A stretch of 32,000 nucleotides of DNA from Succinivibrio sp. (GTDB taxonomy: Bacteria; Pseudomonadota; Gammaproteobacteria; Enterobacterales; Succinivibrionaceae), in contig JAFUGP010000151.1 of NCBI GenBank assembly GCA_017469335.1, positions 1,422-33,421 on the forward strand, given 5' to 3'. Of this stretch, positions 1 to 32,000 are shown piece after piece (positions within the stretch are counted from its first letter, which is position 1; each line of letters starts with the position of its first letter). The translations under genes were made by a program, and so were the position numbers. The notes beneath the pieces are model-generated. The model did not search any database and was not told the DNA's origin. It worked only from the letters and a program-made list of their open reading frames with translations.

Positions 1-150
1 GCAAGAGATGCAGCTGACCTCAAACAGGAGTACCGGCAGGCCGACCTGCAGCGGAGAATTGTGTCTTTAAACTACGGTGAAAAGACAGCAAAAGGCAATT
101 TCCGCCTGAGACCGGGACAGGCGCAGGCGATTTTTCAGCAATTTTTGTGA
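1..150 (+). CDS. 3' end of a CDS of unknown product; the N-terminus lies outside the window
   Basis: Frame +1 is open from the window edge to TGA at 148-150 (...SLNYGEKTAKGNFRLRPGQAQAIFQQFL*). No family recognised. Confidence 0.35.
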   Translation, partial: ARDAADLKQEYRQADLQRRIVSLNYGEKTAKGNFRLRPGQAQAIFQQFL

Positions 151-178
151 ACTATATTATGTAAAACCGCCAATTTTT

Positions 179-207
179 TTGTTATTATGTCATCTGTTAG
201 CTATATA
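179..207 (+). promoter_or_regulatory. Candidate sigma70 promoter
   Basis: TTGTTA (179-184), 17-nt spacer, TATATA (202-207), in an AT-rich stretch. Hexamer matching only. Confidence 0.3.
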
Positions 208-212
208 ACATA

Positions 213-335
213 GTTTTTGGCACAGCAAGTCTGAGCATAAGCGGATAATCAACTACGGTTTTTCCTATTTTCCCGTATTCCGTGGACCTCTGGTGATGCT
301 GGCCGGCCCCTCCGTAAGGACGGGGCTTTTTTTTT
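213..335 (+). ncRNA. Candidate ~120-nt small RNA; alternatively the 3' UTR of the upstream CDS
   Basis: The segment is bounded by the promoter-like element at 179-207 and a strong intrinsic terminator at 306-335. It contains no meaningful ORF. No known RNA family recognised. Confidence 0.3.
306..335 (+). terminator. Rho-independent terminator
   Basis: GC-rich stem of 8 bp with one bulged C (gcccctcc / ggacggggc) and a GTAA tetraloop, followed by nine consecutive T (327-335). Confidence 0.75.
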
Positions 336-407
336 GATTGTGCAACGATAGCCTGATCGGCAGAACCTCAATGGGCCGGACAAGAACAGGTTCGGTAAGA
401 TCACGGC

Positions 408-665
408 TTGATGGTGGCCACCCGCATGGAACTTGATGTACTCGATATTGTCTTAGGCTCGCTCCTGAGCCTGGCCGTACTGGGATTGCTGTACATGATA
501 GACCGCCGGGTGTGCTACGCCCTGGCGGCCTCGCTGCTGGCCTTCTTCCTTACCTGGCCATTCTTCGGCCTGTTAAGCGCCTCGGTGGTACTCGGTGCCG
601 GGGTGTTCTGCGTCATCATCTATTTTGCCATCCGCTCGCTGCGGGCTGACAAGGGGATCTACTAA
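408..665 (+). CDS. Small hydrophobic (2-3 TM) protein, hypothetical
   Basis: 85-codon ORF with TTG at 408 and ATG at 411. Hydrophobic segments include LGSLLSLAVLGLLYMI and SASVVLGAGVFCVIIYFAI. No family recognised. Confidence 0.45.
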   Translation: MMVATRMELDVLDIVLGSLLSLAVLGLLYMIDRRVCYALAASLLAFFLTWPFFGLLSASVVLGAGVFCVIIYFAIRSLRADKGIY

Positions 666-666
666 G

Positions 667-705
667 CTCAGTGTCCGCGGTTGCGCACGCTGACCTGACA
701 CTGAG
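667..705. terminator. Inverted repeat between convergent genes; possible bidirectional terminator
   Basis: 9-bp arms ctcagtgtc (667-675) and gacactgag (697-705) with a 21-nt loop. The downstream sequence is only moderately T-rich. Confidence 0.3.
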
Positions 706-776
706 GCTCTGCACTGCTTTGTGCTGTTCTCTCTCAATACCGCGTTCGGGATAACTTATTGGCGCTTCCCCACCGC

Positions 777-3122
777 TCATCCTTGCGCTTGCCGTGCGCC
801 CCTCTCTTTGGCGCTGTCCTCCTCTTCACTTAAGTAGTGCTGCGCCTCAGCATCCCCCAAGGCAGCGGCCTGCTTAAGCAGTTTGCGTGAGCGATCGGGA
901 TCTGCCGTCAGTCCCGCCGCGTCCTGCTGCAGCAACAAAGCCTCCCTGACTAAGCCCTCGCTGCATCCTGACTGCGCAGAGTGTTCATAGAGGGCGGCGG
1001 CGATGAGCGGTGGACACGCTCCTGCCTGAGGTAAAGACATACTGCCCAGATCGACGGCCGCGTAGGTATTGCCCAACAGCAGCGCCTGCACATAGCAGTC
1101 AAAGGCCCGCGCGGGATTTTGCGTAAGCAGCCGTCCCTGCTCATAGAGATTGCCCAGACGATGCCACGCGGCCGACAGCCCTGACTGCGCGGCACGCTCA
1201 TACCAGGAGAGCGCCTCCTCTCCCTGCAGATCCGTACCCTGCGCGTTCTCCAGGCAGTAGGCCACGTTGTGTTGCGCCCTGGCATGTCCCTTGAGCGCGA
1301 GTGTCATCCACAGCTCAAAGGCGGCCTTACGGTCCTGCGCCACACCCAGCCCCTCAAATAGGCACAGCCCCAGCATCAGACTGCACTGCCAGGAAAGTGC
1401 GCGGTGACCGCGCTCAAAACAGGATGCAGCCTGGCTCAGGTCCCGTTTAAGACCGCCGTCCCCTTCCAAGTAAAGGCACCCCAAACGATGCAGCGCATCC
1501 CCCAAATCGGCGCTGGCAGCCTGTCTGTACCAGGGCAGCGCCTGTTTGAGGGCACGCTGCCCACCCTTGCTCTCCAGATATTCACCCAGGGCCCAGGCGC
1601 AAGGGGCGCTGCCTAAGGCTGCCCCCTGCCGGAGGGTTTTCAGGGCTTCCTTTTCATCACGCCGCAGCCCGGTGCCCTTAAGATAACGCCAGGAGAGCTC
1701 AAAGGCCGGCAGATACCCTCTTGCGAGTGCTTCCCGCAGCTTTTGCAAGGCCTGTTTGTCATCAGGCTTAACTCCCAGCCCCTGTTTGAGCATCACCGCC
1801 TGATAGTAGCAGGCAACCCCCAGACCTAAGAAAGCTGCCTTTGAGATAAACTCATAGGCATGAGCATAATTGCGCTCGGTATAAAGTCCGTAGAAGCACA
1901 TCAGACCCAGCCTGAACAGAGAGTGCGGCTGCCCGGCCGCCGCGGCCTCCCGGTGACAGAGCAAAGAACGCTTAAAGCAGTCCTCATTCTCCCGACGGCT
2001 GAAATACAGCTCTCCCAACAGCGTAAGCAATATGGGAGGGGCTCCCTTTAAATCACACTGCTGCGCCAACTTAAGCACAGCATGTTCGTCCTGAACGCCA
2101 AAATAGCGCAACAGCGCGAGCAAACTGCACAGCACCGTACTCTCATGTGGCTGGGGATCACCTTGCGAGAGCGGGTGATCAGCCAAACCTTCCTGTGACG
2201 CACCAAGTTCTGTCAAACGACTTTGCATTTCGGCTTGCAGAGTATCAAGGACACTGAGCAGAGGCCCCGGATCCGGCGGAGAGACCAGGACGGCGCAGAG
2301 TTTTTTAAGCAGGCTTGGCTCTTTGCCCTTTAACAATCTGCCCCATAGTCCCCCGGAGGGCAGGGACAGCCAGGGGCCGGGACGCTGTTTTAGTTCCTCA
2401 TAAAGCTCCCCTAAAGAGGCAGGCAGCACTGCACCCTGGTAGAGTGCAAATTCCTCGCCCCGGTCCTGTGCAGTGAACTGAGTGCTGCCCTGAGACTTAA
2501 AACCTAAGGAGACAAAGCGCAGTGCCATTGCCGCGCCCAGCCAGGGGCGCAAATCACCCGCTCTCTTCTCGGCAGCTGCGGGATAATCCGTGCTGTGCAA
2601 CTGCGCCTGAATCAGCTCAAGTCCCTCCTGCGCCTGCTCTCCCGGGCACAAATACAAAGGCAGGGAAGCAAGATTGGGAGGATAAAGAGAAGAAACAGCC
2701 GTCAGACTCACGCACAAAAAGGGCGTTTGGCAGCAGCTAAGTGCGGACAGTACCTTGACGGTTTGTCCATGATTGTCGTCCAGACTCGATAAGCTCTCCG
2801 GAGCTTGCATGCTCAAGGCCAGACTGCCCTGCCCCAGAAACTCAGAGAGCGCTCTGGCCCTGGCAGATAATAAGCTTAATTCCTCATTCTGACTTGGTGC
2901 AGCAACCCGGGCGCGGTTATCCGCCTCATGCGGCAGCGAGAACAGCACCATGGCACAGGGGGTAAGCAACAGTGCCTCGAAGGATTGTCCGCCAATTTCA
3001 AAACAGGCCAGAAGCTGCGCGTGAGAGGACAGAGGAGAGCGCTCAAGCTGTGCGTAAAGCAATCTCAGCCCTTGCTGCTCTTGCGATGTGGGAGCCCTCT
3101 GCAGCGCCGTAAAGATGCTCAT
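777..3122 (-). CDS. Sel1-repeat (SLR/TPR-like) protein, 781 aa, with an unassigned ~370-aa N-terminal region
   Basis: ATG at 3122 is preceded by GGGAGGTGA. The C-terminal half holds many Sel1-type repeats, for example ALPWYRQAASADLGDALHRLGCLYLEG, AQHNVAYCLENAQG and ALSWYERAAQSGLSAAWHRLGNLYEQG. Confidence 0.85.
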   Translation of the reverse strand: MSIFTALQRAPTSQEQQGLRLLYAQLERSPLSSHAQLLACFEIGGQSFEALLLTPCAMVLFSLPHEADNRARVAAPSQNEELSLLSARARALSEFLGQGSLALSMQAPESLSSLDDNHGQTVKVLSALSCCQTPFLCVSLTAVSSLYPPNLASLPLYLCPGEQAQEGLELIQAQLHSTDYPAAAEKRAGDLRPWLGAAMALRFVSLGFKSQGSTQFTAQDRGEEFALYQGAVLPASLGELYEELKQRPGPWLSLPSGGLWGRLLKGKEPSLLKKLCAVLVSPPDPGPLLSVLDTLQAEMQSRLTELGASQEGLADHPLSQGDPQPHESTVLCSLLALLRYFGVQDEHAVLKLAQQCDLKGAPPILLTLLGELYFSRRENEDCFKRSLLCHREAAAAGQPHSLFRLGLMCFYGLYTERNYAHAYEFISKAAFLGLGVACYYQAVMLKQGLGVKPDDKQALQKLREALARGYLPAFELSWRYLKGTGLRRDEKEALKTLRQGAALGSAPCAWALGEYLESKGGQRALKQALPWYRQAASADLGDALHRLGCLYLEGDGGLKRDLSQAASCFERGHRALSWQCSLMLGLCLFEGLGVAQDRKAAFELWMTLALKGHARAQHNVAYCLENAQGTDLQGEEALSWYERAAQSGLSAAWHRLGNLYEQGRLLTQNPARAFDCYVQALLLGNTYAAVDLGSMSLPQAGACPPLIAAALYEHSAQSGCSEGLVREALLLQQDAAGLTADPDRSRKLLKQAAALGDAEAQHYLSEEEDSAKERGARQAQG

Positions 3123-3298
3123 GCCTCACCTCCCTTCAGTGACCTCTCCTACCTCTCACGCTCAGAGTATCATCTTTGGATGACTGAGCGAAACTGCGCT
3201 ATGATTAAGGGCGGTTACCGGCTCTGCAAAACCCGCTGCCAAGCGTTACAACAGGATCTACAGGGTAGGCCGCCCATAACTTGAAAGAATAACCGAAA

Positions 3299-3625
3299 AT
3301 GCGCAATATAAGTTACGGCGAATTTGTGATGCAGCTGGCCAGTCCAGGTCAACTTGAATTTGCCATCGCCGGCTACTCAGGTCATTTTCACTTGGAACGC
3401 AGCACCAAAAAATTCAGCATAAGACAGTCGGGGATCGAGGACAGTTACGCTCTCTTCGAGACTTTTGAGCGCCTTAAAGATGAAAGTGACGCCGAATTCG
3501 TACGCCGCTTCATGGCTGCCCCGCTCATCTGCGGGCTGAGCCTCAACGATCTGCAAAAGACCATCACTTTGCATAACCACCAGGGGGAAGGTGCAATCCT
3601 AGAACCGGAGTCAGGACGCAGCTGA
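3299..3625 (+). CDS. Hypothetical protein (108 aa)
   Basis: The ORF is divergent from the Sel1 gene, has a weak RBS and belongs to no recognised family. An alternative ATG lies at 3329. Confidence 0.45.
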   Translation: MRNISYGEFVMQLASPGQLEFAIAGYSGHFHLERSTKKFSIRQSGIEDSYALFETFERLKDESDAEFVRRFMAAPLICGLSLNDLQKTITLHNHQGEGAILEPESGRS

Positions 3626-3897
3626 GACATGTCGCCGAATTACCAGTCTCCTAACCAAAGGCTTGAGCATCCCGGTTGAGCCTGACACAAAACTTTAGGA
3701 CTTTTTTGCGAAAACTGTACAAAATTAGGTTTTTTGTACTGGCAGTGGCACAAAAACTAAAGTAAAATGAATGGGCACAGGTGACTTAGGTCTTATTTTC
3801 AATCAAAAACACCCGTCCGTATCGGCACAGGCTCTGAGAGCTCTGCCAAAGTTGTTTTAAAATGACTTAGTTTAGTACGGCATCAGCGGAGATATAC

Positions 3898-4191
3898 ATG
3901 ACACGTTCCGAACTCATCGCTTCCTTGCAAAAGAGTTGCCAGGGCCTCCAACCGGGCAATGTTGAGCAGATAGTCTTGGAAATCATTGAGCAGATGTGTC
4001 TGTCTTTAGAGCATGGAGAGCGCATTGAAATCCGCGGCTTCGGCTCTTTTGAGATCCGCACCAGAAACCCTCGCATTGCTCACAATCCCAAGACCGGTGA
4101 GCAGGTAGATCTGGGGACACGCAAGGTCGCTCATTTCAAGCCGGGCATTGCTTTGCGCGCCAGGGTTAATGGCTCACAGACCGCCTCATAA
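3898..4191 (+). CDS. ihfB: Integration host factor subunit beta (HU/IHF family)
   Basis: MTRSELI...[33 protein letters not shown]...HFKPG closely parallels E. coli IhfB ([33 protein letters not shown]..HFKPG). GGAGA lies 7 nt upstream of the ATG and a terminator follows. Confidence 0.92.
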   Translation: [97 protein letters not shown]

Positions 4192-4231
4192 ACTGCGGCA
4201 CAACAGGTTTCATAGTACTCCTAGCAAAGCG

Positions 4232-4265
4232 GCAGATCTCCTAGAGATCTGCTGTTTTGTTTTAG
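4232..4265 (+). terminator. Rho-independent terminator of ihfB
   Basis: Perfect 9-bp stem gcagatctc / gagatctgc (4232-4252) with a 3-nt loop, then tgttttgtttt. Confidence 0.75.
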
Positions 4266-4455
4266 AGCTAGGTCCTTGCCTCGTTGCAATAAGTAGCAAC
4301 ACAGAGCTAAAGCCCGGTCTCAGAGAGACGTAAAATGTACCGGGCAGAGTTTGGGAGTTATAATCCTCCCGGCACCGGTGAGGTCTGGAACGATAGCCCT
4401 AATTTGCTGAATTTAATATTTTTGTTGATTAACTGACAATAAAAGGAGTCAGACC

Positions 4456-4668
4456 ATGGGACACAAACGTCATAAACCCAAGCTTGAACCTCTGCTGTTG
4501 GAGAACCTCAAAAAGCGCAATCTGGTGCAGAAGAGCTGCCATGAGCTTCATCAGGGCACGGTATTTGTCGACCAGAAAAAGGCTTACAAAGCAGGCTATC
4601 GCAAGCATCGCCATGACTTTCTGCCAGACGGCAGCGCTCAGGAACTGATCCTGAGCCCTGCCGCCTGA
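4456..4668 (+). CDS. Small basic protein (70 aa); tentatively ArfA-like alternative ribosome-rescue factor
   Basis: A strong SD (AAGGAG) lies 8 nt upstream of the ATG. The Lys/Arg/His-rich segment QKKAYKAGYRKHRH (residues 40-53) is reminiscent of E. coli ArfA KKGKGSYMRKGKH, from memory. Two hairpins start exactly at codon 56. Confidence 0.55.
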   Translation: MGHKRHKPKLEPLLLENLKKRNLVQKSCHELHQGTVFVDQKKAYKAGYRKHRHDFLPDGSAQELILSPAA

Positions 4669-4726
4669 TTAAGGCCACGATCTGCCCATCCCTGTAGCAG
4701 CACCTGATTGCGTCGGCTACCGGCAA

Positions 4727-5680
4727 TCATGACTGCGCCCCGGGACCGGCCGCCCGGCACAGCACTACGCCCGGCTCTTCCCTCAGGCGGGGGCCGTCCT
4801 CGGTCATCACGGGCTCGTATCTGGCCGTCGCCCGTCCCTGATTGGCCGAGTTCAGGGAATTAAGATACAGCACATACATGACGATCAGATCTCTTAGGCG
4901 GCGGTGGGCCTCGAACCTCTCATACATGGCCCGGCTCAGCTCTTCGCTAACCTCCCCGCTGAACTGCTTCCTGAACTGCTCTTTTAAACTCTCAATCTGC
5001 CGGTCATCTTCATCGAGCATGGCCTGCAAATCTTCGGCTTTGACGTTCAGCGTGATGAACTCGCTTAGCGCGGGATCGGCATCGTTCAGCGCCAGAAAGC
5101 TCAGGCGGAGCTGATCTCTGCCGCCGGTTTTGAAATCTTTACTGCCGTCGGTGACCGGAGCATCCACGTCAAGGCTGTTCAGGTGACCGTGATCCAACAT
5201 GACAAAACAGCCGTCGAAATGCTCGAGCACGCCCTGTTTACGGCTGCGCGGCAGCTCAATGTACATGGCCCAGTCCTGCAGTTTGGACAGCTCTAAAATC
5301 ACCGAACCGCGAACCTCAGACAGAGTAACCTTCTCCAACATGTCTGCCAATGATTCGTCGAGCCGATAGAACTTCTTGCCCACACTCCAAAGAACCACCG
5401 GCTTGAGCTGCGTGCGTTCTACTATCTGCTGTTGCAGGTTGGCGCACTCATCGTCATCTTCAGATTCGTTCATGACGGCCTCAAGCTTGTCGTTGCCCAG
5501 GGCCTCGTACCAGTCCTGCACTGTCAGGAAAACGGTCCCGTAGACCGGATTTCCCGATGCCAGTCCCCTGCTTCTGAGCTGCGCCATCCTCTCCATCACC
5601 CCGGGGATCTGTTTTACGGTAAGCTCGGCAAACTTCCTAACCAACTCCAGATTGCCGCTCTGATCATCGACTTTGGTCAT
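4727..5680 (-). CDS. Hypothetical acidic protein (317 aa)
   Basis: Long ORF with ATG at 5680, an upstream tggaga RBS and its own promoter-like element. No domain recognised. Confidence 0.7.
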   Translation of the reverse strand: MTKVDDQSGNLELVRKFAELTVKQIPGVMERMAQLRSRGLASGNPVYGTVFLTVQDWYEALGNDKLEAVMNESEDDDECANLQQQIVERTQLKPVVLWSVGKKFYRLDESLADMLEKVTLSEVRGSVILELSKLQDWAMYIELPRSRKQGVLEHFDGCFVMLDHGHLNSLDVDAPVTDGSKDFKTGGRDQLRLSFLALNDADPALSEFITLNVKAEDLQAMLDEDDRQIESLKEQFRKQFSGEVSEELSRAMYERFEAHRRLRDLIVMYVLYLNSLNSANQGRATARYEPVMTEDGPRLREEPGVVLCRAAGPGAQS

Positions 5681-5711
5681 TTAGATTTCTCCATCTTGCT
5701 ACGGAGCCATG

Positions 5712-5741
5712 AATATCACAGTAATACATCTTTATTTTCAA
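5712..5741 (-). promoter_or_regulatory. Candidate sigma70 promoter for the 317-aa gene
   Basis: On the minus strand: TTGAAA (5741-5736), 18-nt spacer, TGtGATATT extended -10 (hexamer 5717-5712). It sits ~30 nt upstream of the ATG in an AT-rich spacer. Confidence 0.4.
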
Positions 5742-5994
5742 AATGAAAAGGTTAAAAACAGCAAAAATTCACATCCCGTTTACTCAGCACTGACACTCAT
5801 AAGCGGCAGAAAGCGGTGCTTTCATCCGTCCAAACATGCCTTGAGGATACCCTCTATGTGATGTGCCAGAGTACTCTCGGCTCAGGATTTGACCACCACA
5901 GAATACCGGTAAGTAGCCCTGATAGCGTCATCTGCATCTGCTGCTAGTCTGAACTTTCAGACTCACAGGCCAGTCAGAGATCAGTTCTACAACC

Positions 5995-6372
5995 TCAACT
6001 GTCTTTGAGTTTTTTCACCAACGCCTCCACAAAGGCATCAATAAGGGGAGAAAACTTTTGCCATATCAAAGCCAGAGTAGTAACCACAATTAGCCCCACA
6101 ATGATTATGGGAGTCCAGCCAATACCCAGTTTCTGCTCTAATCTTGCGCTGCTCAAGGCATAGTTTTCATAGACCATGTTGGTATAGTCCAAAGCATAGG
6201 GTGCCAGATAGGCCACCCCGATGCCCAACAGCACAACCATTCCCAAACCGAGCACCGCCGGCAGCACGTATTTGATGAGAGCCTTGGCAATCTGCAGTAC
6301 CAGTCCCAGCACAAACAACGCCACGAAGATGATGAGGCCCCACTCTACGAGCACTGCCAGCAACCTAAACAT
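5995..6372 (-). CDS. Small polytopic membrane protein (125 aa, ~3 TM plus a C-terminal amphipathic helix)
   Basis: ATG at 6372 is preceded by GAGGAGAG. Hydrophobic spans include LLAVLVEWGLIIFVALFVLGLVL, VLPAVLGLGMVVLLGIGVAYLA and TPIIIVGLIVVTTLALIW. It lies 140 nt downstream of the FtsZ-like gene. Confidence 0.7.
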   Translation of the reverse strand: MFRLLAVLVEWGLIIFVALFVLGLVLQIAKALIKYVLPAVLGLGMVVLLGIGVAYLAPYALDYTNMVYENYALSSARLEQKLGIGWTPIIIVGLIVVTTLALIWQKFSPLIDAFVEALVKKLKDS

Positions 6373-6512
6373 AATCTCTCCTCAGCAGCGTTTGCGCACA
6401 GGTTTGAGCGTCTAGGATGAGCGCTTCTCTCGCATAGAACTTAAAGCAGGCCCCGAGAATTACCGTGTGCAGTTCCTCAAACCTTCCCCGCTGCGACCTT
6501 TCTGTGCGCAGA

Positions 6513-7622
6513 TCAGCGCATACGTGCTGGTGCAGCTGCCAACTCGTCAAGAGCCCGGTTTAACCCGGTCATGATCACCGTCACTTCGATCTCGTCCTCA
6601 GCAAAATCCGGCATGAGTTTCATGCCGAACTTGCAGTCGGCATCTTCAGCGGCATAGGCATGCACGGCCGAACATACCTCCTCCCAGCGGTTGAGCGGGA
6701 AAGATGGACTGACCTTGACATTGACGATGAGACCGCTGGCCTTGCTGATATCTACCTTCTGCATGAGCGGGGAGAAGATGGCGTGTCTGACTGCTTCTTC
6801 CACCAGATTGGGACCTTTGCCATGACCTATGCCAATGACCGCACGGCCGCGGCCGCGCATCACCGTCTGCATATCCGCGAAATCGAGATTGATGAAGCCG
6901 CCCACCCCGACTATGGCACCGGCCACGCCGTTTACGGTGTTGATCACCGTCTCATCGACGGCCTCAAAGGCGCTGCGTACCGATACGCCCGGTCCCAAAC
7001 TCTTAAGCAGTTGGTTGTTGTCTACAACTATGAGGGTGTCGACCTGCCCCAGCAGATCCTCAACGCCGCGCTCGGCTATGAGCGTACGCCGGCGCCCTTC
7101 AAAATTAAAGGGCATGGTGGCTACACCGACCGTAAGGGCTCCGCTCTGCCGGGCCAATCCTGCGATGACCGGAGCCGCACCGGTACCGGTACCTCCGCCC
7201 ATGCCGGCGACCACGAAAATCAAATCAGTGCCGCGCACCAGCTCTTTGATCTCATCCAAGCATTCCTGCGCGGCCAGGCGACCCTGATTGGGATCGCAGC
7301 CCGAACCCAAGCCAGCGGTCAGATTTTTGCCTAACTGCACGCAGGTGGGGGCGCGACAGACCGAGAGAGCCGCAGCATCGGTATTGAGCGCCACCAAGGC
7401 AAGCTCGGTGAGCCTAAGTTCCGTGAGACGGTCGGCAAAGTGGCTCATCACGTTGCAGCCGCAGCCTCCCACACCTAACACCTTGATGACACAACGCGGA
7501 GAAGCGACAGGTGCCGGGGAGGTACTTTGGAGTGCTGCGGCAGACTGTTCTGCGCCAGGTGGGGTGGTGCCGGGACTGACCTGAGCTTGCAGGTCGGATA
7601 TTTGCTCGTCACGATCGCTCAT
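6513..7622 (-). CDS. ftsZ: FtsZ-family tubulin-like GTPase; stand-alone, without the C-terminal linker or conserved tail, probably a paralogue
   Basis: Diagnostic FtsZ motifs are present: IKVLGVGGCGCN, ALNTDAAAL, AGMGGGTGTGAAPVIA, PFNFEGRRR and the T7 loop NLDFAD. The preferred start is the ATG at 7622 (AGGA upstream); the longest ORF reaches 7664. The protein ends ...VIMTGLNRALDELAAAPARMR just after the globular domain. Confidence 0.9.
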   Translation of the reverse strand: MSDRDEQISDLQAQVSPGTTPPGAEQSAAALQSTSPAPVASPRCVIKVLGVGGCGCNVMSHFADRLTELRLTELALVALNTDAAALSVCRAPTCVQLGKNLTAGLGSGCDPNQGRLAAQECLDEIKELVRGTDLIFVVAGMGGGTGTGAAPVIAGLARQSGALTVGVATMPFNFEGRRRTLIAERGVEDLLGQVDTLIVVDNNQLLKSLGPGVSVRSAFEAVDETVINTVNGVAGAIVGVGGFINLDFADMQTVMRGRGRAVIGIGHGKGPNLVEEAVRHAIFSPLMQKVDISKASGLIVNVKVSPSFPLNRWEEVCSAVHAYAAEDADCKFGMKLMPDFAEDEIEVTVIMTGLNRALDELAAAPARMR

Positions 7623-8036
7623 AATGATTCCTATTCTTGTCAGGGAGAAGGTCCTTGCTGTCATTAGCCTGCAGCAGGTCCATCATCTTTTGACACGGCT
7701 AAACTTGCCCTCAGAAGAACCGCGTCTGCATGGTGCAAACCTAAGGCAGATTGCCGCGCCCGGAGGCAGTGCCGAAGGCAAATCAGCACAGCTCCGGACC
7801 TCGTGCCTCAAGTCTGATTGAGATTGTACAGGCAGCACCGGACAAAAAATCCCTTGCATCTCGCAAATACGCCACGGCCGGGAAAGTCGCCAGGCAGGCT
7901 TTGGGGCTGCCTGTCTCTTGCAAAGTGCCCCGCTCATGCCAAACGTGCACTTTGCCTGACAGCGCAAATTAAGTGCACTTATCTTCAAATCTCCCGGCAC
8001 TCTGTTTACACTTGTAGCTGTAGGGAGGCTTGGCAC

Positions 8037-8666
8037 ATGCAGACTGAGGATTATTTGCGCTTTCTCTGCCGGCAGATCCACACGGTGGTACTGGCAAGTT
8101 TGGATGAAAACCTGCTGCCGGTGACTGCAGCCGTTGATATCATGGAGGCACGCAAGGACAGCGTGTTGTTTCTGACCGCCACCGGCAAGGGTCTGTACCG
8201 CAGACTGTCTCAGCACCCTCAGGTGGCACTGACCGGTCTTAAAGGTGAGGACTCCTTGAGCACGGTGGCAATCTCGCTGCGCGGCAGGGTGCGGGAGCTG
8301 GGAGCTGACCTGATCCCGCATCTGTTCGAGCTCAATCCCTACATGGCTGAGATCTACCCCGGCGAAATCTCCCGCCAGGCTCTGACCGTCTTTGAACTCT
8401 ATGAGGGGAGCGGACAGTGGTTTGATCTCTCCAAAAAGCCCGTGGAACATCAGACGTTTGGTTTTGGCGGGATCACTGCCGTCACCTCGTGCCTCTACAC
8501 CATCACCTCCTTATGCGATGGCTGCGGCAAATGCCTGTCAGTCTGCCCGCAGCAGTGCATAGCAGGCAGCAGTCTGCCCTTTGTCATCAAGGCTCCGCAC
8601 TGTCTTAACTGCGGCAACTGTCTGAGTGTCTGCCCGAAAGGGGCGGTACAACGTCTTAGGGCGTAA
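8037..8666 (+). CDS. Pyridoxamine-5'-phosphate-oxidase-like (FMN-binding split-barrel) domain fused to a 2x[4Fe-4S] ferredoxin domain
   Basis: ATG at 8037 is preceded by GGGAGG; the ORF-track start at 7818 adds an implausible N-terminus. The N-terminal region looks like the PNPOx family (recall). The C-terminus carries two CxxCxxCxxxCP motifs, CDGCGKCLSVCP and CLNCGNCLSVCP. Confidence 0.85.
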   Translation: MQTEDYLRFLCRQIHTVVLASLDENLLPVTAAVDIMEARKDSVLFLTATGKGLYRRLSQHPQVALTGLKGEDSLSTVAISLRGRVRELGADLIPHLFELNPYMAEIYPGEISRQALTVFELYEGSGQWFDLSKKPVEHQTFGFGGITAVTSCLYTITSLCDGCGKCLSVCPQQCIAGSSLPFVIKAPHCLNCGNCLSVCPKGAVQRLRA

Positions 8667-8670
8667 AGTT

Positions 8671-9501
8671 ATGAGCGATGTCACCGCCCAGGATACCAAG
8701 GCCCTGAGTCAGGATGAACTGCTGTTGCGCCTCATCAGGCTGCTGTGCGCCGAAGATGAGCGCTATGCTGAGCTTGAGATCCCAACTTCCTTAGATGAGA
8801 GGCGCAACCTGCTGCGCGCCCTGCTCAATGTGCGCCCGCCGCGTCCTGCCGCCGCGCAGCTCATTCAATTGCAGGACAGCTACCTGCAGGAGCGCCTTAC
8901 AGAGCGCGGGGTGGTGGACGCGTTGCAACTGCCCTTACTGAGCCAGAGCATTGCCCTGTGGCAGGGTGATATCACCCGCCTTAGGGTCGGGGCCATCGTC
9001 AACGCCGCCAACGAACAGATGTTAGGCTGCTTCAGCCCGCTGCATAACTGCATCGACAACTGCATCCATACTTACGCGGGATTGCAGCTGCGCTTGGAGT
9101 GCTCGCGTCTTATGCAGAAGCTCAGAGCAAAGTTCGGATCGCAGTATGTCATGCCCACCGCCGCGCCGCTGCTGACGCCGGGCTACAATCTGCCGGCGTC
9201 CTGGATCATTCACATCACCGGCCCTATCGTCCTGGGAGCGCTCACCCCTCATTACGAGGCCCAGCTCATTGAGTGCTACCGCAACATTCTGTCGCTGTGC
9301 AGCGCACGGCGGATTTTGAGCGTCGCCATCTGCTGCATCTCCACCGGCGTGTTTCACTTCCCGCCGCAGCAGGCAGCGCAGCTGGCCGTTGCTACGGTGC
9401 AGCAGTATCTGCGCGAGCACCAGGAGATGCCCCTGAGAGTTATCTTCAACGTATTTTCCCATGAGGATTACCGCCGTTATGCCCAACTGCTTGAATCCTG
9501 A
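8671..9501 (+). CDS. Macrodomain protein (protein-ADP-ribose hydrolase type, sirtuin-linked)
   Basis: ATG at 8671 lies 4 nt after the upstream stop. The macrodomain core is IALWQGDITRLRVGAIVNAANEQMLGCF...HITGPIV, with an N-terminal helical extension as in the Staphylococcus/Streptococcus SirTM-associated macro proteins (recall). Confidence 0.88.
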   Translation: MSDVTAQDTKALSQDELLLRLIRLLCAEDERYAELEIPTSLDERRNLLRALLNVRPPRPAAAQLIQLQDSYLQERLTERGVVDALQLPLLSQSIALWQGDITRLRVGAIVNAANEQMLGCFSPLHNCIDNCIHTYAGLQLRLECSRLMQKLRAKFGSQYVMPTAAPLLTPGYNLPASWIIHITGPIVLGALTPHYEAQLIECYRNILSLCSARRILSVAICCISTGVFHFPPQQAAQLAVATVQQYLREHQEMPLRVIFNVFSHEDYRRYAQLLES

Positions 9502-10474
9502 GGACGGCTACCGCCTGAGCATACAGCTGGGTCTTAAGGCCCTGCACTCTTTAAGCGGGGAGCTGAGCTTTGCCGCCGCGCCTGCCGCAGACACCCTCCC
9601 CGCTCTCAAGACGGCACTGTCAGACTGCGAGGCCGTGGTGGTAGGTGCCGGTGCAGGACTGTCCACGGCGGCAGGATTTACCTACAGCGGGGCGCGCTTT
9701 GAGCGTTATTTCTCCGATTTCAAAGCCCGCTTTGGCATTGAGGATATATACTCAGGCGGCTTTTATCCATTCCCCAGAGCGGGGATACGCTGGGCCTGGT
9801 GGGCGCGGCATATCTACTTCAACCGCTATGTCACGGCCCCGCTGAAAGTCTACCCCACTCTTAGAGCCCTGCTTGAGGGCCGGGACTATTTTGTCATCAC
9901 CACCAATGTAGACCACCAGTTTCAGAAGTCAGGCTTTGCTAAAGAGCGGCTGTTCTACACCCAGGGAGACTATGGCCTCTTTCAGAGCGTAAACTCCTCC
10001 ATCAGGCAGACCTTTGACAATGAGGAGTGGACCATGCAGGCCATGGCCGCGCAGGGTTTTGTCAGTAACAGCCAAGGCGTTTTCGACCTGCCCGAGAACG
10101 CAGCGGTGAGCATGGAACTGCCTGAGGATATACTGCCGCGCTGCCCGCTGGACGGCAGCGAGGTGACCATGAACTTAAGGGCCGATGACAGTTTTGTGGA
10201 GGATGAGGGCTGGCAGCGGGCGTCGGCGGCCTACGCAAACTTCCTCACGGCGCATCGCCGCAGCCGGGTGCTGTATCTTGAGCTGGGTGTGGGCGCCAAT
10301 ACCCCGGTCATCATCAAATACCCTTTCTGGGCACTGACCCTGGCCAACCCCCGTGCCACCTACGCCTGCCTCAACCTCAAGGAGGCCTTTGCCCCGCAGG
10401 AGCTTGCCGCGCGCAGTATCTGTCTTGAAGGCGATGTGGCGCAAATCATCACACAGCTCACCGCATCCTCATGA
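9479..10474 (+). CDS. Class M sirtuin (SirTM-like, SIR2 family; predicted protein ADP-ribosyltransferase)
   Basis: The Rossmann NAD motif is VVVGAGAGLSTAAG and the sirtuin TTNVDHQF corresponds to TQNID. FYTQGDYG sits where deacylating sirtuins have HG. The gene overlaps the macro gene by 23 nt, or 41 nt if the start is at 9461. Confidence 0.85.
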   Translation: MPNCLNPEDGYRLSIQLGLKALHSLSGELSFAAAPAADTLPALKTALSDCEAVVVGAGAGLSTAAGFTYSGARFERYFSDFKARFGIEDIYSGGFYPFPRAGIRWAWWARHIYFNRYVTAPLKVYPTLRALLEGRDYFVITTNVDHQFQKSGFAKERLFYTQGDYGLFQSVNSSIRQTFDNEEWTMQAMAAQGFVSNSQGVFDLPENAAVSMELPEDILPRCPLDGSEVTMNLRADDSFVEDEGWQRASAAYANFLTAHRRSRVLYLELGVGANTPVIIKYPFWALTLANPRATYACLNLKEAFAPQELAARSICLEGDVAQIITQLTASS

Positions 10475-10484
10475 GGTGTCTGTC

Positions 10485-11123
10485 TCAGCATTGAGGCTTC
10501 TTGCCGATAAAGAAAAAGCCGTTGGACTTATGTCCGTTCATGGTGGTGAAAGTCAGTGTGCCGTACTTCTGCCTGCCAAAGCCACCTAAAAGCTCGGCGA
10601 TCCAGGCAGGATCATGGTGCCTGACGATGGCCCCCTCGGGCAGCTCAAAAGCCCCGTATACTCCCAGAAGCGGCGCAAACCTCTCATAGCGCTCCGTGTT
10701 GCGCGCATCGTCATTGAGCAGAAAGTCGTTGACATAGAGGATGCCGCCCGGTCTGAGCACCCGCGAGATCTCGGCTATAAGAGCCTGTTGCTCCTCATTG
10801 CGGCAGATACAGGTGAGCACGGCAAAGAGGATCACCGCGTCGGCGCTGCCATCCTCAAGCTCCAGCCTTGGCGAGCCCATCACCCGCAGATCAAGACCGG
10901 GGTACTGCCTGAGGCCGCGTTTTATCATCGCGGCAGAGAAATCAAAGCCCATAAGACGCCTAAACCCCGCCTCCTTGAGTTCCTGCAGGGTGCGGCCGTA
11001 ACCGCAGCCCACATCCACCACCAGTGCGTCTTGCGAGACGTAGCGGGCAAAGGCCTCACGCTGAAAGGGCGTGGTAAACTCCTTGTTGTTGCTTACGCTG
11101 TCCCAATAATCCTTCTGTTGCAT
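10485..11123 (-). CDS. Class I SAM-dependent methyltransferase
   Basis: Motif I is VVDVGCGYGRTL and the post-I/II region is ADAVILFAVL...LRPGGILYV. ATG at 11123 is preceded by GGGGAG (TTG at 11126 in the ORF track). Confidence 0.88.
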   Translation of the reverse strand: MQQKDYWDSVSNNKEFTTPFQREAFARYVSQDALVVDVGCGYGRTLQELKEAGFRRLMGFDFSAAMIKRGLRQYPGLDLRVMGSPRLELEDGSADAVILFAVLTCICRNEEQQALIAEISRVLRPGGILYVNDFLLNDDARNTERYERFAPLLGVYGAFELPEGAIVRHHDPAWIAELLGGFGRQKYGTLTFTTMNGHKSNGFFFIGKKPQC

Positions 11124-11272
11124 CAAGATCTCCCCATCTGGCCATAAAGCGCCTGCTTTAAGGCCTTATATCCCCAGGCTGCGCCCCAAAAAAGTGCCTG
11201 GTACTTCAACCTGCGAGGCCCGGGCAAAACCCCGTTTCATCAGGCCGCGGCCGGTTAGTCACCGCACCACTT

Positions 11273-12430
11273 CTATGAGTGCGGCGCGCTCAAAAGTAAG
11301 GTGTGCAGCTGCCGCCTGGCCTCATCCTGTCCCTCACCTAAGCTCTGCAGCGCCTGCTCCCAGCTCTCACGCAGGCGGCTTTTGACCTCCACCAGCTCAC
11401 CTAGGAGCAGCCGGCGATAGTCATTGCGCCTGGCGAACATCCCGCCCAGCAGACCGCTTACGGATAAGGAGGAAGTGAGTGTGCGCAGATAATCCTGAAA
11501 GTCATTGCGCCAGCGCGGCATGGCACTCTCCTCGCTGAGATGGCCAATCCTCTGGGGATCAAAATCAAAACGCACCTGTGCGTAACCTAAGAGCACCTGC
11601 GAGCTGATGGCATTGATTTCGTCAAGTCTCCCCGTCACCGTCTGCAACAGCCGCGCTCCCAGACGCCCGAACTCCTCATTGATCCGGGCTACCAGACGCG
11701 CCTTGAGCTCATCGCCGTAGTGGGTGAAAATCCCCAGAGCACCGGTCTGGGCGTCATAGTAATCGAGGCAGGAGCGATAGGCTGCGGCAATGCCCGCCTC
11801 ACACTCCTGACGCGATAGATACTGCAACCTCAAGATGAGATTATCCCGCAGGTTCACTCCCATCAGACGCAGCAGTTCATCGCGCCCGAAGGTCTGTGTC
11901 TGCCGTCCCGAGCGCAGAGTCTCACTCACCGAGCCGGTCCTCAAGAGCTGCACCCCCTCCCCCAGCACCTCGCGCACGGTTTTTTCCAGCGCCTCCTGCT
12001 TTTCAGGCGCGGCTTTGTCACACTTGGTAAGCACGAAAATCATGCGGCAGCCCAGATGGGAAAATGGCGTGATGATTTTATCTTTCTCGTAGTCATCCAG
12101 GCGGCTGCGGGAGGCATCCAGACAGTAGATGAGCGAGTGAAACCAGTCGGCCACCGCCTGCTGTCCATTGCGCTGCATCTCATCGTGCAGCAGTCTCTCC
12201 CAGTCCAGCGCCTGCGCGCCCTCTTCCAGTCCCCAGCTGTCATAAGGGCAGATGAGCAGGTTGCGGTAGGCAAAAGGTTCTATAGGGTGCAGGCCGTAGG
12301 AGGTCACCGGTGCCCCGGCCCCGGAGCGCACCTTATCCTTAAGGCCGTAGAGATAGTTGATGAGCGAGGACTTGCCGGCTCCGGTCTTGCCCAGCACCAG
12401 CACATTGGTACGTATCAGTGCGCCGCTCAT
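11273..12430 (-). CDS. P-loop GTPase (TRAFAC, MMR_HSR1/YfjP-like) with a ~200-aa helical C-terminal domain
   Basis: G1 is VLGKTGAGKSSL, G2 is a candidate PVTS, G3 is DSWG and G4 is TKCD. The start is the ATG at 12430 or the GTG at 12442. It follows the upstream GTPase gene by 27-39 nt. Confidence 0.85.
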   Translation of the reverse strand: MSGALIRTNVLVLGKTGAGKSSLINYLYGLKDKVRSGAGAPVTSYGLHPIEPFAYRNLLICPYDSWGLEEGAQALDWERLLHDEMQRNGQQAVADWFHSLIYCLDASRSRLDDYEKDKIITPFSHLGCRMIFVLTKCDKAAPEKQEALEKTVREVLGEGVQLLRTGSVSETLRSGRQTQTFGRDELLRLMGVNLRDNLILRLQYLSRQECEAGIAAAYRSCLDYYDAQTGALGIFTHYGDELKARLVARINEEFGRLGARLLQTVTGRLDEINAISSQVLLGYAQVRFDFDPQRIGHLSEESAMPRWRNDFQDYLRTLTSSLSVSGLLGGMFARRNDYRRLLLGELVEVKSRLRESWEQALQSLGEGQDEARRQLHTLLLSAPHS

Positions 12431-12469
12431 GAGTGCCGTCACTCAAGCCAACCCGGCAGACCGCTACCC

Positions 12470-13657
12470 TCAGGACCGGTCCTGAGGATGACGGCCGGGT
12501 TTATCATCTTTTTGGTACTCCTCAAAGAGCTGTGCCACCATGGCCTTGAAGCGCTCGCCAAAGAGCTCGTTGATGGACTGGGTCTGCCCCTGCAGCCCGC
12601 GCAGGCACAGCTGCTCGCACACACGGTTGTAGGCCGCGCCCAGGGCGTAGGTCATGGCGCTAGCCACCGAGCCGTTGATGAGCCCGCCCGTGAGCGTGCC
12701 CAGCCCGGGGATGAGCTTGGCCAGATTGCCGGCTAAGGACTTGCCCACGTTCTGAGCAATGAGATTGACCAGCACCCCGCCGGCGAGCTCCTTTAGACTC
12801 TTGAGATCCCACACATAGGAGAGCCTGGCCAGCATGCTCAGCTGCGCGGAGGTCAGCAGTGCCGCGTCGGACATGGGAATGGGGGTAAAACCCACCAGGA
12901 AGGCCCCGGCCACCGTCTGTCTGACAATGCTCTCACCTTCCGTCAATTTACGTTCGATACCGCGACGCGAGGCAGCCATGAAGGACAGACGCCTGGACTC
13001 GTCGAGCATTTCCACTGTCCAGCTGTTTAACTGCTCCAGCCCGGGATTGAGCTGCAGGCGCTCATCGGTGCTGCTCTCGAAGATAAAGCAGCGCTCCTTA
13101 CCGTCGCCCTGAGGAGGCAGCGCGGCGTGGATGGCCTCGCCAAGTTCCTTGCAGCCGTTTTCGCTGGCCTCATCGACCTGGGTCAGAACAATGGCCACCG
13201 GCTTGTGCAACCGCTCGAACATCTCCACCAGGCTGGCATCAAGCGCCGTAAAACGCGCCACCGGGGCATTCACGCAGTACCAAACCACGTCGATGGGTTC
13301 ACCCTCATCCTCAAGTCTGGTGAGCAAGGTCTTGATGTCGGCGTTGAACCGACGCTGCTTGTCCTCGCCGGTCTCATAGCCGGGGGTGTCATAGAGCCTG
13401 AGATCCCCCACCTGCAACGGGGTCACGGCCGTGGTGACAGGTCTGCCGCCGCCCACCTCGGCCACCTCCCGTCCCAGCACCAGATTGCAGAGGGAGCTTT
13501 TGCCCGCCCCGGCCGCGCCTACCACCAGAATGCTGGCCTGCCCTATTTGGGCAACGTAATCCTGGTACAAAGTGCGGTAACGCTCGGCAATCTCCGCTTC
13601 ACTATCGGCTGCCGTCGACGCCTCAAGAACATCGGGGCTCTCCTTTGTGTCACTCAT
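12470..13657 (-). CDS. P-loop GTPase fused to a Gly-rich hydrophobic C-terminal module (DUF697-like)
   Basis: G1 is VGAAGAGKSSL, G2 is PVTT, G3 is DTPG and G4 is TQVD. The C-terminus reads FLVGFTPIPMSDAALL...LAGNLAKLIPGLGTLTGGLINGSVASAMTYALGAAYNRV. The DUF697 label is from recall. Confidence 0.85.
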   Translation of the reverse strand: MSDTKESPDVLEASTAADSEAEIAERYRTLYQDYVAQIGQASILVVGAAGAGKSSLCNLVLGREVAEVGGGRPVTTAVTPLQVGDLRLYDTPGYETGEDKQRRFNADIKTLLTRLEDEGEPIDVVWYCVNAPVARFTALDASLVEMFERLHKPVAIVLTQVDEASENGCKELGEAIHAALPPQGDGKERCFIFESSTDERLQLNPGLEQLNSWTVEMLDESRRLSFMAASRRGIERKLTEGESIVRQTVAGAFLVGFTPIPMSDAALLTSAQLSMLARLSYVWDLKSLKELAGGVLVNLIAQNVGKSLAGNLAKLIPGLGTLTGGLINGSVASAMTYALGAAYNRVCEQLCLRGLQGQTQSINELFGERFKAMVAQLFEEYQKDDKPGRHPQDRS

Positions 13658-13708
13658 AAAGACCTCGTTTTTTCATCAAAATCAGAAGATTTACCGCCTT
13701 TGCTGCGG

Positions 13709-14458
13709 TCAATTTGCACTTGGGTTCTCTGCTGTGGTGTGTTTTAGGCGCATAAAGGCTATCTGGACTACGCAGGGCAGAGTCACCCGGTAGGCAGGAC
13801 CTGCCAGATCATAGGCCGTCCACAACCCCGTCAGCGCCCAGCCCAGGGGACCGGCAAAGACCCCTAAGGCCCGCGACAAAGCGGCATTGCCGGCTAAGGT
13901 TAACCCCGAGCCCAACAGCATTCTGGACAAGGTATTGGCCACCAGGGACGCCGCCTGCAGCGCCAAGGCGCTGTTGAGCCTTACGCCCAACTGCAAAGCT
14001 GCGGTTACCGCCTGCGCTGTGACGGCGCAGTTTTGGAGGTTCAATGAGGAGATGAGCTCTTTTAGATCCTGCTCATCCATTTTCTCCACCGCCGCGATCA
14101 AAAGGCTCTCGAGCAGCCGCCGCTCCAGCACCGGTACACTCTCGTCATCTTCATGTTTGACCTTGGCCTTATCCAGCACGTCGCGGACTATTTCAGCATA
14201 CAGCACCCCGCCGCCGCGCCACAGGTTCATCAGGGAATGTCCGCCGAAACACTGCAGTTCCTCGGCCAGACGCTGCCAGTAGCGGCTGTGCTCACCAGGG
14301 CAGTTTTTATACTCATCACTGGAGGTAAGGGTCTGGGTGAGACGTTCACGGCGCTCCTCCCCGGAGCCGTCATAGACCAGATAGCCAAACAAAGGCTCCA
14401 GCTCAGCGTCACTTAGGGTGCCCAGAAAGGCCAGATCAGGATCCTCGCGATAGCTCAT
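13709..14458 (-). CDS. yaaW: YaaW-like protein (UPF0174 / DUF3944 family)
   Basis: EDPDLAFL...SRYWQRLAEELQCFGGHSLMNLWRGGGVLYAEIVRDVLDKAKVK...AGPAYRVTLPCVVQIAFMRL parallels my recollection of E. coli YaaW (RRNWQLIAGELQHFGGDSIANKLRGHGKLYRAILLDV...AYRVTIPAVLQIACLRR). Confidence 0.8.
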   Translation of the reverse strand: MSYREDPDLAFLGTLSDAELEPLFGYLVYDGSGEERRERLTQTLTSSDEYKNCPGEHSRYWQRLAEELQCFGGHSLMNLWRGGGVLYAEIVRDVLDKAKVKHEDDESVPVLERRLLESLLIAAVEKMDEQDLKELISSLNLQNCAVTAQAVTAALQLGVRLNSALALQAASLVANTLSRMLLGSGLTLAGNAALSRALGVFAGPLGWALTGLWTAYDLAGPAYRVTLPCVVQIAFMRLKHTTAENPSAN

Positions 14459-14501
14459 GCGCGCTTACTCTCCGACCTGAAGCTGTTCTGACGTTAACCT
14501 G

Positions 14502-15572
14502 CTACTTGTCTGTTTCATAAGGCGTTAATGTAAGCTCGCCCTGCTCAACCCTGGCGACCAGAAACGGCACCAGCACCTTGCGCAGTGAGTTGAATTTATA
14601 GGGCAGCTGCACCTGCGCAGGTTTTAGATCGGGGTTTTTAAGATACTGCCTGACTATACTCATGGCCACCTGTGCGATTGTGCGGGCATCGCGGGTGACC
14701 GTGGCCTCCAGCTCGCCGGCGCGCACCGCAGCGAGCCCCTCGGCAATGCCATCAATGCTCAGTACCGGAATATAGGGACGATCGGGCCCCAGGTTAAAGC
14801 CGCGCTGCTGCAGTTCGCGCACGGCCGCCAGAGCGATGCGATCACTGGCGCAGATCACCGCGTCCAGATCCTCAATGGCCGTGTGCTGCAGCAAAGTCTC
14901 GAACTGCTCTTTGACCAACGCTCCGCTCCAGGGGCCAAAATACTCACCTAAGATCTGAGTGGGGATCTTAAGCCGCCGCAATTCCTGCCTGAAGGTCTTG
15001 GCTCTGCTTATGGTCTCCAAGTTGCCCTGTATGCCCTTGAAGAGCACATAGTCAACCTTACCGTTGCCGTTGCGATCCCAGTTGGGATGGATCTGTTGGT
15101 ACTCGTGCAACAGCTGAGCCTGAATTTTACCGGGCAAGAGCAAATCACTGCCCACGTACCAGGTAGTACTGTATTTGGTAAAGACATCAGTGCCTGGATC
15201 ATCGGCCACAAACAACAAAGGCAGTCTGGCGCGCTCGGCGTGGTGCGCCACGGTCTCGTCCTCGGCATGGTCCCACACCAACATGAGCATGGGCATGGTC
15301 AGCTCGGTGCTCTCACCAAACAGTCCCCACACATCCTGAGCCTTACCCTGTCCACAGCCTTCCTTGAGTTTGACCGAGTGCTCATATGACTGCAGAATCA
15401 GCTGTTCGCGGATGGAGGCATTGACCGGGCTGCGGCAGTCTTCCATGTAGAAGAGGACCTGCGACTGGGGCTCATTACCCTCGGCCAGAGCCGCCGGGAC
15501 AAACGAGTTCAGAACACAACCTGTCAGTAACACCAAATATTGTCTGAGTGTTCGAAGGCAGAGCAGAGACAT
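14502..15572 (-). CDS. Periplasmic sugar-binding protein, MglB-like (PBP type I), with no adjacent ABC permease or ATPase
   Basis: ATG at 15572 is preceded by GAGGAGG (GTG at 15578 in the ORF track). The signal peptide ends ...VPAALAEG. YVGSDLLLPGKIQAQLL...WDRNGNGKVDYVLFKG...VICASDRIALAAVRELQ...VLSIDGIAEGLAAVRAGELEATV parallels E. coli MglB, including its Ca-loop region (DLNKDGQIQFVLLKG). Confidence 0.85.
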   Translation of the reverse strand: MSLLCLRTLRQYLVLLTGCVLNSFVPAALAEGNEPQSQVLFYMEDCRSPVNASIREQLILQSYEHSVKLKEGCGQGKAQDVWGLFGESTELTMPMLMLVWDHAEDETVAHHAERARLPLLFVADDPGTDVFTKYSTTWYVGSDLLLPGKIQAQLLHEYQQIHPNWDRNGNGKVDYVLFKGIQGNLETISRAKTFRQELRRLKIPTQILGEYFGPWSGALVKEQFETLLQHTAIEDLDAVICASDRIALAAVRELQQRGFNLGPDRPYIPVLSIDGIAEGLAAVRAGELEATVTRDARTIAQVAMSIVRQYLKNPDLKPAQVQLPYKFNSLRKVLVPFLVARVEQGELTLTPYETDK

Positions 15573-15925
15573 GGGCACCTCCTCTGTTGTAGTTCCTATC
15601 AGAACCTACGGCGCGGCGCTCCCGCACACCGGCACTTAGCTCAGTATAACCCAAGGTTTTGTGTTAAGACTGCGCCTCGGCTCAAAGGGTTGGGAGTCCA
15701 CAGGCAAATTGCAGAGCTGACTATGCGATGGAAAGCCTGAAGAACTGCCATATGAATGAGGGACCTGTACGAAGAAAGCTGCCCACCTGATCGGCTCCGC
15801 CTAAATCTTTGCCGCTGACGTGCATCAGAGCCTCAACGCAGGCTACTCTTCGGTGACCGAGATTAGTCAAATGAAAGCACAGGAAACTGGATTGACACCT
15901 GCCTGTGCAGGGCAATTTCTGTATC

Positions 15926-17482
15926 TTATCGACATAGACTGTTCATAATGGCGGTGATTTTGGCATTGATCTTAGCTGCATCCTTGAGTTCGTAATACTT
16001 CAGAATTTCTTGAATATCACCGTCTTCTAACTCTTTTAAATTAGGGATCTTCAATTTACGCAGATGCTGACTCTGCCAGCGCACAAATCCGCCGTTCATC
16101 TGATTGGTTACGGCCGCCAACTGTTCCCTGACAAAATCCGACATGAGAAAAGCTGCCAGGATCTTGAGATCTGTGGGGGAGTTACCGACCACATAGTAGA
16201 TGTTATGCAAAGGATAATACTCGCCTTCGTCGACAAAAATGTAGGTGTTACCCGATATATCCGGCAGCAGGATTTTTGGCTGAGAGCGCAGTTGCGGATT
16301 TATTCTGTCTATGGTTTTATACCATCTGTCAGGCGCTTTTTGGGCAACGTGTCTTGAGGATAACCGTTCACGGTAAGCGGATAAATAAGCCTCTGCCTTG
16401 GGATAAGCCGCGAGGTCCAGCAACGAGCCATCCGGGTTGTAGGGGTTCAGCAGGAATTCACCCTGCCACTTGAGTTCGTTGCCGCGCAGATCCCTAGCAT
16501 TTATACCCGGCAAAATAAGTGATGGCTCAACTAGCTGAGGGAGTTGAGGTGAAATAAACACCGAATCAGCGCCCGTGGCAACTCCTACCCCGATTTTAAA
16601 TCCTTGACTCTCTATGGTGCTGAGGCAAGGATCTGCTTCCCGGACATTAAACATCGCAGACCAATCGGCATCTTCAGGCACCTTCTTGCTTATTGCCTTC
16701 AGCTCTGCCAGACTCTCTGCCTCTGCGCAGTCCGAGTAGACAAAAGTCTCCCGGCAGCGATCGGCGTCTATCACGGTGATGGCAGGATAAGCTAGAACAT
16801 CCGACAAAAAAGCCTTGGCACGCTCTAAATTTATGAGACTTCTTAGTTGATAATGTTGGGCAACTAATTTCCGCAGTTTCCGTCCATATTCATTTCTGAG
16901 CCATCTGTTTGAGCAGATAAAGCAGTGCCGTCCACCCGGGGCCAGCATGGAGAGAGATTTTTCAAAGAACGGGACATACAAATCACAGCGGTAGTGAAAA
17001 GTCTCGAAGTTGTCCCGGCAAAATTTAAGGATATCCTTTGGAATATGCTCGTAGCGGATATAAGGGGGATTACCGACCACAATGTCCACCATGCTCTGTG
17101 GGGCGTGCAGAAAATCCTCAACCACAATGGTATCGGCCGCAGTGTCTATACCCAAACTCTGCAATCTTTCTTGGCACAGTCTGACTTTGAGGGGATCTAT
17201 CTCATAGGCCCGAACATTAATGTTGAAGACAGTCTCTGCATCAAAATCAAAGCGCCTTGCTGACTCCTGCAATCTGTTGGCTATTTCCACCAGAAATTCA
17301 CCGTCACCGCAGGAGGGCTCCAGCACACGGACCGCACTTAAGTTGCGATCGGAGGTATAGCCGGCCTTATCAAGCATGAACCGTACCACGGCCGGGGAAG
17401 TAAAAACATCGCAGTGCCCCCGGGAGCGCCTGTGGCCCGGCAATTTAACTGCGCTTACGGGCGGCACTGCTAAGGTATCCAT
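15926..17482 (-). CDS. Type II N6-adenine DNA methyltransferase (gamma class, Eco57I/TaqI-like with a C-terminal target-recognition domain)
   Basis: Motif X is DVFTSPAVVRFML, motif I is VLEPSCGDGEFL and motif IV is VVGNPPYIRY. The gene overlaps the endonuclease gene by 38 nt. Local GC is clearly lower than in the flanks. Confidence 0.92.
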   Translation of the reverse strand: MDTLAVPPVSAVKLPGHRRSRGHCDVFTSPAVVRFMLDKAGYTSDRNLSAVRVLEPSCGDGEFLVEIANRLQESARRFDFDAETVFNINVRAYEIDPLKVRLCQERLQSLGIDTAADTIVVEDFLHAPQSMVDIVVGNPPYIRYEHIPKDILKFCRDNFETFHYRCDLYVPFFEKSLSMLAPGGRHCFICSNRWLRNEYGRKLRKLVAQHYQLRSLINLERAKAFLSDVLAYPAITVIDADRCRETFVYSDCAEAESLAELKAISKKVPEDADWSAMFNVREADPCLSTIESQGFKIGVGVATGADSVFISPQLPQLVEPSLILPGINARDLRGNELKWQGEFLLNPYNPDGSLLDLAAYPKAEAYLSAYRERLSSRHVAQKAPDRWYKTIDRINPQLRSQPKILLPDISGNTYIFVDEGEYYPLHNIYYVVGNSPTDLKILAAFLMSDFVREQLAAVTNQMNGGFVRWQSQHLRKLKIPNLKELEDGDIQEILKYYELKDAAKINAKITAIMNSLCR

Positions 17483-18161
17483 AAAGAGAGGCCAGAAAAC
17501 TGCTTATGGAAGTTTCCTCTCCCAGATCTCCATAAGATCGATCAGCACGAGTCCACAGCACACTCGCGCAGTTGTAGTGACGTTCTCTTACCAGCTTTTG
17601 ACAGAGAATTTGGTAGCGCTGAAGATAGGTTGCTCCGACAAATTCAGCTAGAACAGGGAAGTGAGGCTCGTGATTGCTCACAGGGCGCTCTGAATCGTCA
17701 TCACGTCCTACCACCATCAGCCAGCCTAACCAGGGGGCAAGCTGCTCCGGAAACAAACCTTCGCGAAAAGCCGTCCATAAATCAACAGCCGAGCCCAACG
17801 CCTCCTCAGCACGATTGTTGAAATTGTTCCCGTAGGAGCCAATCTGGGATTTGAGCTCAATGGTTGCAAGCAGTCTGCCTCCACCATCAATGATAATCAT
17901 GTCCCACTCTTTGGATGAGCGAAAATACCCGGGCAGATAATTGTTGTCGGTTATGACTTGCGCTGGAGCAACACCCGCTTCAACTGCCACTGTTTTGAGA
18001 AGACTGACAAAGCCATTGAGCTGTTTGCCACCCAGAACTGCACCTCGGTTTGTCAGATCGATGCTGTCCTCACGCTGACTTTCCCGCCTATCCCAGAACG
18101 CCGTTACAGCCTGTGATATTTGTGCTGCAAAACCAGTGCCTGATTTGGGTGCGTATGCCAT
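17445..18161 (-). CDS. Type II restriction endonuclease (PD-(D/E)XK); possibly XhoI/PaeR7I family
   Basis: The PD-(D/E)XK-like core is DMIIIDGGGRLLATIELKSQ. IGSYGNNFNNRAEEALGSAVDLWTAFREG matches my recollection of the XhoI-family signature. The gene is operonic with, and overlaps, the m6A methyltransferase gene. Confidence 0.75.
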   Translation of the reverse strand: MAYAPKSGTGFAAQISQAVTAFWDRRESQREDSIDLTNRGAVLGGKQLNGFVSLLKTVAVEAGVAPAQVITDNNYLPGYFRSSKEWDMIIIDGGGRLLATIELKSQIGSYGNNFNNRAEEALGSAVDLWTAFREGLFPEQLAPWLGWLMVVGRDDDSERPVSNHEPHFPVLAEFVGATYLQRYQILCQKLVRERHYNCASVLWTRADRSYGDLGEETSISSFLASLYGYLSSAARKRS

Positions 18162-18411
18162 ACCTGATTACCTCGCCAAAACTTTATGGCTACGGACCTC
18201 GTTTCTGCGCAAACACTTCGCACAAACTGCCTGCCAAAAGCTCCCGTATGATTATCGCACACCTGCCCGTACCAAATTGTGCTCTTGTGTACCTCAGTAC
18301 AATCGTTTTTGAGGCAGGAATCTGCCTGTAATACAGACACACCCCAGATTCCTTCTGTCAGTTGAGTTATGCTGTGCCGGTAGCATGCAAAATTCACAAG
18401 CGGAGAGCAAC

Positions 18412-19683
18412 ATGCGCCCCGACATAAAAGCTTTTCTCGAACAATTACATTACGAACTTCCAAAAATGGGACTGGCCCCACAGGTGCACAGCTATGTGCT
18501 GCTGTATCTGGCCTGGCAGTGCGCCCTTAAAATCTCCGGTCCTAATTTCTCACTTAAAAAGCTCGGTGCGCTGGTAAGCACCCTCAAAAAACCCGCCACC
18601 TCACGGTACCTGACATCGCAAGCAAACCAGCGCGGCAGCGCACTTGCCATCCTGCTCAAAGGGCTGGATCAGTGCTCTCCTTGTATAGATCGCCCGGAGA
18701 GTTACGGCGAACTGTGGGATCTGTTCTACCGCGTCCCCGGCACCCATATGCAGCCTGACGATCAGGCCGTGCTGGAGTATCTGGCCTTGCAGATTGAAGA
18801 ACATGACGCCCCGTTCTTCAAAGAAGCCCTGACCTCTTTGAGTCCTGAATTCATCAGCACTCTGCCCAGGCCTCCTGCAAGCGCGCAATTTAGTCTCGCT
18901 ACCGAAGACTACACCCGGCAGATCTGGTGTAGTTTGGCCGCCAGGTTTCTCAAATTACAACAAGGCATGCAGATCTACAATCCCTGCTGCGGCACCGGCA
19001 ATTTTGCTCTGGCCGCAGCCGCGGTCTGCCCACAGGCGCACACCGTCAGCGTGGACTGTGACGAGCTGATGACCAATATCTGCGCCATGCGCGCCCAAGC
19101 AGCCGGCATTGAAACACAAACTTACTGCGCTGACATGTTCTCGACACTGTCAAAAGGTCAGATTGTGCGCTATGAGCGTGTGTTCTGCATGCCGCCCACG
19201 CAACTGCCTCTTCATACCTACGACAATTACCTCAGATCGATAGGACTGCAGCCCAGCACTCGCCATGTCATCGCAGAAGATGCCTATTTATTGCAGATCT
19301 TAGCCTCCCTGAAAAGTTCAGGGCGCGCCGTGGTCATTTTAGACTTGAGCTCCTGCGGGGATGAGATTTTTTGCGCCCTCATTGCACAGGGATTACTGGA
19401 GGCCGTGATCCCGCTTCCGTGCTTTACGGGCGATGCCCGCCCTGTCTGCGACATGCTGGTAATAAGCCGCGGCAATCGCAGCGTGCGCACTTACAGTCTT
19501 GAACAGGCGCTGAGACTGCCTTTGTACACTGTACCTAATCCGCAAGATTACGAGACCTTAGCTGCTCTCAGTGACCGACAGTTACGCTATGGCTCCTCAC
19601 GTATGACTAATCAACAATTGCTCAGATCAGACAACCTAGATCAAGAACTGTGTCAGACGACCAACGGCAGCCCTGCCGAATAA
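18412..19683 (+). CDS. HsdM-like N6-DNA-methylase homologue with a degenerate catalytic motif; orphan, with no HsdS or HsdR
   Basis: ATG at 18412 is preceded by GGAGAG (the ORF track starts at 18385). Motif I is IYNPCCGTGNFAL (18979-19005). The motif IV position reads VFCMPPTQL (CMPPT at 19186-19200) instead of (N/D)PP(Y/F/W). The HsdM-like C-terminal part is GRAVVILDL...LLEAVIPLP. Confidence 0.8.
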   Translation: MRPDIKAFLEQLHYELPKMGLAPQVHSYVLLYLAWQCALKISGPNFSLKKLGALVSTLKKPATSRYLTSQANQRGSALAILLKGLDQCSPCIDRPESYGELWDLFYRVPGTHMQPDDQAVLEYLALQIEEHDAPFFKEALTSLSPEFISTLPRPPASAQFSLATEDYTRQIWCSLAARFLKLQQGMQIYNPCCGTGNFALAAAAVCPQAHTVSVDCDELMTNICAMRAQAAGIETQTYCADMFSTLSKGQIVRYERVFCMPPTQLPLHTYDNYLRSIGLQPSTRHVIAEDAYLLQILASLKSSGRAVVILDLSSCGDEIFCALIAQGLLEAVIPLPCFTGDARPVCDMLVISRGNRSVRTYSLEQALRLPLYTVPNPQDYETLAALSDRQLRYGSSRMTNQQLLRSDNLDQELCQTTNGSPAE

Positions 19684-19704
19684 GCCTCTGGAAGGTGGAT
19701 ACCG

Positions 19705-19749
19705 AAAAAACCGCACCTTGGCCTGACTTGCAAACCAAGTGGCGGTTTT
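19705..19749. terminator. Probable bidirectional intrinsic terminator between convergent genes
   Basis: A6 (19705-19710), stem ccgc..cttgg / ccaag..gcgg (5 bp + 2x2 internal loop + 4 bp, 13-nt loop), then T4 (19746-19749). Confidence 0.5.
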
Positions 19750-19797
19750 CCTGTGCTCTGGATGCACACCAGACCGAACTTTTTGTTTGTTATTAAG

Positions 19798-20670
19798 CTA
19801 TTTTTTAAACAACATACCTGCGCTCATCTCAAGGTAGTTCTCGCCCTCATAACCCGGAAAAGATTCCTTGACCGCCGCGATAAATGCCCCACGGCTGCGC
19901 TCGCTCTCCGCAAGTTCCCTGACACGCTTAAGATATGTCACCTTCTCCTGCGCGGCCGCCGGTCCTTCGGGGACGTAATGGGAGGTCAGGATCAGCTCAT
20001 ATCCCTGCTCAAGGTAATCCTCAAAACGTGCAATTTCAGCATCGATCGCCGCCACCGAGGGCAGAATATTGTGCACCTTGCCGCCCATCATGTGGGTGTA
20101 GACCGCGTTTAGGGCGGGGATCACCACGTCATAATGCCCCTCGGGGGTCTGACCGTTGACAATCTCAAATTCCATGCCTGCCAGTTTGAGAGTCTCGCCA
20201 AACTTAAGCTCGGTGGCGTCGGAGGGCAGATCACCTGCCACCTGATCGGCACCGAAGGCTTGGGTAAACTGCTCGGTTAAGGCCTTCACGCTGCCCTCCT
20301 GCCAGCTTTTCACAGCCCCTTTGGTGGCAAAAACCTCGGTGTCAAAGTGGCTGTAACCGTTGGGATGGTAGGAGAGCAGTGCACCTGCCAAAGGCTTGTG
20401 AAGGCTCTTGAGGTAAGCGGCAAAAAGCTCAACGTTTTTTGTAAGTGCGGTCGACTCCAAAAGCACCAGTCCCTTAGCACTCTCTAAGGCGTAAAGCTCA
20501 TCGCTGAGCGGATCGCCGCTTTGGTAGGCGTGCAGTTTGAGTGTGGGGCAGTTGTAAGTGGTAACACTGCCCTGCTCCAGCGCGGTTTGGGTGAGCGCAC
20601 AGGGTGCGGCCGCAGCCTGAAAAGTAGTGAACAGCGCCGCCAGGAGGGAGATTTTAAGCAACTTTTTCAT
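19798..20670 (-). CDS. Secreted/periplasmic protein of unknown function (possibly a degenerate MBL-fold)
   Basis: ATG at 20670 is preceded by GAGGAG. The signal peptide is MKKLLKISLLAALFTTFQAAAAP. The longest-ORF start at 20706 would run through the promoter/operator. The MBL-fold idea rests only on loose His/Asp patterns (SYHPNGYSHFD, LTSHY). Confidence 0.75.
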   Translation of the reverse strand: MKKLLKISLLAALFTTFQAAAAPCALTQTALEQGSVTTYNCPTLKLHAYQSGDPLSDELYALESAKGLVLLESTALTKNVELFAAYLKSLHKPLAGALLSYHPNGYSHFDTEVFATKGAVKSWQEGSVKALTEQFTQAFGADQVAGDLPSDATELKFGETLKLAGMEFEIVNGQTPEGHYDVVIPALNAVYTHMMGGKVHNILPSVAAIDAEIARFEDYLEQGYELILTSHYVPEGPAAAQEKVTYLKRVRELAESERSRGAFIAAVKESFPGYEGENYLEMSAGMLFKK

Positions 20671-20690
20671 GATGAACTCCTCAAAGGATA

Positions 20691-20730
20691 GTTTGGTATC
20701 GAACAATATAAGTATAGTTCGATATCAAAC
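20691..20730. promoter_or_regulatory. Near-perfect 14-bp inverted repeat (candidate operator) overlapping that promoter
   Basis: gtttggtatcgaac (20691-20704), a 12-nt spacer, gttcgatatcaaac (20717-20730); 13 of 14 positions are complementary. One arm fills the -35/-10 spacer and the other covers the predicted transcription start. Confidence 0.45.
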
Positions 20731-20739
20731 CTTTTTCAA
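20711..20739 (-). promoter_or_regulatory. Sigma70 promoter of the 19798-20670 gene
   Basis: On the minus strand: TTGAAA (20739-20734), exactly 17 nt, TATACT (20716-20711). It sits ~40 nt upstream of the ATG. Confidence 0.5.
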
Positions 20740-20839
20740 TCATTAAATTTGCTTTTAAAACAAATAATAAAAAACCAGCTTTGTTTAGGCCCTAAGCGCC
20801 ACTGACTGCTCCGCTCAGGCCGCCTCTTGGCTGTGGCGC

Positions 20840-21475
20840 TTAATTCTGATTGAGAGAGTGCAGCAGATCCTCAAAGCGCTGCCGCCAGTCCTCACCGTTG
20901 ACCGGCTGAAAGGTATGCAGTCCCACCGAGGCGGCAGACTGCACGTTTTTTAGACCGTCATCAAGAAAAATGGCCTCCTGCGGGTTGATGCCTTCCTTTT
21001 GAATTACCAAAGAGAAGAACCCGGGATCGGGCTTGAGCATTTTCTGCTCGAAGCTTTTATATTCAGCGTCAAAGTAGGTATGCAGGGCCCGCCCGCGACC
21101 GTCAAAGGCCTCACTCTCGGCCCAAGCCATGATGAACTCGTTGGTGTTGGAGAGCAGGATGAGGCGGTAGTGTCGCTCTCTTAAGCTGTCAAGCAGCTCT
21201 AAATTTCGTTGCGGGATCTCGGCGATAAAGCCACGCCAGGCATGGCTGCACTGCTCTGTGGTGATCTCGCGTCCGGTCATCTTGCACATCTTAAGGCGGA
21301 ACTGCTCGCCGCTGAGCGCGCCGCGCTCAAAATCACCGAACACGCCCGTCTGAGCGTAATCATTAAGACGACTGGAGATGTCCTTAACACCCAGCTCGTA
21401 AAAGCGCCGCACTGCCTCGTCACGATTGATGTTGACGATGACACCGCCCAAATCGAAGATAAGAGTCTTGATCAT
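20840..21475 (-). CDS. HAD-superfamily hydrolase, subfamily IA (YihX-like phosphatase)
   Basis: Motif I is LIFDLGGVIV, motif II is LLSNTN and motif III/IV is K...FLDDGLKNV. The overall pattern resembles E. coli YihX (recall). Confidence 0.9.
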   Translation of the reverse strand: MIKTLIFDLGGVIVNINRDEAVRRFYELGVKDISSRLNDYAQTGVFGDFERGALSGEQFRLKMCKMTGREITTEQCSHAWRGFIAEIPQRNLELLDSLRERHYRLILLSNTNEFIMAWAESEAFDGRGRALHTYFDAEYKSFEQKMLKPDPGFFSLVIQKEGINPQEAIFLDDGLKNVQSAASVGLHTFQPVNGEDWRQRFEDLLHSLNQN

Positions 21476-21481
21476 GGTCTG

Positions 21482-21802
21482 TTAACTCCGCCGTATCAAC
21501 GCAGCGTAATTGCGCTCTGCCGCCTCAAGTTCCTCAAGTACCGCAATCAGGCCATCCAGTGAGGTCAGCGCATCGTTTTGCAAGTAGATACCGTCACCTG
21601 CCAGAGAGCGGGCCTCATCGGCAATCTCCTGCAGTTCCTCCAGCGGCAGTCCTGCGGCATGCTCATCTATGGCGGCCGTAAGTTCCCGAAGTTTTTCCGT
21701 CAGGGATTGCTGCTCCTCAAGCAACTCCCGCGAGCGCTCAAGCAGTGCCGTCACGCCGCCTTGTACCTTTGCAGGTTCGCTCATACTCACACCCAAATTC
21801 AT
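21482..21802 (-). CDS. Hypothetical coiled-coil protein (106 aa)
   Basis: The ORF is wedged between the Sel1 gene (6-nt gap) and the HAD gene (6-nt gap). It is Glu/Leu-rich. An alternative ATG lies at 21784. Confidence 0.6.
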   Translation of the reverse strand: MNLGVSMSEPAKVQGGVTALLERSRELLEEQQSLTEKLRELTAAIDEHAAGLPLEELQEIADEARSLAGDGIYLQNDALTSLDGLIAVLEELEAAERNYAALIRRS

Positions 21803-21808
21803 ATCAGT

Positions 21809-23686
21809 CTACTGCTCGGTATAGCTGGAAAGCACAAAATCATCGTTGATGTTCACTTCCTGATCGGGATCGCCGACCTCACCCGGCGTACCCTGCTCAC
21901 CCATTTCTGCCTGCTTGTGCAACAGCGGCATGGCTCTTGCCATCAGCTCATTGGCCTTGGTGGTGTTCTTGCGCACCAAATGTCCGGTTTTGTAGTACTG
22001 ACTGAGCGTGGTCAACGAGAGCACATCGTTGTGCTCACAGCCCTGCTTTAAGGTCTTGATGGCCATTTCATTATTGAGATCGGTACCGATGCCGCATTCA
22101 TAGCATACGGCCAGCGCCTGGAACACCATACTGTCATACTTCTCAGGATCATAATCGCGCACGGCCTTTGACAGCACCAAAAAGGCGTCGGAAAAAGCCA
22201 GGGGGATCAGATCGTCATCACGCCCCAAAATCTTGGAGGCAGCCTTGACCACCAGTTCGCTGAGCAGAAAGTAAGTGCTCATCTCGGCATCGCGCACCAC
22301 TAATATACCGTGCGCATACAGATCAACCAGCACGTGTATCGCCCTGATCACGCCGTTTTCGGCAGAGTCCTTCAGATAACTCAGGCCATCATAGATGCGC
22401 TGCTGAATTTCCGCATAGCGCTCGTCGTTGTAAATATATTTCTTTTTGGGATCAATTTTATAGGGGCGGTTCTGGATGACGCTCTCCTCGGTCTGCCCGG
22501 GATACTTTTTGATAAGCTCCTGCAGATCGCTGCGCGCCTGTCCCAGCAGCATCAATCCCACCATACACTGTGCCTCGGCGCTGCCCAATTCGGCTGCCGT
22601 CTTCATAAATTGAGCGCTTTTTTCGAGATCCTGATGCTTGGACTTGGGCGAGCCATAGATGTGGGCCAGAACAAAGGCCGCGGAGGGCTCATCATATTCA
22701 ACGGCTTCCTCCAGCAGCTTTAGGCCCTTATCCTCATCGCGGATCTCATCTTTGGTGCAGTAGAGCGTCCCCAGTTTGGCGAGCGCCGTCGGTTGCTGTT
22801 TACGTACCGCCCGCTTGAGGAGAGCCTCGGCTTTTTTGACGTCCCGGGGCACGAAAGCACCGTGCAAATAACAGTCTGCCAGTCGGGAGACTGCCAGAGG
22901 ATGAAGATTGCGGGCGGCGCGTTTGAGCAGTTTGATGCCCAGCTGATGATCCTGGTGGGAGACTTCGTCACTGAGGATCATCTGCGCGGCCTGTACCGCA
23001 CACATATCAGAGCCCTGCTCGGCACCGTAAAGAAAGATTTTCAGGGCCTTGAGCACATCCTGCGGGACCAGATGTCCTTGACGATAGCATTCACCCAGAG
23101 CAGTGAGCGCCAGGCCGTAGTCGCGATCGGCCGCGGCCCTGAGCCAGTCCAGGGCCAGATCGTTATGCTCGCCGTCATCGTCAATGGCGTAGTCATAATC
23201 AAGGATGGCATAGTGCAGTACCAGCATGGAGGAGGGGTCGCCCTTTTGGGCTTCAGGAAGTACTTCCTGCACCAGGTATTCGCGCTGCATCTGCTGCTCT
23301 AAGAATTCATCATCCTCATCGTCTTCAGAGGCGGTATCCTGATCATCGTCAACTAGGGTAAGTGACTCATCGGAGCTCTGCTTGGCGCGAAACTCGGCTT
23401 CCAGCTCCTCAAAAAAGGAGGGATCAAGACGCGGCATCAACGGGGTTTCATCGGTACCCACATAATCGTCTTCCTCCAGGTTGATCTCATCATCCTTACC
23501 GCCTAAGAGTGCGACCTTATCCTCCAGATTTTTGAGCATACTATCCTGCTCGGCAGACTTATCTTGCGCAGGTTCATCAAGCCAGGACAGCTTGCTTGAA
23601 GTGTTGCGAAAAGGCTTCACCGCCTGTTCGAGCAGATCGAAAAAAACCTCATCATCCTGAATGTCGAGTGCGGAGTTATCTTTCAT
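21809..23686 (-). CDS. Sel1-repeat protein with a highly acidic N-terminal region (625 aa)
   Basis: ATG at 23686 is preferred over TTG at 23743. Sel1-type repeats include ALDWLRAAADRDYGLALTALGECYRQG, IKLLKRAARNLHPLAVSRLADCYLHG and AAELGSAEAQCMVGLML. The N-terminal 150 aa is Asp/Glu-rich. Confidence 0.85.
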   Translation of the reverse strand: MKDNSALDIQDDEVFFDLLEQAVKPFRNTSSKLSWLDEPAQDKSAEQDSMLKNLEDKVALLGGKDDEINLEEDDYVGTDETPLMPRLDPSFFEELEAEFRAKQSSDESLTLVDDDQDTASEDDEDDEFLEQQMQREYLVQEVLPEAQKGDPSSMLVLHYAILDYDYAIDDDGEHNDLALDWLRAAADRDYGLALTALGECYRQGHLVPQDVLKALKIFLYGAEQGSDMCAVQAAQMILSDEVSHQDHQLGIKLLKRAARNLHPLAVSRLADCYLHGAFVPRDVKKAEALLKRAVRKQQPTALAKLGTLYCTKDEIRDEDKGLKLLEEAVEYDEPSAAFVLAHIYGSPKSKHQDLEKSAQFMKTAAELGSAEAQCMVGLMLLGQARSDLQELIKKYPGQTEESVIQNRPYKIDPKKKYIYNDERYAEIQQRIYDGLSYLKDSAENGVIRAIHVLVDLYAHGILVVRDAEMSTYFLLSELVVKAASKILGRDDDLIPLAFSDAFLVLSKAVRDYDPEKYDSMVFQALAVCYECGIGTDLNNEMAIKTLKQGCEHNDVLSLTTLSQYYKTGHLVRKNTTKANELMARAMPLLHKQAEMGEQGTPGEVGDPDQEVNINDDFVLSSYTEQ

Positions 23687-23840
23687 GGCAGGGACCTTGA
23701 AGCGTAAAGTGAAAAGTAAGAGCGCTGGGCTGACCTGCGACAATTATAACGCAACCGTCGGCCAGCCCCGGCCGTACAGCACACGCTTGCAAAAACCTGT
23801 GCCTCATCAGCGCCGGGTGATGATACTGCCGGCGAACTGA

Positions 23841-24782
23841 CTATTTCTCCCCCTCATCCTCTCCCTGATATTCCCAAAAGTGCACCCTGGAGCCGTCCGG
23901 TCCCGGAGCCTTGGGATCATAGACGATGTCCCGAAAGTTTTGAAAATCGTAGAGCTTGCGGTCAAAAAGATGGGAGGGGATCACGTTGGAGAGCGCACGG
24001 AACATGATGTCCCCGCACTTGGGATCGCGCGCCTCGAAACTTTTGAGCAGCGCCTTCATGGCTGCGCGCTCCTGATCCTCGCCAAAACCGCACAGACCCT
24101 TGGGCAGCAGCGGGAAACCGCGGACCGCAGCGAGCGCTGCCAGGTCACGCTCACGACAGTACACGAGGGGTCTTATGACGCACAGATCGTAGTCATCGGT
24201 GCGGTAGACCGGGGGCATGGTCTTGAGAATGCCGCTGTGAAACAGGTTCAAAAGCAGCGTGCACAGCACATCATCCTTGTGATGCCCCAAAGCCAGCTTG
24301 TTGGCACCCAGCTCTTGCGCCGCCCCGTACAAAAAGCCCCGGCGCAGTCTCGCGCACAGGGAACACCAGGGCTTGCCCTCGGGCAGTTTCTCCCGGCACA
24401 GCTCAAACACGGGTTTGTTCAGGATGTGATAGGTCACGCCCCGCTCCTTAAGGTAGCCCTCGAGCAGCTGCTCGGCACTGTCCGGAAAGCCGGGGTTGAT
24501 ATGCACCGCGATGAGCTCAAAGGGAATGGGCGCGGAGCGCTGCAATGAGAGCAGCAGTTCCAACAGCGCGTAACTGTCCTTGCCACCCGACATGCACACC
24601 AAGATGCGATCCCCGCGCTCAATCATGTGGTACTCGCACACGGCATGTCCGGTTTTGCGTCTTAAGCGTTTGAACAGCTTGTCTTGGCGGTACTTGTCCT
24701 TGCGCGCTGCCGCGAATTCTTCGGTTTGTTGCTCTGACTTACCATCAAGGCCGCTTGCTGCGGCAATTACCTGTTCTGTCAT
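23841..24782 (-). CDS. ttcA: tRNA 2-thiocytidine(32) synthetase TtcA
   Basis: The PP-loop is ILVCMSGGKDSYALL and the Fe-S cysteines sit in CSLCARLRRG...C. ATG at 24782 is preceded by GGGAG (the ORF track extends to 24833). The size of 313 aa is close to E. coli TtcA. Confidence 0.92.
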   Translation of the reverse strand: MTEQVIAAASGLDGKSEQQTEEFAAARKDKYRQDKLFKRLRRKTGHAVCEYHMIERGDRILVCMSGGKDSYALLELLLSLQRSAPIPFELIAVHINPGFPDSAEQLLEGYLKERGVTYHILNKPVFELCREKLPEGKPWCSLCARLRRGFLYGAAQELGANKLALGHHKDDVLCTLLLNLFHSGILKTMPPVYRTDDYDLCVIRPLVYCRERDLAALAAVRGFPLLPKGLCGFGEDQERAAMKALLKSFEARDPKCGDIMFRALSNVIPSHLFDRKLYDFQNFRDIVYDPKAPGPDGSRVHFWEYQGEDEGEK

Positions 24783-24856
24783 CGTACACTCCCTGAGCCG
24801 GTCACAGCCGGCAGGCTCGGAATAAAAGGGCACGACAGCTCATCCTGCCCGGAGCG

Positions 24857-25360
24857 TCACTCAACCTGCGTGAAAATGATTCTGTCAGGTACCTGTGAGC
24901 GCTCCACCTTCAGCAACAGCAGGGGGCGGATGGTGTAACTGCGTCCGCGCTCCCCTACCCTCACGGTGTAATCTACATGCAACGCCCCGCCCTCAAGGTA
25001 CAAGGCCTCAAGATGCACCTCTTCCTCATCGGCGCTGTCCTCCAGGACCACTCCCAACACCAGCTCGGTGGAAAAATCAACTTGCGTAGGCTCGCCGTCA
25101 GGTCCCATGAAGGCCGCCAGGCCGAAGCGCTCTGACAGCTCTTCCTCACTGCGGATCACCGCGCTGCCTGCTGTTTGCACGGCAAAATAATTGCGCAGAA
25201 TCGTGCCGCTCAGGGCCTCCCTCTGCGCTCCGCCTGCACCAGCAGCATAAGAGGGTCTCAGCGGCATTTTGCTCTCCTCGGCGGCAGCGGGCATCATCAC
25301 CAAAGCACCTGACAGTAACGCGCTCAGCAACACAGCGCCCTGCGCACACATAATCTTCAT
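24857..25360 (-). CDS. Secreted hypothetical protein (167 aa)
   Basis: ATG at 25360. The signal peptide is MKIMCAQGAVLLSALLSGALVMMPAAAEE. No family recognised. Confidence 0.65.
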   Translation of the reverse strand: MKIMCAQGAVLLSALLSGALVMMPAAAEESKMPLRPSYAAGAGGAQREALSGTILRNYFAVQTAGSAVIRSEEELSERFGLAAFMGPDGEPTQVDFSTELVLGVVLEDSADEEEVHLEALYLEGGALHVDYTVRVGERGRSYTIRPLLLLKVERSQVPDRIIFTQVE

Positions 25361-25401
25361 GAATACACTCTCAAATTTGCCAACCGGGAAAAGCACCAAA
25401 C

Positions 25402-26337
25402 TCAGTGCAAGGCGTCCGCTTCACGAGCCACACTCTTGGGGGTAAGCACCGCCACATCACAGCTGAGTCCGTCAAGAACCCGTTCACAGACATTGCCCCA
25501 TAAGGCCGCCTTAAAGGCCTTGCGGGCCCTGGTTCCCAGCAGCAGCAAGGTAGGTTTGAGCGCGGCGCACAAGGCGGGGATCACCTCATCGGGTCGTCCC
25601 TCCTGCACATGGCAGCGCTCTGCGCTCAGACCGTGCGCGGCGGCAAAGCGCAACTGTCTTTTGATGAGCTCCTGCAGCCGCAGCGCCTCCTGTTCGTGAC
25701 CGTCATAGCGCTCGGCGTAGCCGTCCAAGGCGTAAACCCGGGATTTGAAGACGGGAGTTAGGGCCTGCAGCAGATGGATCTGCGCCCCGGTGGCCATGCT
25801 GAAGCGTTGCGCCTGCCTGAGCAGCCTGAGATTGAGGGCGTGGCTCTGCTCACCCTCCGCGGCGAAATCTACCGCCACGGCGATAATTCCCCCCTCCGTC
25901 CACTCCTCGTGACCTGCCACCAGCAAAGGGGCCGGCGCATGGCGCATGAGCTGCAGATCAAGAGGTGGCCTGACCAGTTTGATAAGCGCCCCGTGGGGAT
26001 CGGCGGCCTTGATGATAAGCGAGGCCTCCAGGTGCTTGCACAGAGCGTTCAGGGCACGCCCTGCATCGGCGGCCGGCACGGCATGGGCCTGGCAATTAAC
26101 GCCAGGACAGTGCTGCTGCAAAAAACTCTCAAGCTCTGCTTTGGCCGCGGCAAGCGCCTGCTCCGAAGGTGCCGCTGCCCCCTCCCCGGCCACGGTCAGC
26201 ACCGCCGCCAGTAAGGATGAGCTCTCCGCATGCCGGGCCTGATTGAGTCTTATCACCGCCAGGGCCCGCTTTAGGGCGCGCTGATTGACACAGAGCTCAT
26301 CGAGCACCGCCACCGTGGTTTTGAGAGGCTGCGACAT
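25402..26337 (-). CDS. uspE: Universal stress protein E (tandem Usp domains)
   Basis: At 311 aa it has a tandem-Usp architecture. The C-terminus HVQEGRPDEVIPALCAALKPTLLLLGTRARKAFKAALWGNVCERVLDGLSCDVAVLTP parallels E. coli UspE ([58 protein letters not shown]). A GGAGGA RBS lies inside the upstream gene. Confidence 0.85.
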   Translation of the reverse strand: MSQPLKTTVAVLDELCVNQRALKRALAVIRLNQARHAESSSLLAAVLTVAGEGAAAPSEQALAAAKAELESFLQQHCPGVNCQAHAVPAADAGRALNALCKHLEASLIIKAADPHGALIKLVRPPLDLQLMRHAPAPLLVAGHEEWTEGGIIAVAVDFAAEGEQSHALNLRLLRQAQRFSMATGAQIHLLQALTPVFKSRVYALDGYAERYDGHEQEALRLQELIKRQLRFAAAHGLSAERCHVQEGRPDEVIPALCAALKPTLLLLGTRARKAFKAALWGNVCERVLDGLSCDVAVLTPKSVAREADALH

Positions 26338-26338
26338 C

Positions 26339-26932
26339 CTAATCCTCCGCGCAATAGCCAGTCACATACTCACGCAGCTGTGTCCAGGCCTTACGCACTT
26401 TGGCGACATAGCGGTTGTGAATGTCCTGATTGACGGAGTAGTGAAAATGATAATTCCCCACCCCGCGCCAGATGCGGCCGTCAGCCTTTTCAATTTCGCG
26501 TCGGATGAGGTAACCCATGGCCCAGACATTGTGGCAGGGCCGGGACTTGATATCGTCCTTAGTCAGGGAAAAACGCTTGAGCTCCTGCAGCCTGACATCG
26601 TTGATCTGCGCCGGTCCGCAGTCCTGCGTACCGTTGGTATTCTGCGAACACTTGCCGTTGATGGGCCCGCGTTCCACATAGAGTATGGAGTAGAGCAGTT
26701 CCTCGGGCAGCTCGAACTGATAGGCGGTCCAGGCTATGCAGTTGCGCAGAGCGTAATAACGGCTCATAGGCTGCACGTCGTAGGCAATTTCCCGCCAGTG
26801 CCCCTCGTCATCGCGACACTGCATGCGCTCGGCGTGCGCAAGGCCGCTGAGGCCGACCACCAGCGCCGGCAAAATCAGTGCCTGCAGGGATCGGCGCCCG
26901 ACAGCGCGGCAGACTGGATGATCAACGCTCAC
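26339..26932 (-). CDS. Specialised lytic transglycosylase (SLT domain, IagB/TrbN/VirB1-like)
   Basis: The signal-like N-terminus is followed by LLYSILYVERGPING...NGTQDCGPAQIND...RPCHNVWAMGYLIR...GVGNYHFH...NRYVAKV. This matches the pattern of secretion-system-associated transglycosylases (ESG...D.GLMQIN...PC.NI..G.YIL...YHS) from recall. The GTG start overlaps the upstream gene by 11 nt. Confidence 0.85.
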   Translation of the reverse strand: MSVDHPVCRAVGRRSLQALILPALVVGLSGLAHAERMQCRDDEGHWREIAYDVQPMSRYYALRNCIAWTAYQFELPEELLYSILYVERGPINGKCSQNTNGTQDCGPAQINDVRLQELKRFSLTKDDIKSRPCHNVWAMGYLIRREIEKADGRIWRGVGNYHFHYSVNQDIHNRYVAKVRKAWTQLREYVTGYCAED

Positions 26933-27692
26933 TGTAGTCCTCTTTCAATCCTATCACCGCCTCCTTCAAGGTCTCCTCTATAAGGCGCTGATCCTGTCTT
27001 TCAAAGTGCGGTGTGCTGGCCTTAGGATGCGGGCGGGGCACGGGTTTTAAGTCGGGAAAGATATAACCGTCTACTCCGCGGTGACTGCGGATCTTGATAT
27101 GATTGATGACCGTGGTGACCCGTACCCCGTCATGCATGAGGTTCACTGGACGCAAACTGAAGACAAGCGGGGTGTCATACCCCTCCAAGGTCACGGCCAG
27201 AGCACCCTGTGAGGCACCCTGCCCCTGGCGTACCAGCAGCTCGGAGGGTGAGGCGGTGATCTCGGCGCTGAACCCCTGGTGTTCGGCTCTGACGGAGGCT
27301 ATGTCCCAGGGCACCCCCTGCAGGTCGAAAAAGCGCAGTACCAAAGCCCCGTAATCCGGCACCCCTACTACGGATTGCGGTGAATATTCCATGGCCAGAC
27401 GCACCACGCCGGCACTGTCGTCTCCCGGCACAAACGGCGCGGAGTCCACCCCCACTTCCTCGGCCTCGGCGTTGTATTGTCTCACCCGGTCGGCATCATT
27501 GCGGCTCTCATCTAACTGCTCCTGGGTACGAAAATCACGCAGGGTCTGCGGCAGCTCGGGAGGGGGCGCCGGCACATTGACCTCGGCACGCACGCCCACG
27601 GCGTCCGCCGCAAGCATGAAGCCTAAACACAAAGGCAGTGCCGCCTCGCGCAGCCTCCGCTTCGGTTTGAATTTTTTTTTCAGATTGAACAT
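26922..27692 (-). CDS. Secreted protein, tentatively DotH/IcmK (TraN)-like
   Basis: ATG at 27692 gives the signal peptide MFNLKKKFKPKRRLREAALPLCLGFMLAADAVGVRAEV. The core LVLRFFDLQGVPWDIASV...GALAVTLEGYDTPLVFSLRP resembles my memory of the IcmK/DotH beta-rich core. The functional call is low-confidence. Confidence 0.65.
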   Translation of the reverse strand: MFNLKKKFKPKRRLREAALPLCLGFMLAADAVGVRAEVNVPAPPPELPQTLRDFRTQEQLDESRNDADRVRQYNAEAEEVGVDSAPFVPGDDSAGVVRLAMEYSPQSVVGVPDYGALVLRFFDLQGVPWDIASVRAEHQGFSAEITASPSELLVRQGQGASQGALAVTLEGYDTPLVFSLRPVNLMHDGVRVTTVINHIKIRSHRGVDGYIFPDLKPVPRPHPKASTPHFERQDQRLIEETLKEAVIGLKEDYSER

Positions 27693-27938
27693 GATGATGA
27701 GCCACCACAATTTTTCTCAAGTATAGCCTACCTCACCGCACTTGACTTAGACTCAGGGCGCATCTTGAGGGTAAAACTTGAATACAGGCGGTGATTTTTT
27801 GCATAATAAGAAAAAGTTAACCATAAGTAAGCCTGGGGTGCACCCTGACGCCTGCTGCTGACTTAGGAACCGAGGTCAGGCCTGAAGCTGACATCAACCT
27901 GTGCTGTGTTCAAAAAATAGCCGCTTAAACATCAAACA

Positions 27939-29042
27939 ATGCCCTCACACCCCACATCCTCTGCCCGTTTTAACACCAAGGCCGTTTCGACTGCGGCCCT
28001 GCCGCTGTGGCTGCGCACGCTAGGCACGGCCGCCGCTCTAATCTTGCTGATCCTGCTCTTTTTTGCCTGTCAGGGCGGTGCCCGTCAAACACGGCTCAAA
28101 AACCCTGACTTCCTGCAGCAAGGAGATAAGATTGCCCTCATCTCACCCTCCTACTATGAGACACCCGAGAACATCTCACAGGCCGCGCAGGTATTGCGCG
28201 CAGCCGGATTTGAACCGGTCATTGCTCCCAACACTGGCAATCCTTACCGGCGCGTTTACGCCGGCACCCCCCAGGAACGGTTGGAGGACCTGCGCTGGGC
28301 TCTGGCCGATCCCGCCATCAAGGCTGTCATCAGCAACCGCGGCGGCTACGGCACCATTCAGCTGCTCCCCAAGCTTAAACTGCAGGATTTTGCGCAACAT
28401 CCCAAATGGTTCATCGGCTTTAGCGACAGCACCACCCTGCTTGGATTGCAAAACCGCGCCGGAATGATGAGCATTCACGGTCCCATGAGCCGCACCATCG
28501 CCACCCATCCCCAGGATCGCAGCACCATCCTGCTTTTGGACCTGCTCAAAGGAAGGGTACCGCGTTATGCTCTGCCCCCGCACCCAGGCAATCTCAAGGG
28601 CCGCGCGCAGGGAGTGCTGGTAGGAGGCAACCTCAGTACCCTCTGCGCCAACTTGGGCTCCATTGCCGATCCCACGGCACTCTCTTCCGATCTCATCTTG
28701 TTCATCGAAGATATCGAGGAGACCGCGCGCAACCTCGACCGCCTGCTTTGCATGCTGGCCCTGCAGGGAGTGCTCGCGCGCTGCCGGGGGGTCATTTTGG
28801 GAGATTTCACCGCCTGTGAGAGCGACTTTGACTATACCAGCGCCGAAGCCCTCATCCGGGATCATGTAAAAGCTCTGGGCATACCCCTGATGTGCGGCTT
28901 TCCGGCCGGCCACGAGAGGGTCAACCTGCCTTTGGTGATGGGATCACAGGTGACGTTGGAGGTGGGAGATGACGGCGCCTTGCTGGAGTTTGACCTGGGC
29001 TCGGAGACAGCACAGGTTTACACCGCCTCCGAGACACACTGA
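27939..29042 (+). CDS. ldcA: LD-carboxypeptidase (peptidase S66, LdcA-like) with an N-terminal signal/lipobox-like segment
   Basis: S66 hallmarks are GDKIALISPS, SNRGGYGTIQLL, FIGFSDSTTL (nucleophile Ser) and GFPAGHE. The N-terminus reads ...AAALILLILLFFACQGG. Confidence 0.88.
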   Translation: MPSHPTSSARFNTKAVSTAALPLWLRTLGTAAALILLILLFFACQGGARQTRLKNPDFLQQGDKIALISPSYYETPENISQAAQVLRAAGFEPVIAPNTGNPYRRVYAGTPQERLEDLRWALADPAIKAVISNRGGYGTIQLLPKLKLQDFAQHPKWFIGFSDSTTLLGLQNRAGMMSIHGPMSRTIATHPQDRSTILLLDLLKGRVPRYALPPHPGNLKGRAQGVLVGGNLSTLCANLGSIADPTALSSDLILFIEDIEETARNLDRLLCMLALQGVLARCRGVILGDFTACESDFDYTSAEALIRDHVKALGIPLMCGFPAGHERVNLPLVMGSQVTLEVGDDGALLEFDLGSETAQVYTASETH

Positions 29043-29050
29043 ACACACTC

Positions 29051-30337
29051 TCAGTTCAGGGGTTTTTCCTGTACCCCGGACACGGGGTGCTCACGCACGC
29101 TGTAGCTCAGGAGTGAAGCGCCCAGCGCCAGCACTGCGTCTATCAGCCACAGCACAGTAAAGCCGCCCGCACTTTCGGCCAGCACCCCTCCCAAAGCGGC
29201 ACTGACAAAAGCCGAACTCTGGTGGGTGACAAAGGTCAGACCGAAGAGCGTGGCCATCTTGCGCACTCCGTAATGACGCAGGATAAGTCCCACCGTGGGC
29301 GACACCGTGGAATCGCTGGAGAGTCCCAGAAATACCGTAAAGAGAGCCAGCGCCCATACCGAGGAGGGGATCACCAGTACGATCAGAACCAAAAAAACGC
29401 GCATACCGTAGATGCTGCCCAATACCAGACGCATGGGCAGATGATTGCACAACAGTCCGCTTAAGGCCGAGCCCAGCACCGTGAAGATGCCGTAGAGCGC
29501 GAAGATAAACGAGGCGGTGGAACGGCTGATACCGAACAAGGTCAGCTCCGAGAAAAAATGCGTCTCCAAAATCGCCATGTGAAAACCGCAGGTGCCAAAG
29601 CCCAGCAGCAGGAACAAGTAGGTCCGATCCCGCAGCGCCTCCCTGAGCATGGCCAGCGCTCCCGTCTTCGCCTCAGGCTCGGTATCCTGCCCGGTGTCGC
29701 TGACTTTTAGCTCATTCTCAGGCTGCCCCTGCGAAGTTGAGAGCGCCTTATCCTCATGCGCCCCGGCCTTTTTGGCGCACAGCCACAAGGTGAGCGGAAT
29801 GATCAGCAACGCCGGCACACCCAAAAAGAACATGGTGCCCAAAAGACCCACCGCGACGCACAGATACTGCAACAGCGGCGCCAGCACGGTGGTTCCCACC
29901 CCGCTGCTGGCATTTAACAGTCCCGAAACCGTATTGGTCTGGGTGCTTTTGACCTGCCTGGCCACCACCGCGAGCAGCATGCCGAAGGAGACCGCCGCGC
30001 AGCCTGAGCCCACCAGAATGCCGAAGGCAAACAGCAGACTGACAAAAGACCGGCAAAAAGGAGTGAGTGCAAAGCCCGCGGTGAGCATGAGCGCACCGCC
30101 GATGAGCACCACTCTCTCCGAGCTCTTTAAGGCTAGCACGCCAAAGAGCGGCTGCAGCACCCCAAAGAGCAGCTGACAGACCGCCATGATGAAACTCACA
30201 TCAGCATAATTTAGACCGCTGGACTCACACAAGGGGGCCATCAGCACCCCGCAGTTGCCGCGCAGACCGCCGTTTAAACTGTAAATAAAGCAGATGACGA
30301 AGGTAAGGGTAAAAAGATTGCGTCGCCACAAACTCAT
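29051..30337 (-). CDS. MFS transporter (12-TM type)
   Basis: 428 aa and hydrophobic throughout, with a central hydrophilic loop (KKAGAHEDKALSTSQGQPENELK...). It has an ATGA start/stop overlap with the upstream marR-family gene. Confidence 0.88.
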   Translation of the reverse strand: MSLWRRNLFTLTFVICFIYSLNGGLRGNCGVLMAPLCESSGLNYADVSFIMAVCQLLFGVLQPLFGVLALKSSERVVLIGGALMLTAGFALTPFCRSFVSLLFAFGILVGSGCAAVSFGMLLAVVARQVKSTQTNTVSGLLNASSGVGTTVLAPLLQYLCVAVGLLGTMFFLGVPALLIIPLTLWLCAKKAGAHEDKALSTSQGQPENELKVSDTGQDTEPEAKTGALAMLREALRDRTYLFLLLGFGTCGFHMAILETHFFSELTLFGISRSTASFIFALYGIFTVLGSALSGLLCNHLPMRLVLGSIYGMRVFLVLIVLVIPSSVWALALFTVFLGLSSDSTVSPTVGLILRHYGVRKMATLFGLTFVTHQSSAFVSAALGGVLAESAGGFTVLWLIDAVLALGASLLSYSVREHPVSGVQEKPLN

Positions 30338-30876
30338 GGTCGGCCCTCCTGGGGTACTGCTTTTTGAGCGGGGGAGCTTAAGGATTCCCGCAGGGCCTTT
30401 TCCCTCTGTACCCTTGAGAGCAGGGACTGCTCGGTCAGCAGCGATTCAAACTCACCTAAGGCCGCGCTCAGGCTGAGGCGGGATTGCGCCTCCAGATGTT
30501 CCAGGGCACAGACCACATCGGCGCACTGCACCTTAAGCACTTCGGCCACCTGCTCTCCCCGGGCGCTGAGGGTTACAGGGTGAGTGCGGGCATCTGCAGG
30601 ATCGCTTACCTGTTCTACTAGCCCTGCCTCCAAAAGTTCGTTGACTACCTTGACCACGGCCTGGTGCGAGTACCCTATGTCGGCGGCAAGCTGGGCCGCA
30701 GTAAGTTGGTTGCGCTCGGTGAGAGCGTAGAAGACCGGAAACCACTTGGGCTTGAAATCAAGACCATAGAGCGCATAGATCTCGCCGGCCTGTGCGGTGA
30801 TGTAAGCGCTCAGCGCTCTTAAGCGGCTGCCTAAAGCCACTTTTCCCACCCGGTTGAAGAAGGCACTGCTTTCCAT
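30334..30876 (-). CDS. MarR-family transcriptional regulator
   Basis: The winged-HTH segment is LTAAQLAADIGYSHQAVVKVVNELLEAGLVEQVSDPADARTHPVTLSARGEQV. The gene is translationally coupled to the MFS gene. Confidence 0.88.
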   Translation of the reverse strand: MESSAFFNRVGKVALGSRLRALSAYITAQAGEIYALYGLDFKPKWFPVFYALTERNQLTAAQLAADIGYSHQAVVKVVNELLEAGLVEQVSDPADARTHPVTLSARGEQVAEVLKVQCADVVCALEHLEAQSRLSLSAALGEFESLLTEQSLLSRVQREKALRESLSSPAQKAVPQEGRP

Positions 30877-31145
30877 GAATTATCCAACCTCATATATTTA
30901 TTACAAATGCAAACTGTCATATTACTCTATGTTATGTATGCAAAAGTAACCATAATATTGCCTCTTCTATTATACAACCGGTTACATATTTATCCGATCC
31001 TAATGCAACATTTATTTGCTTTTTAAAAACAAAAAGTTAATCTAAAAGGCGGGAGAACACGTAAAGAATAAAGCGTAAGAGAGGACCAGAAAGTCCGACC
31101 ATGACACCCGGCAGAGTCAAAGCAGCCACCGGGTGGCAGGAAGGA

Positions 31146-32000
31146 TCATGAATCAGGCATCAGCACCGAATAGGAGCCGCCTTCACCGGAACTGTCCGGC
31201 TGTGCGCGCAGGTCAACCTTGAACCAGCGCATGAAGATCTGATCGTAGGTACCGTTTTCCTTGATTTTCTCCAGTCCGCGGTTTATGCGCTCCAACAGCG
31301 CCGGTCGATTCTTGGGCACAATGAAGGCAATCTGCTTGGAATTGAATTCATCGGGCATCATCACGGCATGCTGCAGTGCGCCGGTTTGCAGGCTGTACTG
31401 GTTTTGCAGCTTCTCGTTAATCAGCAACTGGCACTGGCCGTCATTGAAGGCCTGATTGAGCGCCTCCGAGCCGTTGAAGGTAAGCACGGCGGCGCGTTTT
31501 AAGCGGGCTTTGGCCATAGTCTCGGAGTAGGTCCCCGATTCCACGCACACATTCTTGCCGTCGAGATCCTCAAGCCTGCTCACCGTACCTTCCAGAAAAT
31601 CATCCACCACGATCGAAAGTGAGGTGACCAGATAATGATTGGTCATCTCCACTAACTGTTTGCGCTCGTAATTGACGGCAAAGGCCGAAGCTCCGATATC
31701 GAACCTGCCCTGCATGACCGCAGGCTGGATCTCCTTGAAATCCATGATCTCGTAGATGCAGGTAAAACCTTCCTCGCGGCCGATAGCATTTAAAAGTTCC
31801 ACATCAAAACCGGTCAGATGCTTGCTGTCGTCCAAATAAACGAAAGGCGGGAAATAATCCTCGGCCGCTACCTTCAGCAAGGTGGTTTTTTCATCGGCCT
31901 GATCCTGCGCGTCTGTAGTTTCCTCGGCGGCAGCTGCGTAACCCAGAAACAACGCCGCCATCACCAAAGCCGTCCCCACTGCCCTGTTGGTTTTAATCAT
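31146..32000 (-). CDS. ABC-transporter amino-acid substrate-binding protein (PBP type II, SBP_bac_3)
   Basis: The start codon (cat) sits at 31998-32000, exactly at the window edge. A signal peptide is followed by LKVAAEDYFPPFVYLD...GFDVELLNAIG...DIGASAFAVNYERK, typical of polar amino-acid SBPs. Confidence 0.88.
   Translation of the reverse strand: MIKTNRAVGTALVMAALFLGYAAAAEETTDAQDQADEKTTLLKVAAEDYFPPFVYLDDSKHLTGFDVELLNAIGREEGFTCIYEIMDFKEIQPAVMQGRFDIGASAFAVNYERKQLVEMTNHYLVTSLSIVVDDFLEGTVSRLEDLDGKNVCVESGTYSETMAKARLKRAAVLTFNGSEALNQAFNDGQCQLLINEKLQNQYSLQTGALQHAVMMPDEFNSKQIAFIVPKNRPALLERINRGLEKIKENGTYDQIFMRWFKVDLRAQPDSSGEGGSYSVLMPDS

What the first reader, a model, noticed from the sequence alone, without database searches (positions are those of the whole stretch)
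5995..7664. A stand-alone FtsZ-family gene lacks the C-terminal tail, lies outside a dcw context and is followed by a small polytopic membrane protein
**Seen in the sequence.**
- The protein keeps all FtsZ GTP-binding and T7-loop motifs: GVGGCGCN, GGGTGTG, NLDFAD.
- It stops right after the globular domain (...VIMTGLNRALDELAAAPARMR). There is no disordered linker and no C-terminal FtsA/ZipA-binding peptide.
- Instead, a ~40-aa Pro/Ala/Ser/Thr/Gln-rich segment sits at the N-terminus (MSDRDEQISDLQAQVSPGTTPPGAEQSAAALQSTSPAPVASPR).
- The flanks are not ftsQ/ftsA/lpxC. Upstream is a 370-nt divergent spacer. A 125-aa, ~3-TM protein with an amphipathic C-terminus lies 140 nt downstream.

**Established knowledge.**
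- In most Proteobacteria ftsZ lies in the dcw cluster, and its C-terminal peptide is required for membrane tethering.
- Tail-less FtsZ paralogues are known, for example FtsZm of magnetotactic bacteria and Agrobacterium FtsZ1.

**Inference.**
- This is an accessory FtsZ-like cytoskeletal element.
- The adjacent membrane protein is a candidate dedicated anchor.
Basis: partly seen in the sequence, partly recalled or inferred. Interest (0 to 1): 0.7.

Follow-up and report, generated by a model that had tools for sequence, protein, structure and literature searches.

The report
Extra tail-less FtsZ copy in Succinivibrio
This is a real, selectively maintained extra copy of the cell-division protein FtsZ that lacks the membrane-tethering tail, in a rumen Succinivibrio genome that also keeps a normal ftsZ; such truncated extra copies are a known kind, and the idea that the neighbouring small membrane protein is its anchor is untested.

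Summary
Window 6513-7622 (minus strand) encodes a 369-aa FtsZ with intact GTP-binding and T7 motifs, a disordered 44-aa N-terminus, and no linker or C-terminal peptide. A 125-aa three-TM protein lies 140 nt downstream.

It is not the sole ftsZ. The same NCBI MAG encodes a canonical 445-aa FtsZ ending ...LWDLPPILRNKSE, in murC-ftsQ-ftsA-ftsZ order (MBQ9274520 to MBQ9274517). The window copy is MBQ9275052.

The copy belongs to the Succinivibrionaceae FtsZ radiation (200/200 bootstraps) but sits on a long branch: 51-54% identity to every relative, with no orthologue in 5.8 billion proteins. It is under strong purifying selection (31 synonymous versus 3 non-synonymous differences between two strains). 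The membrane gene shows 5 versus 0.

Succinivibrionaceae commonly carry two ftsZ genes in the dcw cluster, and in several species the second is tail-less.

The anchor idea has no comparative support. The membrane protein's only detectable homologue follows an unrelated 321-aa protein.

Most likely this is a lineage-specific accessory FtsZ that co-assembles with the housekeeping FtsZ. It is a new member of a known kind.

The parts
6513..7622 (-). FtsZL: 369-aa tail-less FtsZ paralogue (GenBank MBQ9275052.1), stop codon included
   Evidence: Pfam and TIGR00065 hits. It is an exact match to P0001. AF2 gives an FtsZ fold. pN/pS is 0.03 between two strains.
7491..7622 (-). N-terminal extension, aa 1-44, rich in Pro/Ala/Ser/Thr/Gln and predicted disordered
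   Evidence: pLDDT is 40-51 over residues 1-40. Of the family N-terminal peptide MSDF(R/K)VE, only 'MSD' is retained.
6999..7487 (-). GTPase (Tubulin/FtsZ) domain with T1 GVGGCGCN, T4 GGGTGTG and a 4-aa insert (RLTELRLTEL) between H1 and S2
   Evidence: Pfam PF00091 and the family alignment.
6561..6848 (-). FtsZ C-terminal subdomain; the T7 loop NLDFAD lies just upstream (aa 245-250)
   Evidence: Pfam PF12327. The T7/H8 segment GFINLDFADMQTVMRGRG is nearly identical to the genome's own FtsZ1.
6516..6560 (-). Last 15 aa (NRALDELAAAPARMR): a short predicted helix; no linker and no FtsA-binding peptide
   Evidence: No C-terminal-peptide remnant exists downstream in any frame.
6373..6512 (-). 140-nt spacer between FtsZL and the membrane gene
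   Evidence: No terminator-like site. The RNA fold is not better than shuffles, z = -0.46. No Rfam hit.
5995..6372 (-). mem125: 125-aa three-TM protein with a cytoplasm-facing amphipathic, charged C-terminal helix (MBQ9275051.1)
   Evidence: Hydropathy and charge distribution. GAGGAG ribosome-binding site. 5 synonymous and 0 non-synonymous differences between strains. One homologue only.
7623..8036 (.). 414-nt divergent spacer to the PNPOx/4Fe-4S - Macro - SIR2-like operon
   Evidence: That operon also occurs on its own in an unrelated contig.
4727..5680 (-). 317-aa gene on the same strand, 314 nt downstream of mem125; probably a separate transcription unit of mobile-element type
   Evidence: The precomputed Pfam hit to AcrVA2-like is weak. 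phrog_6160 scores 4e-7. A promoter-like site lies at 5741-5712. No relatives in plasmid or viral sets.

Best explanation
FtsZL is a lineage-specific accessory paralogue of the Succinivibrionaceae cell-division protein FtsZ. It keeps a complete, selectively constrained GTPase/polymerisation core but has lost the disordered linker and the C-terminal FtsA-binding peptide. The genome's housekeeping FtsZ1 (445 aa, with tail) remains in murC-ftsQ-ftsA-ftsZ. Shown: paralogy, loss of the tail, an intact catalytic and interface motif set, and purifying selection. Inferred: FtsZL binds and hydrolyses GTP and co-assembles with FtsZ1 through the conserved T7/H8 and nucleotide-pocket surfaces. Because it cannot bind FtsA, it lowers the density of tethers in mixed filaments or changes their turnover, and so tunes or restrains division, as proposed for truncated FtsZ paralogues of Rhizobiaceae. 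The co-oriented 125-aa membrane protein is probably co-expressed and is the only local candidate partner. Whether the two touch is unknown.
For: - **Same genome, canonical ftsZ present.** GenBank accessions run MBQ9274516 (AAA_14), MBQ9274517 (FtsZ, 445 aa...GLWDLPPILRNKSE), MBQ9274518 (FtsA), MBQ9274519 (FtsQ), MBQ9274520 (MurC). The window genes run MBQ9275051 (mem125), MBQ9275052 (FtsZL), MBQ9275053 (4Fe-4S protein). All are named Succinivibrio sp. MAG and lie 535 numbers apart. The locus tag IJ228_09565 implies more than 1900 genes before this point.
- **dcw context.** A one-residue variant of FtsZ1 lies in mraY-murD-ftsW-murG-murC-ftsQ-ftsA-ftsZ. That locus is the best non-self tetranucleotide match to the window (r = 0.914, GC 0.58 versus 0.56).
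- **Origin.** FtsZL groups with Succinivibrionaceae FtsZs in 200/200 neighbour-joining bootstraps. It shares clade-specific motifs: GCDPN(K/Q)GR, VMRGRG, NFP..(K/R)WEE.C and E(D/E)ADCKFGM.
- **Divergence.** It is 51-54% identical to every relative, including its own FtsZ1.
- **Core retained.** 87 of 112 family-conserved columns are kept, and most changes are conservative. T4, T7, T2 and T5 are intact. The fold is confident.
- **Selection.** 31 synonymous versus 3 non-synonymous differences between two strains, pN/pS 0.03. This is lower than for most neighbouring genes.
- **Family precedent.** Tail-less second FtsZs of 348-351 aa sit directly after FtsZ1 in the dcw cluster of several Succinivibrio and Succinatimonas species, with no membrane gene nearby.
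- **Literature.** Truncated FtsZ paralogues outside dcw are known. Overexpressed A. tumefaciens FtsZ1 blocks division (bioRxiv 10.1101/2025.09.29.679267).
Against: - Co-assembly with FtsZ1 is inferred from motif conservation and analogy only. No interaction prediction or experiment was possible.
- 51% identity to FtsZ1 is low. Helix H7, H1-S2 (4-aa insert), H3 and H5 are strongly diverged, and T1 carries G->C at the position of E. coli G21. The protein may have become a homopolymer or lost polymerisation.
- The placement as sister to all family members (175/200) may reflect long-branch attraction, so the donor lineage and age are unresolved.
- Assignment to the same MAG rests on accession contiguity, composition and naming. 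I did not inspect the assembly record, and a MAG can contain mis-binned contigs.
- The locus lies among restriction-modification, JukA-like and mobile-element genes. That context fits a conflict-related role as well.
Confidence: 0.55

Rival explanations
1. Self-contained membrane-anchored filament system. FtsZL forms its own filaments, and the cytoplasmic amphipathic C-terminal helix of mem125 tethers them to the inner membrane. The function would be separate from the Z ring, such as membrane remodelling, shape or positioning.
For: - The genes share a strand, with a 140-nt gap, no terminator-like site, no significant RNA structure and a good ribosome-binding site.
- Both genes are restricted to this species and both are under strong purifying selection.
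- The predicted topology is N-out/C-in. This puts the most conserved part of mem125, W(Q/K)K..PL(I/L)DA...(I/V)K..K, in the cytoplasm.
- FtsZL has diverged strongly from FtsZ1 on several surface helices.
Against: - The only homologue of mem125 (P0132, 30-33% identity) follows an unrelated 321-aa acidic protein next to an IS3-type transposase end, not an FtsZ.
- Tail-less FtsZ2 copies elsewhere in the family have no membrane neighbour.
- No known FtsZ-binding motif is recognisable in mem125, and it hits no family in Pfam, NCBIfam, PHROGs or PADLOC.
- With two family members, no co-variation test is possible.
Confidence: 0.2
2. Conflict module of a defence or mobile-element island. A decoy or sensor FtsZ is paired with a small three-TM effector. 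It would either sense phage-encoded FtsZ inhibitors or phage tubulin and trigger membrane damage, or be carried by an element to manipulate host division.
For: - The neighbourhood holds an XhoI-type restriction-modification pair (REase 3e-73, MTase 1e-137) and a JukA homologue (5e-67) followed by two GTPase-like genes.
- It also holds a SIR2-like/Macro operon, an AcrVA2-like gene, an extra HU and Sel1 proteins.
- Just beyond the window lie KfrA_N, a group II intron reverse transcriptase, an IS21 pair and a SLFN/AlbA_2 gene.
- mem125 has the size and topology of a class I holin-like effector: three TM segments, N-out/C-in, charged C-terminus (the comparison is from memory).
- Its homologue pairs with a different upstream protein beside an IS. 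This is the variable-partner plus constant-effector layout common in defence systems.
Against: - Neither gene hits PADLOC. FtsZL hits PHROGs only weakly (PhuZ 2e-4).
- No relatives were found in IMG/VR. Plasmid matches are ordinary ftsZ genes at no more than 44% identity.
- In a second strain the region abuts pdxB and purT, so it is chromosomal.
- No integrase, tRNA or flanking repeat delimits an element around the pair.
- Guilt by association is the only support.
Confidence: 0.12
3. FtsZL is the sole division FtsZ of a rearranged genome.
For: None beyond its non-dcw position.
Against: - A canonical FtsZ with a C-terminal peptide lies in murC-ftsQ-ftsA-ftsZ in the same MAG.
- FtsZ1 orthologues across the family are about 85% identical in the core even between distant members (low-GC S. 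dextrinosolvens versus a high-GC lineage), whereas FtsZL is 51-54% identical to all of them.
- All 56 Succinivibrionaceae loci recovered carry dcw-type FtsZ genes.
Confidence: 0.01
4. FtsZL is a decaying, non-functional duplicate.
For: - It sits on a long branch, has lost the tail and carries an unusual T1 loop.
Against: - The 369-codon frame is intact in at least eight contigs from several samples.
- pN/pS is 0.03.
- All catalytic motifs are retained.
Confidence: 0.03

Closest known systems
Truncated FtsZ paralogues of Rhizobiaceae/Phyllobacteraceae (A. tumefaciens FtsZ1, S. meliloti FtsZ2)
   Same: - An extra ftsZ outside the dcw cluster, alongside a full-length essential ftsZ.
- It has an N-terminal peptide and the GTPase domain but lacks the C-terminal linker and conserved peptide.
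- It is maintained by selection.
- A proposed role is tuning division; overexpressed FtsZ1 blocks division (10.1101/2025.09.29.679267).
   Different: - Independent origin: FtsZL nests with gammaproteobacterial Succinivibrionaceae FtsZs (200/200).
- It is confined to one species-level lineage rather than being an old family-wide paralogue.
- It has a longer disordered N-terminus, a co-oriented three-TM gene, and a restriction-modification and mobile-element-rich neighbourhood.
Tail-less FtsZ2 (348-351 aa) of other Succinivibrio and Succinatimonas species (found here)
   Same: - Same family radiation.
- Same architecture: MSD... N-terminal peptide plus a globular core ending soon after TG(I/L)S.
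- It coexists with a tailed FtsZ1.
   Different: - Those copies sit between ftsZ1 and lpxC inside the dcw cluster, without a membrane gene.
- FtsZL is only 46-50% identical to them and grouped with them in few bootstraps (6/200).
- FtsZL lies elsewhere in the chromosome. This species shows no second ftsZ within 10 kb downstream of ftsZ1.
FtsZm of magnetotactic bacteria, and plant/cyanobacterial-lineage FtsZ1 versus FtsZ2 (from memory)
   Same: A tail-less FtsZ coexists with a tailed one and is thought to co-assemble with it.
   Different: - FtsZm lies in the magnetosome island with a defined organelle context.
- Plastid FtsZ1 is an ancient, universally retained partner.
- Neither context applies here, and none of this was tested with the tools.
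TubZ/PhuZ and FtsZl-1/FtsZl-2 families
   Same: They are members of the tubulin/FtsZ superfamily encoded outside dcw, some on mobile elements or with membrane-associated partners (PMC2875224).
   Different: - FtsZL is a bona fide FtsZ. It scores above the TIGR00065 cut-off and is 41-43% identical to solved FtsZs.
- Tubulin_2 scores 16.7 bits against a cut-off of 27, and PhuZ reaches only 2e-4.
- No vWA, OmpA or TubR-like neighbours are present.

Membership tests
FtsZ family (TIGR00065; Pfam Tubulin + FtsZ_C) | Profile score above the curated cut-off | tested here: met
   TIGR00065 scores 316.8 bits against 295.2. PF00091 scores 149.7 against 33 and PF12327 scores 65.7 against 27.
FtsZ family (TIGR00065; Pfam Tubulin + FtsZ_C) | GTP-binding loops T1-T6 and the catalytic T7 loop N.DFAD | tested here: met
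   GGGTGTG, NTD, PF.FEG and NLDFAD are present. T1 is GVGGCGCN, with G->C at two positions.
FtsZ family (TIGR00065; Pfam Tubulin + FtsZ_C) | Two-subdomain FtsZ fold | tested here: met
   AF2 mean pLDDT is 86.8. Foldseek against PDB gives E 2.5e-43, rmsd 1.3 A and target-normalised TM-score 0.95-0.97 to K. pneumoniae and E. coli FtsZ.
Canonical division FtsZ | Disordered C-terminal linker plus a conserved C-terminal peptide that binds FtsA/ZipA | tested here: not met
   The protein ends 15 aa after the core. Relatives end ...LW(D/N)LPPILR(S/N)KSE. No remnant is present downstream.
Canonical division FtsZ | Position in the dcw cluster after ftsQ-ftsA | tested here: not met
   The flanks are a PNPOx/4Fe-4S - Macro - SIR2 operon and mem125, a 317-aa gene and HU. 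The genome's other ftsZ holds the dcw position.
Truncated accessory FtsZ paralogues (kind defined by A. tumefaciens FtsZ1 / S. meliloti FtsZ2) | Coexists with a full-length ftsZ in the same genome | tested here: met
   MBQ9274517.1 (445 aa with C-terminal peptide) and MBQ9275052.1 have contiguous-range accessions in one MAG. Composition matches.
Truncated accessory FtsZ paralogues (kind defined by A. tumefaciens FtsZ1 / S. meliloti FtsZ2) | GTPase core retained, C-terminal linker and peptide missing, gene outside dcw | tested here: met
Truncated accessory FtsZ paralogues (kind defined by A. tumefaciens FtsZ1 / S. meliloti FtsZ2) | Common descent with the alphaproteobacterial paralogues | tested here: not met
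   FtsZL clusters with Succinivibrionaceae FtsZs in 200/200 bootstraps. It is an independent duplication.
Truncated accessory FtsZ paralogues (kind defined by A. tumefaciens FtsZ1 / S. meliloti FtsZ2) | Co-localises or co-assembles with the canonical FtsZ | not testable with these tools
   Only motif-level conservation of T7/H8 and pocket loops with FtsZ1 is available.
TubZ / PhuZ | Match to Tubulin_2 or PhuZ profiles, with a partition or phage context | tested here: not met
   PF13809 scores 16.7 bits against a cut-off of 27. phrog_4733 reaches 2e-4 over 120 residues. No TubR-like or phage genes are present.
Known anti-phage defence systems (PADLOC 2.0) | Profile match of either gene | tested here: not met
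   No hit for FtsZL or mem125, even at E <= 1.
Dedicated FtsZ membrane anchor (FtsA/ZipA/SepF-like role) for mem125 | Conserved linkage with an FtsZ gene, or a recognisable FtsZ-binding domain | tested here: not met
   The single homologue, P0132, is linked to a non-FtsZ 321-aa protein. No family hit was found.

The most novel reading that the evidence does not exclude
FtsZL and mem125 form an autonomous two-gene module: a repurposed FtsZ plus a small three-TM protein. The module would be unrelated to the Z ring. It could be a minimal membrane-anchored FtsZ cytoskeleton tethered through an integral membrane protein rather than through the C-terminal peptide. Alternatively it could be a defence or element-conflict system in which a decoy FtsZ senses phage factors that target FtsZ or tubulin and activates the membrane protein.
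Probability: 0.15. Interest if true: 0.8.

Novelty: new member of a known kind. Interest (0 to 1): 0.45.

Why it matters
Truncated FtsZ paralogues are known from a few lineages, and their function is still debated. This locus adds an independent gammaproteobacterial case. It has clear evidence of selection, and its divergence from the housekeeping copy is extreme, which gives a natural experiment in what an FtsZ core can do without its tail.

The by-product matters more. Succinivibrionaceae, abundant rumen and gut bacteria, appear to have expanded ftsZ as a rule: two genes in the dcw cluster, several tail variants, and extra copies elsewhere. The paper library searched holds no description of this. 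The family could therefore be a tractable system for studying division of labour among bacterial FtsZ paralogues, comparable to plastid FtsZ1/FtsZ2.

Tried and rejected
- **Genome scan.** I scanned 185,579 species-representative genomes with peptide patterns that FtsZL itself matches. This gave 56 Succinivibrionaceae loci but not the window's genome. The MAG's own FtsZ1 is at most 77% identical to any FtsZ1 recovered by that scan, so its species was not among the genomes the scan recovered. I therefore could not read the whole genome, and absence from the representatives says nothing about accessory status.
- **Search for an empty site.** I queried JGI metagenomes with the adjacent PNPOx/4Fe-4S protein. 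Only 53-54% relatives in unrelated contigs came back. They show that operon is independent of FtsZL.
- **Mobile-element origin.** IMG/VR scans with FtsZL and the 317-aa protein found nothing. tblastn against plasmids found no relative of the 317-aa protein, and FtsZL matched only ordinary ftsZ genes at no more than 44% identity.
- **Pseudogenised tail.** No C-terminal-peptide or linker remnant exists downstream in any frame.
- **Regulatory RNA or terminator in the spacers.** Nothing above background.
- **Recombination between AAA_14/DUF4143 genes.** Such genes sit next to both ftsZ loci and might have moved a former ftsZ2. The two genes are only 30-50% identical, so this has no support.
- **AF2 of mem125 without an alignment.** pTM was 0.38, so I did not use the model for fold search.
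- **Biopython bootstrap.** It timed out, and I redid it with numpy distances.
Full report
**1. What is in the sequence**

The minus strand carries an ORF at 6513..7664. GenBank and the gene callers start it at the ATG at 7622 (MSDRDEQ...). That start has AGGA 8 nt upstream, whereas the upstream ATG has no such site. The product is 369 aa.

It matches Pfam Tubulin (1.5e-43) and FtsZ_C (4.7e-18). It scores 316.8 bits on the NCBIfam equivalog TIGR00065 ftsZ, just above the cut-off of 295.2. Every top PDB match by sequence is an FtsZ.

An AlphaFold2 model built on 30 relatives is confident over residues 45-354. It superposes on K. pneumoniae and E. coli FtsZ at 1.3 A. Residues 1-44 are predicted disordered. 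After the last strand only 15 residues remain, forming a low-confidence helix.

No linker or C-terminal peptide is present. None is hidden downstream in another frame.

The 125-aa gene (5995..6372) lies 140 nt downstream on the same strand and has a GAGGAG ribosome-binding site. It has three hydrophobic segments. Lysines between segments 1 and 2 and a lysine-rich amphipathic C-terminal helix suggest an N-out/C-in topology.

- The divergent spacer is 414 nt from the annotated start.
- An N-terminal peptide is common to all FtsZs of this bacterial family, so it did not replace the tail.

**2. Whose gene it is, and is there another ftsZ**

The protein is identical to MBQ9275052.1 from a Succinivibrio sp. 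MAG. The membrane protein is MBQ9275051.1, locus tag IJ228_09565. The divergent 4Fe-4S protein is MBQ9275053.1.

A search with a related FtsZ1, followed by accession look-ups, found MBQ9274517.1. This is a 445-aa FtsZ with a Pro/Ala-rich linker, ending ...GLWDLPPILRNKSE. Its neighbours are:
- MBQ9274518.1, FtsA
- MBQ9274519.1, FtsQ
- MBQ9274520.1, MurC
- MBQ9274516.1, an AAA_14 ATPase

A one-residue variant of this FtsZ lies in mraY-murD-ftsW-murG-murC-ftsQ-ftsA-ftsZ on a 50.9-kb contig.

The two accession runs are 535 numbers apart. The locus tag shows that more than 1900 genes precede FtsZL in the submission, so both fall within one genome's accession block. The dcw contig is also the best non-self tetranucleotide match to the window among some 70 loci (r = 0.914, GC 0.58 versus 0.56).

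Assignment to one genome rests on accession order, naming and composition. I could not open the assembly record itself.

**3. Where the copy comes from**

In 5.8 billion clustered proteins, the only sequences above 54% identity are the protein itself and a 3-residue variant. The next hits, at 51-54%, are all Succinivibrionaceae FtsZs. Other Gammaproteobacteria reach 43-45%.

A scan of 185,579 species-representative genomes used two peptide patterns that FtsZL matches. It returned 56 loci, all Succinivibrionaceae, and none was FtsZL. The MAG's own species was not among the genomes that scan recovered: its FtsZ1 is at most 77% identical to any FtsZ1 recovered.

FtsZL groups with the family in 200/200 neighbour-joining bootstraps, usually as sister to all other members (175/200). 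Given its long branch, that position may be an artefact. It shares clade-specific motifs with FtsZ1: GCDPN(K/Q)GR, VMRGRG, NFP..(K/R)WEE.C and E(D/E)ADCKFGM.

It is 51% identical to its own genome's FtsZ1 at the protein level and 67% identical over 725 nt of DNA.

**4. Is it functional**

A second strain, on a 43.9-kb Logan contig, has the same gene order. Between the two strains:
- FtsZL shows 31 synonymous and 3 non-synonymous differences (pN/pS 0.03).
- mem125 shows 5 and 0.
- Most neighbouring genes lie at 0.07-0.43.

FtsZL keeps 87 of the 112 columns that are at least 93% conserved across the family, and most of the 25 changes are conservative. The T7/H8 segment and the pocket loops are close to those of FtsZ1. 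H7, H3, H5 and the H1-S2 loop (with a 4-aa RLTEL repeat insert) have diverged.

The gene is therefore a constrained, probably GTP-dependent FtsZ. It is not a decaying duplicate.

**5. Family background**

Looking up relatives showed that Succinivibrionaceae usually carry two ftsZ genes in the dcw cluster, in the order ftsA-ftsZ1-ftsZ2-lpxC. FtsZ1 is conserved, at about 85% identity in the core between low-GC S. dextrinosolvens and a high-GC lineage.

FtsZ2 varies between species:
- 401-422 aa with a C-terminal peptide
- 456-504 aa with a C-terminal peptide
- 553-604 aa with the variant tail ELPPILNRRIR
- 348-351 aa with no tail, in several species, followed directly by lpxC and with no membrane gene

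A further full-length copy lies outside dcw in another lineage.

In the window's species, no ftsZ2 or lpxC lies within 10 kb downstream of ftsZ1. An AAA_14 gene and a VgrG/Hcp cluster are there instead. FtsZL could thus be a relocated, fast-evolved ftsZ2, but it grouped with ftsZ2 lineages in only a few bootstraps.

A full-text search found no paper that discusses ftsZ in this family. Truncated FtsZ paralogues outside dcw are documented elsewhere. A. tumefaciens FtsZ1 blocks division when overexpressed.

**6. The membrane protein**

The word-indexed search found no relative. A full HMMER pass over 1.84 billion representatives found one: P0132, 122 aa, 30-33% identical over the whole length, E = 9e-7. 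The C-terminal helix is its best-conserved part.

P0132 lies 76 nt downstream of a 321-aa acidic protein. That protein is not FtsZ-like, is unrelated to the window's 317-aa gene and hits no family. The pair follows the end of an IS3-type transposase gene.

Linkage of this membrane-protein family to FtsZ is therefore not conserved in the only case available. What remains in favour of a partnership is adjacency, probable co-transcription (no terminator, no structured spacer), shared restriction to one species and joint constraint.

**7. Neighbourhood**

The region is chromosomal: in the second strain it abuts pdxB and purT. It is also rich in variable genes:
- An XhoI-type restriction-modification pair and another methylase.
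- A JukA homologue (5e-67) followed by two GTPase-like genes. JukA is described as a jumbo-phage sensor with variable effectors in bioRxiv 10.1101/2022.09.17.508391.
- A PNPOx/4Fe-4S - Macro - SIR2-like operon, which also occurs on its own elsewhere.
- An AcrVA2-like gene, a DUF7230 gene, an extra HU and large Sel1 proteins.
- Just beyond the window: KfrA_N, a group II intron reverse transcriptase, an IS21 pair and a SLFN/AlbA_2 gene.

Neither FtsZL nor mem125 matches any PADLOC model. No viral or plasmid relative was found. No tRNA, integrase or flanking repeat delimits an element around the pair.

**8. Verdict**

FtsZL is a new, independently arisen member of a known kind, the truncated accessory FtsZ paralogue.

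The best-supported mechanism is co-assembly with the tailed FtsZ1. That would dilute FtsA tethers or alter ring dynamics. This step is inferred from conserved interface motifs and from analogy, and it is not shown.

The dedicated-anchor model and a conflict-module model remain open at lower probability. The sole-ftsZ and pseudogene readings are excluded.

The most interesting outcome is the family-wide multiplicity of ftsZ genes in Succinivibrionaceae.

Noticed in passing
L003, L009, L016, L023-L077 (dcw loci of Succinivibrionaceae genomes): Most species carry two ftsZ genes in the dcw cluster, in the order ftsA-ftsZ1-ftsZ2-lpxC. FtsZ2 occurs in at least four forms, including a tail-less 348-351-aa form and a 553-604-aa form ending ELPPILNRRIR. 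No paper in the searched library discusses ftsZ in this family.
   Followed up: partly
L049 3930-4976 (CAMNEW010000140.1; protein P0228): The order is murC-ftsQ-ftsA-ftsZ-lpxC. The only ftsZ on this 5.6-kb contig is a 348-aa FtsZ1-like protein without a linker or C-terminal peptide. The same protein is seen in NCBI, Logan and ENA. It may be a dcw FtsZ that lacks the FtsA-binding tail.
   Followed up: no
L012 6375-10565 and L076 (Ca. Avisuccinivibrio pullicola DVOQ01000093.1): A full-length FtsZ with a C-terminal peptide lies outside dcw. It is flanked by an FtsK_gamma-domain protein and two ORFs of 320-332 aa with no family hit. One of them begins AAIIGVGRGGCELASRL, reminiscent of a degenerate FtsZ/tubulin T1 region.
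   Followed up: no
Alignment of Succinivibrionaceae FtsZs: Besides the C-terminal peptide, the linkers share a second short motif, (N/G)GFF. P0035 (370 aa) keeps this motif but has no C-terminal peptide. The N-terminal peptide MSDF(R/K)VE(S/A)VSN is conserved across FtsZ1 and many FtsZ2 copies.
   Followed up: no
window 11273-14458 (minus strand): A JukA homologue (PADLOC 5e-67; DUF3944 plus a Cbp3-like domain) is followed on the same strand by two GTPase-like genes (MMR_HSR1/DUF697; weak LeoA/LeoBC hits). No JukB was detected. This may be a JukA-plus-GTPase variant of the jumbo-phage defence system.
   Followed up: partly
window 15926-19683: An XhoI-type restriction endonuclease (3e-73) overlaps a 518-aa Eco57I/TaqI-like methyltransferase (1e-137). 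A divergent 432-aa N6-methylase with a weak mad2 hit lies next to them.
   Followed up: no
window 8037-10474 (plus strand): A PNPOx/4Fe-4S - Macro - SIR2-like three-gene operon. The first two genes recur together in an unrelated low-GC metagenome contig, L080.
   Followed up: partly
L018 1-1764 (and L019-L021): The only homologue of the 125-aa membrane protein forms a pair with a 321-aa acidic protein of no known family. The pair lies directly after the 3' end of an IS3-type transposase gene. All four contigs are about 2.1 kb or shorter.
   Followed up: partly
L078 11579-21168: In the window's species, ftsZ1 is not followed by lpxC. An AAA_14/DUF4143 ATPase and a VgrG / DUF6931 / Hcp (type VI secretion) cluster follow instead. 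A distantly related AAA_14 gene borders the FtsZL region in one strain (L001) but not in another (L079).
   Followed up: partly
window 7415-7444 (FtsZL aa 65-74): The 4-aa insert relative to all other FtsZs is part of a direct peptide repeat, RLTEL-RLTEL. It looks like a small tandem duplication between helix H1 and strand S2.
   Followed up: no
L006 1-8000 (same 63.8-kb contig, beyond window end): Just outside the window lie KfrA_N, a group II intron reverse transcriptase, an IS21-type transposase with IstB, a SLFN/AlbA_2 protein and RNase T.
   Followed up: no

What the first reader, a model, noticed from the sequence alone, without database searches (positions are those of the whole stretch)
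11273..14458. YaaW-like, GTPase/Gly-rich-module and second-GTPase genes form a tightly linked trio with no assigned function (best candidate for an undescribed system)
**Seen in the sequence.**
- Three same-strand genes are separated by only 51 nt (13658-13708) and 27-39 nt (12431/12443-12469).
- Both ~390-aa proteins have complete GTPase motifs. The 395-aa protein has GAAGAGKSS / DTPG / TQVD. The 389-aa protein has GKTGAGKSS / DSWG / TKCD.
- Their C-terminal halves are unrelated: one is a Gly-rich hydrophobic module and the other a long predicted helical domain.
- The first gene resembles E. coli YaaW.

**Established knowledge.**
- UPF0174/YaaW, DUF697-type modules and these MMR_HSR1-type GTPases have no demonstrated function.
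- Paired GTPases with membrane-binding partners characterise bacterial dynamin-like modules (DynA, LeoABC/Eleos) and the YcjX/YcjF pair.

**Inference.**
- The trio is a membrane-associated, nucleotide-driven machine for remodelling, stress response or defence.
- Its position directly next to a low-GC R-M island is suggestive of defence, but that is weak evidence.
Basis: partly seen in the sequence, partly recalled or inferred. Interest (0 to 1): 0.75.

Follow-up and report, generated by a model that had tools for sequence, protein, structure and literature searches.

The report
JukA sensor with paired GTPases
The three genes are real, but the first is JukA, the known sensor of an anti-jumbo-phage defence, here joined to a conserved and undescribed pair of membrane-type GTPases that probably replaces the usual pore-forming effector.

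Summary
Three minus-strand genes (A 13709-14458, B 12470-13657, C 11273-12442) lie 51 and 27-39 nt apart, and both ~390-aa proteins carry complete GTPase motifs.

The claim of "no assigned function" is out of date. A matches PADLOC's JukA models at E=5e-67. JukA (YaaW) is the sensor of the Juk anti-jumbo-phage system, which pairs with variable effectors.

B and C are not JukB, not Eleos, and not housekeeping GTPases. They are paralogues through the G domain and first helix (hhalign E=3.7e-34). B then carries DUF697; C carries three long helices.

The conserved unit is the B-then-C pair:
- B lies directly upstream of C in 14 of 17 metagenome loci.
- The two proteins co-diverge (r=0.91).
- The pair also occurs on a plasmid.

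JukA is a rare partner. It is adjacent only here and in a Deltaproteobacteria MAG, where the order is B-C-JukA-JukA. One protein fuses a C-type GTPase to a JukA module.

C-like G domains also occur fused to TIR or SIR2. For both models the best PDB fold matches are mammalian immunity-related GTPases, but TM-scores are low.

Best reading: a Juk variant whose effector is a membrane-acting GTPase heteromer. Nothing here is experimentally tested. It is a new variant of a known kind.

The parts
13709..14458 (-). Gene A: JukA (YaaW/UPF0174/DUF3944) sensor homologue, 249 aa
   Evidence: PADLOC JukA models PDLC04111 E=5.3e-67 (residues 3-245 of A against model positions 6-243 of 250) and PDLC04113 E=1.3e-64. 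Pfam DUF3944 E=3.8e-10. 183 relatives found, several named YaaW by their sources. No segment reaches a transmembrane-level hydropathy (KD19 maximum 1.27).
13745..13801 (-). Conserved JukA C-terminal motif GPAYRVTLPCVVQIAFMRL
   Evidence: G220-P221-A222-Y223-R224-V225-T226 are invariant in 12 JukA relatives. The same motif occurs in the two JukA genes of L001 and in the fusion protein P0200.
13658..13708 (-). 51-nt A-B spacer with GAGG ribosome-binding site; no terminator-like site
   Evidence: Sequence read. The terminator scan found no site here.
12470..13657 (-). Gene B: GTPase with C-terminal DUF697 module, 395 aa
   Evidence: Pfam MMR_HSR1 E=6e-11 and DUF697 E=1.8e-8, both above their cut-offs. 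AlphaFold model pLDDT 83.6, pTM 0.83. 96 relatives found through the word index.
13007..13546 (-). B G domain (residues 38-217): P-loop 13493-13519, G3 DTPGYE 13373-13390, G4 TQVD 13172-13183
   Evidence: Motif coordinates, invariant columns. The profile is closest to septins among solved structures (E=3.5e-15).
12506..13000 (-). B helical DUF697 region (residues 220-384), including the Gly-rich loop LIPGLGTLTGG at 12683-12715
   Evidence: The model is helical, with a low-confidence loop at 316-326. K314, P317, G318 and G320 are conserved. Hydropathy is moderate and below transmembrane level.
12443..12469 (-). 27-nt B-C spacer (39 nt if C starts at the ATG at 12430)
   Evidence: In 15 loci the B-to-C gap ranges from -8 to 243 nt, and is 27 nt or less in 9 of them.
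11273..12442 (-). Gene C: paralogous GTPase with a three-helix C-terminal stalk, 389 aa
   Evidence: Exhaustive phmmer search: 1215 cluster representatives at E<=1e-3 and 51 at E<=1e-30. Model pLDDT 81.9, pTM 0.83. G-domain paralogy to B at E=3.7e-34.
11888..12415 (-). C G domain (residues 10-185): P-loop 12365-12391, G3 DSWGLE 12224-12241, family signature DWFHSLIYCLDA 12113-12148, G4 TKCD 12017-12028
   Evidence: The signature served as the DNA pattern that retrieved 17 true C loci.
11288..11884 (-). C helical domain (helices 187-233, 244-288, 335-385)
   Evidence: No Pfam family matches it. It is conserved only among full-length C relatives (C_C hits).
14502..15578 (-). Adjacent same-strand gene 43 nt upstream of A: MglB-like periplasmic binding protein. 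Probably not part of the system.
   Evidence: Pfam Peripla_BP_4 E=2.3e-19. It is not found next to B-C or JukA in any other locus.
15926..18161 (-). Context: XhoI-like restriction enzyme plus Eco57I/TaqI-type methylase. A low-GC type II R-M unit.
   Evidence: Pfam XhoI E=6.5e-65 and Eco57I E=3.3e-24. PADLOC REase_II E=3e-73 and MTase_II E=1e-137. GC is 0.48-0.51 against 0.58-0.62 for the trio.

Best explanation
The block is a variant of the Juk anti-phage system. In it the sensor JukA (gene A) is coupled to a two-protein GTPase effector (genes B and C) rather than to the pore-former JukB.

**Shown by the analyses here**
- A is a full-length JukA homologue.
- B and C are paralogous, motif-complete TRAFAC GTPases of the septin/GIMAP/Era-like kind.
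- B and C are inherited as a tightly spaced B-then-C pair across many lineages and on a plasmid.
- JukA is linked to this pair in two distant lineages with different gene order, and is fused to a C-type GTPase in one protein.

**Inferred, not tested**
- JukA recognises an injected or early phage protein at the membrane-bound early-infection vesicle of a nucleus-forming jumbo phage.
- JukA then recruits B and C.
- B and C pair through their G domains on GTP binding, as septins, GIMAPs, IRGs and dynamins do.
- B contacts the vesicle membrane through its Gly-rich DUF697 module.
- C's long helical stalk drives oligomerisation.
- The assembly deforms or ruptures the vesicle, exposing phage DNA to host nucleases such as the neighbouring XhoI-type enzyme.

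Where JukA is absent, the B-C pair presumably works with another trigger or senses on its own.
For: **JukA identity**
- PADLOC E=5e-67 over the whole protein.
- The literature describes JukA as a sensor with variable effectors, present in about 21% of proteobacterial and cyanobacterial genomes against 1% for JukB. JukA fusions to Ras-like or MMR_HSR1 GTPases are already reported.

**The B-C pair**
- B lies directly upstream of C on the same strand in 14 of 17 loci retrieved by a C-specific motif, and also in L001, L014, L019 and L052.
- The gap is 27 nt or less in 9 of 15 loci.
- Pairwise identities of B and C co-vary: r=0.91, Mantel 0 of 5000 permutations.

**Coupling to JukA**
- The Deltaproteobacteria MAG locus L001 has the order B-C-JukA-JukA, with PADLOC JukA E=9e-24 and 1e-21.
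- P0200 is 33% identical to C over 215 aa (E=4e-35). It carries a JukA module at residues 388-517 (own HMM E=9e-19; PADLOC JukA E=3e-8).

**Defence flavour**
- C-like G domains are fused to TIR (P0240, P0248, P0252) and to SIR2 (P0172).
- 10 of 14 annotated B or C contexts carry R-M, Abi, WYL/WCX, JukA or mobile-element genes within 8 kb. This count has no control.
- The pair sits on the 7.6-kb Acinetobacter plasmid pXBB1-4.

**Membrane-GTPase flavour**
- For both models the top PDB fold matches are the immunity-related GTPases GM4951, Irga6, Irgb6 and Irgb10. EHD2, IniA, BDLP, GIMAP7, Toc34 and septins follow.
- B carries DUF697, the YcjF membrane-protein family.
Against: - JukA is absent next to most B-C pairs. 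It is seen in 2 of about 17 lineages with readable flanks.
- None of 7 JukA loci from IMG/VR carries a B or C GTPase.
- The Juk preprint's survey of 329 loci does not list a GTPase pair among recurrent operon partners. The window's arrangement could therefore be two separate modules lying side by side.
- No promoter or terminator evidence defines the transcript.
- No protein has a predicted transmembrane helix, so membrane binding is inferred only from family resemblance.
- IRG fold matches have low TM-scores (0.28-0.32 for C, 0.38-0.45 for B). The G domain alone could account for them.
- P0200 is N-terminally truncated, comes from short contigs, and its JukA part lacks the Gly-rich region.
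- No jumbo phage of Succinivibrio is known to me.
- There are no experimental data on any B or C relative.
Confidence: 0.55

Rival explanations
1. There are two independent modules. JukA is a stand-alone sensor or defence protein, as some JukA proteins suffice alone. B-C is a separate two-GTPase conflict module. They lie side by side only because defence genes cluster in islands.
For: - Most B-C pairs have no JukA.
- The 7 JukA loci from IMG/VR have no GTPases.
- JukA alone gave immunity for the Vibrio, Escherichia and Janthinobacterium homologues.
- JukA neighbourhoods are often rich in R-M genes, and an R-M unit lies 1.5 kb away here.
Against: [quoted passage not shown]
- The adjacency recurs in a different phylum with a different gene order and a divergent JukA.
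- A C-type GTPase is fused to a JukA module in P0200.
- YaaW-GTPase fusions are reported in the literature.
Confidence: 0.22
2. The block is a non-immune membrane remodelling or envelope-stress module, comparable to YcjX/YcjF or to dynamin-like membrane repair (DynA, IniA). YaaW would act as an adaptor.
For: - B carries the DUF697 (YcjF family) module.
- Fold matches include IniA, BDLP and EHD2.
- Some B-C flanks are envelope genes such as TamB, LprI and UDP-galactopyranose mutase.
- The trio's GC content matches the host's.
Against: - Distribution is patchy across phyla, and the flanks vary.
- The genes occur on small plasmids and in mobile contexts.
- Relatives are fused to TIR and SIR2.
- The partner JukA has a demonstrated anti-phage function.
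Confidence: 0.12
3. B and C are housekeeping ribosome-assembly GTPases of the Era/Der/EngB/YlqF type.
For: - Pfam labels the G domain MMR_HSR1, '50S ribosome-binding GTPase'.
- The C profile's best solved-structure match by sequence is Der (E=3.6e-11).
Against: - NCBIfam equivalog scores are 15-33 bits against cut-offs of 100-950.
- Neither protein has a KH or other RNA-binding C-terminal domain. They have DUF697 and a helical stalk instead.
- The genes are accessory, patchily distributed and plasmid-borne.
Confidence: 0.02

Closest known systems
Juk (jumbo phage killer) system, JukA-JukB of Pseudomonas aeruginosa PA14
   Same: Gene A is a full-length JukA homologue. The layout is a sensor followed by same-strand partner genes. 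An R-M unit lies nearby, as is frequent in jukA neighbourhoods. The likely target is a membrane compartment.
   Different: There is no JukB: neither B nor C hits a PADLOC JukB model at E<=0.01. The partner is two paralogous GTPases of about 390 aa, so any action would be nucleotide-driven rather than a passive tetrameric pore. This partner type is not among those listed or tested in the preprint.
Immunity-related GTPases (IRG/p47: Irga6/IIGP1, Irgb6, Irgb10, GM4951) of mammals
   Same: They are the top-ranked PDB fold matches for both B and C, with alignments spanning about 400 columns (E=3e-9 to 1e-6). Size (~390-400 aa) and layout (N-terminal helix, G domain, C-terminal helical domain) are similar. 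IRGs attack the membrane around an intracellular parasite, which is the job proposed here.
   Different: Sequence identity is 12-18% and TM-scores only 0.28-0.45. Window B and C have no Pfam IIGP hit. By sequence the G domains are closer to septins and Der. Homology beyond the G domain is not established.
Eleos (LeoA/LeoBC) and bacterial dynamin-like proteins (BDLP, DynA, IniA)
   Same: These are paired or duplicated membrane GTPases. Eleos is an anti-phage system. Weak PADLOC LeoBC/LeoA hits and weak BDLP/IniA fold matches are present.
   Different: The hits cover only about 65-85 residues around the P-loop (E=3e-6 to 3.5e-3). B and C are about half the length of dynamin-like proteins. Their models show no dynamin-type neck, trunk or paddle.
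YcjX/YcjF of E. coli (P-loop NTPase plus DUF697 membrane protein)
   Same: B combines a P-loop NTPase with a DUF697 module (Pfam 34.7 bits against a cut-off of 27.7).
   Different: Here the two are fused in one polypeptide. The G domain is septin/Era-like rather than the YcjX family. No segment reaches transmembrane-level hydropathy. A second GTPase is the obligate neighbour.
DO-GTPase ('double GTPase') conflict systems of Kaur, Burroughs, Iyer and Aravind 2020 (PMC7159879)
   Same: They have two paralogous TRAFAC GTPases in mobile, variable neighbourhoods, predicted to work as a dimer near the membrane. A glutamate is conserved next to the Walker B/G3 motif (DxxGxE in both B and C).
   Different: No GAP1, GASH or FNIII partner is present, and there are no N-terminal zinc ribbons. 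No DO-GTPase family appeared in the Pfam scan at E<=0.01. That such models exist in Pfam rests on my memory.

Membership tests
JukA / YaaW (UPF0174, DUF3944) | Full-length match to curated JukA profiles | tested here: met
   PDLC04111 E=5.3e-67 (residues 3-245 against model positions 6-243 of 250). PDLC04113 E=1.3e-64.
JukA / YaaW (UPF0174, DUF3944) | N-terminal DUF3944 segment and conserved C-terminal GPAYRVT motif | tested here: met
   Pfam DUF3944 E=3.8e-10 at residues 3-36. G220 to T226 are invariant among 12 relatives.
JukA / YaaW (UPF0174, DUF3944) | Relocalises to the phage infection site and binds an early phage protein (gp241 in phiKZ) | not testable with these tools
   Requires microscopy and binding assays. 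Known only for the Pseudomonas and a few other homologues.
Canonical Juk system (JukA + JukB) | A JukB pore-forming effector encoded beside jukA | tested here: not met
   Neither B nor C hits a JukB model at E<=0.01. The other neighbours are a binding protein, a methyltransferase and an R-M unit.
Canonical Juk system (JukA + JukB) | Protection against phiKZ-like nucleus-forming phages | not testable with these tools
   Needs a plaque or growth assay with the cloned block.
TRAFAC GTPase, septin/GIMAP/Era-like (MMR_HSR1) | G1 P-loop, switch-I Thr, G3 DxxG and G4 [NT][KQ]xD all present and conserved | tested here: met
   Motifs located. Invariant columns. Pfam MMR_HSR1 E=6e-11 for B, above the cut-off. 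For C it is E=1.1e-3, below the cut-off, but hhalign to the B family gives E=3.7e-34.
Housekeeping GTPases Era, Der, EngB/YsxC, YlqF, HydF, MnmE | Score at or above the NCBIfam equivalog cut-off | tested here: not met
   The best scores are 33.1 bits (YsxC, cut-off 124) for B and 25.9 bits for C.
DUF697 (YcjF family) | Pfam PF05128 match above the gathering score | tested here: met
   B residues 242-364, 34.7 bits against a cut-off of 27.7, E=1.8e-8. C has no such match.
Eleos (LeoA / LeoBC) dynamin-like defence | Full-length match to LeoA or LeoBC profiles (about 560-600 positions) | tested here: not met
   Only P-loop-region stretches match: B residues 36-109 and 20-102, C residues 13-77, at E=2.7e-6 to 3.5e-3.
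IRG / p47 immunity-related GTPases (Pfam IIGP) | Sequence match to the IIGP family | tested here: not met
   Neither B nor C has an IIGP hit at E<=0.01. Three distant B relatives carry a precomputed PF05049 hit.
IRG / p47 immunity-related GTPases (Pfam IIGP) | Shared three-part fold: N-terminal helices, G domain, C-terminal helical domain | tested here: inconclusive
DO-GTPase conflict systems | GAP1 protein plus GASH or FNIII component next to the GTPases | tested here: not met
   Clustering found no conserved third partner among the flanks of 20 loci. Flank proteins hit unrelated Pfam families.

The most novel reading that the evidence does not exclude
B and C would be bacterial counterparts of the mammalian immunity-related GTPases, whether by functional analogy or by descent. 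In this reading a sensor (JukA) marks the membrane vesicle that shelters an invading jumbo-phage genome. A GTP-driven heteromer of two paralogous GTPases then assembles on that membrane and ruptures it, as IRGs and GBPs rupture the parasitophorous vacuole. The same GTPase chassis is combined elsewhere with TIR or SIR2 killing domains. The B-C pair would then be a widespread, undescribed anti-phage effector family.
Probability: 0.2. Interest if true: 0.85.

Novelty: new variant of a known kind. Interest (0 to 1): 0.6.

Why it matters
JukA is reported in about a fifth of proteobacterial and cyanobacterial genomes, but JukB in only about 1%. What JukA works with in most bacteria is therefore an open question.

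This locus offers a concrete and testable candidate: a conserved pair of GTPases with membrane-type features. If confirmed, it would add a nucleotide-driven way of attacking a phage's protective compartment. It would also define a new family of GTPase-based defence genes that occurs on plasmids and next to R-M systems. Finally, it would give a bacterial parallel to vacuole-attacking immune GTPases of animals.

If the pair proves unrelated to JukA, it remains an uncharacterised, widely spread two-gene module worth testing on its own.

Tried and rejected
1. **Species-genome scan with B-family alignments.** Two alignments had no usable conserved stretch. The single genome-contig scan was thereby spent.
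2. **JukA's Gly/Ala-rich C-terminus as a DUF697 relative of B's C-terminus.** BLASTP gave E=1.3 and hhalign a probability of 0.9%. Rejected.
3. **B or C as JukB.** No PADLOC JukB hit. Rejected.
4. **Eleos or dynamin membership.** Only the P-loop region matches. Rejected as membership.
5. **Housekeeping GTPase.** Rejected on NCBIfam cut-offs.
6. **A conserved third partner of B-C.** All-against-all clustering of flanking ORFs from 20 loci found none apart from JukA in the window and L001. Adjacent ORFs hit unrelated families.
7. **More sensitive JukA detection.** A 114-sequence JukA HMM searched against all loci and all GTPase-family proteins found only the window, L001 and P0200.
8. **JukA-centred check.** 7 JukA loci from IMG/VR carry no B or C GTPase.
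9. **The closest B relative with a readable contig (L052).** It has B-C next to a type I R-M unit. The ORF end just upstream is a hydrophobic helix, not JukA.
10. **Phage-borne copies.** The C motif has no match in IMG/VR. B has only one partial hit in GenBank phages.
12. **E. coli genomes.** They hold nothing similar at the DNA level.

Full report
**1. The observation**

The three open reading frames exist as described, all on the minus strand. A is 13709..14458 (249 aa), B is 12470..13657 (395 aa) and C is 11273..12442 (389 aa). The A-B spacer is 51 nt and has a GAGG shortly before the B start codon. The B-C spacer is 27 nt for the GTG start. It is 39 nt for the ATG at 12430, which is the start used for the 98%-identical orthologue P0097.

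The quoted GTPase motifs are at the stated places. In B they are GAAGAGKSS, DTPG(YE) and TQVD. In C they are GKTGAGKSS, DSWG(LE) and TKCD. P-loop, switch-I Thr and G3 residues are invariant across 25 B relatives and 18 C relatives; the G4 Thr is invariant in the C relatives but only nearly invariant in the widest B alignment.

The window comes from a Succinivibrio sp. metagenome-assembled genome. B and A are 100% identical to NCBI proteins from that organism.

**2. What gene A is**

A matches PADLOC's JukA profiles over its whole length, at E=5.3e-67 and 1.3e-64. It carries Pfam DUF3944. Sources call its relatives YaaW/UPF0174.

YaaW is no longer a protein without a function. The Juk ('jumbo phage killer') work showed that JukA localises to the phiKZ infection site and recruits the effector JukB (bioRxiv 10.1101/2022.09.17.508391). 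Two 2026 reviews summarise the published follow-up (PMC13282480 and PMC13434031):
- JukA senses the early phage protein gp241 at the membrane-bound early phage infection vesicle.
- JukB forms tetrameric pores in that vesicle.
- JukA occurs in about 21% of proteobacterial and cyanobacterial genomes, but JukB in about 1%.
- JukA is therefore believed to combine with many different effectors.

The preprint lists as operon partners JukB, RfaL, PD-(D/E)XK and HNH nucleases, Xre regulators, DUF2541 and EcsC-like proteins. It also mentions JukA fusions to a Ras-like GTPase and to patatin. A 2008 study had already noted YaaW-MMR_HSR1 fusions in Shewanella and Campylobacter coli (PMC2268670). Neither the preprint's text nor its held supplements mention a separate pair of GTPase genes.

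**3. What genes B and C are**

Neither protein hits a JukB model. The PADLOC hits to LeoBC and LeoA (Eleos) cover only some 65-85 residues around the P-loop, at E=3e-6 to 3.5e-3. NCBIfam housekeeping GTPase models (YsxC, Era, YlqF, Der, EngB, HydF, MnmE) score 15-33 bits against cut-offs of 100-950.

B has Pfam MMR_HSR1 (E=6e-11) and DUF697 (E=1.8e-8). Both are above their cut-offs.

Profile-profile comparison shows that the B and C families are paralogues through the G domain and the first following helix. C 5-220 aligns with B 25-237 at probability 99.9% and E=3.7e-34. They share unusual features such as G-R-P-V-T, W/I-Y-C-V and DxxGxE. Nothing aligns beyond that point.

AlphaFold models built from family alignments are confident:
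- B: pLDDT 83.6, pTM 0.83. It has an N-terminal helix at 13-37, a G domain, then a helical DUF697 region at 220-384. A low-confidence Gly-rich loop lies at 316-326.
- C: pLDDT 81.9, pTM 0.83. It has a G domain at 10-185, then three helices of 45-51 residues.

No segment in A, B or C reaches transmembrane-level hydropathy. The maxima with a 19-residue window are 1.27, 1.58 (in the P-loop strand) and 1.16. This fits soluble proteins that could bind membranes conditionally, as reported for JukA.

By sequence profile, the B G domain is closest to septins among solved structures (E=3.5e-15). The C G domain is closest to Der and to the septin Cdc10 (E=3.6e-11 and 3e-8).

**4. Synteny**

An exhaustive phmmer search with C found 1215 cluster representatives at E<=1e-3 and 51 at E<=1e-30. 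About 30 of these match over the full length. The nearest come from Succinivibrionaceae: Succinimonas, Ruminobacter and related MAGs.

A DNA pattern for the C-family signature D-W-F-H-x-x-x-Y-C-x-D retrieved 18 metagenome loci, of which 17 encode a C relative. In 14 of those 17, a B relative with the DUF697 part lies immediately upstream on the same strand. The pair is also present in L001, L014, L019 and L052.

In 15 loci the B-to-C gap ranges from -8 to 243 nt, and is 27 nt or less in 9 of them. Pairwise identities of B and of C co-vary, with r=0.91 and 0 of 5000 Mantel permutations reaching that value. This shows the two genes are inherited as a unit. It does not by itself prove physical interaction.

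Several variants exist:
- C occurs alone in Succinimonas, and in one Succinivibrionaceae MAG directly after a type I R-M operon.
- B occurs with a C-like GTPase and a third GTPase in Treponema and one other lineage.
- Two B-like genes, a third GTPase and a lipase lie beside a dynamin pair in Synergistales.
- More distant B-like genes stand alone in mobile or R-M contexts.
- A B-C pair sits on the 7.6-kb Acinetobacter johnsonii plasmid pXBB1-4, and is copied into a Klebsiella NDM plasmid.
- Single B-like genes sit on 5-kb Col-type plasmids.

Of 14 distinct annotated contexts, 10 have R-M, Abi, WYL/WCX, JukA or mobile-element genes within 8 kb. This is my own count, and it has no control set.

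**5. The link to JukA**

JukA is adjacent to B-C only in the window (order A-B-C) and in the Deltaproteobacteria MAG locus L001. There the order is B-C-JukA-JukA, and the JukA copies are divergent (PADLOC E=9e-24 and 1e-21).

A 114-sequence JukA HMM found no further JukA in any other locus. It did detect a JukA module at residues 388-517 of P0200 (E=9e-19). P0200 is otherwise a C-family GTPase, 33% identical to C over 215 aa at E=4e-35, and includes the family signature. PADLOC confirms the JukA C-terminal motif there at E=3e-8.

Seven JukA loci from IMG/VR have no GTPase neighbour. The combination is therefore rare from both sides. It nonetheless recurs in two phyla with rearranged order, and once as a fusion. 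That is the classical signature of a functional link.

Independently, C-like G domains are fused to TIR (P0240, P0248, P0252) and to SIR2 (P0172), which are typical immune effector domains.

**6. Most likely mechanism**

*Shown:* A is JukA. B and C are motif-complete paralogous GTPases. The B-C pair is conserved. JukA is linked to it through adjacency in two lineages and through one fusion.

*Inferred, by analogy with Juk and with septin, GIMAP, IRG and dynamin-type GTPases:*
- JukA detects an injected or early phage factor at the phage's membrane vesicle and recruits B-C.
- GTP binding drives G-domain pairing of B with C.
- B's Gly-rich DUF697 module engages the membrane.
- C's helical stalk supports higher-order assembly.
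- The vesicle is deformed or opened, and phage DNA becomes accessible to nucleases.

I put 0.55 on the general statement that this is a Juk-type defence with B-C as effector. I put about 0.2 on the specific picture of IRG-like vesicle rupture.

The main rival, at 0.22, is that JukA and B-C are separate modules that merely sit together.

**7. Context in the window**

The trio has the local GC content (0.58-0.62). The XhoI-type R-M unit at 15926-18161 is lower, at 0.48-0.51.

A gene for an MglB-like periplasmic binding protein ends 43 nt upstream of A on the same strand. It is not found with JukA or B-C anywhere else and is probably unrelated.

The promoter and terminator scans gave nothing above shuffled expectation. 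No site lies between A, B and C.

**8. Comparison with known systems and novelty**

The first gene belongs to a named system, Juk. The effector part matches no PADLOC model, and I found no paper describing it. Searches for DUF697, for MMR_HSR1 with phage defence, and for YaaW with GTPase returned nothing relevant.

The DO-GTPase systems of Kaur et al. 2020 are conceptually close, with two paralogous TRAFAC GTPases in mobile neighbourhoods. They require GAP1 and GASH or FNIII partners, which are absent here.

I classify the locus as a new variant of a known kind: a Juk system with a previously undescribed paired-GTPase effector. That effector also exists widely on its own.

**9. Limits**

All functional statements are inferences from sequence, predicted structure and gene neighbourhood. 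The neighbourhood sample is small and comes mostly from short metagenome contigs. The scan of species-representative genomes was wasted on generic patterns. The count of defence-gene adjacency has no background control. P0200 is a truncated protein from short contigs.

Noticed in passing
window 6513-7664 (-), with 7683-8450 (-) and 4727-5680 (-): An FtsZ-family gene scores just above the NCBIfam cut-off (TIGR00065, 316.8 bits against 295.2). It lies outside any cell-division cluster. Its two neighbours have no hit in Pfam, NCBIfam or PADLOC. It may be an FtsZ paralogue. Kaur et al. 2020 describe GTPase-centred conflict systems that include tubulin-like components.
   Followed up: partly
window 8626-9501 (+) and 9461-10474 (+): A macro-domain protein-ADP-ribose hydrolase (PRK04143, 286.8 bits against a cut-off of 272) overlaps by 41 nt a SirTM-type SIR2 protein (PDB 5a3a, E=5.6e-47). 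Together they form a SirTM/macrodomain ADP-ribosylation pair just downstream of the trio, on the other strand.
   Followed up: partly
window 15926-18161 (-) and 18385-19683 (+): An XhoI-like restriction enzyme and an Eco57I/TaqI-type methylase overlap by 38 nt and have low GC (0.48-0.51). A further divergent N6-adenine methylase gene sits next to them.
   Followed up: partly
window 14502-15578 (-): An orphan MglB-like periplasmic sugar-binding protein with a signal-peptide-like N-terminus has no ABC transporter genes nearby. It ends 43 nt before the JukA start.
   Followed up: partly
proteins P0240, P0248, P0252 (TIR) and P0172 (SIR2): G domains that match C at E=1e-25 to 3e-29 are fused to N-terminal TIR or SIR2 domains. 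These could be single-protein GTPase-regulated NADase defence candidates.
   Followed up: partly
protein P0253, residues 393-481: A 572-aa protein with a C-like G domain shows a faint match to PADLOC JukB (E=0.0087). This hints that GTPase and JukB-like parts may sometimes be combined.
   Followed up: no
L044 (NZ_CP040890.1, 5065 bp) and L042 (NZ_CP010355.1, 7579 bp): A B-like GTPase is encoded 3 nt downstream of the replication-initiator gene on 5-kb Col-type plasmids of Enterobacteriaceae. On Acinetobacter plasmid pXBB1-4 a B-C pair sits beside sul2, and the C copy is only 233 aa.
   Followed up: partly
L008, L009, L010 (gene at 8001-9152 in each): The same Lachnospiraceae B-like protein (P0075, seen on 129 contigs) occurs in three different surroundings: a type I R-M with a PLD-helicase, a NERD protein with a methylase, and serine recombinases with IS110. 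It appears to travel as a small mobile cassette.
   Followed up: no
window 777-3122 (-) and 21809-23743 (-); L015 13649-15652; L019 13683-15485: Large Sel1-repeat proteins occur in the window, and also a few kb from C homologues in Succinimonas and Ruminobacter loci. This may simply reflect a lineage-specific expansion.
   Followed up: no
L004 1-4154 and 10188-11300: In a Synergistales genome, three tandem B/C-type GTPases lie between a pair of dynamin-family genes and a Lipase_3 gene, with a WCX-domain regulator nearby. This may be a larger membrane-targeting defence cluster.
   Followed up: no
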